Of a stretch of DNA of 64,000 nucleotides, positions 1-64,000 are shown one piece after another. Below the pieces are notes generated by a model, which was not told where the DNA came from, did no database searches, and was given only the letters and a program-made list of their open reading frames with translations. This DNA comes from Candidatus Aminicenantes bacterium JdFR-78. GTDB lineage: Bacteria; Acidobacteriota; Aminicenantia; JdFR-78. The position numbers and the translations under genes were made by a program. How positions within the stretch are numbered: the first letter of the stretch is position 1; the number at the start of each line of letters is the position of its first letter. The DNA lies in NCBI GenBank assembly GCA_002010665.1, contig MTON01000027.1:22780-86779 (forward strand), read 5' to 3'.

Positions 1-106
1 ATTTCCCTCTTCCACGGCACTTAATAATATATCAAAAAAAATAAAAATTGCAACCTTAAATTTTGAAATCTTGATGAGAGCAAAACTTTATGGTATATTT
101 CGATAG

Positions 107-1063
107 ATGTTAAAGGAGAATATTTATCTATCAATAATTATTCCAGTATACAATGAAAGGGAAAATCTGGAGCAATTATATAATGAAATAATTGAAAGTT
201 TAGGAAATTTTGAGAAGAAATATGAGATAGTATTTGTGGATGACGGAAGCGAAGACGGTTCATTCTCTTTATTGAAAAAAATTCATAAGAGAGACCCAAG
301 GGTTAAAATAATAAGGCTAAGAAGAAATTTCGGTCAGACAGCTGCTTTATCAGCAGGTTTTGATTTTGCAAAAGGGAAAGTAATAATTACAATGGACGGT
401 GACTTACAGAATGATCCACATGATATTCCAAAATTGATTGAAAAATTGGAAGAAGGGTATGATATTGTGAGTGGATGGAGGTATAAGAGGAGGGATAATT
501 TCTTTACAAGAAGATTACCATCCATAATTGCCAATTGGTTAATTTCATTAATTACAAATGTGAAACTCCATGATTATGGATGTACATTAAAAGCTTTCAG
601 GGGAGAAGTAATAAAAAGCATTAAATTATATGGAGAAATGCACCGTTTTATCCCTGCTATTGCAAGTTCCATTGGAGTGAAAATAACAGAAATAAAAGTA
701 AATCATAGGAAGAGGAGAGCAGGGAAGTCAAAATATGGGATTTCTCGCACTATAAGGGTTTTTTTAGATTTAATAACAGTTAAATTCCTTCTAAGCTATT
801 CAACTAGACCTCTCCAAGTATTTGGATTAATAGGTCTTATAAGTGGATTAACGGGAACAGCTATAGGAGTTTATCTCTCTTACCAGAGGCTGATTTTAAA
901 AACAACAGGACTAACAAATAGGCCACTGCTTCTTTTAGCAATCTTGTTGATATTTATAGGAGTTCAGTTTATTACTATGGGGCTTTTAGCAGAAATGATT
1001 TCAAGAACATATCATGAATCAGTGAATAAAAAGATATACACTATTAGAGAGATAATTGAATGA
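107..1063 (+). CDS. Family 2 glycosyltransferase, polyprenol-phosphate sugar transferase type (GtrB/ArnC/DPM1-like), with C-terminal membrane anchor
   Basis: N-terminal 'SIIIPVYNE' and 'DGSxD' GT2 signatures, DxD-like 'MDGDLQND', and two predicted C-terminal TM helices, as in ArnC/GtrB. Confidence 0.8.
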   Translation: MLKENIYLSIIIPVYNERENLEQLYNEIIESLGNFEKKYEIVFVDDGSEDGSFSLLKKIHKRDPRVKIIRLRRNFGQTAALSAGFDFAKGKVIITMDGDLQNDPHDIPKLIEKLEEGYDIVSGWRYKRRDNFFTRRLPSIIANWLISLITNVKLHDYGCTLKAFRGEVIKSIKLYGEMHRFIPAIASSIGVKITEIKVNHRKRRAGKSKYGISRTIRVFLDLITVKFLLSYSTRPLQVFGLIGLISGLTGTAIGVYLSYQRLILKTTGLTNRPLLLLAILLIFIGVQFITMGLLAEMISRTYHESVNKKIYTIREIIE

Positions 1064-1069
1064 TGAAAA

Positions 1070-2230
1070 ATGAAAATATTAATGTTAGCACCTGAGCCTT
1101 TTTTCCAACCAAGAGGGACTCCCCTTAGTGAGTATTTTAGAATTAAAGCCTTATCTGATTTAGGGTATGCCACGGATTTGGTCACTTATCATATTGGCGA
1201 AGATGTAGAAATTGAAAATTTGAAAATTTATAGAATTCCTAAAATTCCATTTATAAAAGAAGTGAAAGTTGGACCTTCCCTTACAAAAGTGTTTTTAGAT
1301 TTTTTCCTTATTATAAAAGCTGTGGAGAGACTCCTGAAGGAAAGGTACTCTCTAATTTTTTCTCATGAAGAGGGGGCTTTTTTTGGAGTAATTTTAGCAA
1401 AAATCTGGAAAATTCCCCATTTGTATGATATGCATTCAAGTTTGCCCCAGCAACTTGAAAATTTCCAATTTTCAAGATCCAGAATTTTAAAGAAGATATT
1501 CACATGGATAGAAAAGTTTGTCTTAAGAAACTCTGAGAGGGTAATTGTGATTTGTAAGGATTTGTTAAATACTGCAAAAAAAATAATCCCTGAGGATAAA
1601 ATATTCCTGATTGAGAATTTTCTTACTCTCGAAGGGAAAGAATATTCAGATACTGATATTAAAAGAAAAAAGAAAGAACTTGGGATAAATAATAAAAAAA
1701 TAGTTGTATATGCGGGGACCTTTGAAAGTTACCAAGGAATTCCTTTGCTTTTAGAGGCTTTTAAAAAATTAGACCATAATGTTGTTCTTTTACTTTTAGG
1801 AGGAAAGCCAAAGCAGATTGAAGAATTAAAAAACATTGCTTTAAAACTTGATTTACTCGATAAAATATTTTTTTTAGGGCAGGTATCTCCTCTTGAAATT
1901 CCAATCTATCTCTCAATGGCAGATGTTTTAGTTTCACCTCGCTTAAGAGGAACTAATACTCCTCTTAAAATATACAGTTATTTAAAATCTGGAAAACCAA
2001 TTGTTGCGACAAAATTACCAACCCATTTGCAGGTCTTAAATTCAGAAAATTCAATTTTGGTTGAACCGAATCCAGAGAGTTTTGCCGAAGGAATTAAATT
2101 TGCTCTATACAACCCTAAAGCAAAGGAAATTGCCTTGAATGCCAAAAAATTTGCTGAGCAGGAGTACACATATAAAAATTATCTAATAAAAGTTAAAAAC
2201 ACGATGAATTTTCTTGAAAATAAATCATGA
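1070..2230 (+). CDS. Glycosyltransferase family 4 (GT-B fold, group 1)
   Basis: Length and pattern typical of GT4 (GT-B C-terminal domain 'VVYAGTFESYQGIPLLLEAF...LLGG'). Translationally coupled to neighbours. Confidence 0.75.
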   Translation: MKILMLAPEPFFQPRGTPLSEYFRIKALSDLGYATDLVTYHIGEDVEIENLKIYRIPKIPFIKEVKVGPSLTKVFLDFFLIIKAVERLLKERYSLIFSHEEGAFFGVILAKIWKIPHLYDMHSSLPQQLENFQFSRSRILKKIFTWIEKFVLRNSERVIVICKDLLNTAKKIIPEDKIFLIENFLTLEGKEYSDTDIKRKKKELGINNKKIVVYAGTFESYQGIPLLLEAFKKLDHNVVLLLLGGKPKQIEELKNIALKLDLLDKIFFLGQVSPLEIPIYLSMADVLVSPRLRGTNTPLKIYSYLKSGKPIVATKLPTHLQVLNSENSILVEPNPESFAEGIKFALYNPKAKEIALNAKKFAEQEYTYKNYLIKVKNTMNFLENKS

Positions 2231-3198
2231 AGGCATTTGTAACAGGTGGAAGTGGTTTTATTGGAACTCATTTGATTAACTTTCTGCTTTCCAGAAAATG
2301 GAAAATAAAAGCTCTTTTTCACAAGAGTCCCATAAATATTTCAAAGAATGAGATAGAAATTATAAAAGGAGATGTAAGGGATTTAAGCTTACTTGAGAAA
2401 TTCATAGAAAAAGGAGATATTGTAATTCATTTAGCCTCTGCTCTTGGCGCATCTTTAATTTCGGGAAAGGAGTTTTTTGAGATAAATGCAGAGGGAACAA
2501 GAAATGTTTTAATGGCATGTTTAAGAAATGGAGCAAAAAGAGTTATTCATTTTAGTTCAGCAGGTGTTATAGGCCATGTTAAAAGAGGTGAAATTGCTGA
2601 TGAAAATTATCCATTAAATCCAGAAGATTTTTATGAAAGAAGTAAACTTGAAGGGGAGAAAATTGCTGTTGAATATGGAAGAAAGGGATTAGATGTAATT
2701 ATTATCAGGCCAGGCTGGGTATATGGACCTGGTGATAAAAGGACTTTTAAATTAATAAAAGCAATTGCAAGTGGGAAATTTTTTATTATTGGGAAAGGAT
2801 TAACTACTCAGACTCCTATTTATATTGATGATTTAGTCGAAGGGGTTTATTTATGTCTTCAGAAAGGTCTTCCAGGGGAAATTTATAATTTAGCAGGACT
2901 TGAGATATTAAGTGTGAAGGAAATGGCTGAGATAATTGCTGAAAGTCTAAATAAAAGAATTTTTCCTATAAAAATTCCAGTATTTATTGCTAATATTTTA
3001 GCATGGAGTATGGACAGATCCTACAGGATTTTTAATCAAGAGGCCCCTTTAACACCATCCAAAATAAGATTTTTCACAAAAGCAAAATCTCTTTCTATTG
3101 ACAAAGCGAGAAAAGAATTAGGTTTTTATCCTAAAACTTCATTTCGGAATGGAATTGAAAAGACAATATCATGGTATAAAAAAAATGGCTGGCTTTAA
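2227..3198 (+). CDS. NAD-dependent sugar epimerase/dehydratase (SDR family)
   Basis: N-terminal Rossmann 'VTGGSGFIGTHL' and YxxxK-type SDR core. ATGA overlap with upstream GT. Confidence 0.8.
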   Translation: MKAFVTGGSGFIGTHLINFLLSRKWKIKALFHKSPINISKNEIEIIKGDVRDLSLLEKFIEKGDIVIHLASALGASLISGKEFFEINAEGTRNVLMACLRNGAKRVIHFSSAGVIGHVKRGEIADENYPLNPEDFYERSKLEGEKIAVEYGRKGLDVIIIRPGWVYGPGDKRTFKLIKAIASGKFFIIGKGLTTQTPIYIDDLVEGVYLCLQKGLPGEIYNLAGLEILSVKEMAEIIAESLNKRIFPIKIPVFIANILAWSMDRSYRIFNQEAPLTPSKIRFFTKAKSLSIDKARKELGFYPKTSFRNGIEKTISWYKKNGWL

Positions 3199-3203
3199 AA
3201 TGA

Positions 3204-3232
3204 TTGACATATTCCATATGAGAATATATATT
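3204..3232 (+). promoter_or_regulatory. Sigma70-like promoter TTGACA-17-TATATT upstream of the symporter gene
   Basis: TTGACA at 3204-3209, 17-nt spacer, TATATT at 3227-3232, about 40 nt before the ATG at 3273. Confidence 0.4.
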
Positions 3233-3272
3233 TTATTTTCAAATTTAGAATGAAAGCAAAAGGCGTGGAAAG

Positions 3273-4505
3273 ATGAGAAAAATTAAACTTCATACTCAAA
3301 TTTTAATTGGAATGCTTTTGGGAGTTATAATTGGGATAATTTTCCAAGAGAAAGCAGTAATAATTAAACCAATTGGTACCATCTTTATAAGACTTATTAC
3401 CATGGTTGTTGTTCCCTTGGTTTTTGTATCACTTTTTATTGGAACCGCAAGTTTGGGAGATATAAAGAAATTGGGAAGGATTGGTTTAAAAGCTTTCCTT
3501 TACTTTTTCATCACAACAGCAATAGCGATTTCTGTGGGTGTTACTCTTGCGAATGTAGTGAAACCAGGGAGAGGTTTGCCGGATGAAGTTCAAGCTCAAT
3601 TGTTGAAAAATTACCAGCAGGAAAAGATATTTGATTTTGGTAAATTAGAGGAGAGGCCGAGTCTGATTCAAACATTGGTAAATATAGTACCAACAAATCC
3701 AGTAAAAGCACTTGCAGAAGGTAATATGTTACAAATAATATTTTTAGCGATTATTTTTGGAATAGCAGTTACTCTCATAAAAAAGGAAAAAGCAAAAACA
3801 GTTATAGATTTTTTTGATGGCTTTAATGATACAATTATACAAATTGTACATATCGTTATGAGGCTTGCTCCTTACGGTGTTTTAGCTCTAATAGCTGCAG
3901 TAGTCGGGGAATTTGGAATAGATATTTTACTACCTTTATTAAAGTATTCGCTTGTGGTAGTTTCCGGACTCTTCATTTACACTTTAAGCGTAAATAGTTT
4001 AACAGTTGGTCTAATAGGGCGATTTAGCCCTATTAAATTTTTTAAAAATTATAGACCAGCTATGTTAATAGCATTCAGCACTTCAAGCAGTAATGCTGCT
4101 CTTCCAATTGCCATGGAATGTGTTCAGGAAAAAATGAATGTTTCAAGAGAAGTTACAAGTTTTGTCCTCCCACTCGGTGCAACCATTAATATGGACGGAA
4201 CTGCCCTTTATCAAGGAGTAGCTGCTATTTTCATAGCACAAATTTATGGAATGAATTTGGGGATTGTTCAACAATTGACAATAATTCTCACAGCTACCTT
4301 AGCATCTGTTGGAGCTGCTGGTGTGCCAGGTGCTGGAATAATTACTTTGGCAATGGTGCTTCAGGCAATAAATGTTCCTTTAGAGGGGATTGCTTTGATT
4401 TTGGGGGTTGATAGGATTTTGGATATGCTTAGAACTACCACTAACATTATAGGAGATGCAGCAGGAGCAGTGGTTGTAAATTCAACTGAAAAATTGAAGA
4501 AATGA
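3273..4505 (+). CDS. Dicarboxylate/amino acid:cation symporter (DAACS family, GltP/SstT-like)
   Basis: About 410 aa polytopic membrane protein with DAACS hallmark segments ('SSSNAALP', 'NMDGTALYQ', 'GVPGAG...'). Confidence 0.85.
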   Translation: MRKIKLHTQILIGMLLGVIIGIIFQEKAVIIKPIGTIFIRLITMVVVPLVFVSLFIGTASLGDIKKLGRIGLKAFLYFFITTAIAISVGVTLANVVKPGRGLPDEVQAQLLKNYQQEKIFDFGKLEERPSLIQTLVNIVPTNPVKALAEGNMLQIIFLAIIFGIAVTLIKKEKAKTVIDFFDGFNDTIIQIVHIVMRLAPYGVLALIAAVVGEFGIDILLPLLKYSLVVVSGLFIYTLSVNSLTVGLIGRFSPIKFFKNYRPAMLIAFSTSSSNAALPIAMECVQEKMNVSREVTSFVLPLGATINMDGTALYQGVAAIFIAQIYGMNLGIVQQLTIILTATLASVGAAGVPGAGIITLAMVLQAINVPLEGIALILGVDRILDMLRTTTNIIGDAAGAVVVNSTEKLKK

Positions 4506-5503
4506 CAAAAAATATTGGATATTATAGAAGAATATTACAAATGTTTTATCATTACAAAAAGAAATCTTTAATTTTACCCTATTACCCTGTTAGGTTTTGG
4601 ATTGAGCCTACAAGCTATTGTAATCTTAAATGTATAATGTGTCCTAATAAAGAGTTAAAAAAAGAGGAAAATGGTTATCTTGATTTAGAACTATTCAAAA
4701 AAATAATAGATGAAATAAAATATTTTGCTTTTGAAATTTTTCTCCATCACAGAGGAGAATCTTTAATACATCCGGATTTTTTCAAAATGGTAAAGTATGC
4801 TCATGAGGCAGGTATAACCGTTAAACTCCATACTAATGGAACTCTTCTTGATGAAAAAAAATCTTATCAGATAATAGAATCAGGACTTGATCAATTATCA
4901 TTTTCCTTTGATGGTTTTGACAAAGAAATTTATGAAAAAATAAGAGTCGGTGGGAATTTTGAAAAAGTGGTTAATAATATTATTCAATTTTTAAAAATTA
5001 AGAAGGAATTGAAGGCAAAGAAACCTTTTACGATTATTGAACTGATAAATTTTCCTCACATTTATTCAGATAATTCTAAAGAGAAAAGGGAAAAATTTTT
5101 AAACAGATTTAAGGGGCTCCCTCTGAATAGGGTTGAAATAAGAGAAATGCATAACTGGGCTGGACTGGTTGAAAAAAATCAAAACTCAAAAATTAAAACC
5201 CAAAATTCAAAAAATTACTCTCCCTGCACTTTTCTCTGGCAGGCTTTGATTATATTTTGGGATGGCTCTGTAGTTCCCTGTACTCAGGATTTTCATGGAT
5301 ATTATATACTGGGAAATGTAAAAGATGCTTCGATAAAAGAAATTTGGAATAATGAAAAAATGATAAATTTAAGAAAAAAAATGAGAAATAAGGATATTTG
5401 TGATCTTGATACATGTAAGAATTGTGACCGTTTGTGGAGAGAGAAATTTTTGGGGATTCCAAAAGAATATTTATGGAAATTTCTTTTGAAGAGAATGCCT
5501 TAA
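4502..5503 (+). CDS. Radical SAM enzyme with C-terminal SPASM-type Cys cluster
   Basis: CxxxCxxC 'CNLKCIMC' near the N-terminus. C-terminal extra Cys cluster 'CTFLW...PCTQDF...CDLDTCKNCDRL' consistent with a SPASM/twitch auxiliary Fe-S domain. Confidence 0.75.
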   Translation: MTKNIGYYRRILQMFYHYKKKSLILPYYPVRFWIEPTSYCNLKCIMCPNKELKKEENGYLDLELFKKIIDEIKYFAFEIFLHHRGESLIHPDFFKMVKYAHEAGITVKLHTNGTLLDEKKSYQIIESGLDQLSFSFDGFDKEIYEKIRVGGNFEKVVNNIIQFLKIKKELKAKKPFTIIELINFPHIYSDNSKEKREKFLNRFKGLPLNRVEIREMHNWAGLVEKNQNSKIKTQNSKNYSPCTFLWQALIIFWDGSVVPCTQDFHGYYILGNVKDASIKEIWNNEKMINLRKKMRNKDICDLDTCKNCDRLWREKFLGIPKEYLWKFLLKRMP

Positions 5504-5507
5504 ATAA

Positions 5508-6482
5508 ATGAAAATAGCAGCTCTATTACCTCATTTTGAAGTTTTCGGGGGAGTTAGAAGATATTTAGAAATAGGAAATGAATTGATAAAAAGAGGTCAC
5601 GAGTACGTGATTTTTAATGTGAGAGATAAAAAAGTGGAATGGTTTGATTTCCGTGGAAGCATTAAGTCAATGGACCAGATTGAAAAAGATTATTTTGACT
5701 TTGCTATTTGTAGTGAGTATTCAATATTGAATCATTTCGAAAAAATAAAAGCAAAAAGGAAAATTTTTTATTTTATATTAGAAGGACATAAAAGAGAGAA
5801 AGAGGTTATAAAAAAAGATTATATATTTCTTGGAAACTCTATAGGGATTTGTAAGAAAATTGAACGAAAATATGGTAAAAAATGTTTTCATGCACCAGGA
5901 GGAATAAATCCCGAGATTTTTTATCCTATAAAGAGGGAAAAGGACGAAAAGTTTAGAATTCTCTGTTATGGAAGAATATATAAAAGAAGAAAAGGTATAA
6001 ATAAAATTATAAAAGCAGTTGAAAAATTGTATAAAAAATACAAATTTTTAGAATTGATACTTTTTGATACACCTGTAGGAAAAGAAAAAATAGACATAAG
6101 GAAATTAATTAAGCCCAAAGTGCCCACTAAGTTTTTTATCAATCTTCCACAAGATAAAATGGCATGGCTATATTCTCAAGGAGATGTATTTGTTAGTGCA
6201 GAGAAAAGAGCGGGCTGGAGTAACACAACCGCAGAGGCAATGGCTTGTAAAATACCAGTTATATGCACAAAGAGTGGAACACAGGATTTTGCAATAAATA
6301 ATCAAACAGCACTCATAATTTCTTTTAACCATCCTTTATTTATAGCAAAAAAAATAGAGAATTTAATTAAAAATGAAGAATTAAGGTGCAAATTAGCGGA
6401 GAATGGATATAGAAAGATTCATGAGTTTACATGGTCAAAATTAGTCGATAAGCTGGAAAGTATATTTAATGACTTATTATAG
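5508..6482 (+). CDS. Glycosyltransferase (GT4-like, GT-B fold)
   Basis: N-terminal 'HFEVFGGVRRYLEIGNEL...GHEY' and C-terminal 'EAMACKIPVI' resemble the GT4 donor-binding region. Confidence 0.6.
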   Translation: MKIAALLPHFEVFGGVRRYLEIGNELIKRGHEYVIFNVRDKKVEWFDFRGSIKSMDQIEKDYFDFAICSEYSILNHFEKIKAKRKIFYFILEGHKREKEVIKKDYIFLGNSIGICKKIERKYGKKCFHAPGGINPEIFYPIKREKDEKFRILCYGRIYKRRKGINKIIKAVEKLYKKYKFLELILFDTPVGKEKIDIRKLIKPKVPTKFFINLPQDKMAWLYSQGDVFVSAEKRAGWSNTTAEAMACKIPVICTKSGTQDFAINNQTALIISFNHPLFIAKKIENLIKNEELRCKLAENGYRKIHEFTWSKLVDKLESIFNDLL

Positions 6483-6570
6483 CAATTGAATAGATATCAA
6501 ACTTATGATATTCTTTTATTCGGAATACATATTTTAATTTTTCCTTGAAATTCAATGGGAGGAAGTATTA

Positions 6571-6801
6571 ATGAGAGAAGAAGAATTGAAAAAACTTCTC
6601 CTAAAAGAGAATGAGGAATTTAAGAGACTTTATGAAAAACATCAGGAATGTGAGAAAAGATTGAAGATGCTTCAGGAGAAATTATATTTAAATGAGAACG
6701 AGAAATATGAGGAAAAAATATTAAAAAAAGAGAAGTTAGCATTAAAGGATAAAATGTATCATATTATAAATGAGTATAAAAAAATAAAAAATGGTGAATA
6801 A
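6571..6801 (+). CDS. Small coiled-coil protein, DUF465/YdcH-like
   Basis: 76 aa, strongly charged heptad pattern. C-terminal 'KKEKLALKDKMYHII' resembles the YdcH family signature. Confidence 0.45.
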   Translation: MREEELKKLLLKENEEFKRLYEKHQECEKRLKMLQEKLYLNENEKYEEKILKKEKLALKDKMYHIINEYKKIKNGE

Positions 6802-7825
6802 AAAAGATATAAATCTTGCTATTATTGGAACTTTTTCTCTTAAGGGTAAAGAATTAAAAAATACTCTGGAAAATAAGGATTTGCCAATAAAAAAAATAAG
6901 ATTCCTTGATCCAGAAGTAAAAGAAGAATACAGCCATCTCACTGATTTTAAAGGTGAGGCACAAATAATACAGAGTATAAAGGAAGAGCATTTATATAAT
7001 ATGGATATTGTATTTTTTGCTTCAGATTCAGAAATAAGTAAAAAATATTGTTCTCTTGCACAGGAATATAATTTCAAAGCGATTGATCTAAGTGGTACCT
7101 TTAATACTAAAACAGAAATTCCTTTGGTGGTAGCAGGAGTAAATGATGAAGTTTTAAATAATGAAAGTTATATAATAGCTAACCCCCATCCTTTAGCAAT
7201 TATACTCTCTACCTTTATACATTTTCTCCAAAAAAATTATTCTCTAAATAAAATACTTGTAGTTGCATTTCAACCCGCTTCAGAATATGAGAAGAGCGGA
7301 ATTGATGAATTAATGGATCAGAGTATAGGTTTTTTAAATTTATCCAAAATTCCAAAAAAGATATTTAAAGAACAAGTCGCATTTAATTTGATTTCAAGGG
7401 TTGGTAAATTGGAAGAGGACGGATTTACTGACATTGAAAGAACAGTTGTTAAAGAAATAAAAAGAATTCTTTCAAATGAATCTGTTCCATTATCTTTAAG
7501 TCTTATACAGGCTCCTATTTTTCATACCTATTCTATTTTATCTTTTATAGAATTTATAGACTCTCCAACAATTTCTGATTTAGAAAATATTTTTAAGAAA
7601 TCTTCTCTTTTTGAAATTACTTCTCCTAATGAAACTCCTCCATCTCCAGTTTCAACAGCAGGTAAAGATAAAATATGCATTGGACAGATAAAAAGGGATA
7701 GAGTTTTCTCAAATAGTTTCTGGTTCTGGTTGGTTGCTGATAATCTTACAAGAGGTTCTGTTTTAAATGCAGTAGAGGTCGCGGAGAAACTAATATCAAT
7801 AAAATTTCCGGCAATTAATAAATGA
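6791..7825 (+). CDS. Aspartate-semialdehyde dehydrogenase-like protein lacking catalytic Cys and NADP-binding glycines (probable pseudoenzyme / USG-1-like)
   Basis: Clear Asd architecture: 'IANPxxxxI' where Asd has 'ANPNCST', here 'ANPHPLA'. 'GTFSLKG' replaces GxxGxxG. Conserved 'FQPASE', 'FHTYS' and C-terminal 'FWLVADNLTRGSVLNAVEVAE'. Confidence 0.6.
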   Translation: MVNKKDINLAIIGTFSLKGKELKNTLENKDLPIKKIRFLDPEVKEEYSHLTDFKGEAQIIQSIKEEHLYNMDIVFFASDSEISKKYCSLAQEYNFKAIDLSGTFNTKTEIPLVVAGVNDEVLNNESYIIANPHPLAIILSTFIHFLQKNYSLNKILVVAFQPASEYEKSGIDELMDQSIGFLNLSKIPKKIFKEQVAFNLISRVGKLEEDGFTDIERTVVKEIKRILSNESVPLSLSLIQAPIFHTYSILSFIEFIDSPTISDLENIFKKSSLFEITSPNETPPSPVSTAGKDKICIGQIKRDRVFSNSFWFWLVADNLTRGSVLNAVEVAEKLISIKFPAINK

Positions 7826-9612
7826 AAGGAATTAAGAAACTATTCAAATTGATCACTCCCTATAAATTGATTTTCGCACTTTCTCTAATTGCTATGTTCA
7901 TGGTCGCAGTTTTTACCTATTTATTTGTGAATCTGGTTCAGCCAATAATGGACCGTCTTTTTAATCTGGTACCTCAAGGTGTTCCTCAAAAGATAAGGGT
8001 TATGGATGTAATTTTTAATTTTCTTAATATAACGAAGGAAAATTTAATTGTTGCCTTACCTATCATTTTAATAGTAACAATCTTTGGAAAGGGTTTATTT
8101 TCTTTTCTTTCGACTTTTGGAATGAAATCAATTGGGCACAGAATTGTCAAGGATTTAAGGGATAAATTATATGAGAAAATAATCCATCAATCCCTTACAT
8201 TTTTCAATAAATCTTCCACAGGAGAATTGATATCAAGAGTTATAAATGATACTCAAAAAATTCACGAAGCTGTTTCTGGTAGTCTTTCTGTGTTAATTAC
8301 GGAAACTATGACTCTTTTAGTGCTTTTTGTTGGAATTTTTATTATAGATTGGCAACTTACTTTAATTTCTCTTTCTGTTACACCATTTGCCATTATTCCT
8401 TTAATTTTGTTTGGTAAACAGCAGAAAAGAAAAGGTCTTGAAGGTCAGGTGAAAATAGCAGAGATTACTAATTCTTTGTTTGAGACTATCGCAGGAAACA
8501 AGATTATTAAAGCATTTAATATGGAGAAATTTGAAATAAAAGAATTTGTAAGAAAAACCTATGAACATTTTAAAATAAATATAAAATTGGCATTAATAGG
8601 GAGTCTTTCCTCCCCCTTTATGGAATTTATTGGTGCTCTTGCAGCTGCCTTCATTCTAATTATAGGAGCAAGTAAAATAGCCCGGGCTGAGATTAGTCCT
8701 GGAGATTTTGGTTCTTTTATTATGGCTATATTAATGATGTATATGCCAATAAGGAGATTAAGTAGAGCCAATAATACTATTCAGCAAGGTCTTGCTGGCT
8801 TGGAGAGAGTACATGAAATTTTAGCTATGAAATCTGATGTTGTAGAAAGTCCGAATGCATATCCTTTACCTCCAGTTAAAGGGGAAGTTGAGTTTAAGGA
8901 TGTGTATTTCAGTTATAATCAATCAATACCTGTTCTTAGGGGAATAAATTTAAGGGTTTCACCAGGGGAAATGGTTGCATTGGTTGGTTTAAGTGGTGCG
9001 GGGAAGACCACTCTTGTCAGTTTAATACCTCGATTTTATGATGTTTCATCAGGCAAAATTACAATTGATAAAATAGATATAAGAGAAGTGACTCTTTCTT
9101 CTCTTAGAGCTCAAATTTCACTTGTGACTCAAGATACAATTTTATTTAATGATACTGTAAAGAATAACATTGCTTATGGAGTTAATAATGCAAGTATGGA
9201 TGATATAATAAAAGCATCAAAAGCTGCAATGGCGCATGAATTTATTATTAAGCTTCCTAAAGGCTATGATACATGCATTGGAGAAAGAGGATGCTTGCTC
9301 TCTGCTGGGCAGCGCCAAAGAATTGCAATAGCTCGTGCTATTTTAAAGAATGCTCCAATTTTAATTCTTGATGAAGCAACATCTGCCCTTGACAGCGAGT
9401 CAGAGCGATTAATTCAAATTGCTCTAAATAATCTAATAAAGAATAGAACCACATTTGTTATTGCACATCGTCTTTCAACAATTAAAAAAGCAAATAGAAT
9501 TGTTGTTCTTGATAAAGGGAAAATTGTTGAAATGGGCTCTCATGAGGAACTTTTAAAGAAAGGTGGATTATATAGAAGACTCTATGAGCTCCAATTTATT
9601 GATTTAGAATAA
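7822..9612 (+). CDS. ABC exporter, fused permease-ATPase (MsbA/lipid A exporter-like)
   Basis: Six N-terminal TM helices. Walker A 'GLSGAGKTT', signature 'LSAGQRQR', Walker B 'ILILDEATSALD', H-loop 'IAHRLST'. Confidence 0.85.
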   Translation: MKGIKKLFKLITPYKLIFALSLIAMFMVAVFTYLFVNLVQPIMDRLFNLVPQGVPQKIRVMDVIFNFLNITKENLIVALPIILIVTIFGKGLFSFLSTFGMKSIGHRIVKDLRDKLYEKIIHQSLTFFNKSSTGELISRVINDTQKIHEAVSGSLSVLITETMTLLVLFVGIFIIDWQLTLISLSVTPFAIIPLILFGKQQKRKGLEGQVKIAEITNSLFETIAGNKIIKAFNMEKFEIKEFVRKTYEHFKINIKLALIGSLSSPFMEFIGALAAAFILIIGASKIARAEISPGDFGSFIMAILMMYMPIRRLSRANNTIQQGLAGLERVHEILAMKSDVVESPNAYPLPPVKGEVEFKDVYFSYNQSIPVLRGINLRVSPGEMVALVGLSGAGKTTLVSLIPRFYDVSSGKITIDKIDIREVTLSSLRAQISLVTQDTILFNDTVKNNIAYGVNNASMDDIIKASKAAMAHEFIIKLPKGYDTCIGERGCLLSAGQRQRIAIARAILKNAPILILDEATSALDSESERLIQIALNNLIKNRTTFVIAHRLSTIKKANRIVVLDKGKIVEMGSHEELLKKGGLYRRLYELQFIDLE

Positions 9613-9613
9613 A

Positions 9614-10486
9614 ATGAGAAGTATGACGGGTTTTTATGAAAAAAGATTTACAACCGAGAATTATTTATTGTCAATCAGTATAAAGACTCTAAATCATCGT
9701 TATTTTGATTGGTATTTTAGAGGTAATCCCTATTTCGCTGAAATGGAAGATAGGTTTAGAAAATTAGCTCAAAGGGAGTTGAAAAGAGGAAGGGTGGAGG
9801 TTACAGTTGAGCTGGAATTTTTTCCTTCGTTTAATTGGAAAATATATGTAAATGAAGACTTACTGAATAAAGTCTTTAATTCATTAAAGCCGATTTTAAA
9901 AAAAATGAAAGGAAGAGTATTTTATCCTCTGGATTTTTTTCTTCGTATTCCAGGAACTTTCAATATTGAGCCATATAATCTGAAGAAAGAAATTGATTTT
10001 TTAGAAAGATGTTTTTTGGAGGTAATTAAAGGAGTTAAAGAAGAAAGAAAAAGGGAAGGGGAATTTATTAGGAAAGAGATTTTAGTATCTTTTGAAAAGG
10101 TGAAAACATTAATTGAAAAGATAAAAAAAATATCAGAAAATCAAGCTAATAAAATAGAAGAAAAATTGAGAGAAAGAATAAACAATTTAAAACTGGAAGG
10201 AGTGGAGGAAGAGAGGTTAGCTCAGGAGGTATTTTTTTATATCCAAAGAATGGATGTGAAAGAAGAGATTGCACGTACAGAAGCTCATTTAGAGCAAATT
10301 GGTGGTTTGATAAATTCCAGATCAGATGAACCTGTTGGAAGGAAAATCGAGTTTTTGTTACAAGAGGTACATAGAGAGGTTAATACAATAAATTCCAAAT
10401 CTCAAGATATTAATATTATAAATTGTGCAGTTGAAATAAAAAGTGAAATTGAAAAAATAAAACAGCAAATACAAAATATAGAATAA
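9614..10486 (+). CDS. YicC/YloC family stress-induced protein
   Basis: Starts 'MRSMTGF'. Length about 290 aa. Coiled-coil middle and conserved C-terminal DUF1732-like segment. Canonical position upstream of gmk. Confidence 0.7.
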   Translation: MRSMTGFYEKRFTTENYLLSISIKTLNHRYFDWYFRGNPYFAEMEDRFRKLAQRELKRGRVEVTVELEFFPSFNWKIYVNEDLLNKVFNSLKPILKKMKGRVFYPLDFFLRIPGTFNIEPYNLKKEIDFLERCFLEVIKGVKEERKREGEFIRKEILVSFEKVKTLIEKIKKISENQANKIEEKLRERINNLKLEGVEEERLAQEVFFYIQRMDVKEEIARTEAHLEQIGGLINSRSDEPVGRKIEFLLQEVHREVNTINSKSQDINIINCAVEIKSEIEKIKQQIQNIE

Positions 10487-10491
10487 TTAAA

Positions 10492-11100
10492 ATGCTTATT
10501 GTTGTAAGTGGACCATCAGGTAGTGGAAAATCAACTTTGTGTAGAAAGGTTTTAAATAATATTGAAAATCTCTTTTTCTCAGTTTCACATACTACTCGTG
10601 AAAGAAGGGAAAATGAGATTCACGGAAAAGATTATTACTTTATTTCAGAGGAACAATTTAAAAAAATGATTAAAAATAATGAATTTGTGGAGTGGGCAAT
10701 AGTCTATGGAAATTATTACGGAACTTCAAAAAAAGAAATTGAAGAAAAGGCTTCAAAAGGTGATTTGATCCTCGATATAGATGTACAAGGAGCATCTCAA
10801 ATAAAATCTAAATTTCAAGATGCAATTTTTATTTTTATCATGCCACCTTCTTTTGAGGAGTTAAGAAAAAGAATTATTAAAAGAGGAGATGAGGATTTTT
10901 TCTCTGTAGAGAAAAGGTTAAAGATTGCAAAAGAAGAAATAAAACATTACAGAGAATATGATTATTTAATTATTAATAATGAATTGAATAAAGCTGTAGA
11001 AGAGTTGGCATCAATAATCATAACTCAGAGATGTGCTCAGAGAAAGGATAGTATTGAGGTGAAAAGAATTATAGAATCATTCTGTGAGAAGGAGAAATGA
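10492..11100 (+). CDS. gmk: Guanylate kinase
   Basis: P-loop 'GPSGSGKSTL', 'SVSHTTR', 'YGTS', about 200 aa. Conserved yicC-gmk synteny. Confidence 0.9.
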   Translation: MLIVVSGPSGSGKSTLCRKVLNNIENLFFSVSHTTRERRENEIHGKDYYFISEEQFKKMIKNNEFVEWAIVYGNYYGTSKKEIEEKASKGDLILDIDVQGASQIKSKFQDAIFIFIMPPSFEELRKRIIKRGDEDFFSVEKRLKIAKEEIKHYREYDYLIINNELNKAVEELASIIITQRCAQRKDSIEVKRIIESFCEKEK

Positions 11101-12281
11101 GGAAAATTGCATTGGGCATATGTAGTTCAATAAGTATTTATAAATCAGCAGAAATTATTAGAGAATTTCAAAAGAAAGATATTAAAGTCAGAGTAATTAT
11201 GACTCGAAATGCAACTGAATTTATTCAGCCCTTGCTTTTTGAGGCTCTAACTGGAGAAAAGGTGATTGTAGACCAGTTTAAAAATTCAGCAGGGATTGAA
11301 CATATCTCTCTAGCAAATGAAATCTCCCTTCTTCTAATTGCACCCGCTACTGCGAATATAATAGGCAAACTTGCAAATGGCATAGCTGACGATTTTCTGA
11401 GCACATTCTATCTTGCAGTCAAATGCCCAGTAGTAATTGCTCCTTCAATGAATGAAAACATGTACTTAAATCCCATTACTCAAGAAAATCTTCGGAAGCT
11501 TAAATCCTTAGGAGTTATAATAATAGAACCAGAGGTAGGAGAGCTTGCCTGCGGAGTAAAAGGCATAGGAAGATTAGCAGAACCAGCAAAAATTGTAGAA
11601 GAATGTATTTCACTTATGGAAAGAAAGGATAGTTTAAGAGGAAAGAAAATTTTAATCACAGCTGGTCCAACACAAGAAAAAATTGATGCAGTAAGGTTTA
11701 TTTCTAATAAGTCATCAGGGAAAATGGGATATAGTCTCGCGAGAGAAGCTTTATGGAGAGGAGGGGAAGTAATACTCATTTCAGGTCCAACTTTTCTTCA
11801 GCCACCAAATAAAGCACAGGTAATAAAAGTTAATTCTGCTTTGGAAATGAGGGAACAGGTTATAAAGAATTACAAAGCCGCAGACATAGTTATAATGTGC
11901 GCTGCTGTTGCTGATTATAGACCTTCCAAAACTTATAAAACAAAAATTAAGAAAGAAGATGAAAAAATCAATATTGAACTTATTAGAAATCCCGATATTC
12001 TTGAGGAATTAGGTAGAAAAAAAGGGGATAAACTTTTAATTGGTTTTGCTGCAGAGACAGGGAATTTCATTGAGAATGCAAAAAAGAAAATGAAAAAAAA
12101 GAACTTAGATTTAGTTATTGTTAATGATGTTTCAAAGGAAAATATTGGTTTTGGTTCTGATTACAATCAGGTTATTCTAATAGATAAAAAGGGTGAAATT
12201 GAGAAAACGAAAATTTTAAGTAAAGTAGAAATAAGCAAAATAATTTTTGATAAAATTGAAAAGCTATTAAATGAGATTTGA
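11097..12281 (+). CDS. coaBC: Bifunctional phosphopantothenoylcysteine decarboxylase / phosphopantothenate-cysteine ligase
   Basis: N-terminal flavoprotein domain ('ICSSISIYK', 'PATANIIGKLANGIADD') and C-terminal CoaB ligase ('ITAGPTQEKIDAVRFISNKSSGKMG', 'AAVADY'). Confidence 0.9.
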   Translation: MRKIALGICSSISIYKSAEIIREFQKKDIKVRVIMTRNATEFIQPLLFEALTGEKVIVDQFKNSAGIEHISLANEISLLLIAPATANIIGKLANGIADDFLSTFYLAVKCPVVIAPSMNENMYLNPITQENLRKLKSLGVIIIEPEVGELACGVKGIGRLAEPAKIVEECISLMERKDSLRGKKILITAGPTQEKIDAVRFISNKSSGKMGYSLAREALWRGGEVILISGPTFLQPPNKAQVIKVNSALEMREQVIKNYKAADIVIMCAAVADYRPSKTYKTKIKKEDEKINIELIRNPDILEELGRKKGDKLLIGFAAETGNFIENAKKKMKKKNLDLVIVNDVSKENIGFGSDYNQVILIDKKGEIEKTKILSKVEISKIIFDKIEKLLNEI

Positions 12282-12933
12282 TAAGATTATTGAGGATATA
12301 AAAGAATGGTTGAAATTTTATTCAGAAATTGAAAGGGAAACCTATTTAGCATTGTCTTTGAAAGAGAATAATTTTGAAAAACTGGAGATTTTAAAGGAGA
12401 AAGTAAAAAATTGCAAGAAATGTAATCTTTCCAGTTCTCGAATAAATCCTGTTTTTGGAGAGGGAAACATAGAAGCAGACTTGATGTTCATCGGCGAAGC
12501 ACCTGGAGAAGAGGAAGATAAGAGAGGAAGACCTTTTGTGGGAAGAGCGGGTCAACTCCTTACAAAAATAATTTTAGCAATGAAGTTAAAGAGAGAAGAT
12601 GTCTATATAACAAATGTTGTGAAGTGCAGGCCACCAAGAAATAGAGATCCAAAAAATGATGAGATTTCTACCTGTCTTGGATATTTAATAGAACAGATAA
12701 AAATAATTAAACCAAAAGTAATAGTAACCTTAGGAAGAATTCCAGCAAAAGTTTTTATTAAAAGTTCCCAACCTATTACCCGATTAAGAGGAAATTTCTA
12801 TGATTATCAAGGCATAAAGCTTCTTCCCACTTATCATCCTTCATATTTAATCAGAAATGAAAGTAATATAAAACTTAAAAAAGAAGTGTGGTCTGATATG
12901 AAAAAAGTAATGGCCTTTCTTGGATTAGAATAA
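12271..12933 (+). CDS. Uracil-DNA glycosylase family 4 (4Fe-4S type)
   Basis: 'GEGN...[27 protein letters not shown]' motif A and C-terminal 'HPSYL' motif B of family-4 UDGs. Confidence 0.8.
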
Positions 12934-15081
12934 ATGGCAAATTTTGCTGAATTAGTTCTTCCTTTACCATTGAGTAAAACTTTATATTATAAAATTCCAT
13001 CACAATATAAAAATAGAATCAAAGAAGGAATGAGGGTTATTGTAGATTTGAAGAATAGAAAAATAACAGGTATTGTTGTGGGATTAATAGATAAAATTCC
13101 TCGAGAATTTTTAAAAGAATGTAAAGAGATAGAGGAAGTAATTGATGAAGAACCAGTAGTTTCAAAGTCCATTCTTGAATTGACCAGAAGATTTTCTGAT
13201 TATTATATTGTTCCGTGGGGGGAATTTATAAAATTAACTCTCCCTTCATCTTTAATTTTAAAAACTACTAAGAAAGTTTTTTTAACAGAAAAGGCAAAAA
13301 ATAAAAAAAATACTCAGAATCTATCAAAAAATGAGAAGGCTTTACTAAATTTTATTGGAAATAAATCCTATTCTGTTACTTTTCTTAAAAGAAAATTCAA
13401 AGATATTTCACCAATTCTTTCAAAGTTGAGTAGGAAAGGCTTAATAGAAATAAAAAACGAATTCAGAAAAATTAAGAAGAGAAAAGGTGCAAAGCCATTA
13501 GAAGAGGGGTTTTACCAATTAAAATTAGAGACGTTCATTCATTCTAAAGAAAAAGATAAAATAGATGAAATTATAAAGTCTATAAAAGATGAGAAGTCTT
13601 CTCAATTTTTAATTTTCGCTCCAGATAATATAAGAGTAAATTTATACTCTTATTTAATAAAAGAAACTATTTCAAAAGGTAAAAAAGTTCTCTTAATTCT
13701 ACCTGAAATTCTGTTAGTCAGAACAATATACGATGAGCTAAAAAAGAGAATAAATGTTAAAATAGGAATGTTTCATAGCGGTTTAACGCCCAGGGAAAGA
13801 GAGACAGAGTGGTTTAATATAAGAAATAATATGTATGACTTAATTATAGGTTCCCGCTCTTCAATATTTTTTCCCATTGAAAATCTCGGCTTGATAATTG
13901 TAGATAAAGAGGAGGATGAATCATATTTTTTGAAAAAGGACTATCCTTTTTACGATCTAAAGCAAATTGCTAAATTCAGAGCAAAAATAGAAAGTGTGAC
14001 ATTGGTATATGGCTCTGAGAGTCCATCAATTGAAAGTTATTATGAAGCATTGAAAAGAGGAGGTTTAATATCTTTAATAAGAGAGAAAAGATATGGTATG
14101 AAAGTTGTCATTAATTATCATTCAAAGAAAGAAACTAAAATAATAGGCGAAGAGCTTAAAAAGGAGATTAAAGAAAGATTAAGAAAAAACGAGCAAGTGA
14201 TTCTATTTGTTAATAGAAAAGGAGAGGAGGAGTTCCTTATATGTAAAAAATGCGGACTCTTACTCAAATGCAAAAATTGTAATTATCCCTATAATATTTA
14301 TAAAAGAGATAAAATAGTATGCTATTTCTGTAATTATATCCTTCCTCTCCCAAGTAATTGTCCAATTTGTAAAGGAGTTTTTAAAAGAATAATTGGAAAG
14401 GGAACTGGTTCTGTTTTAAAAGAAATTCAAAATCTATTTCCAGGGATAAAAGCGTGTAGATTTGACTCAGAAGCAATTAAAAATAGGAAAACAGAGACAA
14501 AAGTAATAAATGATTTCAATAAAGGTAAAGTGAAAATTCTAATTGGAACTCAGCTTCTAACCTATTATTACAATTTTAATAAAGTTTCGCTATTAGGAGT
14601 ATTATACCCAGAAAATATATTTGGAATTTCTGATTATAAAAGTGGGGAAAGATTTTTCCAAATTATGACTAATTTAAAAAAATTTGTTTCAGAAAAAGGT
14701 ACAATTTTTATTCAAACATCTTTTCCGGAGAATTACATTATCCAGATTTTAAAAGATTTTAATTATATTAAATTTTATAAAAGTGAACTTAAATTTAGAG
14801 AGTTATTTGAATATCCTCCTTTTTTTAAAATAGGAGAACTCATTTTTTATGGGAAAAATTTAAGAAATATAGCTAATAAGGCTCGTGTATTTTATTCTAA
14901 AATAAGAGAAAGTTCAGAAGACCTTAAAATTTATGAACCAGTTTTGCTACCGAAAATCCATGGAGAGTGCAGGGTGAGGATATTGATTAAAGCAAAAGAG
15001 GAAAGGATAATAGTTGATAATGTTAAAAAAGCATTGCAAGAAAATTTTCAGAGAAATTTTAACTTTATAATATATGCTTAG
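12934..15081 (+). CDS. priA: Primosomal protein N' (PriA) homolog with degenerate helicase ATPase motifs
   Basis: N-terminal 3'-DNA-binding domain and Cys4-Cys4 zinc region ('CKKCG...CKNC...CYFC...CPIC') typical of PriA. Walker A (GSGKT) position reads 'APDNIRV', Walker B DEEH reads 'DKEED', motif VI Arg-finger absent. Confidence 0.7.
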   Translation: MANFAELVLPLPLSKTLYYKIPSQYKNRIKEGMRVIVDLKNRKITGIVVGLIDKIPREFLKECKEIEEVIDEEPVVSKSILELTRRFSDYYIVPWGEFIKLTLPSSLILKTTKKVFLTEKAKNKKNTQNLSKNEKALLNFIGNKSYSVTFLKRKFKDISPILSKLSRKGLIEIKNEFRKIKKRKGAKPLEEGFYQLKLETFIHSKEKDKIDEIIKSIKDEKSSQFLIFAPDNIRVNLYSYLIKETISKGKKVLLILPEILLVRTIYDELKKRINVKIGMFHSGLTPRERETEWFNIRNNMYDLIIGSRSSIFFPIENLGLIIVDKEEDESYFLKKDYPFYDLKQIAKFRAKIESVTLVYGSESPSIESYYEALKRGGLISLIREKRYGMKVVINYHSKKETKIIGEELKKEIKERLRKNEQVILFVNRKGEEEFLICKKCGLLLKCKNCNYPYNIYKRDKIVCYFCNYILPLPSNCPICKGVFKRIIGKGTGSVLKEIQNLFPGIKACRFDSEAIKNRKTETKVINDFNKGKVKILIGTQLLTYYYNFNKVSLLGVLYPENIFGISDYKSGERFFQIMTNLKKFVSEKGTIFIQTSFPENYIIQILKDFNYIKFYKSELKFRELFEYPPFFKIGELIFYGKNLRNIANKARVFYSKIRESSEDLKIYEPVLLPKIHGECRVRILIKAKEERIIVDNVKKALQENFQRNFNFIIYA

Positions 15082-16144
15082 TCTTAAATTCTTTTTCAAC
15101 CTTTTCTTTAATCTTCAGCCAGTCTTCAAGAGGAATTGAGAGGAAAGCTTCCACAACTTTCGGATCAAACTGAGAGCCTGAGCATCTAATGATTTCTTTT
15201 TTTGCTTCTTCAATTGGGAGAGCTTTTCTATATGGCCGGTCAGAAATCAGAGCTTCCAGAGCATCTGCAACAGCGAATATCCTTGCTCCCAATGGGATGG
15301 AATTTCCCTTTAATTTCGCAGGATATCCATTTCCATCAAAGTGTTCATGGTGATGAAGGACTATTTGAGAGGCTTCCTTTAAGAATTTGATGCCTGATAT
15401 CATCTTATATCCTATAATAGGATGCTGTTTTATTATTTCCCATTCCTGAGTTGTTAATTTCCCTGGTTTTTTTAATATTTTATCAGGTATTCCAATTTTT
15501 CCAATATCATGGAGAAGTGCTCCCTTTCGTATATTTTCAAGTTCTTCGCCATCTTTAATTCCTATTTTTTTTGCAAGGGTTAAAGTAAATTGGGTAACAA
15601 CCTGCGAATGAGTTTGTGTCTCCGTATCTCTGGCATCCAAGGCCACAATAAATGACTCTAAAGTTGAGTTATATGTTGTTCTTAATTCCCTCAGAGTTTC
15701 TTCAAGATCAATTGTTTTCTGCTTTACTAATTCCTCCAAATTTTCCTGATATCTTTTATTCTCTAATATTAATCTTCTTCTTTCAAGGGCCTGCTCAACA
15801 GTTATTAATACTTCCTGTAACTTAAATGGCTTGGTTATATAATTAAAAGCTCCATTACTCATAGCTTCTATTGCAAGATCAATATCTCTTAAAGCAGAAA
15901 TCATAATAACCTCAATTTCGGGATAATTCTGTTTTATCTCCTTTAAAAGTTCTAATCCTGATTTGGTAGGCATTTTTATATCTGAAAGAACCAGGGAATA
16001 ATCATTTTCTGATTCGAGAATCTCCAATGCCTTTTCAGCAGATGGAGCAGAGGTGCAGTAATATCCCTTTGAAGTTAAAAAGTCAGATAAAAGATTTCTT
16101 ATTCCTTCTTCGTCATCAACTACTAATAATTTATCTGTTTTCAC
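15065..16144 (-). CDS. Response regulator with HD-GYP c-di-GMP phosphodiesterase output domain (RpfG-like)
   Basis: N-terminal REC ('LLVVDDE...D...K'), C-terminal 'HDIGK' and 'HHHEHFDGNGYP'. Confidence 0.85.
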   Translation of the reverse strand: MKTDKLLVVDDEEGIRNLLSDFLTSKGYYCTSAPSAEKALEILESENDYSLVLSDIKMPTKSGLELLKEIKQNYPEIEVIMISALRDIDLAIEAMSNGAFNYITKPFKLQEVLITVEQALERRRLILENKRYQENLEELVKQKTIDLEETLRELRTTYNSTLESFIVALDARDTETQTHSQVVTQFTLTLAKKIGIKDGEELENIRKGALLHDIGKIGIPDKILKKPGKLTTQEWEIIKQHPIIGYKMISGIKFLKEASQIVLHHHEHFDGNGYPAKLKGNSIPLGARIFAVADALEALISDRPYRKALPIEEAKKEIIRCSGSQFDPKVVEAFLSIPLEDWLKIKEKVEKEFKTKHIL

Positions 16145-16778
16145 TGGCTTTTTTCAGATTGTCAATAGCTCTTAACCAGAAATTTAATGAACGAATCTGA
16201 TTTTCTAAAAGATTCTTTTTATAAAGTTCTGAATTTTCTAATTCCTTTATTCTATCTAAATATTTCTTATTTTTTCTTGCATTATATAATTTTCTATAAA
16301 TATTAATTGCTTCCAAGATATGCCCCTGTTTGGCATATAATTCAGCCATAGAGGGTGTTAGAAAAATATCCCCGTCTTTTAATCCCCTCTCCCTTTTAAT
16401 TTTTTCTATGGTTTCCAATCTTTGTTCAATACTGTCATCCCATGGGTCTAAAAAAAGTGCTTTTTGGAAAGTTGTTTTAGCTTCCTCCCATTTTTGTTCA
16501 TGAGTTAAGATGTCTCCAAGTATTTTATAACCTGGTACATAATCTGGCTTCTCTTTCAAAATTGATTCGATTATTTCTTTTGCCTCTTTGTAACGTTTTA
16601 GATAATAAAGTAACTTCCCTTTAAGGAATTTTAGGGATGAGTAATCAGGGTGAAGTTTTTCTCCTTTTTCACATACTTCCAATGCTTTTTCTATTTCTCC
16701 AGAAGAGAAGTATTTTTCAGCTACTTTGAGAAAATCTTTCCCCTCTTTTAAAGTAATCTCGTTATTATTTGGTTCCAT
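16131..16778 (-). CDS. TPR-repeat protein
   Basis: Tandem 34-residue TPR-like repeats (W/LG/Y/A/F/A/P spacing). No signal peptide. Confidence 0.65.
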   Translation of the reverse strand: MEPNNNEITLKEGKDFLKVAEKYFSSGEIEKALEVCEKGEKLHPDYSSLKFLKGKLLYYLKRYKEAKEIIESILKEKPDYVPGYKILGDILTHEQKWEEAKTTFQKALFLDPWDDSIEQRLETIEKIKRERGLKDGDIFLTPSMAELYAKQGHILEAINIYRKLYNARKNKKYLDRIKELENSELYKKNLLENQIRSLNFWLRAIDNLKKASENR

Positions 16779-16782
16779 TTTT

Positions 16783-17292
16783 TTAATAGTGAATCGGAAT
16801 TATATAAATTGGAACATAATCATAAATAAATTCCTCTCCCTTTTCTGCAACATATACCCATATATAGATTGTTTCATGGAGATTACATTCTGATACTAAG
16901 GGCCCATAATACTTTACCTGAACTTTTCCATTCTTATCTGTATACCTACTAATTGTGCGTTTATTTCCAGCAAAATAGCCAAAAGGAACCTTTATCCTTA
17001 ATGCATTTCGGACTTCAAAAAATAATTTCTTATCTGGGATAGGAGTTCCATCATAATATTTGAGAGTAGCTGTAATTATTGAAACATCTCGAGTGTTTCC
17101 AGCTAAAAGAGTGTTTGGATTTGCGGTTACTGTTAAAATTTTTGCAGTAGTGGAGGGACCAGTAGGTAGAGGCTCTTCTACACCTTTTCTTTTACAACTC
17201 AAAAATACTAATAAAAGAGAAAAGCAAAAAGAAATTAAAATATATTTTGTTATTTTATTTCTCATTTTCGACCCCCAATTATTCATTCGCAT
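16783..17292 (-). CDS. Predicted lipoprotein, function unknown
   Basis: Signal peptide ending in lipobox 'FLSC'. Last gene region of the pilus operon. Confidence 0.4.
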   Translation of the reverse strand: MRMNNWGSKMRNKITKYILISFCFSLLLVFLSCKRKGVEEPLPTGPSTTAKILTVTANPNTLLAGNTRDVSIITATLKYYDGTPIPDKKLFFEVRNALRIKVPFGYFAGNKRTISRYTDKNGKVQVKYYGPLVSECNLHETIYIWVYVAEKGEEFIYDYVPIYIIPIHY

Positions 17293-17875
17293 AGTTATTG
17301 AAAAATACCTGCAAATAACCTGTTGCCTTTACTTTATTTTTTGCTAAATCATGGCCGTAAAGCTCAATAATAGCTGTAGCTTTTATCTCAGGGTCATTAC
17401 CGTCAACTAAATTAACAAGCGGAGGTTCTCTTTTTGCATTTATGGTTACTACAACGAATGAAACCTTCACCGAAGTCCCAATTTCTACAAGTGCAGAAAG
17501 CTTTCCTTCAATAGGATAGGGGACATCAACACCTGGTCTATTTTTTCCATCACTTCTTTCAAAACGGACGATATATCTGTCCAGCATGATATTGTTATAA
17601 ACTGACGATTCAATTCCAGGAGTTGGATTCATTAGTTCAGCAGTCAGTTCAACCACTGCCAAGTCAGCCTGAACATACACACTATCCTCTGTTTCCACAA
17701 TTACATCAGAAAACAATACATCTGCTTCCTCTTCCTGCCAGTTCACTCCCTTTATAGATTTGATAATAAGAATACTATTCGATCTTGTCTCATTCTCTAA
17801 TTTGTTACAAGAAATTGAGAAAATTAAAATAAAAACCAATATATAAATTAGAAGGAAAAGTGAATATTTTCTCAT
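17279..17875 (-). CDS. Predicted lipoprotein, function unknown
   Basis: Signal peptide with lipobox 'SISC'. Immediately downstream of pilQ. Confidence 0.4.
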   Translation of the reverse strand: MRKYSLFLLIYILVFILIFSISCNKLENETRSNSILIIKSIKGVNWQEEEADVLFSDVIVETEDSVYVQADLAVVELTAELMNPTPGIESSVYNNIMLDRYIVRFERSDGKNRPGVDVPYPIEGKLSALVEIGTSVKVSFVVVTINAKREPPLVNLVDGNDPEIKATAIIELYGHDLAKNKVKATGYLQVFFNNYANE

Positions 17876-17886
17876 TTATTTCCCTC

Positions 17887-20208
17887 CTATCCTCTAACTA
17901 TTCTTGGAGTTATAAAAATCAATAGTTCTCTATTCTGTCTTGATCGAGAAAATGATTTAAATAAATTTCCAATTATTGGTATTTTATGAAGTAATGGGAC
18001 TCTACTTCTACTAATAGTATCCTCCATCCTATAAATACCTCCAATAACTGCAGTCCCTCCATCCTTTACCATAACAGTTGTACTTGCACTTTGGGTGATT
18101 ATTGGAGGTATTCCATTTACTAGATTTGCAAAGTCAGCAGCATTATTTCTAATTTCAATTTTCATAATGATTGTTCCTTCTGCTGTAATTTGTGGAGTAA
18201 CTCTTAATTCCAAAGCTGCATTTACATATCTTGTTGTAACAGTAAAATTCGCAACAGTCTGAACAGGAATCTGTCTTCCTTGAATTATTTCAGCTTCCAT
18301 ATTGTTTTGTGTAGTTATTTTTGGGGCTGAGATTATACGACCTTCTCCTGAGGTTTCAAGAGCTGAAAGAGCCATATCAAGCCTGAAAGTGTCAAGGACG
18401 TTTCCAAATGAAATGCCCATTGCAGAATCAAATACAGGAGCTGGCAAGTTAATTGCATAGCCACCTAATGGGCCTTCGAGTCCTTTTGCTAAAATTCCAG
18501 AAATTTTTGAGCCATCCACTGTTATGCTATTAGGAAATTGGAGGGAAGTTTGATTCCCATAATAAGCATCTGCAATTGCTCTAAAACCCCATTGAATTCC
18601 TAAATTACGAGCAAAATTAGATGTTGCTTCAACAATTCGTGCTTCAATGCTGACCTGAGGGTTTGGAACATCAAGAGTTTCTATTAATTTTTCTATTATC
18701 TCCACTCTGTTTGGTATATCAGAGATTATTAGAGTATTACTTCTTTCGTCAATAATTATTTCTCCCCTTGGAGAAAGCTGTTTTTCCAGAATTGGTTTTA
18801 TATCAGCAACTCTTGCATATGAGAGGGTTCTAGTTAAAATTTTAATTGGTCCAGCAAGCTCTTTTGCTTCTCTTAGCCTTCGTGCCTGTTCTTCTTCTCT
18901 AGCAAGGGTTTCAGGGGTTGCGATTCTTAAAACATTTCCTTCGAGTACCATTCCAAGCTTATTTGATTTTAATATTATTTCTAATGCTTGATCCCATGGA
19001 ACCTCAACAAAATCACAAGTAACTCTTCCAGAGACTCCAGGATCAAAAACCACGTTCAGTCCTGCTATATTTGCGAGAAATATAACAACGTCTCTTAAAT
19101 CCGCATCTTTAAATTTAAGGGTAACTCTTTCCCCCTTATACTTTGGTTCCTCTCCAGCTATTGTTTTTGGTTTAAAAATTTCTTTTTCCTGTGGAATTTT
19201 ACCTTTATTTTCTTGGACTTGTGTTTCTTGAAATTGTTTTTCCATTGAAGATTTACTTTTTACCACTTTTTCAGGGACTTTACTTTCTTTTTTAATTTTT
19301 GGGATGGGTTCTTTCCTCACAGGAAGAGTAGTCTCTTTTTTTGTATCTGAATCTTCACCGCCATTACCATCGCTATAAAAATCCACTATTATATTTTTTC
19401 CTACTTTTTTAACTTTATATTCTGGCTTTTCTGTAACATCAAATACAACTCGAGTGATTTTTTCTGGATTGGATTTATACTGAGCAGTTCTAATTCCTAT
19501 AATACCACGTTCACCAATTTTATATGAGGGTTTTAATTTATTAACCACATCAAATAAATCAATAACGATTCTTTCTGGGTTTTTAACTTCAAAGCAATCA
19601 TAAGAAGTTTCATCATTAAGAATCAATATTGTTCTCAGACCCTTTCTACTTTTCTCTATTTTGATATCTTGTAAATACCTTGTTTTCTTTTTGACTGGAT
19701 TTACTGGTTTTGTTAATGTCTCTGTCTTTGCAATTTTTTTATCTGTTTTTTCCTGTTTAATCGGTTTAACTGGTTTAACCGGATTGATATTTACAGGAGA
19801 GTTTTTATGCTTGAATTCAACAACTAAACTATTTGAAGTTGTATATACTCGATAGGGAACAGATGTTTTCATTTTTATTTCAGCTCTACCAGAAATCAAA
19901 GAAGTAGGTTGAATTCTAATTTCAGTGACACAAGGCGATTGAATATTATAATTTCTTTTTGGTGTATGAATTTTTACATTATCAAATTCTATTATCAAAA
20001 TTTGAGGATTTTCCCTGGAATTGTAAACTGTTGGTAAAGGAAGCAAGGCTGAAGTCTGGAATATTATTTTGGTCTTATCCGCTTGGACTGAAGAATAGAT
20101 ATTGAGTATTTCAATAGGGTTTTTTTTCAATTGTGCATAGATTAATGGGGAAATACCCAATATGGTTATTATCAGAAAAATTGGAATTAATTTTCTTCCT
20201 AAACTCAT
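17887..20208 (-). CDS. pilQ: Type IV pilus secretin PilQ
   Basis: Signal peptide, AMIN-like N-terminal repeats, Pro/Lys-rich linker, N0/N1 and C-terminal secretin domain ('GGTAVIGG...VPLLHKIPIIGNLF'). Confidence 0.85.
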   Translation of the reverse strand: MSLGRKLIPIFLIITILGISPLIYAQLKKNPIEILNIYSSVQADKTKIIFQTSALLPLPTVYNSRENPQILIIEFDNVKIHTPKRNYNIQSPCVTEIRIQPTSLISGRAEIKMKTSVPYRVYTTSNSLVVEFKHKNSPVNINPVKPVKPIKQEKTDKKIAKTETLTKPVNPVKKKTRYLQDIKIEKSRKGLRTILILNDETSYDCFEVKNPERIVIDLFDVVNKLKPSYKIGERGIIGIRTAQYKSNPEKITRVVFDVTEKPEYKVKKVGKNIIVDFYSDGNGGEDSDTKKETTLPVRKEPIPKIKKESKVPEKVVKSKSSMEKQFQETQVQENKGKIPQEKEIFKPKTIAGEEPKYKGERVTLKFKDADLRDVVIFLANIAGLNVVFDPGVSGRVTCDFVEVPWDQALEIILKSNKLGMVLEGNVLRIATPETLAREEEQARRLREAKELAGPIKILTRTLSYARVADIKPILEKQLSPRGEIIIDERSNTLIISDIPNRVEIIEKLIETLDVPNPQVSIEARIVEATSNFARNLGIQWGFRAIADAYYGNQTSLQFPNSITVDGSKISGILAKGLEGPLGGYAINLPAPVFDSAMGISFGNVLDTFRLDMALSALETSGEGRIISAPKITTQNNMEAEIIQGRQIPVQTVANFTVTTRYVNAALELRVTPQITAEGTIIMKIEIRNNAADFANLVNGIPPIITQSASTTVMVKDGGTAVIGGIYRMEDTISRSRVPLLHKIPIIGNLFKSFSRSRQNRELLIFITPRIVRG

Positions 20209-20218
20209 TTAAAGCCTC

Positions 20219-20653
20219 CTAATCCGATTCCAATTTTTTTATTATATCCTTATATTTTTTCCCACCTATTGGTCTCGGTAATAATTGTCTTAATATAATT
20301 TTATTTTCATCTATTGATAAAACATATCCATCATAGAATTTATCACCTTTTTTTACAAAATAAGGGAAACCATCGGGTCCATTTACAATAGCAATATATT
20401 TTCCCTTTACTTTTGCTATTCCTCTAAGAACAATTTCTCCCACTGAAAGACCTTCTCTACCAGGTTTTTTTGGTCTCTCTTCTAATACAGGACCTTTAAG
20501 GAGATCTCTAAAAGGATCTCTTCTTCCAGCAGGATTATAAAAGAATTTCTTAATTTTTATTTCCTCTTTTTTTATCTCAGATTTTTTCTCCTGTAGAAAA
20601 AGAAAATTTGATATCAAAAGGATTGAAAGAGATAAAATTATAAACTTTCTCAT
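20219..20653 (-). CDS. pilP: Type IV pilus assembly protein PilP
   Basis: Lipoprotein-like N-terminus, 'RRDPF' motif and C-terminal beta domain. Position between pilO and pilQ. Confidence 0.6.
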   Translation of the reverse strand: MRKFIILSLSILLISNFLFLQEKKSEIKKEEIKIKKFFYNPAGRRDPFRDLLKGPVLEERPKKPGREGLSVGEIVLRGIAKVKGKYIAIVNGPDGFPYFVKKGDKFYDGYVLSIDENKIILRQLLPRPIGGKKYKDIIKKLESD

Positions 20654-20654
20654 A

Positions 20655-21245
20655 TTATCCCCTCTTTTTTTCTTTTTCAGATTCCTCTGGAAGTTTCTCC
20701 TTGAAAATATAAGTCTTAGCTACACAGTCAACTGAAATAGTGTTTATTTCTGTCTGATCCCTCAAAGCAGATATTGTAATGTCTTCTACATTGAAAAGTC
20801 TCGAAAATCTACTTAAATGGTCGAAGAATATAGCAAGATTATGATAATTCCCGTTTAATTTCATTGAAATTGGCCATTCAAGATAATATTCCTGTTCAAT
20901 CTCTCCTTTAGGAGCAAATTTAATAATTGTTAAACGGGAATCTGAAGCCAGCTGTTGAATCCTTCTTAAAATTGCGTCAATTTCTTTTTTCTCTGGAATA
21001 ATTAACTCCAGTTCTTCTAGTTGCATGTTTAACTTTTTAAGTTCAGCTTTAAGTTTTTCCAATTGTCTTTTTTGCGCTTTAGCTCTTTGGACTTCCCTTT
21101 CAACAGCCATCCTTTCTTCTCTTAAAGTATTAAGCTCTTCATTTTTTGGCTTATAATAAAAAAAGTAGAATAAGCCGAAAATTAAAAGAGCTATTATTAA
21201 ATATCCATACCACGGTAAATTTCTCATTTTACTTTCCTTGTTCAA
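20655..21245 (-). CDS. pilO: Type IV pilus assembly protein PilO
   Basis: Single N-terminal TM, long coiled coil, C-terminal ferredoxin-like domain. Synteny pilN-pilO-pilP. Confidence 0.65.
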   Translation of the reverse strand: MNKESKMRNLPWYGYLIIALLIFGLFYFFYYKPKNEELNTLREERMAVEREVQRAKAQKRQLEKLKAELKKLNMQLEELELIIPEKKEIDAILRRIQQLASDSRLTIIKFAPKGEIEQEYYLEWPISMKLNGNYHNLAIFFDHLSRFSRLFNVEDITISALRDQTEINTISVDCVAKTYIFKEKLPEESEKEKKRG

Positions 21246-21840
21246 TTTTTTGTTGTGAATAAGGTTGATAAATGAATTCTGAAGTTAATGTGAATTCAAG
21301 GACAGGTTCTCCGCCAATCCTTTTCTGAGTTGAGTCAATTAAATTTACATTTATGAAATAGGGACTTCTATTCAGATTAGTAATGTAATCAGCTATAAGG
21401 TTATTGGAAAGAGCCCTTCCTCTTATTTCGATTTTATTTGCACTGAATTTTAATGACGTGAGCCAGACCCAATCAGGTAAATTTCTACTGAGTTCATCCA
21501 TCATTATAACAGGAGCTTCCTGTTTTGCTCTCAAATTATTAATGAGCTCTATTTTTTTCTCAACAAGTAACTTTTTTTTCTGTAATTCTTCAAGGTCTCT
21601 AACAATATATGCCAATTTTCTCCTTTCTTCTCTGGCCCTTTCCAACGCCTCCCTTTCGTTTTTTATTGCTCTGTTCTGAAAGAAGAAAAGACCTGCAATC
21701 ACAATCAATACAGCTAAAATTATGTAGACAGAATAATTTTTTACCTCCTTTTTGACTTCTGGTCTAACAATTTCCTCAATTTCTTCTCCAGGTCGTATAA
21801 TTTCCTTTTTTTGAGGCTTTAATAAATTTATTTTTATCAT
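21229..21840 (-). CDS. pilN: Type IV pilus assembly protein PilN
   Basis: N-terminal conserved 'INLL' PilM-binding motif, single TM, coiled coil. Synteny. Confidence 0.7.
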   Translation of the reverse strand: MIKINLLKPQKKEIIRPGEEIEEIVRPEVKKEVKNYSVYIILAVLIVIAGLFFFQNRAIKNEREALERAREERRKLAYIVRDLEELQKKKLLVEKKIELINNLRAKQEAPVIMMDELSRNLPDWVWLTSLKFSANKIEIRGRALSNNLIADYITNLNRSPYFINVNLIDSTQKRIGGEPVLEFTLTSEFIYQPYSQQKIEQGK

Positions 21841-21843
21841 TTT

Positions 21844-22914
21844 TTATTCTCCCATTCTTCTTAGGGCTGAGCCTAAAGCAATTCCGAATAGGGGAGCCAT
21901 TTCAACTGTATAAAAAGGATCAAATTTTTTTAGGTCATAGTCTATATTTCTAAAAGGATTTAATACCTCTACATCTACTTTAAACCCGTCTCTAAAATAA
22001 TCTACAATACCTGTTAATTTTGCTGTTCCTCCACTCAAAAATATTTTTTCAATTTTGCCTTTTGTTATTTTTTGAGAATCCAGAAAAGCAAAAGTTTTAT
22101 CAATTTCGTCTTTAAGATCCCTTAAATTGGCATCAATTACAGCCTTTGCATCAGAATAAGAAATTTCTTTTACTGTCATCCCTCTTTTCAGTTGTTCAGC
22201 TTCTTCATAATTCAGGTTGAACTCTTTCTGGATGTTCTGTGTAAGATAATTTCCTCCCATTGCAAATTCCCTAACAAAAATTGGGATACCTTTTTCCACT
22301 ACATTTATTGTGGTTAAATCAGAGCCAATATTTATTAATGCAATTCTCCAATTTCTATAATCATCATAATTTATTTCCAATGAATTCAAAAGAGCGAATG
22401 CATCAACTTCTATTACTTCTAGATTCTTACCTGCTTGAGTAATAACGCTTCTATAACTATTAATTTTATCTTTTTTTACAGCAACTAATAACACATCCAT
22501 TTTTCTTTCTTCTTCAACCTTAGGAGTTTCTAAAATGACATAATCTATGGTAACTTCATCTAAAGGGAATGCTATATGTTGTTTTGCTTCCCATAGTATT
22601 GATTCCTCAAGCTCTTCAGGAGTAAGATAGGGAAGGGAAATCTTTTTAATTATCACTCCACTTCCAGAAAGGGAGAGCGCAACATTATTGTTTTTTATAT
22701 TATTCCTTTCAAATAGCCGATGAATTGTATCTATTACTACTGTAGAATCCATAATAACACCTTCAACTATGCTTTCATGTGGAAGAGTTTCATATCCAAT
22801 TTTGGACAGTTCAAAGCCTCTATTTCCCCTCTTTGGTTTCAGTTCTACAGCTTTAATTGAGTGAGAGCCAATGTCCAAACCGACTAACTGCTTACTTTTT
22901 TTAATTTTAATCAC
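21844..22914 (-). CDS. pilM: Type IV pilus assembly ATPase-fold protein PilM
   Basis: Actin/FtsA-like fold ('VGLDIGSHSIKAVEL', 'GGTAKLTG'). Confidence 0.85.
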   Translation of the reverse strand: MIKIKKSKQLVGLDIGSHSIKAVELKPKRGNRGFELSKIGYETLPHESIVEGVIMDSTVVIDTIHRLFERNNIKNNNVALSLSGSGVIIKKISLPYLTPEELEESILWEAKQHIAFPLDEVTIDYVILETPKVEEERKMDVLLVAVKKDKINSYRSVITQAGKNLEVIEVDAFALLNSLEINYDDYRNWRIALINIGSDLTTINVVEKGIPIFVREFAMGGNYLTQNIQKEFNLNYEEAEQLKRGMTVKEISYSDAKAVIDANLRDLKDEIDKTFAFLDSQKITKGKIEKIFLSGGTAKLTGIVDYFRDGFKVDVEVLNPFRNIDYDLKKFDPFYTVEMAPLFGIALGSALRRMGE

Positions 22915-23014
22915 TTATAAACCTCTTAAATCTGTCTTAGTTTGTATTAAATTTAATTAAAAAATTTTTTAATGTCAAGTATTTTTTTTATAAAAAATTT
23001 TTTTTCTGATTTAT

Positions 23015-23506
23015 TTAAGTTGAATTTTCCCTGATTTTTCTCTTTAATTCTTTTTCAACGACTGCAGGAACCAGATTTTTAATACAGCCACCTAATTTAA
23101 AGACTTCTTTAACCAATCTTGAGCTTAGAAAGGAATACTCGATGCTTGGCATCATAAAGAGGGTTTCAATTTCTGGATTTAATTTTCTATTCATCAAAGC
23201 CATCTGGAATTCATATTCAAAATCAGAAATTGCTCTTAATCCTCTTATTACCACCTTTGCCTTTTTCCTTTTTACAAAATCTACCAGAAGCCCCTGAAAA
23301 GGTTCCACTTCGATTTCCTCCCTATCTTTGAAAATTTCTTTAATTATCCTCACCCTTTCCTCAATGGAGAAAAAGTAATTTTTTTCCGGATTTTTGAGTA
23401 CTCCTATAATTATCTTATCAAATATCTTCAATCCCCTCTCTATTATATCAATGTGACCATTTGTTATAGGGTCAAAGGAGCCAGGGTAAATCGCTATTTT
23501 TTTCAT
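23015..23506 (-). CDS. coaD: Phosphopantetheine adenylyltransferase
   Basis: '[18 protein letters not shown]' HxGH nucleotidyltransferase motif, 163 aa. Confidence 0.9.
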
Positions 23507-24051
23507 TTCTTATTCGAATGAAAAATATCATAAAAAAAGAGTTTTTTCAAATTAATCCCTTTTATAATGGCAATAATAAAAAAAATGGGTAAGAAAATTA
23601 TTAACTCAATTCCAATAGCCTTTAAATTCGAAATAGAGAAAAGTTCAGATAAATTACCTTTGCTTATCCCAGGAAAAAGCCCAAGATAAAAGGTTTTATT
23701 CCAGAAAGGATAGAACATAGGAACACCTATTGGCTCTCTGTAATCTGTGACAAGAGAGTCAATTAAAAAGTGAGTACAAATTATTATAAATGAGAGGATT
23801 GCGTATTTTTTATTTTTGTAAATTAAATAAACAAGAAGAGAAACAATAAGGGCAAAGAGAAAATTATGAGTGTAAATTTGATGAAATTTTCCTCCTTTTT
23901 CTAATCCCATAAAGAGTGTAGGTAATAAATCCATATCCGGTAGAAGGCCCAAAAGGAGAATGAAAAAAATATACTTGATGTTATAATATTCATTTTCTGC
24001 AACTAATCCAATACTGAGGCTTGCTAAGGAATGACCTAAGGGGGAGGGCAT
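23503..24051 (-). CDS. Membrane-bound metal-dependent hydrolase, YdjM/DUF457-like
   Basis: About 180 aa polytopic protein with conserved His/Asp in TM segments ('GHSLASL', 'LLPDMD', 'HFLIDSL'). Confidence 0.55.
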
Positions 24052-24054
24052 TTT

Positions 24055-24348
24055 TTATCCCTTTTTAACTAAGTTAATGAATTCTTTTAAGTTATTTCTT
24101 TGCTTGGAGTTTACTTCAATAAATTCAAAAGCTATTTTGAAAATTTCCTTGTCATTTCTTATATCTTTTTCTATTCTTTTTACAATACCCTTGATTGAAA
24201 AATCCAGTTCTTTATAAGATATTCTCAAAAAATGGGTTGAATTCAATGGAAGGGAATAGGTAGCTTCAATTAATATTCCTCCTTCACTTATATTTTTAAT
24301 AATGAAATCTCTTAAAAATTCAATTTTAGTTATTTTTTTATTATTCAT
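24055..24348 (-). CDS. Hypothetical protein (possible degenerate PilZ-like partner)
   Basis: Overlaps the PilZ gene by 8 nt. No recognisable motifs. Confidence 0.3.
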   Translation of the reverse strand: MNNKKITKIEFLRDFIIKNISEGGILIEATYSLPLNSTHFLRISYKELDFSIKGIVKRIEKDIRNDKEIFKIAFEFIEVNSKQRNNLKEFINLVKKG

Positions 24349-24700
24349 TTTCTTCCTTTTTTCCAGATAAATCTTTTAAATACTCATTCAGTAATTTCAA
24401 TTGGTTGTTGGTTATATTCTCAAATTTAATACCTGCTCTATAAATAATGGCATCTTCTTTCAAAGAATGGACAAATACCCTTTCTACCTTTCCTTGGGCA
24501 ATGAATCTTTTTCCATTTAAATCAATTTCTAAGTTGCATTCGCTACCAATTTTAATTGGAGTTGTTATCTCAACTAGAACACCGGACTGGCTTATATCAA
24601 CAATGGTTCCCTCTATTCCAGTTTTAATTTTTCCCGGCACTCTTTTTTTTAATTCTACCCTCGGGTATTTTCTTCTCTCTATAAAGCTTGTTTTTTTCAT
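24341..24700 (-). CDS. PilZ-domain c-di-GMP receptor protein
   Basis: 'RRKYPRVEL' (RxxxR) followed by 'DISQSGVLVE' (D/NxSxxG), the two halves of the PilZ c-di-GMP binding signature. Confidence 0.7.
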   Translation of the reverse strand: MKKTSFIERRKYPRVELKKRVPGKIKTGIEGTIVDISQSGVLVEITTPIKIGSECNLEIDLNGKRFIAQGKVERVFVHSLKEDAIIYRAGIKFENITNNQLKLLNEYLKDLSGKKEENE

Positions 24701-24761
24701 AGGTATTGAAGATAATTAACATATAATTAACATATATGCAAGCTATTTTGGTGTTTTAGAA

Positions 24762-26468
24762 ATGAAAAGTGCTAAAGAGCTGAAAGAAATTCTTATTAAT
24801 ATAGATGGAAAGGGTTATAAAGCTTATAAAAGAATAGAAGGAATTTACAGATTTGATAATTATAGAATTTCCATTGACCATGTTCAGGGAGACCCTTTTG
24901 CTTCTCCCACAAAAGTTAGAGTATTTGTGGATGAAAAAATAGCAAATTTTCCTAAGGATACTTATTCAAATAAAAGCAGAGAGATTGCTTTAAGAGATTT
25001 TTTAACGAGAAAATTTTCGATAGCGATTAAAAAATATTCTAAAGGCAAAAGGGGATCTGGAAAAAGCGGTTTAATAGGCATTGATATTCCTGGTCAGGAA
25101 ATTTTAGAGCGGAACTCGATTTTAATAAATAAAGGTTCAATAGAAGTTCGTTTTACTGTAGGACTACCTGCTAGAGGGAGAAGAATACTCTCGAAAATAG
25201 CTTTTTCAATTTTCTTTGAGGAGATTCCCAGGATTGTAATAGAATCATTATTTTATAAAAATTTGGACAAAAAAGAGCTTTATCGACATATTGAAATTTC
25301 AGAAGATGCAGATTATTTAAGGTCTATTCTGGATGAATTAGGTCTTGTGGCCTTTATTGGAGAGAACTCAATTCTTCCTCGTAGAAGTGGAATTGATCCA
25401 CGTCCATTATCAGCAGAGAAAGCAATTAGGTTTCGAGCACCTGAGGAGTTAAAGTTTGAAGTCAAACTCCCAAACAAAGGTCTAATCAAAGGCATGGGAA
25501 TACCCAAGGGAGTAACACTTATAGTTGGAGGAGGTTATCATGGGAAATCCACACTTTTAGAAGCTATTCAGTTTGGAATTTACAATCATATCCCAGGAGA
25601 TGGCAGAGAATATGTTGTTTCTAATCCTGATACAGTAAAAATCAGAGCAGAGAATGGTAGAAGAATAGAGAAAGTAGATATTTCCAATTTTATTAGTAAG
25701 CTCCCACTTGGAAAAGATACTCGAGTCTTCTCCACCGACAATGCAAGTGGTAGCACATCCCAGGCAGCAAATATAATAGAAGCTCTGGAAATGGGGGCAA
25801 AAGTTCTCTTAATTGATGAAGATACTTCAGCAACTAATTTTATGATTCGGGATCATAAAATGCAGGAATTAATATCAAAGGATAAAGAGCCAATAACTCC
25901 TTTTATAGATAAGGTTCAACAGTTATACAAGGATTATGGGGTTTCGTCCATAATTGTGATTGGAGGAGCAGGGGATTACCTTGATGTTGCAGATTGCGTG
26001 ATTTCAATGGTTAATTATGTCCCATTTGATTTCACTCAGAAAGCCAAGCAAATTGTTGAGAGATTTAGAACAGAAAGAAAAAGAGAAGGAGGGATCCATT
26101 TTGGGAGAATAACTAAGAGAATTCCTTCTTCATGTAGTATAAAAAGATGGAGAAAAATAAAGATTGACCCATATGAATATAAAATTATCTCATGCAATGG
26201 TAACAAACTGGATCTAACTGCTCTTGAACAATTAGTTCATCCAGCTCAAACAAAAGCCATCGCACGAGCATTAAGTTATTCTATAAAATATATGGATGGC
26301 AAAAGAACACTAAGAGAGATTGTAGAAAGGGTTATTGAAGATGTAGAAAAGAATGGTCTTGATATTCTTTCAAGAAGAATTACAGGAGATTTCGCAAAAT
26401 TCAGAAAATATGAACTGGCATTTGCTTTAAATAGACTAAAGAGCTTTGAGATTAAACAGATGCTTTAA
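24762..26468 (+). CDS. Predicted ABC-class ATPase (stand-alone 'ABC_ATPase' family, COG3044-like)
   Basis: About 570 aa. Central P-loop 'GGGYHGKSTLLEAI' and Walker-B-like 'VLLIDEDTSATNF' in a non-transporter context. Confidence 0.5.
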   Translation: MKSAKELKEILINIDGKGYKAYKRIEGIYRFDNYRISIDHVQGDPFASPTKVRVFVDEKIANFPKDTYSNKSREIALRDFLTRKFSIAIKKYSKGKRGSGKSGLIGIDIPGQEILERNSILINKGSIEVRFTVGLPARGRRILSKIAFSIFFEEIPRIVIESLFYKNLDKKELYRHIEISEDADYLRSILDELGLVAFIGENSILPRRSGIDPRPLSAEKAIRFRAPEELKFEVKLPNKGLIKGMGIPKGVTLIVGGGYHGKSTLLEAIQFGIYNHIPGDGREYVVSNPDTVKIRAENGRRIEKVDISNFISKLPLGKDTRVFSTDNASGSTSQAANIIEALEMGAKVLLIDEDTSATNFMIRDHKMQELISKDKEPITPFIDKVQQLYKDYGVSSIIVIGGAGDYLDVADCVISMVNYVPFDFTQKAKQIVERFRTERKREGGIHFGRITKRIPSSCSIKRWRKIKIDPYEYKIISCNGNKLDLTALEQLVHPAQTKAIARALSYSIKYMDGKRTLREIVERVIEDVEKNGLDILSRRITGDFAKFRKYELAFALNRLKSFEIKQML

Positions 26469-27786
26469 TAAATTGCGGAGCTTTTTTACCTATGATGATC
26501 TGTATTTTATACTCTGGTTTAAGCCATTTTTTAATATAAGTATTGAACTCCTTTAAACTTATATTCTCGATTATATTGAAAAACTTGTTTGGATATTCAT
26601 AACCGAGCCCGTGAATTTCAAAATAGCCAAAAGTAAATGCTTTTTTAGATTTACTCTCATTTTCTCTAAGAAAGGATGCTATTGAATTTATTTTGGCAAT
26701 CTCAAGCTCCTCTTCTGAAACCCCGTTTTCTATTAATTTTTTAAATTCATTTTTCAATAGTTTAACGGTTTTTTCCTGATTATCATGGTGTGTTTCAATA
26801 CAAGCGCTGAATGTCCCAGCAAATAACATGAAATTTACTTTTGAACGAATTGAATAAGCTAATTTCTCTTTCTGTCTTAATGCCCAGAGTCGAGAATAAG
26901 TTCCTTTTCCAATCAGGACATTTAAGAGATAACCTAAAGCAAAATTTTTTTCATTGATTTCACTCTGGGGATAGGCGATCATAATAAGAGATTGCCTTCT
27001 ATTTTTATATATAAATTTATCTTGAGCCTGTAAAATTATCTGTGCTTTGTTCTTCTTCAATTTTGATTCGCCTGCAGGAATTTTTGAAAAATACTTTTTA
27101 ATTATGTCGTATACGGCATTGGAATCTAAATCAGTAACAACTGATATAATTAAATTTTCCCCTCGAAAATAGGCATTATAAAAATTTTTAATATCCTTTT
27201 TGTTGATAGATTTTATTGATTCTTCATTTCCATAGACTGGATTTCCGTAGTGCTTTTTCCCAAATCTGAGGTTATTATGAATATTTTCTATTAAAAGCCA
27301 AGGTTCTTCCTTCTCTCGTTTTTGTCTTGCCTCCATGATTTTTTTTATTCTATTAATTCTTATTCCACTGAATAAAGGTTTTGTGAAGGATTTTGAAATT
27401 ATTTTGATTGTTTTTTCAAAGTTTTTTGAAAGACATTCAATTTCGATTGTTGTATAGTCAAAGCTTCCATTTACTGATATTTTAGATCCCATGGTTGCTA
27501 TTTTCTGTACATCGTTTGAACTCCCGGGATCCACTGCAAGACGAGTGGTAAGAAAAGAGAGCCCACTTTTCCCCTCTGGTTCAGCAAGTTTTCCTCCTTT
27601 AATGAAAATTCTGGCTACTGTGAGGCTGGAGGTCGAGTCTTTTTGACAAATTATTCTTATTCCATTTTTTAATATGAATTTATTTAGTGATGAAAAAGTA
27701 GTTTTCTGAATATTAGTTGTAGATGGAATTGCAAAGCTAAAATTCACTAGAAAAATCAATAATAGAGAAATTTTATTTATTCTCAT
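26452..27786 (-). CDS. M16-family peptidase subunit lacking the HxxEH zinc motif (non-catalytic partner)
   Basis: Signal peptide, M16 N- and C-domain architecture, no inverted zinc motif. Overlaps the catalytic partner upstream. Confidence 0.65.
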   Translation of the reverse strand: MRINKISLLLIFLVNFSFAIPSTTNIQKTTFSSLNKFILKNGIRIICQKDSTSSLTVARIFIKGGKLAEPEGKSGLSFLTTRLAVDPGSSNDVQKIATMGSKISVNGSFDYTTIEIECLSKNFEKTIKIISKSFTKPLFSGIRINRIKKIMEARQKREKEEPWLLIENIHNNLRFGKKHYGNPVYGNEESIKSINKKDIKNFYNAYFRGENLIISVVTDLDSNAVYDIIKKYFSKIPAGESKLKKNKAQIILQAQDKFIYKNRRQSLIMIAYPQSEINEKNFALGYLLNVLIGKGTYSRLWALRQKEKLAYSIRSKVNFMLFAGTFSACIETHHDNQEKTVKLLKNEFKKLIENGVSEEELEIAKINSIASFLRENESKSKKAFTFGYFEIHGLGYEYPNKFFNIIENISLKEFNTYIKKWLKPEYKIQIIIGKKAPQFIKASV

Positions 27787-29176
27787 TTTCAGGATAAATA
27801 ATTACTATTGAATATCTATCTCTATAAAGATATTTTCCTGCTACTTTTCTTAATTGTGTGGGAGTCACATTTTCAATTTTCTCAATGAAACTACCATTTT
27901 TAATGGTTTTTTGTTGAAGAATTAGAAATTTTGAGACAGCAATTGCAACATTAAGTCCTATTTCAAAACCTGCATATTGAGCTATTTTCGCTTGATTTTT
28001 AGCACTTTCGAGTTCATCTAGAATGGGATAGTAAATTTCACTTGGCATATATTCCTCTATGGAATAACGGGAAATTTTTGCTTCTTTTAGAACTTTTCTA
28101 ATGATTCTTTCAACTGTTTTAATTTTTTTAGAAGGTGAACTTACGATTAAAGTTATTACACCACTATACTTATATGGAATATAATACATTTTTAGGTTAT
28201 AGATTAAGTTGCCTCTTCTCTGTAAAGCATTCCAGAGTCTTGGGCTTGAACCAGAACCAATAATTCTGGTTAGGATTTGTGTAGGGATTTCATCTTCATC
28301 ACCGAGAGGAGGCGCTGGGATGCCAAATATAATATATGCCTGCTCAGTACTTTTGTAAATAATAGATTTTATGGATTTAGATATGGGTTGAGGGGGATTT
28401 ATTTCCTTATGAATAACTTTATTTGCTGGTATATTCTCATAAATTTCTTTTATTTTTTCAATGACATAATTCTTATCCACATCTCCTACCACACAAATAG
28501 CAGAGTTTGAAGGATTGAAATATTTTTTATAATATGAGTAAATTTCTTCAATAGAAGCTCTCTTTATGTTTTCTTTGCTTCCATATACTGGAAAACCATA
28601 AGGATGTGTTTTAAATAACTGCCTATACATTAATTCTATTCCATATTTTTCAGGATCATCAAAATAAGAATCAATTTCATCCAATACGATTTCTTTTTCT
28701 TTTTTAAGACCTTCTTCTGTGATTTTAAGGTCAAATAGCATCTCTTTATGGATTTCAATTGCGAAATCAAAAAATTTTGATGGAAGTGAAATTTCAAAGG
28801 TAGTCACATCCCTTCCTGTATGCCCATTAAAATAAGCTCCATGAGCTTTCATTTCATTAACTATTTCCTCGCCACTTCTTTTCTCTGTTCCTCTAAATAA
28901 GATTAAGTGTTCCAATAAATGAGTGAAGCCATTAGTTAATTCATCTTCATCTTTTGAACCAACATTAATTGCAGTTACTATATTTACAAGGGGCAAATTA
29001 TGCCTTTCCATAACAAATACTTTCATTCCGTTCTTTAATTCTATGAATTCAGTCTGCGGTTGATTTTGTGGGAATGACAGATTAGAGAGGAATAATAAAA
29101 GGAATAGTAATATAAAAATAAAAGAAGAATTTTTAGAATTCATAACTCTATTATAATTTAATAACAATCCATTCAA
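27773..29176 (-). CDS. M16-family zinc peptidase (pitrilysin-like), catalytic subunit
   Basis: Signal peptide and inverted zincin motif 'HLLEHLIL' with downstream Glu. Confidence 0.8.
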   Translation of the reverse strand: MNGLLLNYNRVMNSKNSSFIFILLFLLLFLSNLSFPQNQPQTEFIELKNGMKVFVMERHNLPLVNIVTAINVGSKDEDELTNGFTHLLEHLILFRGTEKRSGEEIVNEMKAHGAYFNGHTGRDVTTFEISLPSKFFDFAIEIHKEMLFDLKITEEGLKKEKEIVLDEIDSYFDDPEKYGIELMYRQLFKTHPYGFPVYGSKENIKRASIEEIYSYYKKYFNPSNSAICVVGDVDKNYVIEKIKEIYENIPANKVIHKEINPPQPISKSIKSIIYKSTEQAYIIFGIPAPPLGDEDEIPTQILTRIIGSGSSPRLWNALQRRGNLIYNLKMYYIPYKYSGVITLIVSSPSKKIKTVERIIRKVLKEAKISRYSIEEYMPSEIYYPILDELESAKNQAKIAQYAGFEIGLNVAIAVSKFLILQQKTIKNGSFIEKIENVTPTQLRKVAGKYLYRDRYSIVIIYPENENK

Positions 29177-29230
29177 AAAACAAGGAGAAGAAGATATTAA
29201 AAATTTAAGAAATAAAAAAATTGAAAATAA

Positions 29231-30217
29231 TTAACTCAAAAAGTTAGTTTTAAAATCCTGAATTCCTTTTCCATTTCCGAGCACCAGCAAGGTGTCACCC
29301 ACTTCGATTTTTGTTTCAGGTGCTGGATTAAAACAAATTTCTTTCCCTGGCTTCCTTACAGCCATTACAATTACATTGGATTTTCTTCTGATGTCAGCTT
29401 CTTTTAAAGATAGACCTACAATTTTAGATTGTTTACTTACAACAAATTCCTCCATAAAAAGGGAGAGTTCCTGTCTTCTAATTATAAGATCTATAAAATC
29501 AACAAGAGTGGGTCTTATCAATCCCTGAGCTATTTTTAATCCTCCAAGTTTGTAAGGACTTACAACCTTGTTGGCTCCAATTTGAAGAATTTTTTTCTCT
29601 CCTTCCTCATCGAGAGCTTTTGAAAGAATATATAATGAAGGATTGAGTTGTCGAGCAGTTAGAACAAGATATAAATTATCAGCGTCAGTAGGAAGAAGGG
29701 CAGCGAGTCCCTTAGCTCTCTTAACTCCAGCTTGAATAAGGACTTCCTCTAAAGTTGCGTCTCCCTCTATATATAAGCAGTTTTTTTTCTCAAGGTTGTG
29801 AATTTTTTCTCTGTTATTTTCTATAACAACATGAGGAATATTTTCCATCATAAGTCTTTCTTGGACTATTTGTCCCATTCTACCATATCCACAAACAAGA
29901 TAATGATTTGATATAGTTTTTAATTTTTTTTCATTCATTCTTTTCCTCCAGAATTTTCTAATCCCTCCTTCAAAGGCTATTTCAGCGATTTTAGTAAATG
30001 CATAAAAGGCAGTGCTAACTCCTGAGAAAATTATAAATATTGTAAAGATTCTGCCAGTTGGGGTAAGAGGTCTCACTTCTCTGAATCCAACAGTGAATAT
30101 AGTAATTACAGTCATATAAAGACACTCCAGAATATTCCATTTTTCAATTAAGAAATAGCCAAAAGTGCCAATAATTATGATTAGGAAAAATAAAATAATG
30201 GGTTTTATCATAATCAA
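29231..30217 (-). CDS. 2-TM potassium-channel-like protein with RCK (TrkA-N/TrkA-C) gating domain, atypical selectivity filter
   Basis: TM1, pore helix, filter 'TVGFRE' (canonical TVGYGD), TM2, then Rossmann 'LVCGYGRMGQ' RCK and C-terminal TrkA-C. Confidence 0.7.
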   Translation of the reverse strand: MIMIKPIILFFLIIIIGTFGYFLIEKWNILECLYMTVITIFTVGFREVRPLTPTGRIFTIFIIFSGVSTAFYAFTKIAEIAFEGGIRKFWRKRMNEKKLKTISNHYLVCGYGRMGQIVQERLMMENIPHVVIENNREKIHNLEKKNCLYIEGDATLEEVLIQAGVKRAKGLAALLPTDADNLYLVLTARQLNPSLYILSKALDEEGEKKILQIGANKVVSPYKLGGLKIAQGLIRPTLVDFIDLIIRRQELSLFMEEFVVSKQSKIVGLSLKEADIRRKSNVIVMAVRKPGKEICFNPAPETKIEVGDTLLVLGNGKGIQDFKTNFLS

Positions 30218-30281
30218 ATATATATATTATTTTTTTTATTGAGACAAGCCTCTTATTATAAAAACTTTATAATATAAAAAC

Positions 30282-30310
30282 TTGACAATATTATACTCAT
30301 ATTTTATAAT
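30282..30310 (+). promoter_or_regulatory. Consensus sigma70 promoter (TTGACA-17-TATAAT) for the dnaK operon
   Basis: TTGACA 30282-30287, 17-nt spacer, TATAAT 30305-30310. Strong SD 'AAGGAGGTG' 6 nt before the dnaK ATG. Confidence 0.55.
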
Positions 30311-30354
30311 AAAGTTGAACTAATAGTTATTCTCATGTAATAAGGAGGTGAAAA

Positions 30355-32268
30355 ATGAGTAAAATAATTGGGATCGACCTTGGAACAACAAATTCAGTTG
30401 TTGCAATTGTTGAAGGTGGAAAACCAACAGTAATTTTAAATGAGGAAGGGGGGAGAATAACACCATCTGTTGTTGCCTTTACTGATAAAGGGGAAAGATT
30501 AGTTGGTCAGGTTGCTAAAAGGCAGGCTATTACAAATCCTGAAAATACTGTTTATTCAATAAAAAGATTCATGGGTAGAAGATATGACGAAGTTTCAGAA
30601 GAAATTAAACAGGTCCCTTATAAAGTGATAAAGGCAAAGAATGGGGATGCATGGGTTGAAATAAGAGGAAAACAATACTCTCCTCCCCAGATTTCAGCAA
30701 TGATTCTCCAGAAACTGAAAAAAGCTGCTGAAGATTATCTTGGAGAAAAAGTTCAGAAGGCTGTTATAACTGTTCCAGCTTATTTCAATGATGCACAGCG
30801 TCAGGCAACTAAAGATGCTGGCACCATAGCTGGTCTTGAGGTTGTAAGAATTATAAACGAACCTACTGCAGCTGCTCTTGCTTACGGGATGGAAAAGAAA
30901 AAGGATCAAACCATTGCTGTTTTTGACTTTGGTGGAGGAACTTTTGATATATCCATTTTAGAGGTTGGTGAAGGCGTTGTTGAAGTTAAGGCAACAAATG
31001 GTGATACACATCTGGGAGGAGATGATATAGATCAAAAAATTATAGAATGGTTAGTTGAGGAATTTAAAAAAGAAACAGGTATTGATTTGAGCAAGGATAG
31101 AATGGCTCTCCAGAGGTTAAAGGAGGCTGCAGAGAAGGCAAAGATTGAGCTTTCAACCACTATGGAGACAGAGATCAATTTACCATTCATTACTGCAGAT
31201 GCCACTGGTCCAAAACACCTCGTTAAAAAACTTACAAGAGCAAAATTAGAGCAACTTGCTGAGCCTATTTTCCAGAGACTGATTCCTCCATGTGAGATAG
31301 CGTTAAAGGATGCGGGTTTAAAGCCCCATCAAATAGATGAAGTAATTTTAGTTGGTGGTTCAACAAGAATACCAAAAGTCCAGCAACTGGTCAAAGAATA
31401 TTTTGGTAAAGAACCACACAAAGGAGTGAATCCTGATGAAGTAGTTGCAATTGGAGCTGCAATTCAGGGAGCAGTTCTTGCAGGAGATGTTAAAGATGTT
31501 CTTCTTCTTGACGTGACTCCTTTAAGCCTTGGAATCGAGACACTTGGTGGAGTGTTTACAAAAATAATTCCTCGAAATACAACAATTCCAACAAGAAAAA
31601 GCGAAATTTTTACAACCGCCACTGATAATCAGACGAGTGTAGAAATACATGTGCTTCAGGGCGAAAGAGAGATGGCTGCTGATAATAAGTCTTTAGGGAG
31701 ATTTCATCTTGTTGGTATTCCTCCAGCACCAAGAGGAGTTCCAAAAATTGAGGTTACCTTTGATATAGATGCTAATGGAATTCTCCATGTTTCTGCTAAG
31801 GATTTAGGGACAGGGAAAGAACAGAAAATTACGATTACTGGGAGCAGTGGATTAACCAAAGAAGAAGTTGAAAGAATGGTTAAAGAGGCAGAAGAACATG
31901 CTGAAGAAGATAGAAGGAAAAGAGAGGCAGCAGAAGCGAGAAATAGGGCGGATAATCTGATTTATACAACCGAAAAGCTCATTAAAGAGAATAAAGATAA
32001 GATTCCACCCGAAGATTTGAAGGCTATTGAAAAAGAAATTGAAAATACCAAGAAGGCGATGGAAGGTGGGAATGTCAATGAAATCAATAAAGCTGTAGAA
32101 GCTTTGACTCAGGCATCTCATCGTATAGCTGAGGTAATTTATCGTGGAGCAACTCAGCAAGAACAGGCTTCCTCTCAAGGTGGGACATCCCAGCAGAAAA
32201 GTTCGGGAGATGATTATATAGATGCTGAAGTTGTAGATGAAGGTGATGGTAAGGATAAAACTAACTAA
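30355..32268 (+). CDS. dnaK: Molecular chaperone DnaK (Hsp70)
   Basis: '[10 protein letters not shown]', 'DLGGGTFD', '[11 protein letters not shown]', full-length Hsp70 with acidic C-terminus. Confidence 0.95.
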
Positions 32269-32273
32269 TAAAA

Positions 32274-33362
32274 ATGAAGGATTATTATAAGATCCTGGGT
32301 GTAAGTAGAAATGCTACACTTGATGAGATAAAAAAAGCTTATAAAAAATTAGCCAGAAAATACCATCCTGATCTAAATCCTGGGGACAAGGAAGCAGAAG
32401 AAAGATTCAAAGAAATCCAGGAGGCATACTCAGTTCTAAGTGACCCGAAGAAAAGAGAACAATATGATAGATTTGGATTTGTAGGGGATTTTCGGCAAGC
32501 TGATTCCCAGGATTTCTACACAGGATTTGCAGGTTTTGATTTCTCAGAATTTGGCACATCAACTTTTAAGGATTTCTTTGACGCATTTTTTGGGAGGACA
32601 ACACCAAAATGGGGTCCAGAGAAAGGAGAAGACCTTCATTATACAATGACTATAAGTTTTGAGGATTCGATAAAGGGCTTGAGAACAAGGATTAAATTGT
32701 TCAGAAGGGATACTTGTCCGAGTTGTGGAGGGTATGGATACTCAAAAGGAAAAGAAATAATTTGCCCTGCATGTGGAGGAAGTGGTAAAATAAACCTGCA
32801 AAGAGGATTTATGAAATTTTACACTACTTGCTCAAATTGTCATGGCACTGGGAAAATTCCAGGAGAACCTTGCTATTATTGCAAAGGTGGAGGTTTAATA
32901 GAGAAGGAAGAAATAGTAAATGTAAGGATTCCTCCTGGTGTGGATAATGGATCAATTGTAAGAATTTCAGGAAAGGGGAACGGAGGTCTGAGAGGAGGTC
33001 CTCCTGGTGATCTTTTCATAACAATACAGGTTAATCCTCATCCATTTTTTGAAAGAAAGGGTAAAAATATTTATTGTACGATCCCTATCACAGTAACAGA
33101 AGCTGCACTTGGAGCAAAAATTGAAGTACCAACTCTCGAAGGTAAGGCTACTATTAAAATTCCTCCAGGTACCTCAAGTGGTCAGAAATTCAGATTAAAG
33201 GGTAGAGGAGTTCCCTTTCTAAAGGGAGATGGTAGAGGAGATTTATTTGTGGAAGTTAAAATAGTTCCTCCTCCATCAGAGGATGTCAGGGTTAGGGATT
33301 TGTTAAAAGAGCTTGATAGAATTACCAATTTTAATCCAAGAAAAAATTTAAAAGTGAGTTAA
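32274..33362 (+). CDS. dnaJ: Molecular chaperone DnaJ (Hsp40, type I)
   Basis: J domain with 'HPD', G/F-rich region, four CxxCxGxG zinc repeats, C-terminal domains. Confidence 0.9.
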
Positions 33363-33363
33363 A

Positions 33364-33786
33364 ATGATGGAAGATAAGAAAAAAAGAGAAGAAAGAAAGA
33401 AATATTACATGATTAGTACAGTAGCAAAACTGTATAATATTCATCCTCAAACTTTGCGGCTCTATGAGAGAGAGGGATTACTTAAACCATCTCGTACAGA
33501 AGGGAATACAAGGTTGTATTCAGAGGAGGATTTAAGACAGCTCGAAATTATTCTAAATTTAACGAGAGAATTGGGAGTTAATTTAGCAGGAGTTGAGATC
33601 ATTCTAAATATGAGAAAAAAAATGGAGGAAATGCAAAAGGAGGTAAATGAATTATTGAATTATATAAAAAGAGAATTTTTTGAGGGCAGAGAAAGAGAAT
33701 TTGAATTTTTAAGAAAATCTCTTGTAAAAACAACTCCAGCTAAGGTAATAAAAATAGAAAAAATAGAAGAAAAAAATAATGCCTAA
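33364..33786 (+). CDS. hspR: MerR-family heat-shock repressor HspR
   Basis: MerR-type HTH 'YMISTVAKLYNIHPQTLRLYEREGLLKPSRTEGNTRLYS' directly after dnaK-dnaJ, as in hspR operons. Confidence 0.7.
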   Translation: MMEDKKKREERKKYYMISTVAKLYNIHPQTLRLYEREGLLKPSRTEGNTRLYSEEDLRQLEIILNLTRELGVNLAGVEIILNMRKKMEEMQKEVNELLNYIKREFFEGREREFEFLRKSLVKTTPAKVIKIEKIEEKNNA

Positions 33787-34627
33787 AAAATCCAAAAATT
33801 TATTTATTTCCAATAATTTAAAAATTTATTTAAAGGAAATCTCAAAATTCCCTTTGCTAAGTGAAGAGGAAGAGAAAGAACTTGCAAAAAGAATCAGAAA
33901 AGGAGATAATGGAGCTTTAAAAAAACTGGTTGAATGTAATCTTCGCTTTGTTGTGCATTATGCAAAAAAATATAGAGGTTTTGGACTTTCCTTTCTTGAC
34001 TTGATAAATGAGGGAAATAAAGGATTGATAGAAGCTGCTAAAAGATATGATCCATCAAAAAATGTAAAGTTTATATCCTATGCTGTATGGTGGGTTAGAC
34101 AGGCGATTATTCAAGCACTTTCGGAGTACTCTCATATTTATACTCTTCCAACAAAGGTTGCAAACCTAAGAAGCCGTGTAAGAGAAGCAGAGGCTAAGTT
34201 AAAAAGGCAATTAAGACGTGAACCATATAGGGATGAAATAGCTGATGAGCTCGATCACCCTTTGGAAGAAATTGATGATATATACGACCTAAGTAAAGAA
34301 GATTTATCATTAAACGATACATTTATTGATGAAACGAGGGAACTGGCAGAGACATTGAAAGATGAAACTACCCCTTCAGTTGAATATCAGATCATTAAAC
34401 TATTCATTGAAAAGCAGATTCGCCAAGTGCTCAATGAACTTGATGAAAGGGAGGCATTAGTATTAAAATTAAGATTTGGAATTGAAGATAATCAGCCAAA
34501 AACTCTAAGAGAAATAGGAGAAATGTTAAATATTTCCCGTGAAAGGGTTAGACAGATAGAAAAAAGGGCTAAAGAAAAATTAGCTCGTCTTAAAAAAGTT
34601 CAACAATTGAGAGGTTATTTGAATTAA
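33779..34627 (+). CDS. RNA polymerase sigma factor, sigma-70 family (group 3-like)
   Basis: Regions 2 ('LINEGNKGLIEAAKRYDP...YAVWWVRQAI'), 3 and 4 ('LREIGEMLNISRERVRQIEKRA'). 282 aa, no region 1.1. Confidence 0.8.
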   Translation: MPKKSKNLFISNNLKIYLKEISKFPLLSEEEEKELAKRIRKGDNGALKKLVECNLRFVVHYAKKYRGFGLSFLDLINEGNKGLIEAAKRYDPSKNVKFISYAVWWVRQAIIQALSEYSHIYTLPTKVANLRSRVREAEAKLKRQLRREPYRDEIADELDHPLEEIDDIYDLSKEDLSLNDTFIDETRELAETLKDETTPSVEYQIIKLFIEKQIRQVLNELDEREALVLKLRFGIEDNQPKTLREIGEMLNISRERVRQIEKRAKEKLARLKKVQQLRGYLN

Positions 34628-34628
34628 G

Positions 34629-35381
34629 ATGAAAGATAAAACATGTGAAATCTGTCAGGGAACAGGATGGATTATTGAGGAAAAAGATGGAAATACATTT
34701 GCAAGAAGGTGTGACTGTTTTGAAAAAGAGAAGATTAACTATTTATTGTCTTCAGCTCGGATTCCACCTCGCTATCAACATTGCACTTTCGAAAATTTTG
34801 ATCCTCAGAATGCTTCCCAGAAAAGAGCATTAAAAATATCTAAAAAATTTGTTGAAAATTATCCTATTCAAGATATTGGGCTTTTATTCTTAGGCCCTTG
34901 TGGTGTTGGGAAAACGCATCTTGCTGTTGCAATATGTCATGAATTGATTAAAACAAAGGCGGTTCCTTGTCTGTTTTATGATTTTAGAGAATTAATCAAA
35001 GATATTCAGTCTTCGTATTCTTCTGAGTCTGAATTTACTGAATCAGAAATTCTTCTTCCAGTAATTGAGACAGAAATTCTTGTTCTTGATGAACTTGGTG
35101 CTAAAAGACCGAGTAGTTGGGTAGAGGAAATGCTCTTTTATATTATTAATCAGAGATATAATAAGAAGAAACTGACTATTTTTACTTCTAATTTTCCAGA
35201 TGAAATAGAAAAAGAAGAGACTACTTTTACTCCAGATTTGATAAAAAGTAAAGACGAAGAAACACTTACAGACAGGATTGGCTATAGACTTCGTTCAAGA
35301 ATTTATGAAATGTGTAAAACAGTAGAAATTGAAGGAGAGGATTTTCGAAAAAAAGTTAGACAAGGAAGTTATCGCTTTTAA
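34629..35381 (+). CDS. DnaC/DnaI/IstB-like AAA+ ATPase with N-terminal Cys4 zinc-binding motif (putative helicase loader)
   Basis: N-terminal 'CEICQGTG...CDC'. Walker A 'GPCGVGKTHLA', Walker B 'LVLDELG', about 250 aa. Confidence 0.55.
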   Translation: MKDKTCEICQGTGWIIEEKDGNTFARRCDCFEKEKINYLLSSARIPPRYQHCTFENFDPQNASQKRALKISKKFVENYPIQDIGLLFLGPCGVGKTHLAVAICHELIKTKAVPCLFYDFRELIKDIQSSYSSESEFTESEILLPVIETEILVLDELGAKRPSSWVEEMLFYIINQRYNKKKLTIFTSNFPDEIEKEETTFTPDLIKSKDEETLTDRIGYRLRSRIYEMCKTVEIEGEDFRKKVRQGSYRF

Positions 35382-35408
35382 AAATAAATCATAGACTAAA
35401 TTTCAAAG

Positions 35409-36422
35409 ATGGGGGGTTCAGAGATGGGGGATAAAATTAAAAAATTAATAGGTATAATCTCTTTCATGTGTGTAACAGCTATTTTATTTTGTCAAATTGA
35501 ATGGACAAAATTTTCTAATCCAGTATTGACTAAAAGCACCTCATCAAAAGGTTGGGATTTTATAGCAATAGGGCAACCTACTTGCTTGGTAGATAATAAT
35601 ATTTTCAAAATGTGGTATGTGGGGGCAGGAATTTTTAATAATAAATTAATTAGTAGCATTGGTTATGCTTACTCTTTTAATGGTATAAATTGGATAAAAT
35701 ATGGTAAAAATCCAATCTTAAAAGTAGGTCCTTCTGGTTCTTGGGATCAAGGATGGATAGATACTCCTACAGTATGTAAAGATAAATTTGGTTACAAAAT
35801 GTGGTATTTGGGGATGCCTTCTTTGGAAACTCCTCCTTTAAATGCTAAAATCGGCTTAGCTATATCCTCGGATGGTATTAATTGGGAAAAATATTCAGGG
35901 AATCCAGTATTTTCTAAAGGATCTGAAAATGATTGGGATGGTTTTTGGATTGAATCTCCATCAGTAATTTGGGATGAAGAAGACGGATTATATAAAATGT
36001 GGTACACAGGTGTGGACAGGAACTGGAGATGTCGAATTGGATACGCTTATTCGCCTGATGGTATTAATTGGACAAAGTATAAAGATAATCCTATTTTAGA
36101 TTTAGGTGAAGAGGGCTCTTGGGAAGATTTATGGGTTGCAGTTTGTTCTGTAAATAAACGGGGAAAATTGTATGAAATGTTCTATTGTGGAGTTTCTAAA
36201 ACTGACATGCTAGATGGTAGAGTAGATTCCCCGAAAATAGGTCTTGCCATATCATTTGATGGTGTTCATTGGAAGAAGCACCCTGATAATCCAATTCTTT
36301 CTGATGCTTGGGCACCAACTGTGGTGTTGTATGAAAGTAAATATAAGATTTGGTATGAGCTGAGTACCGGAATATATTTAGCTGAATCGAAACTAAGAAA
36401 AGTGGCAAAAGGTAGAAGATAA
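35409..36422 (+). CDS. Five-bladed beta-propeller glycosidase-like protein (GH43/GH130/DUF377 superfamily)
   Basis: Signal peptide. Five repeats of 'G...W..GW...P.V' blades with conserved Asp/Glu. Size 337 aa. Confidence 0.45.
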   Translation: MGGSEMGDKIKKLIGIISFMCVTAILFCQIEWTKFSNPVLTKSTSSKGWDFIAIGQPTCLVDNNIFKMWYVGAGIFNNKLISSIGYAYSFNGINWIKYGKNPILKVGPSGSWDQGWIDTPTVCKDKFGYKMWYLGMPSLETPPLNAKIGLAISSDGINWEKYSGNPVFSKGSENDWDGFWIESPSVIWDEEDGLYKMWYTGVDRNWRCRIGYAYSPDGINWTKYKDNPILDLGEEGSWEDLWVAVCSVNKRGKLYEMFYCGVSKTDMLDGRVDSPKIGLAISFDGVHWKKHPDNPILSDAWAPTVVLYESKYKIWYELSTGIYLAESKLRKVAKGRR

Positions 36423-36432
36423 AATTATCTTT

Positions 36433-37236
36433 TTAAATACGAAAAGCTATTCCTCCTCGCAGTAAAAACCCATTCCATATTCCAAAGTCAATTAAGATAT
36501 AGAATCCATTGATAATTTCACCTTTTATTCCTAAATTAAGTTGAATAATTGGGATAATTGGAAGGAATTCTTTTGTATTTTTTAAATCCTGCTCGCCTTT
36601 CAAACTTTCTGGTTTTGTTTTTTTCTCATTCATATCAAAAAATTCCCCACTTCCTGAATAAGAAACTTCTCCATTAATAGGAGCTATTCCTAATCCAATA
36701 GTAAAATAAGGCCGTATTTTCCATGATGGTTTTATATCCCAGCGAAAACTCAGATTATATGAAAGAGACTCTATAATAAGATTACCATTTGTTTCTAAGT
36801 CTATATAGGAACCATTAGTAAATTCTTCTTTCACTTTTCCATTCATTAAAAGTCTCATTTTTATTTTGTCAATAGAAAATCCTATGCTAAATGATCCTTT
36901 CTTCCCACTAGGATAAAATCTTAATTCAAATCCATAATTATTCCCCGAAGATTCAAAATTTATTTCCTGATTATAATTCAATTCATTTAAATTCGGATAT
37001 TTATTTGAAATCTCATTTCTAAATTCTTTTTCAAATGTATTTTCTGCAGGATATTGTAGTAATTCCCATATAAAGTTCATATCCCAGGATGAATAATGCA
37101 CACCAATCTCCCACTTTCCCCCTTTAGCTAATAAATTTTGGGTATTAAAAATAAGGCAAAATAAAAAAATTAAAAATATTTTAAATTTTAAAAAATTTTC
37201 ATTCTTGCTGAAAATTCTCTTTCTTTTGAACATCAC
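36433..37236 (-). CDS. Hypothetical outer-membrane beta-barrel protein
   Basis: Signal peptide, alternating hydrophobic pattern, aromatic-rich C-terminus ending '...GGIAFRI'. Confidence 0.35.
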   Translation of the reverse strand: MMFKRKRIFSKNENFLKFKIFLIFLFCLIFNTQNLLAKGGKWEIGVHYSSWDMNFIWELLQYPAENTFEKEFRNEISNKYPNLNELNYNQEINFESSGNNYGFELRFYPSGKKGSFSIGFSIDKIKMRLLMNGKVKEEFTNGSYIDLETNGNLIIESLSYNLSFRWDIKPSWKIRPYFTIGLGIAPINGEVSYSGSGEFFDMNEKKTKPESLKGEQDLKNTKEFLPIIPIIQLNLGIKGEIINGFYILIDFGIWNGFLLRGGIAFRI

Positions 37237-37378
37237 CCCACCATACTTAGGAAGCTTATATCAAAATAAAAAATTAATGTCAATTAGAAAAAATATTAAA
37301 GACAAGATGTTATTAAAAAATTAAATAAAAGTGCTACTGCTTATAATTTTAATTTCTTGAACATGACTAAGAACTGGA

Positions 37379-37933
37379 TTAAGAATTCCTGTAAAAAGAA
37401 AGAACATCAGTCCCTATTGCAACTCTACGAAACAGTTTAAAATATTTTGGATCGAATTCTGTTTTTACAAAATGCCTGAGAATTATAAAGCCATTAGGCT
37501 TTAAAATTTCTCTCTTTTTTATAACCTTTAAAGGATTTCTTTCCTCAAGCAATTGATAGGGAGGGTCAAGAAAAATTATATCGAATTTTTTCTTTTCCTT
37601 TGCAAGTTGAATTACTCCAAGATTGAACTCTTTGCAGATTATTTCAAAATTATCTTCAATTCCACATTTAGCGAGATTATGTTTTATAATTTTCACTGCC
37701 TGATATTTATATTCAATGAAAACAACTTCTTTTGCACCACGACTGAAAGCCTCTATACCAACTGAGCCTGTTCCTGCAAATCCATCGAGGAATATACTAC
37801 CTCTTACATCCATTTGAATAATATTGAATAAGGTCTCCTTCACTCTATCAGTTAGAGGTCTTACTTCAGGGTCTTTAACCTTTTTCAATTTTCTCCCTTT
37901 ATACAATCCACCAATTACTCTTATCATTTTCAA
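37379..37933 (-). CDS. rsmD: 16S rRNA (guanine966-N2)-methyltransferase RsmD
   Basis: 'LDGFAGTGSVGIEAFSRGA' SAM motif I and 'FLDPPY' motif IV, 184 aa. Confidence 0.85.
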   Translation of the reverse strand: MKMIRVIGGLYKGRKLKKVKDPEVRPLTDRVKETLFNIIQMDVRGSIFLDGFAGTGSVGIEAFSRGAKEVVFIEYKYQAVKIIKHNLAKCGIEDNFEIICKEFNLGVIQLAKEKKKFDIIFLDPPYQLLEERNPLKVIKKREILKPNGFIILRHFVKTEFDPKYFKLFRRVAIGTDVLSFYRNS

Positions 37934-38475
37934 TAGTAAATTATGATTTTGCCTTTCTCGGTTTTAATATTTTTTATTCCATAAGGGAGTTCATACCAAC
38001 TGAAAATTGAAAGAGGTTCATAGCCTTCTAATTTTGACAGATAATCAATGATAAATTCTAAGAAATTGACTGGAATAGGCTGTTCCTCTAAAAAGAGTTT
38101 TTCAAAGTCAAATTTTGCATACCTATTTTTAATCATTATTTTTCCCCTGAAATAGATATTAAAAATTTTAGACCCGTTAACATTTTCTAATTGAATGGTT
38201 GCTTTTCCCTCAATAACATTTTTATTTAAAATTTTTAATTTAATTTTTTTTAATCTCTTTATATTTTCCTTCCTGATACGATAATCAAGATAAGAATTTA
38301 TTTCATTTTCACTCACTGAAATTTCCTGTGTTGTGGTATTTTTATTGTTTTTTATTTTCTCAATAATTTCTTTGACTTTAATTACTTCTTTATTTTCACT
38401 TTTCGCCCATGATGAAAAAAGTATAGGGATAATTATTAATAGTAATATAAATTTAATTTTTTTTTGAAATTTCAT
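37930..38475 (-). CDS. Hypothetical secreted protein
   Basis: Signal peptide. No recognisable motif. Overlaps rsmD start (operonic). Confidence 0.3.
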   Translation of the reverse strand: MKFQKKIKFILLLIIIPILFSSWAKSENKEVIKVKEIIEKIKNNKNTTTQEISVSENEINSYLDYRIRKENIKRLKKIKLKILNKNVIEGKATIQLENVNGSKIFNIYFRGKIMIKNRYAKFDFEKLFLEEQPIPVNFLEFIIDYLSKLEGYEPLSIFSWYELPYGIKNIKTEKGKIIIYY

Positions 38476-38527
38476 TTCAGACCAATTTTGATGTTAACAT
38501 TTAAAAAATTAATTCGCAATATTTACT

Positions 38528-39043
38528 TTGCCATTCCAATTCTATAAAATATTATACACAATGATTCCGGTTTTTTCATTTATTGGAGAGTCCAAATCTG
38601 GAAAAACATCTATTATAGAAAAGGTAATTAAAGAATTAAAAAATAGAGGCTACAAGGTAGGTATTATAAAACATTCCTGTTGTGATTTTGAAATAAATAA
38701 GAAGGAAAAGGATACCCGGAGATTTCAGGACGCAGGAGCTGATTCAGTTGCATTTTCTTCTCGAGATAAATTCTTTTTATTTAGAAAAAATAAGGAGGAA
38801 GTATCTATAAAAGAGATTATCGAGAAATATTTTGATGATGTTGATATTATTTTAACTGAAGGGTATAGCAGGGAGAAATTTCCAAAAATAGTTATCTCTA
38901 AAGAAGTAAAGGAGGAAAATTTAATTTATGATAATCTGATAGCTGTTGTATGTGAAAAGCAAATAAATAAGAGAATACCTGTTTTTACTTTTAATCAAAT
39001 TAATGAACTTGTGGATTTTTTATTAAGGCGTGTTAATCTTTAA
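38528..39043 (+). CDS. mobB: Molybdopterin-guanine dinucleotide biosynthesis adapter protein MobB
   Basis: P-loop 'IGESKSGKTSII', 'GIIKH', about 170 aa. Confidence 0.7.
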   Translation: MPFQFYKILYTMIPVFSFIGESKSGKTSIIEKVIKELKNRGYKVGIIKHSCCDFEINKKEKDTRRFQDAGADSVAFSSRDKFFLFRKNKEEVSIKEIIEKYFDDVDIILTEGYSREKFPKIVISKEVKEENLIYDNLIAVVCEKQINKRIPVFTFNQINELVDFLLRRVNL

Positions 39044-39085
39044 AACTTTTAATTTTTAATTTAAATTGTTAAAATATTTTTTCCA

Positions 39086-39574
39086 ATGAAAGCGCATGAT
39101 TTCTTGGAATTGTTAAAAAAACAAGGCTTTAATTTCTTTACAGGTGTTCCTTGTTCTTATTTTAAACCTTTGTGTGAGATTTTGAATAAAGAAAATGATT
39201 TATTTCATATTCCAGCCGTGAGAGAGGATATTGCAGTTGGATTATCTGTCGGAGCATATTTATCTGGAAAAATGCCTGTAATTTATATGCAGAATTCCGG
39301 TCTTGGATACTCCCTTGAGGCTTTTGCTTCCCTTCATCTGATTTATTACATACCCACTCTTGTTCTTGTGAGTTATAGAGGCCCAGAGGACAAAGGATGG
39401 GAAGAGCATTTGATTATGGGAAAACATACAGAGGATTTATTTAGGAGTTTTGAATTAAAATATTCTATTTTTAAAGGGAATATAACAGAGGAGGAACTAA
39501 AGGAAATTAAGGATTACTTAATTGGAACACAATTACCTTATTTCTTGCTCGTTACAAAAGGAGCCCTTGAATGA
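39086..39574 (+). CDS. Sulfopyruvate/phosphonopyruvate decarboxylase-like TPP enzyme, alpha subunit (ComD-like)
   Basis: About 160 aa N-terminal pyrimidine-binding half of a split TPP decarboxylase. Overlaps the beta subunit by 4 nt. Confidence 0.6.
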   Translation: MKAHDFLELLKKQGFNFFTGVPCSYFKPLCEILNKENDLFHIPAVREDIAVGLSVGAYLSGKMPVIYMQNSGLGYSLEAFASLHLIYYIPTLVLVSYRGPEDKGWEEHLIMGKHTEDLFRSFELKYSIFKGNITEEELKEIKDYLIGTQLPYFLLVTKGALE

Positions 39575-40131
39575 ACAGACTTGAAGCTATAAAGATTGTT
39601 ATTGAGAATCTTTCAGGAGATGAATTATTGGTTCATGCTAATGGAGCGATAAGTAGAGAATCCTTTTTCTGTAAAAACAGGAAAGAAAATTTCTATCTGC
39701 TTGGATCAATGGGTCTTGCTTCATCAGTTGGTTTTGGTCTTGCACTTAATCAGCCTAATAAGAAAATTGTTATTTTGGATGGAGATGGAAATGTCTTAAT
39801 GGGTTTTGGAAATTTAGCTTTAATAGGTGCATTCAAGCCCAAGAATTTAATTCACTTAGTTTTTGATAATCAGGTTTACGGAACCACTGGAAACCAACCA
39901 ACTATTTCTAAATATATACCCTTTAGTGAGGTCGCAAAGCTTTTGGGTTATAGAACCTCACACTATATAGATAAAGAGGATTCTCTAAAGAAAATTTTTA
40001 AAGAAATTCTAAAAGAGCCAGGACCTCACTTTTTACATATTAAAGTCAGTCCAGAGGTAACCCAGATCTGTCCTCGTATTCCATATTCAGCGAAAGAAAT
40101 AAAGGAAAGGTTTATTTCTTCGCTTAAATAA
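39571..40131 (+). CDS. Sulfopyruvate/phosphonopyruvate decarboxylase-like TPP enzyme, beta subunit (ComE-like)
   Basis: TPP-binding 'GSMGLASSVGFGLAL...LDGDGNVLMGFGNL' (GDG-x-N motif), about 185 aa. Confidence 0.6.
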   Translation: MNRLEAIKIVIENLSGDELLVHANGAISRESFFCKNRKENFYLLGSMGLASSVGFGLALNQPNKKIVILDGDGNVLMGFGNLALIGAFKPKNLIHLVFDNQVYGTTGNQPTISKYIPFSEVAKLLGYRTSHYIDKEDSLKKIFKEILKEPGPHFLHIKVSPEVTQICPRIPYSAKEIKERFISSLK

Positions 40132-40133
40132 AT

Positions 40134-40706
40134 TTATCCCTTGAATTTAAATTCATTGAAACAAACAATTTCCTCGATCTTCTTCCGTTTTTTTTCTTTT
40201 AATGGTCTTTTTTCATAATATCCCATGGCAATTAAGGAGACTATCTTGTATTTTCTTGGAATTTTGAAAAACTTTCTAACCTTTCTTGCATTAAACCATC
40301 CAATCCAACAGGTTCCAAGTCCAAGTTCCTGAGCCTGAAGAACAATGTGTTCTCCTGCTATTCCGATATCTATTAGATAATAATTTATTCCTTGAATCTG
40401 TTTTCCTATTCGATTTGCAATAATGTCAAGACGAGCAAGTATGAGAATAATTACAGGAGCTTTTGAAGCAAATTTTGATGGAAAATAAATACCTGAAAAT
40501 GCCTCTTTTGAGAATTTTTCTTTTGTTTCAGGGTCGTCAATTACAATAAATCTCCATGGTTGGACATTTTCTGCGGACGGAGCAAGGCGAGCAGCCTCGA
40601 GACATGTAAGAATCTTTTCTCTTTCAACTGGTTTGTCTATAAATCTTCTGATACTTCTTCTATTTCTTATTAATTCCTGTAAATAAGTCATTTTCTCAAA
40701 ACCCAT
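40134..40706 (-). CDS. Nitroreductase-family flavoprotein
   Basis: 'RRSIRRF' FMN-binding N-terminus, 'PSAENVQPWRFIVI'. Confidence 0.7.
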   Translation of the reverse strand: MGFEKMTYLQELIRNRRSIRRFIDKPVEREKILTCLEAARLAPSAENVQPWRFIVIDDPETKEKFSKEAFSGIYFPSKFASKAPVIILILARLDIIANRIGKQIQGINYYLIDIGIAGEHIVLQAQELGLGTCWIGWFNARKVRKFFKIPRKYKIVSLIAMGYYEKRPLKEKKRKKIEEIVCFNEFKFKG

Positions 40707-40716
40707 AATTCAAAAT

Positions 40717-42315
40717 TCATAACTCAAATATGTGTTTTCCTTCTCCGTAAACTAACATTTTATAAGTCTTCTCAATTCTATCCCAGTTTTCCTCTCTATC
40801 AAGAGCCCAGTATCTTCCAATAACTGAAACCACTTTTCCAACACCGAGTTTTTTTACCTCATTTTCAACCTTTTCTATATAAATTGCTCCACTCTCTGGT
40901 CTTTCGCCTCTTCTCCCAAGAAAGGAGTGAATATAAACATTTTTAAGATTTAAATTCTTAACCATCTTTAATAATGCAAAAAGATGTTTTATTGTTCCAT
41001 GTGAACTGTAAAAAGATACAATTCCCATTAGATGCAGGGATTTATTGCTGTCTCTTGCCTTATTCATTGCCCGTAGCAGAGTCTTGTTCTGGAAGAAAGA
41101 ACCATCCTCAATTGCTTTATCAATTCTCAATCTATCTGAATAAATTATTCTTCCTGCTCCGAGATGCAGATGTCCTGCTTCTGAATTTCCAACAGTTCCA
41201 GCAGGCATTCCTACCGATTCTCCTGATGCATTCAATTTCGTAGAAGGATAATTCTTCCAAAAATAATCAAAATTGGGGGTATTTGCTTTTGCAATCATAT
41301 TCCCGTGCTTTTCCTCTCTCAGTCCCCAGCCATCAAGAATTAAGAGCAAGATCCTGTTTCTTTTTTTTAAAATAGGCGAATTATTTAATATGAGATTTTT
41401 TCCGGTCATTGATTCAGGTTTTGGAATGTTAAAAAGTGATAATATTGTAGGTGCAACATCTATTAAATTTCCTTCTCTCTCTAAAATAATTTCTTCCTTT
41501 GAGTCATACAAAGGATCAATTAGAATAAAAGGAACTGGATTTTTAGTGTGACCTGTATTTATTGTTCCTTCAGGATAAAGCCATTCCTCCACTGTTCCAT
41601 GATCCGCAGTAACAATAACAGTTATTCCTGAATTCAGTGCTTCTTTTACAACTTTTCCCATATAAAAATCAACAGCCTCCACTGCTTTTTGGACTGCTTT
41701 TTCGTCCTCAATGTGTCCAACTACATCAACATTTGCAAAATTTACAAGAAAGAAGTCATACTTTTTATCTTTTAACTGTGCTATAGCTGTTTTACTCACT
41801 TTCTCGATGCTCATCTCAGGTTTTTCATTATAATTCTTAATATTCGATGGTGATGGTATGACAATTGTGTTTTCTCCTGGAAAAGCTTTAATCCTTTTTC
41901 CATTAAAAAAATAACTTACATGAATGGCTTTTTCTGATTCTGAAATTTTAACCTGGTTTATCCCATGTTTGCTTAAGACTTCACTTAATGTATCTTTTGT
42001 TTCTCCAAGTGGTGGAAAAGCGACCTTTGTTTTTAAATCCGGATGATATTCAATCATTGTGACCAAATTTATTTCCAAATCCTTTTCTACTGGAAAGTGA
42101 TTAAAATTTTTATCAATTAAACTCTGTGATAATTCTATTTCTCTCTCTCCTCTGATGTCATAGAAAATTACATAATCACCATTTTTTAATCTTCCAATTG
42201 GATTTCCTTTCTTATCTGTGAGAACTATTGGCTCAAGAGTCTCGTCTTCTTGACCAGATTTATAGGCATCCCTTATAGCCTGCGCCATAGGTGAAAATAA
42301 TCTATTTTCTTTCAT
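40717..42315 (-). CDS. gpmI: 2,3-bisphosphoglycerate-independent phosphoglycerate mutase
   Basis: About 530 aa. Metal-binding 'ADHGT', 'DVVGH', 'SEAGHLH', Ser-phosphotransfer 'GNSEAGH'. Confidence 0.85.
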   Translation of the reverse strand: MKENRLFSPMAQAIRDAYKSGQEDETLEPIVLTDKKGNPIGRLKNGDYVIFYDIRGEREIELSQSLIDKNFNHFPVEKDLEINLVTMIEYHPDLKTKVAFPPLGETKDTLSEVLSKHGINQVKISESEKAIHVSYFFNGKRIKAFPGENTIVIPSPSNIKNYNEKPEMSIEKVSKTAIAQLKDKKYDFFLVNFANVDVVGHIEDEKAVQKAVEAVDFYMGKVVKEALNSGITVIVTADHGTVEEWLYPEGTINTGHTKNPVPFILIDPLYDSKEEIILEREGNLIDVAPTILSLFNIPKPESMTGKNLILNNSPILKKRNRILLLILDGWGLREEKHGNMIAKANTPNFDYFWKNYPSTKLNASGESVGMPAGTVGNSEAGHLHLGAGRIIYSDRLRIDKAIEDGSFFQNKTLLRAMNKARDSNKSLHLMGIVSFYSSHGTIKHLFALLKMVKNLNLKNVYIHSFLGRRGERPESGAIYIEKVENEVKKLGVGKVVSVIGRYWALDREENWDRIEKTYKMLVYGEGKHIFEL

Positions 42316-42357
42316 GAATCTATTAATATAAATTTACTTCGAGCAAGTGTCAATCGA

Positions 42358-43533
42358 TTAATGTTTTTTTGGTTCAGGTGCTTTTAGAGTGAAAACTGAT
42401 GCTACAAGGAATAATAAAATACTTGCAATAATGTACATTATTTTAAATCCATATGTGTCTGATATCTTTCCAAAAAGTGGAGAGCCAATTCCTATTCCTA
42501 TATCAAAAAGAGTCAGATAGAGGCTTATTGCAAGACCTTTATTTTCATGTCCGAGAAAATCTATTATATATGTGCTTAATGCAGGAAAAAGCAATCCCTG
42601 TCCAAACCCACCTATAAGACCAGTTAAAATTATCATGTATAGATTATTAATTTGGGTTATCAAAAGTAGATTTAATGAAATGATGATTACTGCAGGAAAA
42701 ATCACTCTTTTTCTTCCGTAGCGGTCTGATATGCCTCCTATGCCAAGACGAGTTAAAACAGCGGCTATTGAAAAAGCCACAAAGAAGGGGCCCACTCTCT
42801 GCAAATTTAATGATTTAATGAAAAGTGAAATAAAATAAACAATTGTTCCCCTTACTGCTCCGTGAACAAGAGGTAGAGCACAGATTATAATGAAAATTAT
42901 TTTATTTATTTCAATAATCTTCATTGGATTCTTTCCTGAACTTTTATTTTGATTGGAGAAAAAATTAAGCGGTTCTGGAATAAGATAGATGCAAAGAAAT
43001 GAAGCTAAGACAAAAATAATGCATGTAATAAATAGAGCATTAAAACCAAATTCCCTAATAATTTCTTCTCCAATGAATGGTCCAAGAGCCTGAGAGGTTA
43101 AACCTCCTATTCCAATTATTCCCATAGAATGAGCAAGTCTTTCTGCTGGAGCCAAATCAGAGCATAGGGTCATGGTTGCTGTCATGCTTATTCCCCAGCC
43201 AATGCCCGTAAGTGCTCGAAGTAATAGAGGTAACCAGCCAGCGTCTTTAACAAACAGGAAGAAAGGAAAAATTAAGATTAAAATTATAATCCCTAGAAGA
43301 GAAATCTTTTTCCTCCCATGTATATCTATCAAACGACCAAAAAGTGGTCGCACAAAAATCACAACAAGACTGTTTATCCCCATTATCAGTCCAATTTGAC
43401 TTTCAGAAGCACCAAATCTCTTTAAAAATAACGGAAACAGGAAAAACAGAGAAACAGTCATAAACAGGAAAAAATAACCGATAAAGGCTATTATAAAATT
43501 TTTATTCCAGATGCTTTTGGGTTGTGAGTACAT
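42358..43533 (-). CDS. MFS transporter
   Basis: 12 predicted TMs, 'GRLIDIHGRKK' and 'SDRYGRKR' MFS loop 2-3 / 8-9 motifs. Confidence 0.8.
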   Translation of the reverse strand: MYSQPKSIWNKNFIIAFIGYFFLFMTVSLFFLFPLFLKRFGASESQIGLIMGINSLVVIFVRPLFGRLIDIHGRKKISLLGIIILILIFPFFLFVKDAGWLPLLLRALTGIGWGISMTATMTLCSDLAPAERLAHSMGIIGIGGLTSQALGPFIGEEIIREFGFNALFITCIIFVLASFLCIYLIPEPLNFFSNQNKSSGKNPMKIIEINKIIFIIICALPLVHGAVRGTIVYFISLFIKSLNLQRVGPFFVAFSIAAVLTRLGIGGISDRYGRKRVIFPAVIIISLNLLLITQINNLYMIILTGLIGGFGQGLLFPALSTYIIDFLGHENKGLAISLYLTLFDIGIGIGSPLFGKISDTYGFKIMYIIASILLFLVASVFTLKAPEPKKH

Positions 43534-43661
43534 GAAAAACTGCTCCAGATTGAAAGATGAGAAGTAAGAGAGATAATTTTTTGATGAAAGCTAAATGAAA
43601 AAAGGAACATATATTAATATATCTCGTTTTACTGTTTTAGTAAAGATTTGTGTGGAATTTT

Positions 43662-44447
43662 TTAAACGATTGTTATCCAGTCAACTTTTGCTCTTTTCCA
43701 GTCCTGAATAATAATATTTCTCTCAAGGAAAAATTTTCTTATTTCCTGAATACTAAAATCCAATATATCTTCCATTATAGGTATTAGAAATGCTAATGCA
43801 TCATCGCTTATAACTGATCTCTTTGCAATATGACCGAGATAGTCAGATTTTGAGGCAGCTATTGGATAGCCATCAAGAGTGCGAAGATGAAGCATGACAT
43901 TTACATCAGAGACACCATCTCCTACATATAAGATTCTGTCATAAGGTATTTTTTCTTTTTCATGGAGTATATCAATCGTTCTTACTTTACCATATCCTGC
44001 ATTTACATTTTTAATTCCCTGCACAATTCCTCTTTCATCAAAGTTGAACTCTGTCCCGTATATATATTTCTCATTAACCATGCCTCCTAATGCTGATACA
44101 ATCATTTCCCTTGGTGCAGCTGAATTAATATAAAATTTAAATTTTGCATTTCCGATTCCCTCTTCTAGTATTGACACAAGCTCCTTAATATGATTTTTAA
44201 GTGTTATTTTCTTTCCAATCTTTATGAAATCCTCTCTTTTTATTTTTCCTTTATAATCTGGGTCATATTCTATTAAGTAAGATAATTCTGCTCCCTGCTG
44301 GACAAAATATTTATTTGCTATGGAATTTACTTTTTTTTCAAATTCTTCCCTTGAAATTCCAATCAACTCGCTTAATAAAACACCTCCATCGTCCAGACTT
44401 AATGTTCTATCAAAGTCAGAAACAAAGAGATATGTAGTCTTACTCAT
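43662..44447 (-). CDS. HAD-superfamily hydrolase (HAD-IB / phosphoserine-phosphatase-like)
   Basis: Motif I 'FVSDFDRTLS', motif IV 'YVGDGVSD'. Confidence 0.55.
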   Translation of the reverse strand: MSKTTYLFVSDFDRTLSLDDGGVLLSELIGISREEFEKKVNSIANKYFVQQGAELSYLIEYDPDYKGKIKREDFIKIGKKITLKNHIKELVSILEEGIGNAKFKFYINSAAPREMIVSALGGMVNEKYIYGTEFNFDERGIVQGIKNVNAGYGKVRTIDILHEKEKIPYDRILYVGDGVSDVNVMLHLRTLDGYPIAASKSDYLGHIAKRSVISDDALAFLIPIMEDILDFSIQEIRKFFLERNIIIQDWKRAKVDWITIV

Positions 44448-44499
44448 TTTAAAGCCTATTATACCTCAAAAAAGAATTTTTGATAAACTATATAATTTT

Positions 44500-45927
44500 T
44501 TATTCTTTTGGCAGAGGCAGTTCAATCACTTCTCCCATGTTGAGAGCTTTCAGTTGTTCTTCAATTTCTGACTTTTTTCCCACAACAAGTATCACCAGCT
44601 CCTCAGGATGAATTGTTCTCTTAGCCATTTCAAGGACTTTTTTCTTATCCACTTTAAGTATTCTGGGGATATAAGTTTCAAGATAGTTATCAGGAAAACC
44701 CTGAAGTTTAAGAGATAAGAATTCATTCAAGAGAGAAATTGCTGAATCAAATCTATGGACAAAGGAATTCTGCTCATATTTTTTTGCTACCTTAAGTTCT
44801 TCCGAAGTTACGGGATTTTTTATTATATCATTCATTATCTCCAGCATTGTGGAAATAGCCTCTCCCACAGTTTGGTTTTTTGTCATACAGAAATTGAAGA
44901 ATAGACCTCGATTCCTTCCACTCCCAACTATTCCAAATGTTGTATAAGCAAGACCTTTATGAGACCTTACCTCTCTCATCAATCTTGAATTAAATCCCCC
45001 GGTTCCGTAGATGTAGTTTAAAACATTTATTTCAACATTGTCAGGGTCAAGTCTGTTTATTCCAAGGTGTCCCATACATATTACAGCCTGGGTCATATCC
45101 TCTTTATTGATAAGATAAATTCCGGGTTTTGCTGCAAGTTTGGCTTTTGGAAGTTCTAATTTCTCGGGTGTTTTCCCTTTCCAATTTTTAAAACCGGCTT
45201 TTAAAATACGAAGGATATTTTCTAATTCGAAATCTCCAGCAATAGCTATTGTTAATTCAAGGTCCCTTATGTTTTCATAATAGAATTTTTTCACATCTTC
45301 GAGTGTAATCCTATTAATACTCTCAGTTGTGGTTCTTCTAGCATCAGGAAAATCTTTTCCATAGATAAGTTCAGTGAAGAGAATCATTCCTGTTCTCATC
45401 GGATTATCCCATCTTCTTCTAATTGACTCAAGCTCCCTCTTTTTCTCCATGTCAAATCTTTCTTCGTCAAAAACAGGGTTAACAATAATATCCATCAGGA
45501 TTTTCCAGGTTTCTATAAAATTCTTTTTTAAACACCACATTCTTATCATTGAAAATTCAGTTCCTGAACTTACCGATATAGATGAACCAAGAAAATCTAA
45601 TCTTTCCTCGAGTTTTCCCGGAGGAAAATTCTTAGTTCCACCGCTCTTCATCAGTCTGAACGTTATTGATGAAAGTCCTTCTTTTCCCTCTGGATCCAGC
45701 AGGCTTCCAACTTTAAAGAATAAGAACATGTTGATTACTGGGTTTTCCCTATCAACTTTATAATAGAGGTCAATCCCTTTTTTGATTTTGGTAAAATCTG
45801 GTTTAATAGGTTTAAATTCAAGATCCTTAAATTTAAGCTTTTTTGGGTCTTTTTGGGCTGAAGAAGGAATTGCTATTAAAATTGAAAATATTAAAAACAG
45901 GATTAAAAGTTTTAATTTTCTCCTCAT
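44500..45927 (-). CDS. M16-family peptidase subunit without HxxEH (non-catalytic partner)
   Basis: Signal peptide, M16 two-domain architecture, zinc motif absent. Adjacent to catalytic partner. Confidence 0.65.
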   Translation of the reverse strand: MRRKLKLLILFLIFSILIAIPSSAQKDPKKLKFKDLEFKPIKPDFTKIKKGIDLYYKVDRENPVINMFLFFKVGSLLDPEGKEGLSSITFRLMKSGGTKNFPPGKLEERLDFLGSSISVSSGTEFSMIRMWCLKKNFIETWKILMDIIVNPVFDEERFDMEKKRELESIRRRWDNPMRTGMILFTELIYGKDFPDARRTTTESINRITLEDVKKFYYENIRDLELTIAIAGDFELENILRILKAGFKNWKGKTPEKLELPKAKLAAKPGIYLINKEDMTQAVICMGHLGINRLDPDNVEINVLNYIYGTGGFNSRLMREVRSHKGLAYTTFGIVGSGRNRGLFFNFCMTKNQTVGEAISTMLEIMNDIIKNPVTSEELKVAKKYEQNSFVHRFDSAISLLNEFLSLKLQGFPDNYLETYIPRILKVDKKKVLEMAKRTIHPEELVILVVGKKSEIEEQLKALNMGEVIELPLPKE

Positions 45928-45946
45928 TTTTACCTCTCCTAAAAAT

Positions 45947-47440
45947 TTATTTAGCTTTTTCTTTTCTCAGTAAGACACCGACTGTTCTATTGCTTTCAGT
46001 AAAATATTTTCTTGCAACATTCATTATGTCCTGAGGCGTAATTTTCTTCATTTCAGAAACTCTCTTGAAATCAGCATCTAAATCATTGAATAATAGAACA
46101 TTTCGAAGAATTCTCATAGCTAAAAATACATTTTCTGCAAAGCCAAAAGACCTGTAAAGAGATGCTTCAGCCTGATTTATTGCTTTTTCAATTTCCTCCT
46201 TTGAAACAGGTTCTTTTTTTAATTTTTCAAGATGCTCATAAACGGCTTTTTCAAGTTCTTCTGGAGTGTGAGGATGTCTTGGCTGACAGTAAATTGTAAA
46301 TAAAGAAGGGTATCTCACTCCAGGGTCATTTATAGAAGTATAGACAGTAAGTGCCATCTTTCTGTCTATTACAAGGTCCCTTCTTAAGCGGGATGAATCT
46401 CCTCTGCTAAGAATATAACTTATGAGTTCAAGAACAATATTATCTCTTTTAAACCATGAAGGAATATGATAGCCTATTAGTAAGCGAGGTTCTGCATCAA
46501 ATTTAACAATCACTCTTCTTTCTCCCTTTTGGTGAGGTTCTATAAAATGTGGTCTTGGAGGTTCAGGTCCAGCAGGGATATCTCCGAAATACTCCTCTGC
46601 AAGTTTTTTCACTTCTTCAAAATTGACATCACCCACAATGGCTGCAACCATATTATTTGGGATGTAGTATGTTTTATAAAAATTTAATGCTTTCTTTTTT
46701 GTTAAAGTAAGGAGGTCCTCTAAATATCCGACAACTGGATGACGATACGGATGAAGAATAAAAGCAACATGGTAAAATTCCTCTTGAAGAAAACCATCAG
46801 GATTATTGTCCTCGTACATTCTCCTTTCCTCACATACAACATCTCTTTCCGAGTAAAATTCTCTTAAAGCAGGATATTTAAATCTTTCAGATTCAATGAG
46901 GAACCAGAGTTCAAGTCTATTAGATGGAAGCATTACAAAATATTGAGTTGTGTCATTCCCGGTGCTTGCATTTAAGAATTCTCCTCCATTTTCAGAATAA
47001 ATCTTGTCAATCTCATCTTTTACAACATATTTCCTGTGTTTATTCTGTAATTCAGCTAATTTTTTTCTCAAAATTTCAATTTTTTTCGAATCAGCTTCCT
47101 CTCCCTTAGCGTATTCCGCGGCAAGTTCATTTCCAATCTTGTCCATTTCTTTAAGAATTATTTTTTCTTTTTCCCAGTCCTTTGAGCCAATTACTGGAGT
47201 TCCTTTAAATGCCATATGTTCAAAGAAGTGTGCTATGCCTGTCTCTCCCTTTTTCTCATCAACACTTCCAACTTTAACCATTATCATTCCAGCAAAAGTT
47301 GGAACCTGATGTCTTTCCAGCACAAAAAATCTCATCCCATTTGAGAGAGTGAAACTTTTAACCCTTTTTGAGAATTCTTGCCCTAAAATGAAAGGAGAAA
47401 TAATCAGAATAAGAATTAGTAAATAAACAATTTTTTTCAT
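45947..47440 (-). CDS. M16-family zinc peptidase, catalytic subunit
   Basis: Signal peptide, 'HFFEHMAFKGT' inverted zincin motif. Confidence 0.8.
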   Translation of the reverse strand: MKKIVYLLILILIISPFILGQEFSKRVKSFTLSNGMRFFVLERHQVPTFAGMIMVKVGSVDEKKGETGIAHFFEHMAFKGTPVIGSKDWEKEKIILKEMDKIGNELAAEYAKGEEADSKKIEILRKKLAELQNKHRKYVVKDEIDKIYSENGGEFLNASTGNDTTQYFVMLPSNRLELWFLIESERFKYPALREFYSERDVVCEERRMYEDNNPDGFLQEEFYHVAFILHPYRHPVVGYLEDLLTLTKKKALNFYKTYYIPNNMVAAIVGDVNFEEVKKLAEEYFGDIPAGPEPPRPHFIEPHQKGERRVIVKFDAEPRLLIGYHIPSWFKRDNIVLELISYILSRGDSSRLRRDLVIDRKMALTVYTSINDPGVRYPSLFTIYCQPRHPHTPEELEKAVYEHLEKLKKEPVSKEEIEKAINQAEASLYRSFGFAENVFLAMRILRNVLLFNDLDADFKRVSEMKKITPQDIMNVARKYFTESNRTVGVLLRKEKAK

Positions 47441-47545
47441 ATAATCTCCTCCTATGTTAATTGACTTTATTGTCTTCTGATAGAAGTTATTTTATTTTTT
47501 GTCTTTTCAATTGTCAAACACGTGTTTAATTTATGCATTTTTAAG

Positions 47546-47574
47546 TTGACTCTTTTTATTATAATTAATATATT
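47546..47574 (+). promoter_or_regulatory. Sigma70-like promoter TTGACT-17-TATATT for the S9 peptidase gene
   Basis: TTGACT 47546-47551, 17 nt, TATATT 47569-47574. SD 'AAGGAGGAAAA' before the ATG at 47602. Confidence 0.4.
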
Positions 47575-47601
47575 GTTAGAGAAAATGTAAAGGAGGAAAA
47601 T

Positions 47602-49644
47602 ATGAGAAATAAAAGTTTTATCCTCACAGTAATTTTAAGTTTATTATTAATTTTACCTGCCTTTTCTGGTGAAAAGCATGCAATAACCTTTGATGATTTT
47701 ATTAAAATTAAAAGAATAGGTGATTCTCAACTGTCTCCTGATGGAAAATCAGTTGCTTTTGTAATAACAGAGATGAATAAAGAGGAGAATACAAGCAATA
47801 GTGATATCTGGCTTGCATCTATTGATGGAAAATTGCTTCGGAAGTTAACTTCTTCTCCAAAGGCGGATTACAGACCTCGATGGTCACCAGATGGCAAGAA
47901 AATCGCTTTTATATCCACACGCAGTGGTTCTCCGCAGATTTGGATGATTAATTTGAGAGGAGGTGAGGCATATCAAGTTACTGATGTTCCAACCGGAGTT
48001 TCAGGATTTATCTGGTCACCTGATGGTAAGTATCTGATTTATGCTTCAAAGGTCTATCCAGATTGTCCTGATGAAAAGTGCAATAAAGAGAGAGAAGAAA
48101 AGAAGAAAAAAAGTAAAGTAAAAGCGAAAATTTTTGATAGTTTGTTGTTCAGACACTGGGATGAATGGAGAGATGAGAAGAGAAGTCACCTGTTTTTGTA
48201 TTCAATAGATGAGAAAAAAGCAGTAGATTTAACCCCTGGTAATTATGATTGCCCTCCAATAGCTCTGGGAAGTGCTCATGATTACGATTTCTCTCCGGAT
48301 GAGAAGGAAGTATGCTTTGTGATGAATACAGATCCGGTGGTGGCAACCAGCACAAATAATGATTTATTTATTGTTTCTCTTGAGACAAAAGAAATTAAGA
48401 GGCTCACTGAAAATAAAGCTAACGATAATTCTCCTCATTATTCTCCTGATGGTAAATATATAGCCTATCGTGCTATGGAAAGACCTGGTTTTGAATCAGA
48501 TAAATATTCATTAATGATATATGATAGAGAAACCGGGAAGACAATTAATTTAACCGAGGATTTTGACCTTTCAATCGGAAATATTGTGTGGTCACCTGAC
48601 AGTAAATATATTTATTTCTCATGCCAGGAAAAAGCTCGTCGACCAATTTATCGGGTGTCCATAAAGAAAAAGAAAATTGAGAAAATTCTGGATGGAGTAA
48701 CAACCGGAAATTTCATGTTAACTCCTGATGGTAAGACCATTATTTTTGAGAGAGAGGCGATTAATTTACCTAAAGAGATATTTAAATATGATATTAAAAA
48801 GAAAAAAATAGAACAGATTACCAGAATAAATGAAGAGATTCTTTCAAAATTAGAGATGAATTCCCTCGAGGAATTCTGGTTCACTGGAGCAGATGGAGAT
48901 AAGGTCCATGGTCTTCTTCTTAAGCCTCCTTTCTTTGATCCTTCTAAGAAATATCCTTTAGTGATGCTAATACACGGAGGGCCTCAGGGAGCATGGGAAG
49001 ATGAATTTCACTATCGCTGGAACGCACAGATGTTTGCCTCCCCTGGATATGTGGTTGTAATGATAAATTTTCATGGAAGCACGGGTTACGGACAGGCTTT
49101 CACTGATAGTATTACAGGAGATTGGGGAGGAAAACCCTTTGAAGATTTAATGGCTGGATTAACATATGTCCTTGCAAATTACGATTTTATAGATCCGAAT
49201 TTAAAAGCTGCAGCTGGTGCGTCATATGGCGGATATATGATAAACTGGATAGAAGGTCATACGAATCGTTTTAAATGCTTGATTTCTCATGCAGGAGTTT
49301 TTGATTTAAGAAGCATGTATGGAGCAACAGAAGAATTGTGGTTCCCTGAATGGGAATTTAAAGGAACGCCATGGACAAATCCTGAAATGTATGAGAAATT
49401 TTCACCGAGCTATTATGTTCGGTATTTTAAGACTCCATGTCTTGTGATTCACGGTCAAAATGATTTCAGAGTTCCCGTCACTCAGGGTTTCCAGATGTTC
49501 ACCTCTCTTCAAAGGATGGGAGTTCCTTCAAAACTTGTTTATTTTCCTGATGAAACCCATTTCGTGCAAAAACCGCAGAATGCTGAGCTGTGGTGGAAAG
49601 TAGTTCATGAATGGCTGGCTAAATACTTAAAATCTGGAAAATAA
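47602..49644 (+). CDS. S9-family serine peptidase (acylaminoacyl-peptidase / prolyl oligopeptidase type) with N-terminal beta-propeller
   Basis: Signal peptide. Repeated 'SPDGK' propeller blades. C-terminal alpha/beta hydrolase with nucleophile elbow 'GASYGGYM', Asp and His downstream. Confidence 0.85.
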   Translation: MRNKSFILTVILSLLLILPAFSGEKHAITFDDFIKIKRIGDSQLSPDGKSVAFVITEMNKEENTSNSDIWLASIDGKLLRKLTSSPKADYRPRWSPDGKKIAFISTRSGSPQIWMINLRGGEAYQVTDVPTGVSGFIWSPDGKYLIYASKVYPDCPDEKCNKEREEKKKKSKVKAKIFDSLLFRHWDEWRDEKRSHLFLYSIDEKKAVDLTPGNYDCPPIALGSAHDYDFSPDEKEVCFVMNTDPVVATSTNNDLFIVSLETKEIKRLTENKANDNSPHYSPDGKYIAYRAMERPGFESDKYSLMIYDRETGKTINLTEDFDLSIGNIVWSPDSKYIYFSCQEKARRPIYRVSIKKKKIEKILDGVTTGNFMLTPDGKTIIFEREAINLPKEIFKYDIKKKKIEQITRINEEILSKLEMNSLEEFWFTGADGDKVHGLLLKPPFFDPSKKYPLVMLIHGGPQGAWEDEFHYRWNAQMFASPGYVVVMINFHGSTGYGQAFTDSITGDWGGKPFEDLMAGLTYVLANYDFIDPNLKAAAGASYGGYMINWIEGHTNRFKCLISHAGVFDLRSMYGATEELWFPEWEFKGTPWTNPEMYEKFSPSYYVRYFKTPCLVIHGQNDFRVPVTQGFQMFTSLQRMGVPSKLVYFPDETHFVQKPQNAELWWKVVHEWLAKYLKSGK

Positions 49645-49773
49645 TAATTTATTGAATTTATTGAGTTTGTTGAATTAACATTAGTAGAAAGTCAAAAGTC
49701 CTTAGTCAAAAGTCAACATTTTATAATTCATATTTTACAAGTAGAATAACGCTTTCCGATTTGTGAAAATTTT

Positions 49774-49802
49774 TTGACATCTTGTTTTAATCATAATATA
49801 TT
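49774..49802 (+). promoter_or_regulatory. Sigma70-like promoter TTGACA-17-TATATT for hicBA
   Basis: TTGACA 49774-49779, 17 nt, TATATT 49797-49802. SD 'AGCGAGGTGA' before the ATG at 49823. Direct repeat 'AGTCAAAAGTC' x2 about 90 nt upstream. Confidence 0.45.
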
Positions 49803-49822
49803 TTAGAAAGCGAGGTGATACT

Positions 49823-50026
49823 ATGAAGTTAAAAGTAATTATTCATGAAGCTGAAGAAGGGGGATATTGGGCTGAAGTGCCATCTATTCCTGGCTGTGCC
49901 ACTCAGGGTGAGACATTTGAAGAACTTCTTGCCAATATTTATGAAGCTGTAGAGGCATGTCTGTCCGTTGACATAAAAGATATAGAAATTACGGAAAAAG
50001 ATAGAGTTTTGGAGATTGTAGTGTGA
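49823..50026 (+). CDS. hicB: HicB-family antitoxin (UPF0150/DUF1902-like)
   Basis: 67 aa. '[31 protein letters not shown]' typical of the HicB N-domain. 4-nt overlap with hicA. Confidence 0.7.
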
Positions 50027-50229
50027 AAGCCATCTCTGGGAAAGAATTCGCTAAGCTACTCGAAAGGAAAGGCTGGGTATTAAAAAGAATAAAAGGAAGT
50101 CACCATATTTATATGAAGGAAGGAATTAATGTCCGAATTTCTGTTCCTATACACGGTAATAAGCCACTAAAGCTTGGTCTTCTTAAATACTTTATGAAAG
50201 TTGCTGGAATTGATGAAAGTGAATTGTGA
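50023..50229 (+). CDS. hicA: HicA-family mRNA interferase toxin
   Basis: 68 aa. 'KGSHHIY' and dsRBD-like fold signature of HicA/YcfA. Confidence 0.8.
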
Positions 50230-50291
50230 AATAAATTACATAAAAAATAGTTATCAATATTTTCATTTAAGGGAAAAACTGGATTAGAAAA

Positions 50292-51746
50292 ATGAATTTA
50301 AAAGCGGATTTTCCGGAGAAAGATTTATTTGTGAAGCTTTTTGGAGAGAATGTTTATGCAGTTGGGGGATATGTGCGGGATTTGCTCATGGGTATTCATT
50401 CAAAGGATGTGGATATTCTGATTACAAAACATACAGTTGACGAAATTGTTAATAAAATTTCAAAATACGGTCGGGTGGACCTTGTTGGAAAAAGTTTTGG
50501 AGTTATAAAATTTACAACAAAGGGTAGAACCTATGATGTTTCTTTACCCAGGACAGAGGTTCTTGATGAATCTCGGAAAAAAGACCATAAGAATTTCATT
50601 ATTTCGGCTGATCCGAATTTACCTATTGAAAAAGACCTTGAGAGACGAGATTTCAGATGTAACAGTATAGCACTTAGATTAATAGATGGAAAAATCATTG
50701 ATCCATTTAATGGTCAGAAAGATATTAAAGAAAAAATAATTCGGATAACAAATCCAAAAACTTTTCCTGACGATCCCTTGAGAGTCTTGAGAATTGCCAG
50801 ATTTGCATCAATTTTGAATTTTAGAGTTGATCCTGAGTTGTATTACATATCTCAACGAATTGATTTAAAGGGTCTCAGTGTGGAGAGAATTAATGAGGAA
50901 TTATTTAAAATCCTCCTTCTCTCGGATAGACCCTCAATAGGTTTGAAAGAGTTTTTCAAACTCGGGGTTTTATATCAATTGTTTCCAGAACTTTACAAAC
51001 TTACTCTGACTATTCAAGATTCAGTTTTTCATCCTGAAAAAGATGAGTTTGGTCACCATACTGTATGGCATCATACCTTGATTACAGTGGATCAGGCAAA
51101 GAGATTGTGTAAAAAATTTAATTTGAGCGAGGAAAAAAGTTTAGCATTATTATTAGCAGCCCTTTATCATGATGTAGGAAAAAGTGAAACTGCAAAATGG
51201 GAATATAAAAATGGAAGAATGGTTATTACAAATAATCGCCACGATGTCATAGGAGCAAAAATAACTGAAGAGGTTTTCAACAGATTTAAAATATATTCAT
51301 GGAATGGCTATGATTTGAGGAAAATGGTTTTAATTCTTGTAAGGACACATCACCGTTCAACTGACCTATGGCAGAACAGGCATAATGTGACTCGCAGAGC
51401 TTTTAACAGGCTTGCAGCAGATGTTGAAGGTGAAATCGAGCTTCTCATACTTCTGGATGCAGCTGATAGGGCAGGTAGATATGAGGAGTTAATAGATGAT
51501 TTAGATGAACAAGGAAAATGGCTTTTTAAAAAATTCGAGGAACTCAGAGTATCAAAGGAAACGATTAAACCTCTTGTAATGGGGAGGGATTTATTAAAAC
51601 TTGGTTTCTCACCCGGACCTAAACTCGGAAAGATATTGAAGAAGCTTTATGAAATGCAACTTGACAATGAATTTCAGACAAAAGAGGAAGGCATTAAACT
51701 AGCATCCAAAGTATCAAAAGAATTATTCGGGAAAGAAAAAGTATAA
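50292..51746 (+). CDS. cca: tRNA nucleotidyltransferase (CCA-adding enzyme) with HD domain
   Basis: Class II Pol-beta head 'AVGGYVRDLLMG...DVD', neck/body, C-terminal HD 'LYHDVGK'. Confidence 0.8.
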   Translation: MNLKADFPEKDLFVKLFGENVYAVGGYVRDLLMGIHSKDVDILITKHTVDEIVNKISKYGRVDLVGKSFGVIKFTTKGRTYDVSLPRTEVLDESRKKDHKNFIISADPNLPIEKDLERRDFRCNSIALRLIDGKIIDPFNGQKDIKEKIIRITNPKTFPDDPLRVLRIARFASILNFRVDPELYYISQRIDLKGLSVERINEELFKILLLSDRPSIGLKEFFKLGVLYQLFPELYKLTLTIQDSVFHPEKDEFGHHTVWHHTLITVDQAKRLCKKFNLSEEKSLALLLAALYHDVGKSETAKWEYKNGRMVITNNRHDVIGAKITEEVFNRFKIYSWNGYDLRKMVLILVRTHHRSTDLWQNRHNVTRRAFNRLAADVEGEIELLILLDAADRAGRYEELIDDLDEQGKWLFKKFEELRVSKETIKPLVMGRDLLKLGFSPGPKLGKILKKLYEMQLDNEFQTKEEGIKLASKVSKELFGKEKV

Positions 51747-51754
51747 GAATTCAA

Positions 51755-52729
51755 ATGAGAATTTTAGTTACTGGTGGAGCAGGGTATATAGGCTCCCATA
51801 CTGTAAAAGAACTTGAAAAACAGAATTACGAAGTAATTATCTTTGACAATCTTTCTACTGGAAGAAAAGAATTAGTCAAAGGTAAAAAGCTAATAATAGG
51901 AGATTTAAAAAATCTTGATGAAGTTAGGGAAGTTTTTAGGAAATATAAGTTTGATGCAGTTATGCATTTTGCTTCCTTGATTCAGGTGGGAGAATCCTAT
52001 AAAAATCCATTGAAATATTATAGAGAGAATATTTTAAATAGTTTGAATCTTCTTCAGACAATGGTAGAAGAAGGAGTGAATTATTTTATTTTTTCCTCAA
52101 GTGCAGCAGTTTACGGTATTCCTAAATTTACGCCAATTAGTGAAGATCATCCATTAAATCCAGTTAATCCATATGGAGAGACGAAATTTTTTATTGAAAA
52201 AATGTTACAGAATTTTGATAGAGCCTATGGATTAAAGTATGTTTCACTGAGGTATTTTAATGCTGCAGGTGCAGATCCTGACGGAGAATTAGGAGAGCTT
52301 CATGAGCCTGAGACTCATCTTATACCGAATATTCTGCTTTTTCTTCTTGGTAAAAAAGAGAGATTTGAAATTTATGGGAATGATTTTCCAACACCTGATG
52401 GCACAGCCATCAGGGATTATATTCATGTAACTGATTTAGCAAGAGCACATGTCCTAGCTCTAAAAAAACTTTTTAAGACTAAAAAAAGCGAGGTGTTCAA
52501 TTTAGGAGTGAAAAAAGGGCATTCTGTTCTGGAAGTTGTAAAAGAAGTGGAAAAAGTAACAGGGAAAAAAGTGGAGTATACTATCAAACCAAGAAGGGAA
52601 GGAGATGTTCCAATTCTGATTGCAAGCGAAGAGCGGGCAAGAAAAGAGCTAAACTGGAAACCTCAGTATTCTGATTTAAAGACCATAATACAAACTGCCT
52701 GGAACTGGCATAGAAAACAAGTTATTTGA
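51755..52729 (+). CDS. galE: UDP-glucose 4-epimerase
   Basis: 'VTGGAGYIGSH', 'YxxxK', about 324 aa, characteristic GalE C-terminus. Confidence 0.85.
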   Translation: MRILVTGGAGYIGSHTVKELEKQNYEVIIFDNLSTGRKELVKGKKLIIGDLKNLDEVREVFRKYKFDAVMHFASLIQVGESYKNPLKYYRENILNSLNLLQTMVEEGVNYFIFSSSAAVYGIPKFTPISEDHPLNPVNPYGETKFFIEKMLQNFDRAYGLKYVSLRYFNAAGADPDGELGELHEPETHLIPNILLFLLGKKERFEIYGNDFPTPDGTAIRDYIHVTDLARAHVLALKKLFKTKKSEVFNLGVKKGHSVLEVVKEVEKVTGKKVEYTIKPRREGDVPILIASEERARKELNWKPQYSDLKTIIQTAWNWHRKQVI

Positions 52730-52852
52730 CTTAAGATTTTACAAGTGTTATAAACTTTTTTGAATGTTGGAAATTTTTAACAGCATTTATTTTAAGAAGA
52801 CCATTCATAATTCACATTTTACATTTCACAGAATAATAGGAAAGGAGGGAGC

Positions 52853-55800
52853 ATGAAATTAAAAAGCATATTTGTTTTTATTCTGGCATTTATTTTATGT
52901 TATGGGATTGTTTATGCTCCTCAGGAAGCAAGAGTTCTTCGTTTTCCAGCAATTTATAAGGATCAAATAGTTTTTACCTATGCTGGAGATTTATACACTG
53001 TTTCAGCAAAGGGTGGAATAGCAAGAAAGCTTACAAGTCATGAAGGTTATGAAATGTTTGCTCGTTTTTCTCCTGATGGAAAGATGATTGCTTTCACAGC
53101 AGAATATGATGGAAATCGAGAAGTTTATGTGATGCCAAGCAAGGGAGGTATTCCAAAAAGAGTTACCTATACACCTGTTTTAAGGAGGGATGATGTTGCG
53201 GATAGAATGGGTCCAAACAATATTGTAATGGGATGGAAACATGACAACAAACACATTGTTTTCCGTTCACGAATGAGGGAATGGAATAGCTTTAATGGTC
53301 AACTTTATCTTGTCCCATGTGATGGTGGAACTCCTGTTCAGTTACCTCTACCAAGAGGAGGATTCTGTTCCTTTTCTCCGGATGATAAAAAGCTTGCTTA
53401 TAATCGTATATTTCGTGAATTCAGAACATGGAAAAGATATAGGGGCGGAATGGCGGATGATATATGGATTTATGATTTTGAAACTAAAAAAGTAACAAAT
53501 ATTACAAATAATCCAGCACAGGATATTATTCCAATGTGGAGTGGAGATAAAATTTACTTCCTTTCTGATAGAGACGAAAACAAGAGAATGAATTTATATG
53601 TATATGACCTGAAGACAAAACAGACTCGGAAACTTACAAATTTCACAGAATATGACATCAAATTCCCGTCTCTGGGTCCGGACGCAATAGTTTTTGAATA
53701 TGGTGGATACATTTACCGCTTTGACTTAAAAACAGAAAAAGTTTCCAAGGTTCCAATTTTTATTGCTGATGATATGGTTACTGGAAGGGATAAGATAATA
53801 AATGTAAAGGATTATATTACAACCTTTCATGTCTCTCCAGGAGGGAAAAGAGCACTTTTTGGTGCAAGAGGAGAGATATTTACAATTCCAATTAAATATG
53901 GAAATACCAGAAATTTAACAAATACCTCTGGTGTTCATGAAAGAAATCCCCGATGGTCACCTGATGGAAAATGGATTGCATTTATTTCAGATAAAAGCGG
54001 AACAGGGGAAATTTATATTATGCGACAGGATGGTTCAGGTAAACCAGAACAGCTTACCTTTAATGGAGATACATATAAATATGAAATTCTCTGGTCTCCG
54101 GATGGAAAAAAGATTATGTGGAGTGATAAAAAACTTAGATTGAATTATGTTGATGTGGAGACCAAAAAGGTTGTGCAAGTGGCAAAGGCTGATATTTGGG
54201 AAATTCGTCAATATTGCTGGTCTCCTGATAGTAAATGGATAGCATATGCAAAGCCAGAAGTTAAAGGCATGACAAAAATTTATTTATATAATCTGGATAC
54301 AAAGAAGACATATGAAGTGACAGAAGGGTGGTATTCCTCATATGCTCCTTGTTTCAGTTCTGATGGAAAATACCTCTTCTTTGTTTCTGATAGAGAATTT
54401 AATCCTGTTTATAGCAGGGTGGAGTGGAATTATGCCTATCTTGCAATGGCAAAAATTTATTTTGTGACATTGAGGCGGGATATAAAGTCTCCATTTGAAC
54501 CTAAGAGTGATGAGGTTGAGATAAAAGAAAAGGAGAAAAAATTGCCTGAAAGTAAATCCAAGAAAGGTAAAGAGAAAAAAGTAAAAGAGAAAAAGAAAGT
54601 AGTAGAGGTTAAGATTGACCCTGTTGGACTGAAAGACAGAATTATTGCACTTCCAATTGAAACCGCTAACTACTGGCATATCACATCAATTGGAGACAGG
54701 ATTTATTATATGAAAAGAAAAGATCTGGAAAGGAAGTCATATTTGATGATGTATGACCTGAAGGCGCAAAAAGAGACAAATCTTGGAAATATTGATAGAT
54801 ATGAAATTTCTCCTGATAAGAAAAAGATGATTATAAGGAAAGGGAAAGACTATGCAATAATAGATTTGCCCGTTTCTCCAATAAAAATAAAAGAGAAACT
54901 AGACCTTTCTCATATGGAGATGAAGCTTAATCGGAAGGAAGAGTGGAATCAGATTTTTAATGAGTGCTGGCGTCATATGAAATACTTCTTCTATGACCCA
55001 AACATGCATGGAGTGGATTGGGAAGCAATGAGACGCAAATACGAACCCCTGGCAAGAGCAGTTAATCATCGCGCAGATTTGACTTATGTGATAGGAGAGA
55101 TGATTGGAGAGTTAAATGTTGGTCATGCTTATGTGGGTGGAGGAGATGTGCCAAAAGTTAAAAGGATTAAAGTTGGTATGCTGGGTGCCCAGTTTGAGCG
55201 GGATCCAAAAACTGGATATTACAAAATTGTAAAAATTCTGAAAGGACAGAACTGGAGCAAGAGACTCAGGTCACCTTTAACTGAGGTTGGTGTTAATGTT
55301 AAAGAAGGGGAATATTTAATTGCAATTAATGGAAAGCCAACAAATAAGATGAAAGACATGTATGAGGCTCTGGTTAATACAGTAGGGAAGCAGGTTAAGC
55401 TAAAAGTAAATAGTAAACCGACGGAAAAAGGTGCAAGAGAGGTTGTGGTTGTTCCGATTGAGAGCGAACAGGACCTTTATTACTATAACTGGGTTCAGAA
55501 AAATATTGAAAAGGTTAATAAAGCGACAAATGGAAAAGCGGGTTATATTCATATTCCGGATATGGGAAGAAGAGGCCTCAATGAATTTGTGAAGTATTTT
55601 TATCCTCAGCTGAGAAAAAAGGCTTTAATTATAGATGTTCGTGGTAATGGAGGAGGAAATGTTTCTCCAATGATAATTGAGCGTTTGAGAAGAGAAATTG
55701 CAATGATTGGGATTGCAAGAAATACTGTGCCGAGCCCTGACCCAGAAGCTCTAATACTCGGTCCAAAGGTGTGTTTGATTGATGAATTTTCAGCCTCAGA

Positions 55801-56140
55801 TGGAGATATTTTCCCTTATAGATTTAAGAAATATAAACTTGGAAAGTTAATTGGAAAACGGACATGGGGAGGCGTTGTTGGTATCAGAGGCACTTTACCT
55901 CTTGTTGATGGTGGATATTTAATGAAACCTGAATTTGCTATTTATGATACAGAAGGGAAGAAGTGGATTATTGAGGGTCATGGTGTGGAACCTGATATCT
56001 ATGTGGATAATGACCCAGCGAAAGAGTATGCTGGAATAGATGAACAGTTGAATAAAGCTATTGAAGTTATTCTTGAAGAGCTGAAGACAAAAGAAAAAGA
56101 ATTACCTCCACCACCACCTTATCCAAAGAAAGATAAATGA
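52853..56140 (+). CDS. Tricorn-protease homolog (S41 family) with tandem beta-propellers and PDZ domain
   Basis: 1095 aa, signal peptide, repeated 'SPDGK' blades, PDZ. C-terminal S41 catalytic domain ('VRGNGGG', 'FSASDGD', 'EGHGVEPD'). Confidence 0.8.
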   Translation: MKLKSIFVFILAFILCYGIVYAPQEARVLRFPAIYKDQIVFTYAGDLYTVSAKGGIARKLTSHEGYEMFARFSPDGKMIAFTAEYDGNREVYVMPSKGGIPKRVTYTPVLRRDDVADRMGPNNIVMGWKHDNKHIVFRSRMREWNSFNGQLYLVPCDGGTPVQLPLPRGGFCSFSPDDKKLAYNRIFREFRTWKRYRGGMADDIWIYDFETKKVTNITNNPAQDIIPMWSGDKIYFLSDRDENKRMNLYVYDLKTKQTRKLTNFTEYDIKFPSLGPDAIVFEYGGYIYRFDLKTEKVSKVPIFIADDMVTGRDKIINVKDYITTFHVSPGGKRALFGARGEIFTIPIKYGNTRNLTNTSGVHERNPRWSPDGKWIAFISDKSGTGEIYIMRQDGSGKPEQLTFNGDTYKYEILWSPDGKKIMWSDKKLRLNYVDVETKKVVQVAKADIWEIRQYCWSPDSKWIAYAKPEVKGMTKIYLYNLDTKKTYEVTEGWYSSYAPCFSSDGKYLFFVSDREFNPVYSRVEWNYAYLAMAKIYFVTLRRDIKSPFEPKSDEVEIKEKEKKLPESKSKKGKEKKVKEKKKVVEVKIDPVGLKDRIIALPIETANYWHITSIGDRIYYMKRKDLERKSYLMMYDLKAQKETNLGNIDRYEISPDKKKMIIRKGKDYAIIDLPVSPIKIKEKLDLSHMEMKLNRKEEWNQIFNECWRHMKYFFYDPNMHGVDWEAMRRKYEPLARAVNHRADLTYVIGEMIGELNVGHAYVGGGDVPKVKRIKVGMLGAQFERDPKTGYYKIVKILKGQNWSKRLRSPLTEVGVNVKEGEYLIAINGKPTNKMKDMYEALVNTVGKQVKLKVNSKPTEKGAREVVVVPIESEQDLYYYNWVQKNIEKVNKATNGKAGYIHIPDMGRRGLNEFVKYFYPQLRKKALIIDVRGNGGGNVSPMIIERLRREIAMIGIARNTVPSPDPEALILGPKVCLIDEFSASDGDIFPYRFKKYKLGKLIGKRTWGGVVGIRGTLPLVDGGYLMKPEFAIYDTEGKKWIIEGHGVEPDIYVDNDPAKEYAGIDEQLNKAIEVILEELKTKEKELPPPPPYPKKDK

Positions 56141-56264
56141 GAAATGTGAAATGTAAAATGAAAAGCTGAATATCGAAAAACGGAAACCGGAAATCGGAAA
56201 ACGGAAATTAAAAATAATCTTTCATTCAATTTTTTCTGCATTTTCGATTTTCTTTAAGTCATCA

Positions 56265-56298
56265 ATAAAGGCGTCATACGCCTTTATACAATATTTTT
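56265..56298 (+). terminator. Rho-independent terminator after the tricorn gene
   Basis: 10-bp stem ATAAAGGCGT / ACGCCTTTAT with 3-nt loop, followed by 'ACAATATTTTT'. Confidence 0.5.
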
Positions 56299-56461
56299 GA
56301 CAGTGAAGGGCATATATAAAAAATTCTTTAAAGACAAGTATTTAGAAGAAAAGTAAATCGTATACCATAGAAGAAAACGACAGAGTTTTCCGCATCCTCA
56401 GAGGTTACAGAGTCTTCTGAAAAAAATGATTTTTTTCATAATGGATAATTTTTCATTGGAA

Positions 56462-57601
56462 TTAATATTTTATCTCATTCCAGTTTTCAATTTTTAATCT
56501 TTTAATCATTATATTTCCTGTTTCCTTGGAGCGAAGAAGAGAATAGATATAACCTCGCTTGATTACATGCGGATAGCAAGGTAACTTCGTATAATACAAG
56601 AACTTCCCTTTTGAACTGAAAATATCTATGTCCCATTCCTCTCTCTTATCAGATGGTGACTTAAATTTAATTACCCATATTCTTCCTTTCTCGTCAGTAA
56701 GTATATCAGTAAAAAATGGACAGTATTCAGGAATATACATCCTCTTTAATTTTTTGGCTTTCCTTGGAACAGGAATCGGATTTTCATCTTTTTTTATTTC
56801 AAAAATTAAATTACCTTCTTTATCAAGAACAAATAATCTATATTCATCTGACTTTGCATATATAATTTTATTTTCAAATGAAGCGAGAACTAATCTTAGA
56901 GCATATGGGCTCAAAACTCCTCCAAAAACTCCTCCACCTCCTTTGCCTTTTATTTTTATATTTCTCTCAATTAATTTATCTATTTCTTTTATCAGTTTGC
57001 CTTTAAAATCCAGCATAACAAGACAGTTGTATGCTCCGCTTTCCTCAAATTGAAGAACTGGAATAAAAATTCTCTGCTCAGATGTAATTACAAAGCGAAG
57101 ACCTAAATAAGGAGGGATTGAAAAATCAAAAGTCGAATAATCACAGGGAATTCTCTCTACAAAATCTCCATTTTTATTAAACTTCTCAATCTCTCTTCCA
57201 TCTTTAACATATATGTTATCTTCAGTGTCAATAAATATAGAAACTGGAAATTCAAACTCACCAGGTCCTTTCCCTCTTCTTCCAATTGTTTTAAGGTATT
57301 TTCCATTTTTATTAAATACTTGAACTCTACAATTTCCCCTATCAACTATATAGATGTTTCTCCTGCTATCAACCCCAATATCTGAAACCCGATAAAACAT
57401 ATAATTCTCATCTATTTCTGATTCCTTGATTGTTAAGTCTTCCTTTAATTTAAGTTTTAATTCACTACATTCAGGGTTAATCTCAGAACTACATATTTCT
57501 ATAAAAGCAAAAAACATAAAATAAAGAAGACATAACAAATAACCCTTTTTATTTTGTGTTCTCATCTGATAATTTTTTATAAAATAATTTTCGAATTTCA
57601 A
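56462..57601 (-). CDS. Secreted NHL-type beta-propeller protein (paralog family A, copy 1)
   Basis: Signal peptide. First blade is a canonical NHL repeat 'GRRGKGPGEFEFPVSIFIDTEDNIYVKD'. Paralogous to 57912-58999, 60322-61446 and 63693->64000. Confidence 0.55.
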   Translation of the reverse strand: MKFENYFIKNYQMRTQNKKGYLLCLLYFMFFAFIEICSSEINPECSELKLKLKEDLTIKESEIDENYMFYRVSDIGVDSRRNIYIVDRGNCRVQVFNKNGKYLKTIGRRGKGPGEFEFPVSIFIDTEDNIYVKDGREIEKFNKNGDFVERIPCDYSTFDFSIPPYLGLRFVITSEQRIFIPVLQFEESGAYNCLVMLDFKGKLIKEIDKLIERNIKIKGKGGGGVFGGVLSPYALRLVLASFENKIIYAKSDEYRLFVLDKEGNLIFEIKKDENPIPVPRKAKKLKRMYIPEYCPFFTDILTDEKGRIWVIKFKSPSDKREEWDIDIFSSKGKFLYYTKLPCYPHVIKRGYIYSLLRSKETGNIMIKRLKIENWNEIKY

Positions 57602-57602
57602 G

Positions 57603-57908
57603 CTATGTTTTAGTGTAGGGGCAGCATCTACTATAAGAAGCTACTGGCTCGTTATTAATAATGCACTGGCATAAAACGCATTCTCTTGAACCGCCATCAA
57701 TTCCACAAAAAACGTCCTCGCAATAACCAAATGTCTCACAAAAAATAATAAGAAATCCTTCTCTGCTTCGTTCGCAAATAAGGGAGGCTCGGCAGTGTTT
57801 TCTTTCTGCCGCATGAACAAATTTTACCACCATAAGTATTGCTAAAATTAGTGCTATCCCAATGCTTAAACCAATTAAAAGATGTTTGTTTTTTGATAAA
57901 CTTTTCAT
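57603..57908 (-). CDS. Small Cys-rich protein with N-terminal signal/anchor (101-aa class)
   Basis: N-terminal hydrophobic helix then 11 Cys in about 65 aa. SD 'AAGGGGA' 6 nt upstream. Stop lies 1 nt from the start of the downstream beta-propeller gene. Confidence 0.5.
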   Translation of the reverse strand: MKSLSKNKHLLIGLSIGIALILAILMVVKFVHAAERKHCRASLICERSREGFLIIFCETFGYCEDVFCGIDGGSRECVLCQCIINNEPVASYSRCCPYTKT

Positions 57909-57911
57909 TTT

Positions 57912-58999
57912 AATCCCCTTTTAAAGTTTTGGAATTTTAAACTTTATAAATTTTAATTCATATTTATCCTTTAAATGTCCATATTCAAGAACATATTTCC
58001 TATTTTTTCTATCTAAAGCAAAACCCCGGAGAATAAAAGGAACATTTTTTATAAATAATTTAATAAATTTATTTTTATAATTTCCATTTAAATCAAAAAT
58101 ATATACTTTTCTCCTTATTCCACATAATAAATTATTTTCTATAACTTCTATTCCAAAAATGTATCTAATAGCATATATTCCATCCTCACTTATTACATTC
58201 TGAGGGGTTTCAAATGGAAGTTTTGATTCTTTTATAAATTTATCAATTTCTAATACACCCCTGACTTTTAATTTTCTTAAGTTTCTAAAAAAGACTAACT
58301 CACCTTTTGAAGTATATTTATATATTTAAATATAACTGGATAAAAAACGAACGCACCGTATATATTGTCTTTGTTATCTATTATTAATTTTGCTTTATTA
58401 AAAAAACAATATGCTTCTATATCTTTTGTAGGAATTATTTTTCCAAAGGTCTTTGTTAGTTTACCGTTTTCATTAAAACCAGAAATCAATTTTTTATTCA
58501 AGAATTTGCTTTTATTTTTACTATCAAGAAAAATCATTTTTTTAGAACCAACTACAATTGAACTCACCCCATATAATTCCTCTTGAATGGAAATTTTCTT
58601 TTTAAATTTTCCGCTTAAATCATATACTTTAATACTGTTATCACCATTTATTATGTAAATTAATCCTTTTTTAATAAAAAAGGCTTGAGGCTTATAAAGT
58701 GATTGCTCATCTTGACCTATCTGTCCAATTTGTCCAATTATTTTACCTTTCTCATTTAACTTTAAAATTCTGTGATTCTCTCTATCCAAGGCATAGATAA
58801 TACCGTCATTGTAAGCAAAAAGTGTTTGCGTCAAATAAAAATTAAGATTCATTTTATCAAAATCTTCTGTCTCTGTGTCAAAAAGCACCTTTGCATTAAC
58901 TTTGATTTCTTTCTCAAAGGCTGGAGAGGAGATTAAAAGGTGGAACGATATTATTAAAAGATAAAATAGAATTAAAAGTAATTTAAATATTCTCTTCAT
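57912..58999 (-). pseudogene. Frameshifted paralog of the NHL beta-propeller family
   Basis: ORF 58295-58999 (234 aa) stops at about two-thirds of paralog length. The remaining C-terminal third ('...DGIYAIRYIFGIEVIENNLLCGIRRKVYIFDLNGN...') continues in a different frame to a TAA at 57921-57923 with no ATG. Shift lies near an A6 run at about 58285-58291. Confidence 0.5.
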
Positions 59000-59849
59000 T
59001 TACTCTTCATAAGCAATTTTAGTATCGCATTAAATATATACTCTTCGCTCATTCCAATTTTCTCAACGAAAATTATTTTTTTATTTTTTATTAATACGGT
59101 AAAAGGATCATTCTTTAAAAAATCATCAGTAATATATTTTTGCTCATCTGGTAATAAATTGAAATTGGGGCATTAAATATATCTCAAAAGGTATTTTTAT
59201 ATATCCTTTAATTTCCTTTACATCATTACTGTTAAATGGATCAAGAAAAGTAATCAACACCCTGCTTTTAATCTTTTCTTTTTTCAATCTGTCCCGTAGC
59301 TTAATCAAGGTATTAATTCTTTTCCCTGTCTTGCACAAGCTGCAAAAAGATGAAAAAATAGTTAAAATTATATTATCTCCTCTTGAAATATTTCTTAGGT
59401 AAATTTTTTTTTCTTCCTCACATCGTAAAGAATTAAATCAGGAACTTCTTTCCCTTTAATAAATATCGTCTGCTCAGACGGTTTTTTAAATATATAATTA
59501 ATTTTCCCAAGGATACTCTTTTCCACCAATTGCCTCATCTCTTCTTCACTGATTAAACTTTTTGAATAAAATTCAATTTTCCATTTTTAAAATCTTTGTC
59601 TTTATATCGCTTAAATAATACTTCTGCATAAACTAATTTGAATTTGTCAGATATGTATAGGGGGTCAAAAAATAGAATAAAAAGATTTTTCACTTTTTCT
59701 TCACATAAAACAAATAAGTTTCCATTAATATCCTCAGCGTAAAAGTCCGGAGCTCTGTCTCCATAAGAAAATGCTTTTTTCTCCACTCCCACCAAGAAAG
59801 ACCAGAGGAAAATTGTTAAAATCATTGCTGAAATCAGCAATGCACTCAA
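58996..59849 (-). pseudogene. Disrupted TlpA-like thioredoxin-fold gene (at least two frameshifts)
   Basis: Three frames each match successive parts of the intact copy 61931-62497: N-terminal anchor plus 'APDFYAEDINGN' (frame of 59553-59849), CxxC 'FCSLCKTG...' (frame of 59144-59338), C-terminus '...KIGMSEEYIFNAILKLL' (to 58996). T9 homopolymer at 59404-59412. Confidence 0.45.
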
Positions 59850-59877
59850 TACGTTTATTGACTTCTTAAATCTCGTT

Positions 59878-60300
59878 ATCCCTTTGCACTAAAAAATTTA
59901 TTTATCAAATATCATAAAGTCAATTAATTTTATTCGTAAATTTTCCGATTTGATATCTTGCTCTATATTCGGAAGGAGTGACACCTTCCATTTCTTTAAA
60001 ATCTTTATAGAAATTCTGAACGAATTTATATCCAACTCTATATGAAATCTCTTTTATACTCAATGAATCACCTTCTAAAAGCTTCTTTGCTTTTTCAATT
60101 TTCCTTCGCTTTAAATAAGCTTTAAAAGTCATTCCAATTTCTTTTTTAAAAAGCTCGCATAAACGAGAACGACCAAGACAACAGTATTTTGTAATAGTTT
60201 TTAGACTTATCTTTTTATCTAAATTCTTTTCTATAAACTTAAGAGCTTTTTTGACTCTTAAATCCATTTTTCATAAAATTTAGGACTAAAAAGAGGAAAA
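59878..60300. repeat. About 420-bp segmental repeat (copy 2) carrying the AraC gene and its flanks
   Basis: Near-identical at nucleotide level to 62484-62950, including the 'CCCTTTGCACTAAAAAATTTATTTATCAAA' 3' flank and 'ACTAAAAAGAGG..AAACTT' 5' flank. Confidence 0.7.
59920..60267 (-). CDS. MarA/SoxS-sized AraC-family HTH regulator (copy 2)
   Basis: 115 aa consisting only of the dual-HTH AraC DNA-binding domain. Nearly identical to 62532-62897. Confidence 0.75.
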   Translation of the reverse strand: MDLRVKKALKFIEKNLDKKISLKTITKYCCLGRSRLCELFKKEIGMTFKAYLKRRKIEKAKKLLEGDSLSIKEISYRVGYKFVQNFYKDFKEMEGVTPSEYRARYQIGKFTNKIN

Positions 60301-60321
60301 ACTTAAACTAATTATTATAAA

Positions 60322-61446
60322 TTAATCTTTAATTTTTAAAGAATATACTGCAAAACTTGGAGTTACTTCATCAATGCAAAATGTATAAATATTATTATTT
60401 TCATCAATATCCATTATCGTTTCTGGGCCAAATTTTATATCCTTCTTTATTAAAGTCCCATCTAAAGAAAAAATGTCCAGATAATTTCTCGTCTTTTTAA
60501 TTCCCTTTTCTCTATAAGTCTCGGATAATTGAACTACTACATGGTTTTCTTTTGTAAAATGAACTCCTGCAATTACAATTAATTTTTCAATAGAATCCAT
60601 GATTCTCTGAATTTCTGCAACACTTTTAATTTTTTTTACGCTTAATTCGACTAGTTTTTTAGGAAATTTATAACCTGGGATTTTTCTTCCAAATTTTCTT
60701 ATCACTTGTCCATTTGTATTCAGAATATAAATTATATAAGGATTCGAGGGTTCAAAATGTGCAAATGCAATTAGATTATTTTTAACATCTATACTCCCCA
60801 TATAAGGCGTATGCAAACTATCCTTTCTTGGTTTTGGCCTATCCGGGAGAACTTCCTCAAAAAATGATTTAATGTATTTTCCAGTTCTATCATAAACATG
60901 AATATGATATTTTGACATAAGTTGTGGAGGGAAATAATAAATTACAATATTTCCATTTATGTCAAAATCCATACTTCGAGGATATTTCCAAGGCATGAGT
61001 TTTATAGATTTAATAAAATTCAAAGAATTATCAAAAATGCTTATTCTTCTGTTTCTAATTTCAGCTACCCAGATATTTCCTTTCTCATCAATTGCAAAAT
61101 GAGAAGGAGAATCAAGCTCTCCAGGTCCTTGTCCTTTTCCTCCTGCTTCTTTTATAAATTTTCCATCCTTTGAGAATTTCTTAATTGTATGTCCTTTAAA
61201 ATCAAGAACAAAGATATTACCATCTCTATCAGCTTTAATATCAGTTATCAGGAAAAAAAGCTCTTCTTTCTTTTCTTCACTTCCGATTTTGAATTTTTTT
61301 TCAATAATTACTTCTTTACCTAAAATTCCATTTGTTATAATAATTAAGCTTAGAAAAACCACAAAGATCTTCCTCATTCTTTCTCTCATTTTTTCATCCC
61401 CTGTTTGATATTTATCTATAATTACTATTGAGCTATCTCTATGCAT
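60322..61446 (-). CDS. Secreted NHL-type beta-propeller protein (paralog family A, copy 3)
   Basis: NHL blade 'GGKGQGPGELDSPSHFAIDEKGNIWVAE'. Probable true start at the internal 'MRERMRKIFVVFLSLIIITNG' signal peptide (about 61389). Confidence 0.6.
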   Translation of the reverse strand: MHRDSSIVIIDKYQTGDEKMRERMRKIFVVFLSLIIITNGILGKEVIIEKKFKIGSEEKKEELFFLITDIKADRDGNIFVLDFKGHTIKKFSKDGKFIKEAGGKGQGPGELDSPSHFAIDEKGNIWVAEIRNRRISIFDNSLNFIKSIKLMPWKYPRSMDFDINGNIVIYYFPPQLMSKYHIHVYDRTGKYIKSFFEEVLPDRPKPRKDSLHTPYMGSIDVKNNLIAFAHFEPSNPYIIYILNTNGQVIRKFGRKIPGYKFPKKLVELSVKKIKSVAEIQRIMDSIEKLIVIAGVHFTKENHVVVQLSETYREKGIKKTRNYLDIFSLDGTLIKKDIKFGPETIMDIDENNNIYTFCIDEVTPSFAVYSLKIKD

Positions 61447-61646
61447 TTTTCGTAAGAAATTCTACATCCTGTTGTGCATTCATGAAATAAACCAAAAGGA
61501 ATATAGGCAACACACATTAAAACGCAAGCCTCATATAAATCCTCGCATTCTTCTTCTGTTATTGCTAAAACCGGTTTTTGTTTAGTAAGAAATAAGTTTA
61601 AAATTAAAATGAAGGAAATAATAATAATCAATAATTTTTTTACCAT
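61425..61646 (-). CDS. Small secreted Cys-rich peptide precursor (73-aa class, copy b)
   Basis: Signal peptide with 'PVLA|IT' cleavage-like site. Mature about 45 aa with C-x6-C-x3-C ... C-x3-C-x6-C spacing. Confidence 0.5.
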   Translation of the reverse strand: MVKKLLIIIISFILILNLFLTKQKPVLAITEEECEDLYEACVLMCVAYIPFGLFHECTTGCRISYEKCIEIAQ

Positions 61647-61686
61647 CTCTTACCTCCTGCTTTATTCTAATTTATTAATTAAGCGG

Positions 61687-61908
61687 TTACTCCTCAGCCA
61701 TACTCATGCAAAGTTCAAAGAAAATTCTACATCCTTCTTGACATCCATAATTCGAACCACAACTTTCTTGACATGCAGAAAAAATTTCAAGGCAATCTTT
61801 TTCTGTTACTTTTGCAATCATTGATTTTTGAAAAATAGTTAAGAAACCAAAAACAAGGAACATTAAAAGAGCACTCGTTAATAAGAATACTTGAATTTTT
61901 TTAGACAT
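61687..61908 (-). CDS. Small secreted Cys-rich peptide precursor (73-aa class, copy a)
   Basis: Signal peptide 'SMIA|KV'. Same mirrored six-Cys spacing (CLEIFSAC QESC ... CQEGC RIFFELC). Confidence 0.5.
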   Translation of the reverse strand: MSKKIQVFLLTSALLMFLVFGFLTIFQKSMIAKVTEKDCLEIFSACQESCGSNYGCQEGCRIFFELCMSMAEE

Positions 61909-61930
61909 CCTTACCCCCTGAATTTTATTT

Positions 61931-62497
61931 TTAAAAAATTAATTCTCTTAATTCATAATAATCACTCCCATCTAATTCACCTGTTTTTATCCATTCAACT
62001 TTGCCTTTCCCATTAATTAAAATAGTCTGAGAAAATTTCGAAATTCTGTAATCTCGAATAAATTTTTCTCTATTTTTAGGAGTATAAACTGGAATGTCCA
62101 CTTTTAAATATGATTTTAAATTTCGTGCATCTTTCAGTTCCCTTAAACTGATTAATAGTACCCTTGCCTTATCTTTAAGTTGGTAACTTAACCTTCTCCA
62201 AAATATTAAATTTTTATCACAAGGAATACATGAATTTGTTTGAATGAAAAGCAATGTTTTCTTATTATTATTGAAATCAATAAATTCTATTTTGCCATCT
62301 AAATTAACTGCTTCTATAGGAGGTGCATAATCGTCTGGGATTAGATGAGGAATTTCTTTTCTTAATGCTATTATATGAGCTTTAAGCCTTCTATTTTGAA
62401 TTATTAATATCACTATTTCTAGTAAAATCAACAAAATTAATATTCCTATTAAAAAATTAACTAATTTTTTATATTTCATTGTATTATCCCTTTGCAC
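61931..62497 (-). CDS. Membrane-anchored TlpA/ResA-like thiol:disulfide oxidoreductase (thioredoxin fold, CxxC)
   Basis: N-terminal TM, 'APPIEAVNLDGK' start of the thioredoxin domain, active site 'SCIPCDKN'. Likely start is the ATG at 62479 (SD 'AAAGGGA') rather than the GTG at 62497. Confidence 0.7.
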   Translation of the reverse strand: MQRDNTMKYKKLVNFLIGILILLILLEIVILIIQNRRLKAHIIALRKEIPHLIPDDYAPPIEAVNLDGKIEFIDFNNNKKTLLFIQTNSCIPCDKNLIFWRRLSYQLKDKARVLLISLRELKDARNLKSYLKVDIPVYTPKNREKFIRDYRISKFSQTILINGKGKVEWIKTGELDGSDYYELRELIF

Positions 62498-62950
62498 TAA
62501 AAAATTTATTTATCAAAAATCCTAAAGTCAACTAATTTTTATTCGTAAAATTTCCGATTTTGTTAGTAAATTTTCCGATTTGATATCTTGCTCTGTATTT
62601 GGAAGGAGTGACACCTTCCATTTCTTTAAAATCTTTATAGAAATTCTGAACGAATTTATATCCAACTCTATATGAAATCTCTTTTATGCTCAGTGAATCG
62701 TCTTTTAAAAGCTTCTTTGCTTTTTCAATTTTCCTGCGCTTTAAATAAGCTTTAAAAGTCATTCCAATTTCTTTTTTAAAAAGCTCGCATAAACGAGAAC
62801 GACCAAGACAACAGTATTTTGCAATAATTTTTAGACTTATCTTTTTATCTAAATTCTTCTCTATGAACTTAAGAGCTTTTTTGACTCTTAAATCCATTTT
62901 TCATAAATTTCCCTTTCCATTAATTTAGTACTAAAAAGAGGGAGAAACTT
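62484..62950. repeat. About 470-bp segmental repeat (copy 1) carrying the AraC gene and its flanks
   Basis: See copy 2. Contains an internal 21-nt tandem duplication ('GTAAAATTTCCGATTTTGTTA'). Confidence 0.7.
62532..62897 (-). CDS. MarA/SoxS-sized AraC-family HTH regulator (copy 1)
   Basis: 121 aa AraC dual-HTH domain. C-terminus carries a 21-nt tandem duplication relative to copy 2 ('IGKFTNKIGNFTNKN' vs 'IGKFTNKIN'). Confidence 0.75.
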   Translation of the reverse strand: MDLRVKKALKFIEKNLDKKISLKIIAKYCCLGRSRLCELFKKEIGMTFKAYLKRRKIEKAKKLLKDDSLSIKEISYRVGYKFVQNFYKDFKEMEGVTPSKYRARYQIGKFTNKIGNFTNKN

Positions 62951-63390
62951 GAAAATTTTTGAAATTTTTATAAGTTAAGTAAAGCCAATAAGTTAAATAG
63001 ATAGTTTTCTATCCACGAATCAAAAGATTTTTTTTATATTTTGAGGAAATCATAAAAAAATTCGATAAAAAAAATGACAAATTTCTCATTAATATGAAAA
63101 GATGTTTAAATAGTAGAAAGATGCTTTCTTTAAGTTAAACTGTTCGGAATAACAATTTGTCCAAAAATTTTGTGAAAGAAAAGATAGACAGGCTACTTTT
63201 TATTACCTCTCTTTTTAGTCTCTCCTCTATTTTTATCATTTCGAATCAGATTCTATATGAATTTTTATAATTATGACGATCGGTAAAGTAACCTATTCTT
63301 TTTTATTTACCATCTCATTCCTTTCTAATTTAAACTTGTTTCCCCCTACCGATTTCTTTTTACCCAGAATATTATATCTTAGGAATCAAA

Positions 63391-63696
63391 TTAACGACAG
63401 CAAGTTCTGCGATATTCGTCACAATACCAATAAAACCATTCCCAAGGCCCTGTACATTCTATTAACCATTCAGAACGACAAATGCAATAACCATCACACC
63501 AGGCTTCCTCTAATGTGTAGTTTTTACAATTTCTTTTTCCTCCACAATCTTCAACACAATGTTCACGAGCAAGACTTTTACATAATATTGTGGGTGTGCA
63601 AGATTTTGGTTCATCTGCAAATAGATATTTAATCAAAATTAAATCAAAACATAAAATTAAACCTAAAATAATTAAAAGAAGAAGATTTTTCTTCAT
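63391..63696 (-). CDS. Small Cys-rich protein with N-terminal signal/anchor (101-aa class)
   Basis: Hydrophobic N-terminus then 12-13 Cys in about 70 aa. ATG overlaps the TGA of the upstream beta-propeller gene (ATGA). Confidence 0.5.
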   Translation of the reverse strand: MKKNLLLLIILGLILCFDLILIKYLFADEPKSCTPTILCKSLAREHCVEDCGGKRNCKNYTLEEAWCDGYCICRSEWLIECTGPWEWFYWYCDEYRRTCCR

Positions 63697-64000
63697 TTTT
63701 GACTCCTTAAATTAAATTTTTTAAAAATCTTATTTTGGTCAACTTGTTGCTTTTTCTTTTTATAGATTATTATTTTTGTATTACTTAAAACTGCGTAGAT
63801 ATTTTTAATGTTATTAATACAATAAATTCCATCAGTAGTATTAGGAACTTCTATACAAGAAACAAAACTTCCATTTTTTCTAAATATATATATTTCTTCT
63901 TTTTTGATAGAACTATTAAAATAAAAAAGATATAAATTTTCGTTATTATCCGATAAAAATTCATGAAATGCTACCCTATATCTCCCTTTGGATAATGATT
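63693..64000 (-). CDS. C-terminal part of a fourth NHL beta-propeller paralog (5' end beyond window)
   Basis: Open frame from the window edge to TGA at 63693-63695. '...YIFRKNGSFVSCIEVPNTTDGIYCINNIKNIYAVLSNTKIIIYKKK' resembles the C-termini of the other paralogs. Confidence 0.4.
   Translation of the reverse strand, partial: SLSKGRYRVAFHEFLSDNNENLYLFYFNSSIKKEEIYIFRKNGSFVSCIEVPNTTDGIYCINNIKNIYAVLSNTKIIIYKKKKQQVDQNKIFKKFNLRSQK

Follow-up and report, generated by a model that had tools for sequence, protein, structure and literature searches.

A nearly orphan cysteine-rich small protein and its rare redoxin-propeller gene module in an Aminicenantes genome

In a 64-kb stretch of Aminicenantes DNA, referred to here as the window, a minus-strand reading frame for 101 aa at 57603–57908 is, on comparative sequence evidence, a real coding gene under purifying selection. 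Its product, Cys-rich protein C (CysC), belongs to a very narrow family which, as far as sequence searches reach, is almost an orphan. The conserved companions of CysC, judged from gene order and sequence, are a redoxin and a C-type beta-propeller. Together with an AraC-type regulator they form an AraC-redoxin-NHL propeller-CysC module that is previously undescribed, very rare and lineage-restricted. A preliminary description of this DNA had drawn attention to the small gene and its propeller neighbours; the redoxin and AraC genes were absent from it. Most of its observed details hold up, and its interpretation does so in part. We tentatively propose, at a little short of an even chance, that CysC is a Sec-exported disulfide-rich accessory protein which is matured by the redoxin and acts with the C-type propeller.

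The CysC gene

CysC runs from an ATG at 57908 to a TAG at 57605–57603. The preceding reading frame ends in a TAA at 57923–57921, followed by a spacer of 12 nt that holds the Shine-Dalgarno (SD) sequence AAGGGGA (57914–57920), an arrangement that bears out the preliminary description; in the orthologues the SD reads AAGGAGG. The protein begins with a Lys-rich segment (MKSLSKNKH) and a hydrophobic stretch of ~19 residues (residues 10–28). A conserved V/M/I-x-A site ending at A33 then leads into a 68-aa domain with ten invariant Cys, in agreement with the hydrophobic N-terminus and Cys-rich domain first reported. All members of the CysC family share the Lys-rich n-region, the hydrophobic core, an invariant Ala at -1 and V/M/I at -3. 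The Cys lie at positions 39, 45, 57, 63, 68, 77, 80, 82, 95 and 96, ten rather than the eleven originally counted, and include CxC and CC motifs. Their density (10 in 58 residues) compares with 0.79% in the long ORFs of the window, and CysC is without any Trp.

Searching 5.8 billion proteins for CysC returned the protein itself, labelled 'hypothetical protein' and assigned to Candidatus Aminicenantes MAGs of the Juan de Fuca Ridge, together with orthologues of 83% and 76% identity, two in all. All ten Cys are kept in three close orthologues (76–83% identity), and the mature part of the alignment is more conserved than the leader. Nucleotide differences among the orthologues fall mostly at third codon positions. 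The synonymous/non-synonymous comparison proposed earlier gave a coding pattern, with an overall dN/dS of 0.12–0.33 (Nei-Gojobori, against orthologues) and a value of 0.027 for residues 35–101 against the orthologue at locus L002. The gene is missing from three public annotations although the underlying DNA is 100% identical, so its apparent absence from some assemblies is an annotation difference. This omission, and the lack of a Pfam or NCBIfam family, are what could be said for CysC as a spurious ORF in AT-rich DNA. That reading is hardly credible given the orthologues, the low dN/dS and the conservation of the Cys, the SD and the synteny; the conserved Cys and the dN/dS refute it, and the ORF is real as first claimed.

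Family breadth and predicted structure

An HMMER search with a profile of three CysC-family sequences covered about 15 billion proteins through 1.84 billion representatives. It brought up one additional cluster, P0125 (88 aa, E 1.2e-4), with ~33% identity to CysC. The profile search suggested earlier has thus added a single relative and nothing else among those representatives, and within the ~15 billion proteins the family comprises four clusters at 50% identity. When JGI metagenomes were scanned at the DNA level, three short contigs emerged, all of the close lineage of CysC, and a scan of viral contigs gave no CysC-family match. Pfam-A and NCBIfam searches at E<=0.1 assigned no family to CysC or to the second 101-aa ORF of the window, and relaxing the threshold to E<=10 produced only transmembrane-helix or chance matches (OppC_N; Myticin-prepro at 0.03 for P0125).

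An AlphaFold2 (AF2) model of CysC, made from an input of only three sequences, has a pLDDT of 80 and shows a helix at residues 3–37 followed by five beta strands; a Foldseek comparison with the PDB gave no match. The hydrophobic segment is long, and the modelled helix runs through the putative cleavage site, so the N-terminal segment may be either a signal cleaved after V/M/I-x-A33 or a retained anchor. Among PDB sequences, the best match to a five-member CysC profile was the pilin PilA5 at E 0.16. In view of this hit and of the helix and beta sheet in the model, a type IV pilin was considered and rejected, as the CysC alignment has neither the conserved Gly-Phe nor the Glu5 of a class III signal (G|F/M-x-x-x-E).

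Other known types of small protein were likewise set aside. A double-glycine bacteriocin or RiPP does not fit the CysC leader, which is Sec-like with an A-x-A-type site. The 8-kb cluster around CysC contains AraC, redoxin, propeller and small ORFs only, with no C39 ABC transporter or maturase. A defence-system reading of the cluster was rejected, there being no PADLOC or Pfam toxin/immunity match, and PADLOC gave no match for CysC or for the second 101-aa ORF. NVEALA small proteins, which we take to adjoin DUF5128 propellers in Bacteroidales, were rejected as relatives, with no PF14055 match for any of the four small Cys-rich ORFs of the cluster in Pfam. A literature search found no NVEALA-type small proteins described beside DUF5128 propellers.

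Unit C and its decay

CysC lies in one of three paralogous minus-strand units that extend from 56.4 kb to the window end (8 kb) and a further 2 kb beyond it on the extended contig L003. Unit C has the order AraC, redoxin, propeller C, CysC, propeller D. At its head is an AraC regulator (59920–60267, minus strand) of 115 aa, consisting of the HTH domain only and of MarA/SoxS size. Redoxin C (59000–59858, minus strand) is a two-domain TlpA/ResA-type pseudogene that has lost an internal segment and is broken in frame at several points, one of them after an A9 run; a CSLC remnant is found near 59345. Its homologue at L090, the locus of P0125, is intact (348 aa, CSPC), and that at L099 has one frame break. 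The redoxin stop overlaps the ATG of propeller C as ATGA in both the window and L090. In the PDB, the proteins closest to the redoxin were Bcp and ResA.

ResA/TlpA-family proteins are usually reductants. Together with ten invariant Cys that include CxC and CC motifs, and an anoxic habitat in which disulfides are less expected, this would favour a periplasmic thiolate protein that binds metals or clusters in the manner of a metallothionein or chaperone, and whose Cys are kept reduced by the redoxin. On evidence that is scant in both directions, we consider such a role very improbable. The cluster has no MerR, ArsR or CsoR regulator, no transporter and no His/Met ligands, and its regulators are AraC-type. 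The Cys are even in number, and AF2 models a compact beta structure of the kind seen in disulfide-rich folds.

Propeller C (57921–58999, minus strand) is a C-type, NHL-like gene immediately upstream of CysC. It is intact in L099, L001 and L090, with about 357 aa, and a pseudogene in the window. The frameshift noted in the preliminary description was traced to an 8-bp tandem duplication (TAAATATA twice, 58313–58328), which is absent from propeller C of L001 and L099. The same shortened ORF of 234 aa is present in eight of eight independent assemblies, and the frameshift is therefore biological and not a sequencing error. Ribosomes reading the frameshifted gene would stop ~390 nt earlier.

Downstream of CysC lies propeller D (56462–57565, minus strand), a six-bladed D-type DUF5128/NHL propeller of 367 aa from its ATG with a signal-peptide-like N-terminus. 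Its Pfam scores are 50.4 bits for PF17170 (cut-off 22.9) and 27.5 for the NHL repeat PF01436 (cut-off 20). The NHL signal in Pfam is weak in propeller C (E 0.0015–0.012) and clear in propeller D. A propeller profile matched solved NHL domains in the PDB at E 1e-52, with SOQ1 and NHLRC2 among the matches. The start of propeller D was earlier placed 1 nt after CysC. What lies 1 nt after the CysC TAG is an in-frame TTG at 57601; the first ATG (57565) follows the stop by 37 nt, and it is the start chosen by gene callers and shared by the orthologues (MRTQNKKGYLL, MGKRNKKGYLL, MRKQNKKGYLL).

The TAG-C-TTG junction (57599–57605) is conserved in the window, L001 and L002. The TTG is in frame with propeller D, with no intervening stop, in these three lineages despite spacers of 12, 36 and 39 nt. 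From the sequence, it could be a re-initiation start.

With the redoxin and propeller C reduced to pseudogenes and CysC intact, unit C of the window is decaying relative to its intact counterparts. Either CysC works without the redoxin and propeller of its own unit, or the death of the unit is too recent to have marked CysC.

Units A and B

Unit B consists of an AraC gene, a redoxin, two 73-aa Cys-rich ORFs and propeller B. The AraC regulator (62532–62897, minus strand) is again HTH only and is 95–96% identical to the unit C copy. The duplication covers the gene and a downstream promoter-like spacer (TTGACT-17-TAAATT), with 95–96% identity between 59876–60226 and 62484–62856. Redoxin B (61931–62479, minus strand) is a membrane-anchored protein of 182–188 aa with a CIPC motif and, being intact, is a possible substitute enzyme for the lost redoxin of unit C. 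Propeller B (60322–61389, minus strand) is a DUF5128/NHL protein of 355 aa that scores 41.2 bits for PF17170.

Between redoxin B and propeller B lie the two 73-aa ORFs (61425–61646 and 61687–61908, minus strand), annotated as 'hypothetical' and singletons at 90% clustering. Both have signal-peptide-like N-termini and strong SDs (AGGAGG, AGGGGG). Each has six Cys in a mirrored spacing, C-x6-C-x3-C...C-x3-C-x6-C, a pattern that suggests a disulfide-stapled helical hairpin.

Unit A comprises a redoxin-like gene without CxxC, propeller A and Cys-rich protein A. The latter (63391–63696, minus strand) has 101 aa with 12 Cys in its mature part and an SD of AAGGAG. Only the 3' end of propeller A (63693–64000, minus strand; DUF5128, 363 aa) is inside the window, which cuts the gene. 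On L003, where the gene is complete, the redoxin-like gene lies further upstream of propeller A. The ATGA overlap between the propeller stop and the start of Cys-rich A, as originally described, was confirmed there (propeller at 1232–2323, ORF at 2320–2625). Cys-rich A is a singleton, with no homologue among 5.8 billion proteins. A 119-aa low-complexity ORF on the plus strand (63273–63632), antisense to Cys-rich A, is probably spurious.

Across the 64 kb of the window, just four small ORFs have both a signal-like N-terminus and at least five Cys, and all of them fall within 57.6–63.7 kb. The two 101-aa ORFs had been presented as members of one class, and this holds for architecture and context; homology of their mature parts is not detectable. 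The apparent link between them (BLASTP E 8e-4, and a phmmer hit) stems from the leader and its junction, and homology was rejected. When the mature parts of Cys-rich A, the 73-aa ORFs and a further Cys-rich ORF at locus L036 were scored against the CysC-family HMM, none did better than 1000 composition-preserving shuffles, and CysC homology of the 73-aa and L036 ORFs was likewise rejected. By these comparisons, the small Cys-rich class is one of shared architecture (a Sec-like leader and a Cys-rich domain) and context, not of descent.

The GC content is 25–31% in the cluster (56000–64000) compared to 33–39% in the flanks, where housekeeping genes encode a tricorn protease, an epimerase, a CCA-adding enzyme and HicAB. 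The assemblies of the region (L003, L091–L096) all break off ~200 bp upstream of redoxin A, an indication that further repeat units lie beyond. The low GC, the duplication of AraC and its spacer and the assembly breaks at unit A mark the region as accessory and fluid. An Rfam and terminator scan found nothing between the cluster genes.

Related loci

L090 carries, in order, a D-type propeller, an AraC gene (55% identical to the window AraC), the two-domain redoxin, a C-type propeller and two tandem Cys-rich genes (4023–4289 and 4368–4634). The 5-kb contig is labelled Hodarchaeota, which is probably a case of mis-binning. Both Cys-rich genes have strong SDs. The gaps are 46 nt upstream of the first gene and 78 nt, and more than 300 nt follow downstream with no propeller there. 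The two genes arose by a recent tandem duplication that includes the 3' flank. Sixteen non-synonymous changes and 3 synonymous ones separate them (pN/pS about 1.3), a ratio not significantly off the neutral expectation (211:53 sites). Both copies keep all ten framework Cys, and the second has gained an eleventh.

L099 has the order AraC, double redoxin, intact C-type propeller, CysC. The gene directly upstream of CysC is a C-type propeller in all four lineages, and SD-bearing spacers of 12–18 nt follow propeller C. The synteny of redoxin, propeller and Cys-rich gene holds across relatives that are only about 33% identical. On two metagenome contigs the arrangement is altered. At the start of the L097 contig (1–321), an unrelated open frame, for which no identity was found, takes the place of the CysC leader. 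In L098 (165–473) propeller D breaks off early, and the DNA after it is unrelated. These variants may represent strain-level decay or assembly chimeras.

An alternative is that the Cys-rich proteins are released disulfide-rich effectors, bacteriocin- or defensin-like or inhibitors, with the redoxin folding the peptide and the propellers serving as immunity or decoy proteins. Sublancin, a disulfide bacteriocin with the dedicated thiol-disulfide oxidoreductase BdbB, provides a precedent for a small exported Cys peptide co-encoded with a thioredoxin-fold oxidoreductase, and fast evolution and lineage specificity are common to both. Four unrelated Cys-rich sequences in one 6-kb cluster, from orphan or singleton families, would fit such a role. 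So would the excess of non-synonymous changes on a fixed Cys scaffold in L090, and low GC with repeated unit duplication and pseudogenisation is typical of antagonism loci. Propellers found elsewhere without such a peptide could then be explained as orphan immunity genes. However, the L090 ratio is compatible with neutrality, and the CysC orthologues are under strong purifying selection (0.027). CysC has a Sec-type signal rather than a double-glycine leader, and in a diderm host this delivers to the periplasm only. The cluster has no ABC transporter, lysis gene, outer-membrane export function or recognised immunity gene, nor, as above, a PADLOC or Pfam toxin/immunity match. An effector is hence a rather unlikely alternative to the accessory protein proposed here.

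L036 is a contig labelled TA06. Its region at 133–3326 carries a MauE-family gene (PF07291, E 2e-17) that has one Cys instead of CXC. Next come the N-terminal remnant of a redoxin-like gene, an anchored protein of 172 aa, an ORF of 90 aa with 11 Cys and a propeller homologue.

Survey of propeller loci

A set of 79 loci around D-type propeller homologues was collected from GTDB species representatives, mostly Aminicenantes, and scanned in all six frames. Propeller ORFs numbered 164 in 78 loci, with paralogue arrays common. The propellers flanking CysC are members of the DUF5128 (PF17170)/NHL arrays of Aminicenantes and other phyla, scoring above the Pfam gathering threshold; elsewhere these arrays are without redoxin, AraC or Cys-rich ORF alongside. 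Small Cys-rich ORFs with signal-like N-termini beside propellers were confined to the lineage of the window and close relatives of it, to L036 and perhaps to L057. The ~160 propeller genes in the 75 other loci had no such ORF adjoining, with two possible exceptions. Conservation beside propeller paralogues, the comparative check proposed earlier, therefore extends to close relatives and L090 and is nearly absent from the 75 other loci. No redoxin or AraC gene was found among 150 neighbours of other propellers by phmmer, HMM and Pfam searches; these neighbours were heterogeneous (TPR, sigma-70, methyltransferases). Neither the Cys-rich ORF nor the redoxin and AraC pair is a general companion of the propeller family. 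A metagenome scan with the C-type propeller gave no match.

A further reading is the original one, that CysC is an obligate small subunit held at fixed stoichiometry with the propellers by translational coupling. An analogue would be the MauA/MauB pair of methylamine dehydrogenase (MADH), matured by MauD and MauE. The dedicated TlpA-like MauD and MauE have been implicated in maturing the small Cys-rich subunit of MADH, with MauE acting as a DsbB-like disulfide generator (bioRxiv 10.64898/2026.03.05.709764). The likeness lies in a small exported disulfide-rich subunit gene beside a beta-propeller gene and a dedicated TlpA-like redoxin, here in the same operon. Further points for a subunit are the ATGA overlap at Cys-rich A, the short SD spacers after propeller C, the conserved in-frame TAG-C-TTG junction and, at L036, a MauE-family gene adjoining another Cys-rich ORF and a propeller.

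Against this, most homologous propellers have neither the small partner nor a redoxin, so the stoichiometric partnership first claimed is not borne out. The frameshift in the upstream propeller of the window leaves no coupling possible, and L090 has two Cys genes set apart by 46-nt and 78-nt gaps with no downstream propeller. Of the coupling between two propellers originally described, an operon-like array stands, and tight coupling does not, given the frameshift, the TAG-C-TTG junction with its 37-nt gap and the loose L090 spacing. Comparison with MADH itself points the same way. The propellers here are six-bladed NHL/DUF5128 proteins whereas MauB is seven-bladed. MauA has two Trp that form tryptophan tryptophylquinone (TTQ), and CysC has no Trp for a quinone cofactor. 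CysC was rejected as a MauA, since neither MauA nor any other PDB chain matched it in sequence and Pfam Me-amine-dh_L gave no match. The L036 MauE lacks the CXC active site. For the companion genes of MADH (MauB, MauG and MauD/MauE) the picture is mixed: the window has a TlpA-like redoxin and NHL propellers, and a search of the window for MauE found none. An obligate subunit is, taken together, decidedly improbable.

Proposed mechanism

The accessory-protein model starts from a module of a MarA-size AraC regulator, a membrane-anchored TlpA/ResA redoxin, a C-type propeller and one or two Cys-rich genes, joined in close relatives by a D-type DUF5128/NHL propeller downstream. The CysC pre-protein would be exported to the periplasm via its Sec-type N-terminal signal. 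There, the co-encoded CxxC redoxin would join the ten thiols of CysC into five disulfides or rearrange these bonds. Mature CysC would then work with the C-type propeller, its only invariant neighbour, as a ligand or partner in an accessory role. As the propellers also carry signal-like N-termini, every component except AraC is proposed to be periplasmic. Export, disulfides, redoxin dependence and propeller binding are what we infer for CysC from these features. Against the model stand the pseudogenes of redoxin C and propeller C beside an intact CysC in the window, and the variant contigs L097 and L098. The source organism is moreover an anaerobe from subseafloor fluid, going by the name of the source MAG, and a search of the window for the disulfide generator MauE found none.

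Pairing of a thioredoxin-like (Trx-like) domain with an NHL propeller is known within the single polypeptides SOQ1 and NHLRC2, for which no small Cys-rich client has been described (PMC6107167; bioRxiv 10.1101/2021.03.16.435614). The window module resembles SOQ1 (chloroplast lumen) and NHLRC2 in having a Trx-fold unit first and a six-bladed NHL propeller second, in an extracytoplasmic setting. A Trx-fold CxxC unit directly before an NHL propeller was found in L090 (CSPC) and, as the CSLC remnant, in the window. Two differences stand against a close equivalence: the units here are separate genes joined by an ATGA overlap, and the redoxin is nearest to ResA/Bcp, not to the Trx-like domain of SOQ1/NHLRC2. 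A bolder extension of the accessory-protein model would make the module a split-gene bacterial counterpart of SOQ1/NHLRC2. The propeller would hold a Cys-rich client while the CxxC redoxin sets its disulfides, and CysC, Cys-rich A and the 73-aa pair would be interchangeable substrates. This extension is speculative and, on balance, unlikely.

Significance

The immediate impact of these results is modest, as the family is tiny and the copy of the module in the window genome is partly decayed. If the proposed model is true, it would bring to light small exported proteins that are unannotated or inconsistently annotated. It would also reveal, in a subsurface phylum without cultured members, a compact periplasmic redox module consisting of a regulator, a redoxin, an NHL propeller and a Cys-rich client. 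Such a module could illustrate the making of disulfide-rich proteins in anaerobes lacking DsbA/DsbB, and offer a tractable bacterial model for Trx-like/NHL pairs. Should the split SOQ1/NHLRC2 reading hold as well, the Cys-rich proteins would give a widespread and mechanistically obscure architecture its first set of clients defined by genetics.

Follow-up and report, generated by a model that had tools for sequence, protein, structure and literature searches.

Organization of the pepA-pepB cassette

The cassette described here lies on the minus strand of the window, by which we mean the whole 64-kb stretch of DNA that was analysed; all genes for which coordinates are given below are on the same strand. 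Its first gene (62532..62897) encodes a 121-aa, single-domain AraC/MarA-like HTH regulator (Pfam HTH_18, E 2e-23; HTH_AraC, E 9e-16). This protein consists of the DNA-binding domain only, its NCBIfam matches include MarA, SoxS and RamA, and a copy with 96% identity heads the next cassette (unit 3). The regulator is followed by a gene for a TlpA/ResA/StoA-like thiol-disulfide oxidoreductase that is 188 aa long as the longest ORF (61931..62497), although the start is probably at 62479 and the NCBI product has 182 aa. An N-terminal hydrophobic helix, which would anchor the protein in the membrane, and a CIPC motif (62219-62230) were read from the translation. The matches of this redoxin to Pfam AhpC-TSA, Thioredoxin_8 and Redoxin (E 4e-5 to 3e-4) are under the gathering scores and those to NCBIfam ResA (E 5e-8) and StoA (E 9e-6) are under the curated cut-offs; in the PDB it matched StoA (3erw, E 4e-5) and ResA (E 3e-4). 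The CxxC oxidoreductase that had been proposed upstream of the peptide genes is thus real, and it is separated from pepA by 22 nt.

Downstream of the two peptide genes lies a gene for a putatively exported, six-bladed NHL/DUF5128 beta-propeller of 355 aa (60322..61389; Pfam DUF5128, E 1.5e-10; NHL, E 2.6e-6). The best PDB matches of the propeller were the NHL domains of TRIM71, TRIM2 and TRIM3 (E ~1e-31 over blades 1-2), with weaker matches to peptidyl-alpha-hydroxyglycine lyase (PAL, 3fvz, E 5e-5) and to a Bacteroides exported protein (4raa, E 8e-4). The original prediction had pepB overlapping the start of the propeller gene. That overlap is an artefact of the longest ORF, which starts at 61446. 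An internal ATG at 61389 is preceded by an AGGGGA Shine-Dalgarno sequence and matches the NCBI 355-aa call, and in the related contig L001 the propeller ORF begins after the pepB stop codon; the real gap is about 35 nt.

Two further readings were rejected. Processing of the peptides in the manner of PAL was discarded because the PAL match is weak and covers NHL blades only, and the peptides carry no terminal Gly. A Bacteroidota NVEALA/BF3164-like system was discarded as no model match pointed to it. Literature searches for DUF5128, DUF4934, NVEALA and PF17170 gave nothing relevant. A scan of the genome collection with a propeller alignment picked up the generic NHL blade motif and returned 80 unrelated NHL proteins, mainly from Acidobacteriota, whereas a metagenome scan with the propeller returned the L001 contig again and one 31% match. 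By these scans the cassette is very rare.

pepA and pepB are conserved protein-coding genes

The peptide genes pepA (61908..61687) and pepB (61646..61425) are arranged in tandem, and their translated ORFs are 73-aa precursors that run from MSKKIQ to MAEE and from MVKKLL to IAQ, respectively. Both had been predicted as secreted 73-aa peptides and both were found, the secretion being read from sequence. By eye, their N-termini are of the Sec type, with a KK n-region, a hydrophobic core of 16-22 residues and small residues at -1 and -3. Putative cleavage sites read off the translations lie between MIA and K in pepA and between VLA and I in pepB. Cleavage there would remove signal peptides encoded by 61908..61813 and 61646..61563 and leave mature peptides of 41 aa (pI 4.3) and 45 aa (pI 4.1). 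The length of about 45 aa first given for both mature regions therefore fits pepB, whereas pepA is shorter. We infer that both precursors are exported via Sec and that their signal peptides are cleaved; lipoprotein status was rejected as neither has a lipobox Cys. pepA and pepB are 33% identical (E 7e-10) and, by this similarity, are paralogues.

Short ORFs that belong to no database family and face competing ORFs on the opposite strand might be chance ORFs in AT-rich intergenic DNA rather than genes. This explanation is already refuted and we give it practically no credence. Each gene has a strong Shine-Dalgarno sequence 5' of its ATG, GGGGGTAAGG for pepA, where it is immediately adjacent, and AGGAGGTAAGAG for pepB. 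The coding-level conservation on which the original prediction depended is clear: dN/dS is ~0.11 for each gene when compared with the 84%-identical relative L001, and the mature part of pepA differs from its L001 counterpart by four synonymous and no non-synonymous changes. Moreover, the order redoxin, pepA, pepB, propeller is kept in three diverged lineages, which are the window itself, the L001-L003 lineage (84% nucleotide identity) and the L004 lineage, whose pepA-like gene has 54% amino acid identity and which also contains a pepB-like gene. Orthologues of pepA (P0004 and P0006) and of pepB (P0002) were identified. The paralogy of the two genes, the existence of distant homologues and the absence of the Cys pattern from control DNA, both described below, also stand against chance ORFs. 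pepA and pepB are real genes under purifying selection.

A mirrored six-cysteine module defines a small family

Each entire precursor contains exactly six Cys. Their spacing is C-x6-C-x3-C-x5-C-x3-C-x6-C in pepA (61708-61794) and C-x6-C-x3-C-x11-C-x3-C-x6-C in pepB (61443-61547), which bears out the mirrored spacing first noticed in the two peptides. The halves are identical and mirrored, and the sole difference is the length of the central loop, which is hydrophobic in pepB. Since Cys makes up only 0.78% of the residues of the window's long ORFs, and since the pattern was absent from all six frames of the rest of the window and of the 80 unrelated NHL loci (~0.9 Mb), which served as a negative control, a chance origin of the pattern is excluded.

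Word-index searches with pepA and pepB recovered only the query itself and one ~87%-identical relative each, and it took an exhaustive HMMER search to reveal the family. When 1.84 billion representatives were searched with a profile, five matches past the near-orthologues were obtained (E 6e-7 to 8e-4), and a later search added further members. Pattern scanning alone revealed a fourth module alongside P0007, a protein with three repeats, and another gene with the module in L006 (12106-12384), which, like many members, had escaped gene calling. All 26 unique modules that were collected have exactly six Cys, with none extra, and their loops span 5-17 residues. An aromatic residue occupies position +4 within C-x6-C in 24 of 26 first halves and in every second half. 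As aligned, the consensus of the family is C-x3-[YF]-x2-C-x3-C-(x5-17)-C-x3-C-x3-[YF]-x2-C. Signal peptides were read in all of the short family members, some members being strongly cationic.

Homologues thus exist and keep the Cys spacing, a result that is partly circular because the profile itself rewards Cys columns. One exception is the pepB-like gene of L004, which has Trp instead of the fifth Cys, such that C2 would be left unpaired. One match is fungal, a Venturia effusa protein that may be convergent. The family is tiny, sparse and divergent, and the E-values of its distant members are marginal. Pfam returned nothing for pepA or pepB at E values up to 0.1 and nothing above threshold for their relatives at E values up to 1, Vicilin_N (E 0.2, one relative only) being below significance. 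pepA and pepB matched zero NCBIfam families, and profile comparison of the family with PDB sequences gave no significant match. In the full-text literature, the only sequences found to share CX6CX3C were plant LBD zinc-finger-like domains and connexin loops, neither of which is relevant. To our knowledge, a bacterial Sec-exported three-rung family with mirrored 6/3 spacing is undescribed in Pfam, NCBIfam, the PDB and the full-text literature searched.

Predicted structure of the mature peptides

AlphaFold2 was run on the mature peptides with a 12-sequence alignment. Both were modelled as the antiparallel helix-loop-helix that the original prediction had anticipated, with helices 3-23 and 26-44 in pepB (pLDDT 97) and helices 4-18 and 22-38 in pepA (pLDDT 94.2), and with the Cys triplets symmetric about the turn. 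On the strength of these models, pepA and pepB almost certainly fold as two-helix hairpins. A Foldseek search of the PDB with the 45-residue hairpin returned nothing at E <7.

The first helix would carry a stripe of three Cys and one aromatic residue at positions i, i+4, i+7 and i+11, and the second helix would carry its mirror image. The interface of the hairpin would then be a four-rung ladder that consists of C1-C6, the aromatic pair, C2-C5 and C3-C4. We propose that the 6/3 spacing results from the aromatic pair, which would occupy a rung inside each x6 gap. An ideal-helix model accommodates the three Cys rungs at a CB-CB distance of 3.9 A and an axis distance of 8.1 A; this fit speaks to feasibility only, as control patterns fitted too. 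It is probable that three Cys bridges lock the hairpin.

Comparison with known disulfide-stapled hairpins

Helical hairpins stapled by disulfides, among them alpha-hairpinins, animal toxins and mitochondrial CHCH proteins, are valued as scaffolds of very high stability. Of free-standing structures, the closest analogues of pepA and pepB are the plant alpha-hairpinins, such as the vicilin-buried peptides, the Jug r 2 hairpinins, luffin P1, BWI-2c and VhTI. The models of pepA and pepB have the helix-loop-helix of about 35-50 residues that characterizes this group, and the inner four Cys of the module have the CX3C...CX3C spacing of hairpinins, in which C1-C4 and C2-C3 form the ladder of disulfides. 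The outer x6 Cys pair falls outside the hairpinin definition: hairpinins have two rungs and neither the outer C-x6 rung nor the aromatic pair, whereas three Cys rungs are predicted here. Hairpinins are also cut from plant seed-storage precursors, in contrast to the bacterial Sec-exported precursors of pepA and pepB. Since the hairpinins in the PDB profile search were not significant (E 0.03-0.35), we see no evidence of common descent.

The nemertean neurotoxin B-IV has a Cys spacing that probably also contains a mirrored x6/x3 element. Its structure (1VIB) is a helical hairpin of ~55 residues with four disulfides and helices 13-26 and 33-49 (PMC6410017). B-IV, a toxin scaffold, resembles the peptides as a secreted, stable, multi-disulfide helical hairpin, but it is of animal origin and cationic and has four disulfides, and its sequence match is insignificant (E 0.61).

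The twin-CX3C small Tims and the twin-CX9C proteins (CHCH, Cox17) are likewise antiparallel helical hairpins, with a ladder of pairs between Cys that share one face of each helix. Once these proteins have been translocated, a dedicated relay, Mia40/Erv1, oxidises them; the redoxin and MauE (see below) would be the parallel here. In contrast to the module, which has three pairs with mirrored x6 and x3 spacing, these proteins have two rungs with equal spacing of 3 or 9, reside in the eukaryotic intermembrane space and have no cleaved Sec signal. Tim13 appeared as a sub-threshold PDB match, Pfam gave no match to CHCH or Tim, and the sequences are not related to those of the peptides.

Candidate oxidative folding pathway

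After export, the three Cys rungs would most likely be oxidised, which would yield a very stable stapled hairpin with its surface and loop free to vary. We propose as oxidant the membrane-anchored CIPC redoxin, presumably co-transcribed with the peptide genes, which would act in a DsbA/MauD role. TlpA/ResA-type redoxins are classically reductants, and the CIPC motif alone does not reveal the reaction direction of the redoxin. Directly upstream of the CIPC redoxin, L001 and L003 contain a MauE gene (PF07291, E 1e-24) with an NCGCF active-site motif. MauE is a DsbB-like oxidase, and its CGC motif is present in this sister-lineage copy. MauE replaces DsbB in E. coli and has been proposed to work via a thioredoxin-fold partner (bioRxiv 10.64898/2026.03.05.709764). 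No gene for MauE, DsbB or VKOR was found in the window, nor one for MauE in L094.

The methylamine dehydrogenase system, in which maturation of the small subunit depends on MauE and MauD, offers a likeness: genes for a small exported protein rich in disulfides and for its beta-propeller partner lie together with those for a CxxC protein of the thioredoxin fold and for the membrane oxidase MauE (here in L001). It differs in that the propeller of its heavy subunit is seven-bladed and non-NHL, and in that MauA, with 12 Cys, adopts another fold and contains a TTQ cofactor. The redoxin did not match the NCBIfam MauD model, and no other mau genes are present.

The redoxin could instead keep the Cys reduced, as TlpA does when it acts as a reductase for ScoI and CoxB. 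pepA and pepB would then be metal-thiolate proteins whose helices enclose either soft metal ions, such as Cu(I), Zn or Cd, or a cluster, and the two might even pair into a four-helix bundle whose core is lined with Cys, as in the copper storage proteins (Csp). We consider this unlikely. The usual reductant role of the redoxin's NCBIfam and PDB matches favors it, as do the acidic and Cys-rich character of the mature peptides, the constant retention of the paralogues as a pair, the five-Cys variant in L004 and the general view of Aminicenantes as anaerobes; Cys stripes at i, i+4, i+7 and i+11 also line Csp bundles. However, Pfam showed no match to Csp/DUF326 or to any metal-binding family, and the monomer models are two-helix hairpins, whereas Csp proteins are recognized by a DUF326 match together with a four-helix bundle. 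Furthermore, the peptides lack CxxC, CxC and His motifs and have conserved aromatics, unlike metallothioneins, and the Cys count is always exactly six in the 26 modules. The MauE oxidase gene next to the redoxin in the sister lineage, the signal peptides of Sec rather than Tat type and the strongly cationic family members also argue against metal binding.

Neighbouring cassettes and the role of the peptides

Further cassettes flank the one described above. Unit 1 encodes a 101-aa exported protein of a different family (63391..63696), with 12 Cys after its signal peptide, and another DUF5128 propeller, whose gene runs off the window end. The two genes share 4 nt, where the ATG of the former meets the stop codon of the latter; the Cys-rich protein had no Pfam, NCBIfam or PDB match. 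Unit 3 (56462..60267) opens with a MarA-like regulator (60267..59920), which is followed by a fragmented redoxin-like gene that lacks CxxC (59849..59144) and by a fragment of a propeller gene (58999..58295). It ends with an exported Cys-rich protein of 101 aa and 10 Cys (57908..57603) and a DUF5128 propeller (57601..56462). An exported Cys-rich small protein is paired with a DUF5128 propeller in every cassette. At a distant locus (L098), the corresponding place, 20 nt before an NHL propeller gene, is taken by a bona fide Kunitz/BPTI protein (PF00014, E 9e-13).

The reading that we judge reasonably probable is that pepA and pepB are Sec-exported, disulfide-stapled hairpins that are oxidised by the redoxin and serve as binding partners of the NHL propeller. 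They would most likely act outside the cytoplasm as stable partners of the propeller, be it as ligand, subunit or inhibitor, and the cassette's own MarA-like activator would switch on the whole unit. A stable partnership with the propeller is our best guess for their role. The distant family members do not adjoin a redoxin or a propeller, so the partnership with these proteins would be lineage-specific.

Three adjacent, partly decayed cassettes whose Cys-rich peptides are unrelated and are each accompanied by a separate propeller are also what diversifying toxin-immunity modules might look like. pepA and pepB would in that case form a two-peptide, disulfide-stabilised, bacteriocin-like toxin, with the redoxin as folding catalyst and the propeller as immunity protein. 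Dedicated oxidoreductases at bacteriocin loci have precedent, BdbA/BdbB being the folding catalysts for sublancin and PedC that for pediocin. The tandem pair kept in three lineages and the hydrophobic pepB loop VAYIPFGLF fit a toxin, and the sactipeptide bacteriocin thuricin CD is a two-peptide system of tandem genes whose products are helical hairpins with three ladder cross-links from three Cys each. The cross-links of thuricin CD, however, are Cys-S to C-alpha thioethers that are made by radical SAM enzymes on acceptor residues other than Cys, and no radical SAM enzyme or other maturase was found in or near the cassette, where the neighbours are the regulator, redoxin and propeller only. 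The peptides are strongly acidic (pI 4.1-4.3), unlike most membrane-active bacteriocins, and have Sec signal peptides rather than double-glycine leaders; the cassette contains no ABC or C39 exporter and no outer-membrane route. The dN/dS of 0.11 among orthologues reflects purifying rather than diversifying selection. A toxin role is hard to credit as well.

The Kunitz/BPTI protein of L098 bears on a further alternative, in which pepA and pepB would be disulfide-locked protease inhibitors or modulators like VhTI and BWI-2c that control exported peptidases or shield the propeller. Trypsin-inhibitor hairpinins such as BWI-2c are among the closest fold analogues, and immediately upstream of the cassettes the window also encodes a tricorn protease, an S9 peptidase and two M16 peptidases. 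These genes lie on the opposite strand or belong to separate units, however, and the Kunitz case is a single anecdote. The peptides have no sequence similarity to inhibitor loops, and the loop of 5-17 residues has no conserved P1 residue. We regard an inhibitor role as quite improbable.

If the prediction is correct, the family would provide a bacterial, compact (~41 aa), triple-stapled scaffold with a tolerant loop of 5-17 residues that is useful for peptide engineering. In an uncultured phylum that is probably anaerobic, the peptides would also be natural, in-operon candidate substrates of a TlpA-like redoxin and of the MauE pathway that was recently proposed. They would moreover open a first way into the function of DUF5128-type NHL propellers, which at this locus are systematically paired with small Cys-rich exported proteins. 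As the family is rare, the immediate impact would be moderate.

A broader and more doubtful reading, which we put forward tentatively, is that the locus is an array of units of a previously unrecognised modular system. In each unit, one or two exported disulfide-rich mini-proteins, free to vary in fold, would be combined with a cognate periplasmic NHL/DUF5128 propeller and controlled by a separate MarA-like switch, and a TlpA-like redoxin, either alone or together with MauE, would serve as a dedicated module for oxidative folding. The units would co-diversify as pairs of ligand and receptor or of effector and immunity protein, and pepA and pepB would form a heterodimer. Were this so, the newly proposed MauE pathway would gain in pepA and pepB its first assignable substrates that are both natural and dedicated. 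The folds that such an array would bring together are triple-rung alpha-hairpins, the unrelated 10-12-Cys proteins of the neighbouring units and the Kunitz domain of the distant locus.

Two tandem genes with a mirrored six-cysteine pattern

The original prediction of two tandem 73-aa genes with mirrored cysteine spacing (61425-61908) was confirmed from the open reading frames and their translations. pepA (61908..61687, minus strand; MSKKIQVFLLTSALLMFLVFGFLTIFQKSMIAKVTEKDCLEIFSACQESCGSNYGCQEGCRIFFELCMSMAEE) and pepB (61646..61425, minus strand; MVKKLLIIIISFILILNLFLTKQKPVLAITEEECEDLYEACVLMCVAYIPFGLFHECTTGCRISYEKCIEIAQ) each encode exactly six Cys residues in the whole protein, arranged as C-x6-C-x3-C-loop-C-x3-C-x6-C, where the loop spans five residues (x5) in pepA and eleven (x11) in pepB. 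Both ATG codons follow a good Shine-Dalgarno sequence (GGGGGTAAGG for pepA and AGGAGGTAAGAG for pepB). Both N-termini combine a KK n-region with a long hydrophobic core and have small residues at -1 and -3, by which we judge them typical Sec signal peptides. After the predicted cleavage the mature peptides would be 41 residues long for pepA (pI 4.3) and 45 for pepB (pI 4.1); thus the proposed signal peptides stood, as did a mature length of about 45 residues for pepB but not for pepA. At 33% identity (E 7e-10), the two proteins are by sequence comparison paralogues.

We considered the possibility that pepA and pepB are chance open reading frames. The share of Cys in the long open reading frames of the window was 0.78%, and a scan of all six frames found the pattern nowhere else in the window, nor was it present in ~0.9 Mb of unrelated control loci. 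This low background and the absence of the pattern elsewhere exclude chance. Both genes were also present in a sister lineage (L001-L003, 84% nucleotide identity), with a dN/dS of 0.11 for each gene, and mature pepA differed from this relative by four synonymous and no non-synonymous changes. The chance reading, to which we give a negligible probability, is therefore refuted. In Candidatus Aminicenantes bacterium AC-335-B20 the two genes are annotated as hypothetical (NLB65_01270 and NLB65_01275).

On the more diverged metagenome contig L004, the tail of a redoxin gene is followed by pepA-like, pepB-like and propeller genes; the pepA-like product, P0006, shares 54% identity with mature pepA. 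As the tandem pair was kept in the window, L001-L003 and L004 lineages, it predates these lineages and both copies were retained. In the L004 pepB-like gene (364-594), TGG (Trp) replaces the fifth Cys (GCISGWDFSYLHC), leaving five. Every other member keeps this Cys, and the Trp codon, seen on a single 1.2-kb contig, could be a genuine variant, mark a decaying copy or stem from a sequencing error.

Predicted fold and relationship to known families

AlphaFold2, run on a 12-sequence alignment, predicted two-helix models for both pepB (pLDDT 97.0, helices 3-23 and 26-44) and pepA (pLDDT 94.2, helices 4-18 and 22-38), in agreement with the hairpin fold proposed originally. In pepB, C6/C40, C13/C33 and C17/C29 share a common midpoint at residue 23, beside the turn. 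Each helix carries three Cys and a conserved aromatic in one stripe (i, i+4, i+7, i+11) that is mirrored on the other helix. From these stripes and the predicted helices we infer that the interface would be a four-rung ladder of Cys-Cys, aromatic-aromatic, Cys-Cys and Cys-Cys, and that the unusual 6/3 spacing would arise because an aromatic pair fills the rung inside each x6 gap. In a crude ideal-helix model the ladder was feasible, with each of the three rungs at CB-CB 3.9 Å and the helix axes 8.1 Å apart, a fit that is not discriminating since the control patterns also fitted.

Neither pepA nor pepB matched Pfam or NCBIfam, and none of their relatives did so above threshold. Searching every PDB sequence with the profile gave no significant match, and Foldseek found nothing in the PDB. 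The sub-threshold PDB matches, namely alpha-hairpinins (Jug r 2, luffin P1, BWI-2c and vicilin-buried peptides), neurotoxin B-IV and Tim13, are all disulfide-stapled helical hairpins. pepA and pepB would work similarly to the alpha-hairpinins but add a third rung, and they are no part of this plant group; nor do they fit what defines the twin-CX9C/CX3C, Csp or sactipeptide families. Our literature search found no paper describing the six-Cys motif in bacteria. pepA and pepB represent a predicted bacterial three-rung, 6/3-mirrored alpha-hairpin family, a variant of a known structural kind.

A wider family of six-cysteine modules

Word-index searches with the peptides returned near-orthologues only, and a profile search over 1.84 billion representative proteins identified five further proteins (E 6e-7 to 8e-4). 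The five are P0006 (73 aa), the cationic P0008 (76 aa, pI 9.3), P0010 (70 aa), P0007 (231 aa) and the fungal protein P0009 from Venturia effusa (QDS70372.1; E 5e-4), in which the module lies at the C-terminus (residues ~129-180) with an x5 loop. The fungal module may reflect homology, transfer or convergence. A second profile search added five more P0008-type proteins, and a pattern scan of the retrieved loci then yielded copies missed by all searches.

P0007 is an exported protein of a marine TARA bacterium (L005 409-1465; L099 8001-8696 and downstream) with three tandem copies of the module, and the pattern scan showed that the following gene carries at least one more; the module therefore acts as a repeatable domain. 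On L006, 4 kb from P0008, the scan also located a 92-aa open reading frame with a signal peptide (12106-12384, minus strand) that contains a complete module (CTENHQSCLQGCGSPGQQPQCERGCRVLYNKC) and was uncalled in the source assembly. Public annotations probably miss members of the family.

The family tally reached 26 unique modules. As expected from the original prediction the Cys spacing was kept; all 26 contain exactly six Cys and none extra, a retention that is partly circular among profile matches. Loops range from 5 to 17 residues, and the residue four positions into the C-x6-C is aromatic in 24 first and all 26 second segments. Signal peptides, aromatic positions, tandem repetition and the pattern-only finds provide independent support for a real, mobile domain. 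The distant members P0007, P0008/P0011 and P0010 stand alone, with no redoxin or propeller at their loci; the module is thus a scaffold of general extracytoplasmic use, and the Aminicenantes lineage has recruited it into the propeller cassette.

The pepA-pepB cassette and its proposed function

The cassette consists of co-directional minus-strand genes separated by 22-54 nt, with no terminator predicted between them: a single-domain AraC/MarA-like regulator (62897..62532), a membrane-anchored TlpA/ResA/StoA-like redoxin (62497..61931), pepA, pepB and an exported six-bladed NHL/DUF5128 propeller (61389..60322). The redoxin carries CIPC at 62219-62230, confirming the predicted CxxC oxidoreductase upstream. 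The predicted overlap of pepB with the propeller gene exists for the longest open reading frame only; a gap of ~35 nt is favored instead by the Shine-Dalgarno site ahead of the ATG at 61389, by the NCBI gene call and by the L001 orthologue.

We favor, with reasonable though incomplete confidence, a model in which the hairpins would be exported by Sec and locked by three ladder disulfides and the aromatic pair. Their oxidation would be aided by the co-encoded redoxin, plus MauE where present, and they would serve as stable partners of the cognate propeller, with the MarA-like switch controlling the cassette. In the sister lineage, an 83-aa exported Cys-rich peptide and a MauE-family membrane protein (L001 3-725; also L003 101-802) lie directly upstream of the redoxin-pepA-pepB-propeller operon, a position that the regulator occupies in the window. 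This protein (PF07291 E 1e-24, DoxX E 2e-8) contains an NCGCF motif, a CGC-Phe active site. L001 also has an extra unit with a CWSC redoxin, a 71-aa Cys-rich peptide and two propellers. According to a 2026 preprint (bioRxiv 10.64898/2026.03.05.709764), MauE proteins can stand in for DsbB in E. coli and need a CXC site, in most cases CGC followed by Phe; its authors propose that a protein with a thioredoxin fold, for example DsbA or MauD, mediates their action. Together with these findings, the position of MauE beside the redoxin favors oxidative folding of the Cys-rich peptides encoded next to it. It is unlikely that the hairpins are instead reduced and metal-binding or form a Csp-like heterodimer. 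Because TlpA-type redoxins are classically reductants and the 64-kb window contains no MauE gene, the direction of the reaction is one that we infer.

A two-peptide bacteriocin with the propeller as its immunity protein is quite improbable given the acidic charge of the peptides, the lack of an exporter and the purifying selection on the genes.

The sole other metagenome match to the propeller (31% identity) was the distant locus L098. Here (4081-5303) a 315-aa NHL propeller gene is preceded, at a distance of 20 nt, by the gene for an 84-aa exported protein with a Kunitz/BPTI domain (PF00014, E 9e-13), a further pairing of a small disulfide-rich protein with such a propeller; to our knowledge, Kunitz domains are uncommon in bacteria. 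That pepA and pepB are protease inhibitors would fit this gene in the same place and the likeness to inhibitor hairpinins, and we judge it very unlikely. The operon housing the hairpins is rare and modular, and in it Cys-rich mini-proteins are coupled to NHL propellers.

Neighboring units and genes

The locus comprises three consecutive units (window 56462-64000, minus strand; L094 1-9554), built from a MarA-like regulator, a TlpA-like redoxin, at least one exported Cys-rich protein and a DUF5128/NHL propeller, with pepA and pepB in unit 2. Unit 1, which extends past the window end, contains a redoxin-like gene without CxxC, a propeller and a 101-aa 12-Cys protein (63696..63391, minus strand) whose ATG overlaps the preceding propeller stop codon by 4 nt. 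Unit 3 contains a regulator copy 96% identical to that of unit 2, a propeller fragment, a 101-aa 10-Cys protein (57908..57603, minus strand), a propeller (57601..56462) and a redoxin without CxxC in pieces of 98, 47 and 64 aa (59849..59144); thus two of the three redoxin genes are degenerate. The 101-aa proteins are exported, and the count of 12 leaves out one more Cys in the signal peptide. Neither protein matched anything in Pfam, NCBIfam or the PDB, neither is related to the hairpin family, and their mutual resemblance is confined to the region around the end of the signal peptide and the first two Cys (E 8e-4).

The regulator gene and 56 nt downstream into the redoxin start are duplicated at 59876-60226 and 62484-62856 (95-96% identity, 2.6 kb apart). 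As the two cassettes are otherwise highly diverged, this indicates that the regulatory module alone was recently duplicated or underwent gene conversion. Every contig carrying the three-unit locus stops just past unit 1, suggesting that a repeat broke the assembly there. Adjoining the cassettes is a cluster of exported or large peptidases (44500-56140), with two M16 peptidases (44500-47440, minus strand), an S9 prolyl-oligopeptidase with PD40 propeller repeats (47602-49644, plus strand) and a 1095-aa tricorn protease homologue (52853-56140, plus strand).

Follow-up and report, generated by a model that had tools for sequence, protein, structure and literature searches.

A lineage-restricted family of cysteine-rich proteins with predicted export signals, encoded behind a thioredoxin-like and NHL-propeller gene pair in Candidatus Aminicenantes

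The minus-strand gene at positions 63391-63696 of the window, by which we mean the whole analysed stretch of 64,000 nucleotides from Candidatus Aminicenantes bacterium JdFR-78 (contig MTON01000027.1), is a real gene for a small cysteine-rich protein of 101 residues, which is exported as judged from its predicted signal peptide. This protein, in the following called A, belongs to a family without annotation and is the first of its members to be recognised. Comparison with related loci suggests that gene A comes third in an operon that is translationally coupled and conserved among Aminicenantes-like bacteria. In this operon, the gene for a membrane-anchored protein with two thioredoxin-like domains, the CxxC motif being confined to the second, would be followed by the gene for a periplasmic NHL/DUF5128 propeller and then by one or two genes for cysteine-rich proteins. 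Arguing from this gene order, we think that A may be an exported client or partner of the thioredoxin-like/propeller pair, a proposal that we regard as evenly balanced between right and wrong.

The start codon of gene A (ATG, 63696-63694) overlaps the stop codon (TGA, 63695-63693) of the preceding frame on the same strand. As this upstream frame is open from 63998 through to its TGA, the ATGA overlap described in an earlier reading of the DNA (the sequence-only reading) is real, and a Shine-Dalgarno site, AAGGAG, can be read from the sequence 6 nt upstream of the ATG, at 63708-63703 of the minus strand and within the end of the propeller gene. This arrangement, the occurrence of the identical protein on 13 public contigs and the existence of relatives with 29-53 % identity show that gene A is real and under selection, and a spurious open reading frame was rejected as an explanation. 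Such a spurious frame is found on the other strand: the 119-aa plus-strand ORF in this area is antisense to gene A, and the antisense stop-free runs in twelve family members extend over only 41-83 codons, so that it is not a conserved reading frame and had rightly been dismissed.

Protein A contains 13 cysteines, of which one lies within the signal peptide and 12 follow it, in agreement with the 12-13 counted before. The predicted Sec signal peptide comprises approximately residues 1-26 (MKKNLLLLIILGLILCFDLILIKYLF; 63619-63696, minus strand), with an MKK n-region and a hydrophobic core; the AlphaFold model of A places a helix over residues 2-25, and every member of the A family has an equivalent N-terminus. 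Cleavage probably occurs after the residues ..LFA, which leaves a mature disulfide-rich domain of about 74 residues (63394-63618, minus strand), as delimited by the alignment of the family (A7) and the AlphaFold model.

Inside the window, the gene upstream of A is represented by its last 101 codons (63693-64000, minus strand), the rest lying beyond the window edge, and this fragment has no Pfam match by itself. It had been taken for the end of a beta-propeller paralog, with the proposal to extend the contig as a check. Six of the 13 contigs with identical A were fetched (L001-L006), which are Candidatus Aminicenantes single-cell and metagenome assemblies. Over the part in common with the window, which measures up to 10.6 kb, they have 0-6 mismatches; they represent the same population and reach about 2.3 kb past the window edge. 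The full upstream ORF in these contigs has 361-363 aa (L001, 1232-2323), and its product in L001 (1232-2320) scores 32.8 bits against PF17170 (DUF5128; gathering cut-off 22.9) and 29.2 bits against NHL (cut-off 20). With both models above threshold, the upstream ORF is indeed a propeller paralog and not an unrelated protein, and the window fragment is the end of a 363-aa six-bladed NHL/DUF5128 propeller, which we call A-type. The window's other propellers, with which it shares 26-28 % identity, likewise exceed the PF17170 gathering score, and the profile is covered only in part by all of them (positions 46-271 of 321 at best). The closest solved relatives of the upstream propeller are the NHL propellers of TRIM71, Thin and Brat, and more distant relatives in the PDB are the lyase domain of peptidylglycine amidating monooxygenase and SOQ1 (E = 0.0035). 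Orthologues of the A-type propeller (alignment A6) share the subfamily motif D[IL]CCDDEGNLYVAD and possess neither an invariant His nor another obvious catalytic residue; a CC in blade 1 is conserved. DUF5128 is not mentioned in the searched literature, and no function is attached to the Pfam family.

The linkage between propeller and cysteine-rich genes was followed in loci collected from genomes with the full propeller as query (9 loci) and from metagenomes with the orthologue alignment as query (27 more). Evaluable loci (n = 21) are distinct, have enough downstream sequence and contain a high-scoring orthologue of the propeller. In 19 of these 21, a cysteine-rich ORF begins close to the propeller stop, at offsets of -38 to +25 nt in longest-ORF coordinates; translation of some of these ORFs probably begins at an ATG further inside, so that the actual range is narrower. 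The linked ORFs have 98-129 aa (again as longest ORFs), 10-15 cysteines in total (at least 8 being the criterion) and a signal-like N-terminus. The translational coupling of A to a propeller paralog as part of a repeated cassette, which had been proposed from the window, is thereby borne out. The literature that was searched contains no mention of this module of three genes.

The number of cysteine-rich genes per propeller is not fixed. Two of them occur in tandem in L008, L017 and L018, and L013 contains two propeller/cysteine-rich pairs, while no cysteine-rich gene follows the propeller in L021 and L027 and also in L037, which is outside the 21 and has a frameshifted propeller. As their number varies from 0 to 2, a strict 1:1 complex of the two proteins is unlikely. 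The ORFs downstream of the propeller in L022 and L026 are cysteine-rich and match neither the A family nor that of a second 101-aa protein of the window, called B (57603-57908, minus strand). The slot behind the propeller, in which A and B are both found, evidently takes different cysteine-rich proteins. A gene for a TIGR03436 VWA-domain protein is located downstream of the cysteine-rich gene in L008, L009, L010, L012 and L013 (L009 and L010 being near-identical); in the window, gene A is followed by the next cassette and not by a VWA gene.

The most constant partner of the propeller is a thioredoxin-like gene, which was absent from the sequence-only reading. It lies directly upstream of the A-type propeller gene and encodes a protein of about 345 aa with a membrane anchor and two thioredoxin-like domains, of which the first has no CxxC and the second carries CFGC, CFSC, CMGC, CFDC, CSGC or CSIC. 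Its stop and the propeller start overlap by 4 nt in L001, L009, L011, L018, L019, L023, L024, L026, L027, L028 and L039. The pairing is kept in L027, where the cysteine-rich gene is missing, and in L028, where the downstream sequence is short, so that the thioredoxin-like and propeller genes form the core of the arrangement and the cysteine-rich genes are frequent additions. An intact version is present in L011 (1243-2289), among others. In the population of the window, the thioredoxin-like gene of cassette 1, which ends with gene A, is broken in six of six assemblies, where a frameshift at an A5 run (around positions 856-861 in L001) divides it immediately ahead of the CLGC motif; a different oxidoreductase may therefore fold A here, or the cassette may be in decay. 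The thioredoxin-like protein resembles TlpA, ResA and CcmG in its N-terminal membrane anchor and in weak matches to AhpC-TSA/Redoxin and ResA models, of which ResA is best (E = 0.0012). However, none of these scores comes near the family cut-offs, the A-type protein consists of two domains with CxxC in only one of them, and no genes for cytochrome or copper-protein substrates are found nearby.

A word-indexed protein search with A returned only A itself. To detect relatives, an exhaustive HMMER search with the mature part of A against 1.84 billion representatives was required, which gave five real ones with 32-53 % identity (P0005, P0006, P0007, P0008 and P0010). Further relatives were found beside propeller orthologues, which together with the HMMER relatives gives the overall range of 29-53 %. 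A word-indexed search with the family profile against 5.8 billion 90 %-identity clusters added nothing beyond the loci already known, and A has no match in Pfam (E <= 1), NCBIfam, PADLOC or the PDB. The family is thus unannotated, rare and restricted to this lineage, with a handful of members in large databases.

Alignment A7 of 17 distinct mature domains contains 10 invariant cysteine columns, which correspond to C33, C39, C47, C51, C57, C67, C73, C81, C92 and C99 of A. After the signal peptide, the A-type spacing is C-x5-C-x7-C-x3-C-x(5-8)-C-x(9-12)-C-x(5-10)-C-x7-C-x(9-17)-C-x(5-8)-C, into which A fits. With the family HMM, A obtains E = 4e-21, being itself part of the training set, and P0005, P0006, P0008 and P0010 are independent HMMER matches. 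The positions between the cysteines are highly variable (17-55 % identity). Additional cysteines recur as pairs of A7 columns, namely 59+70 in five sequences, 70+95 in two and 61/62+105 in two; the last pair is that of A, formed by C71 and C100, and of its closest orthologue. Of the 17 aligned members, 16 have an even number of mature-domain cysteines and one has an odd number. Extra cysteines in recurring pairs and a single odd count are as expected if every cysteine is disulfide-bonded, and we think that A would be held together by about six disulfides, five from family-invariant pairs and one from the extra pair.

It could alternatively be considered that A is not a disulfide protein but binds a metal or a cluster, in the manner of metallothioneins or of Fe-S and Zn proteins. 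About 15 % of the residues in the mature domains are cysteines, and the domains are acidic. The sample types of the hosts are anoxic habitats, including hot or anoxic subsurface, hydrothermal sites and sediment, and in such settings periplasmic or structural disulfides are not self-evident. Also, no gene for an oxidase (DsbB, VKOR or MauE) was found in the loci. The paired gain of cysteines nevertheless argues against a role in metal binding, as fixed pairs are the signature of disulfide partners. The even count in 16 of 17 members points in the same direction, the cysteine spacing suits a regular helix/sheet fold that is predicted confidently without ligands, and the gene for a thiol-disulfide oxidoreductase is a constant neighbor. 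We therefore judge metal or cluster binding to be very improbable.

The fold just mentioned was obtained with AlphaFold2 from an alignment of 11 sequences, and the model of A reaches a pLDDT of 92.7, while four of the five models exceed 90. It consists of one helix (residues 37-50) packed on a three-stranded sheet (57-69, 72-81 and 88-95). The CxxxC of A lies in the predicted helix and its CxC in a strand. A Foldseek search of the model against the PDB gave no match at E < 0.1, and the predicted fold appears to be new.

The sequence-only reading had treated A and B as one 101-aa class of fast-evolving peptides that share the N-terminal anchor and the first spacing of cysteines. B is located in cassette 3, has 101 aa with 10 cysteines, and its gene directly follows a propeller gene (57921-58999, minus strand) that is frameshifted in the window and intact in L007. 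The two proteins are thus equally long and follow a propeller gene in the same manner, their signal peptides are similar, both mature parts open with C-x5-C, and a loose common cysteine framework can be drawn. The common N-terminal region with its C-x5-C is real, as BLASTP aligns A and B over residues 2-40 (E = 3e-5 in a single comparison); this match does not extend beyond the signal peptide and the first C-x5-C. When B-type sequences were kept out of the A-family HMM, in contrast, B obtained E = 3.5 in a set of 1032 ORFs, and hhalign of the two family profiles (A7 and A8) gives a probability of 5.8 %. The AlphaFold model of B, with a pLDDT of 80 from three sequences, is all-beta, compared with the helix and three strands of A, and the difference concerns the first half, where a helix in A stands against a beta-hairpin in B. 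B-type proteins furthermore have a motif of their own, CE[TV]FG[YI]C, which is not present in A and occurs in distant members in L039 and L036; L039 also repeats the gene order of the B cassette (thioredoxin-like, propeller, B-type, propeller). On the grounds of the HMM, hhalign, the motif and the predicted secondary structure, membership of B in the A family was rejected.

Aligning both 101-aa proteins with their relatives, as had been suggested, accordingly gave two separate conserved families without supported kinship in the mature domain, and that A and B are two copies of a single fast-evolving peptide family is in our view improbable. B is a real, conserved gene of a family separate from that of A. 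Its relatives are 76-83 % identical, with at least as many changes in the signal peptide as in the mature part, and the comparison with the L007 orthologue shows purifying selection (dN/dS = 0.23). Fast evolution is therefore an apt description as far as the variable non-cysteine positions of the A family are concerned, but it does not fit the 10 invariant cysteines or the low dN/dS of B. A and B thus have in common a genomic slot and an export signal, with no demonstrable common ancestry.

The other cassettes of the window are built in a similar way, each with a thioredoxin-like gene, a propeller and further cysteine-rich proteins with signal peptides. Cassette 2 (62897-60322) begins with a gene for an AraC-family protein of 121 aa (62532-62897, minus strand; PF12833/PF00165), which consists of the DNA-binding domain only and has the size of MarA and SoxS. 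It continues with a membrane-anchored TlpA/ResA-like thiol-disulfide oxidoreductase with a CIPC motif (61931-62497, minus strand), for which the NCBIfam match is ResA and the Pfam matches to AhpC-TSA/Redoxin are weak and all below the gathering scores, followed by two 73-aa signal-peptide proteins with a symmetric six-cysteine pattern and a propeller. Cassette 3 (60267-56462) contains a duplicate of the AraC-type gene, the sequence at 59927-60226 being 96 % identical over 300 nt to the gene of cassette 2, fragments of a thioredoxin-like gene, CSLC among them, then the propeller with the frameshift, B and a further propeller.

The AraC-type gene of cassette 2 is separated from the end of cassette 1 by a spacer of 493 bp (62898-63390) with a GC content of 24.9 %, compared with 31.8 % in the whole window. 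A tblastn run with all ORFs from 43 related loci revealed no convincing coding remnant (besides the antisense ORF itself, only short weak matches with E >= 0.001), and in particular no decayed second cysteine-rich gene or VWA gene, so that the description of this region as an AT-rich non-coding gap in front of the AraC gene proved correct. Rfam gave nothing at E <= 1 in the spacer, and scans for promoters and terminators were not above shuffled expectation; the spacer presumably holds a terminator and a promoter.

Several divergent cassettes, with several unrelated families of cysteine-rich "cargo" in one slot, could be the trace of an arms race. According to such an explanation, A would be a Sec-secreted antimicrobial peptide, a defensin-like bacteriocin or toxin, and the propeller would serve as its immunity protein or chaperone. 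A is small, disulfide-rich and predicted to be exported, and the non-cysteine positions of its family are very variable. In addition, its CxxxC in a helix and CxC in a strand, together with the helix on a three-stranded antiparallel sheet, recall the cysteine-stabilised alpha/beta peptides (cis-defensins and scorpion toxins). Cysteine-stabilised alpha/beta defensins have a conserved CxxxC (helix) and CxC (strand), are cationic and comprise about 35-50 residues. In contrast, A is about twice as long, with 5-7 disulfides in its family. Acidity is a feature of the mature domains (median net charge -6, median pI 4.4), none of them being cationic, and the CxC of A is not kept across the family. Among 15 family members searched against Pfam at E <= 10 no defensin, toxin or other family recurred, the single weak matches to Toxin_5 (E = 0.03) and Nodulin_late (E = 0.02) each being found in one of the 15. 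In PDB sequences, the family profile picked up only a thaumatin-like protein by chance (E = 1.9), and the structural search had found nothing similar at E < 0.1. A cationic defensin was thus rejected, because A is acidic, too long, without conserved CxC, and matches no defensin model or fold. A broader antimicrobial role is further opposed by the lack of a transporter, peptidase or obvious immunity gene in the loci and by the purifying selection on B. PADLOC anti-phage defence models gave no match for any of nine cassette proteins. We consider an antimicrobial function of A unlikely.

A known system with comparable components is methylamine dehydrogenase (MADH, encoded by mau genes), in which a periplasmic propeller, a small protein with about six disulfides and a membrane-associated thioredoxin-fold CxxC protein are also encoded alongside each other. 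This raises the question whether A and the propeller could form a periplasmic enzyme of two subunits, with A as the small one, after the model of MADH or of the gamma subunit of quinohemoprotein amine dehydrogenase. The tight coupling of a propeller, a small disulfide-rich protein and a thioredoxin-fold maturation gene would agree with this, and so would the nearby AraC-type regulator, as with QhpR. The MADH light chain contains two invariant Trp residues that form the tryptophan tryptophylquinone, and MauG is encoded by a maturation gene. The mature domains of the A family contain about 15 % aromatic residues, and two mostly aromatic columns flank conserved cysteines, but column 57 is occupied by W, Y or V and column 73 by W, F or Y, so that there is no invariant Trp from which a quinone could be made. 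Neither MauG, MauE, radical-SAM, cytochrome or other haem-protein genes nor other maturation genes occur in any of the loci. MauB is 7-bladed, whereas the propeller here is a 6-bladed NHL/DUF5128 protein without invariant His or obvious catalytic residue, and no match to MADH light-chain (Me-amine-dh_L), heavy-chain or MauD models was found. Also the copy number of the small protein, 0-2 per propeller, does not suit a subunit. A TTQ- or CTQ-bearing small subunit was rejected on account of the missing Trp and maturation genes, and for a subunit role in general we see very little probability. In MADH itself, the dedicated thioredoxin-fold protein MauD is required for the formation of the six disulfides (bioRxiv 10.64898/2026.03.05.709764).

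The second comparison concerns human NHLRC2 and plant SOQ1, fusion proteins that combine a TlpA/DsbE-like thioredoxin domain with a six-bladed NHL propeller (PMC6107167; bioRxiv 10.1101/2021.03.16.435614). Their redox motif faces the cleft between the domains, which has been proposed as the site for an unknown partner (PMC6107167; bioRxiv 10.1101/2021.03.16.435614), and the bacterial NHLRC2 homologues that were examined had no conserved neighboring genes (PMC6107167). The same two components are found here, but as separate genes that overlap by 4 nt, and candidate clients are encoded next door. The relationship is weak, as SOQ1 is reached at E = 0.0035 and NHLRC2 was not detected among the PDB matches of the propeller. 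Their motif is CC(I/V)NC, compared with CFGC, CFSC, CLGC and similar CxxC motifs in the second thioredoxin-like domain here, where the protein also has an additional domain without CxxC. As matches to MauA, MauB and MauD models, the Trp residues, MauG and MauE, and the CCINC motif are all lacking and the SOQ1 match is marginal, the likeness to both systems is one of functional analogy only.

That A is a client of the thioredoxin-like/propeller pair is suggested by the export or anchor signals in all three proteins, the coupling of their genes, the 5-7 disulfides that have to be made and the oxidoreductase as constant neighbor; the same logic is seen in MADH with MauD and in NHLRC2 and SOQ1. 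In the proposed sequence of events, Sec would export A as an acidic mini-protein of about 74 residues with all 12 mature cysteines destined for disulfides. After export, the thioredoxin-like protein would introduce or reshuffle the disulfides of the cysteine-rich protein, and the propeller could act as a binding platform for this client. The product would be a very stable extracytoplasmic mini-protein, which may stay on the propeller. Both disulfide formation by the neighboring thioredoxin-like protein and binding to the propeller are what we infer from this arrangement. A wider version of the idea is more doubtful, yet we consider it a possibility worth stating: the operon could be a split prokaryotic thioredoxin-like/NHL-propeller redox module with clients encoded in cis (A-type, B-type and the 73-aa proteins), and the A family an undescribed disulfide-rich fold. 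It would then offer a simple bacterial system for what SOQ1 and the essential, disease-linked NHLRC2 of eukaryotes do to their partners. As a dedicated periplasmic thiol-disulfide oxidoreductase with its client, the three-gene module would follow a known principle.

To our knowledge, Aminicenantes have no cultured representatives. If the client proposal is wrong, A is a lineage-restricted hypothetical protein with a conserved neighborhood that is of use for annotation only. If it is true, an unannotated family of hyper-disulfide-bonded exported mini-proteins would be recognised, and so would the machinery by which they are made or held, and there would be a concrete pairing of oxidoreductase, propeller and client. 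A compact, probably very stable scaffold would also join the small set of bacterial disulfide-rich mini-proteins.

The two-domain membrane Trx-like gene that lies 5' of the propeller gene of A, the Cys-rich exported 101-aa protein of cassette 1, is located just outside the window edge, in assemblies of the same population (L001 205-1235). It is broken in two: one part reads as an ORF of 224 aa, and the other, with a CLGC motif, is in a different frame. The frameshift, at an A5 run near 856-861, occurs in all six assemblies of this population. Trx-like orthologues in other loci are unbroken and about 345 aa long. The split could reflect a pseudogene, a mutation carried by the whole population, or a recoding site. 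Just 5' of this cassette, and absent from the window, is a GC-rich hairpin (CCTGGTAGAGG ... CCTCCACCAGG, L001 1-40). In all assemblies but L004, which stops about 790 nt deeper inside, the contig end is no more than about 150 nt from this hairpin (five of six), a pattern that suggests a repeat at which assembly fails.

Cassette 3, which holds the second 101-aa Cys-rich protein, B, also contains interrupted genes. The propeller gene 5' of B (57921-58999, minus strand) has a frameshift near 58295-58305 and consists of a 234-aa ORF and a 122-aa remainder in a different frame, the latter being 88 % identical to an intact orthologue of 319 aa in the related locus L007. The Trx-like gene is present only as fragments (59144-59849, minus strand), namely a 98-aa ORF followed by a 64-aa ORF with an in-frame CSLC motif ahead, and the cassette looks partly decayed. 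Its gene order of Trx-like, propeller, B-type and propeller genes is shared with L039 from another metagenome (54-3590), and the B-type Cys-rich proteins encoded there and in L036 (3355-3531), likewise metagenomic, contain the motif CE[TV]FG[YI]C.

Two AraC-family genes that encode only the DNA-binding domain (59927-60226 and 62557-62856; 115 and 121 aa) are spaced about 2630 nt apart and share 96 % identity across 300 nt, with 95 % identity in 56 nt next to them (59876-59931 versus 62484-62539), while the remaining genes of the two cassettes are highly divergent. This pair is the product either of a recent duplication or of gene conversion between cassettes. Cassette 2 additionally encodes, between its TlpA-like gene and its propeller, two 73-aa signal-peptide proteins (61687-61908 and 61425-61646, minus strand) for which no family match was found. 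They represent a third Cys-rich "cargo" type that is unrelated to the other two. In both, the symmetric six-Cys pattern C-x6-C-x3-C-x5/11-C-x3-C-x6-C suggests a disulfide-stapled helical hairpin. The second of these genes is overlapped by 22 nt when the propeller is read as the longest ORF, from 61446; some gene callers choose a later start.

Five loci have a TIGR03436 gene (acidobacterial VWA-domain) behind the Cys-rich gene (L008 1945-3111, L009 5305-6498, L010 1240-2433, L012 7559-8449 and L013 3062-4642), of which L009 and L010 are near-identical in this region and are both counted; in the window, the next cassette occupies that place. Four module-carrying contigs from three MAGs (L012, L013, L014 and L016) are labeled "uncultured Clostridia", and their gene content and neighbors resemble those of the Aminicenantes loci. 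Errors of binning or taxonomy may explain this label; alternatively, the distribution of the module may be wider.

The alignment of A-type propeller orthologues revealed an invariant Cys in blade 1, within D[IL]CCDDEGNLYVAD (L001 ~1400-1420), and a vicinal CC occurs at this motif in seven of the eight sequences. The invariant Cys is absent from the propeller paralogs of the window at 60322-61446 and 56462-57601. In the A-type propellers, this site might be redox-active or might contact a partner.
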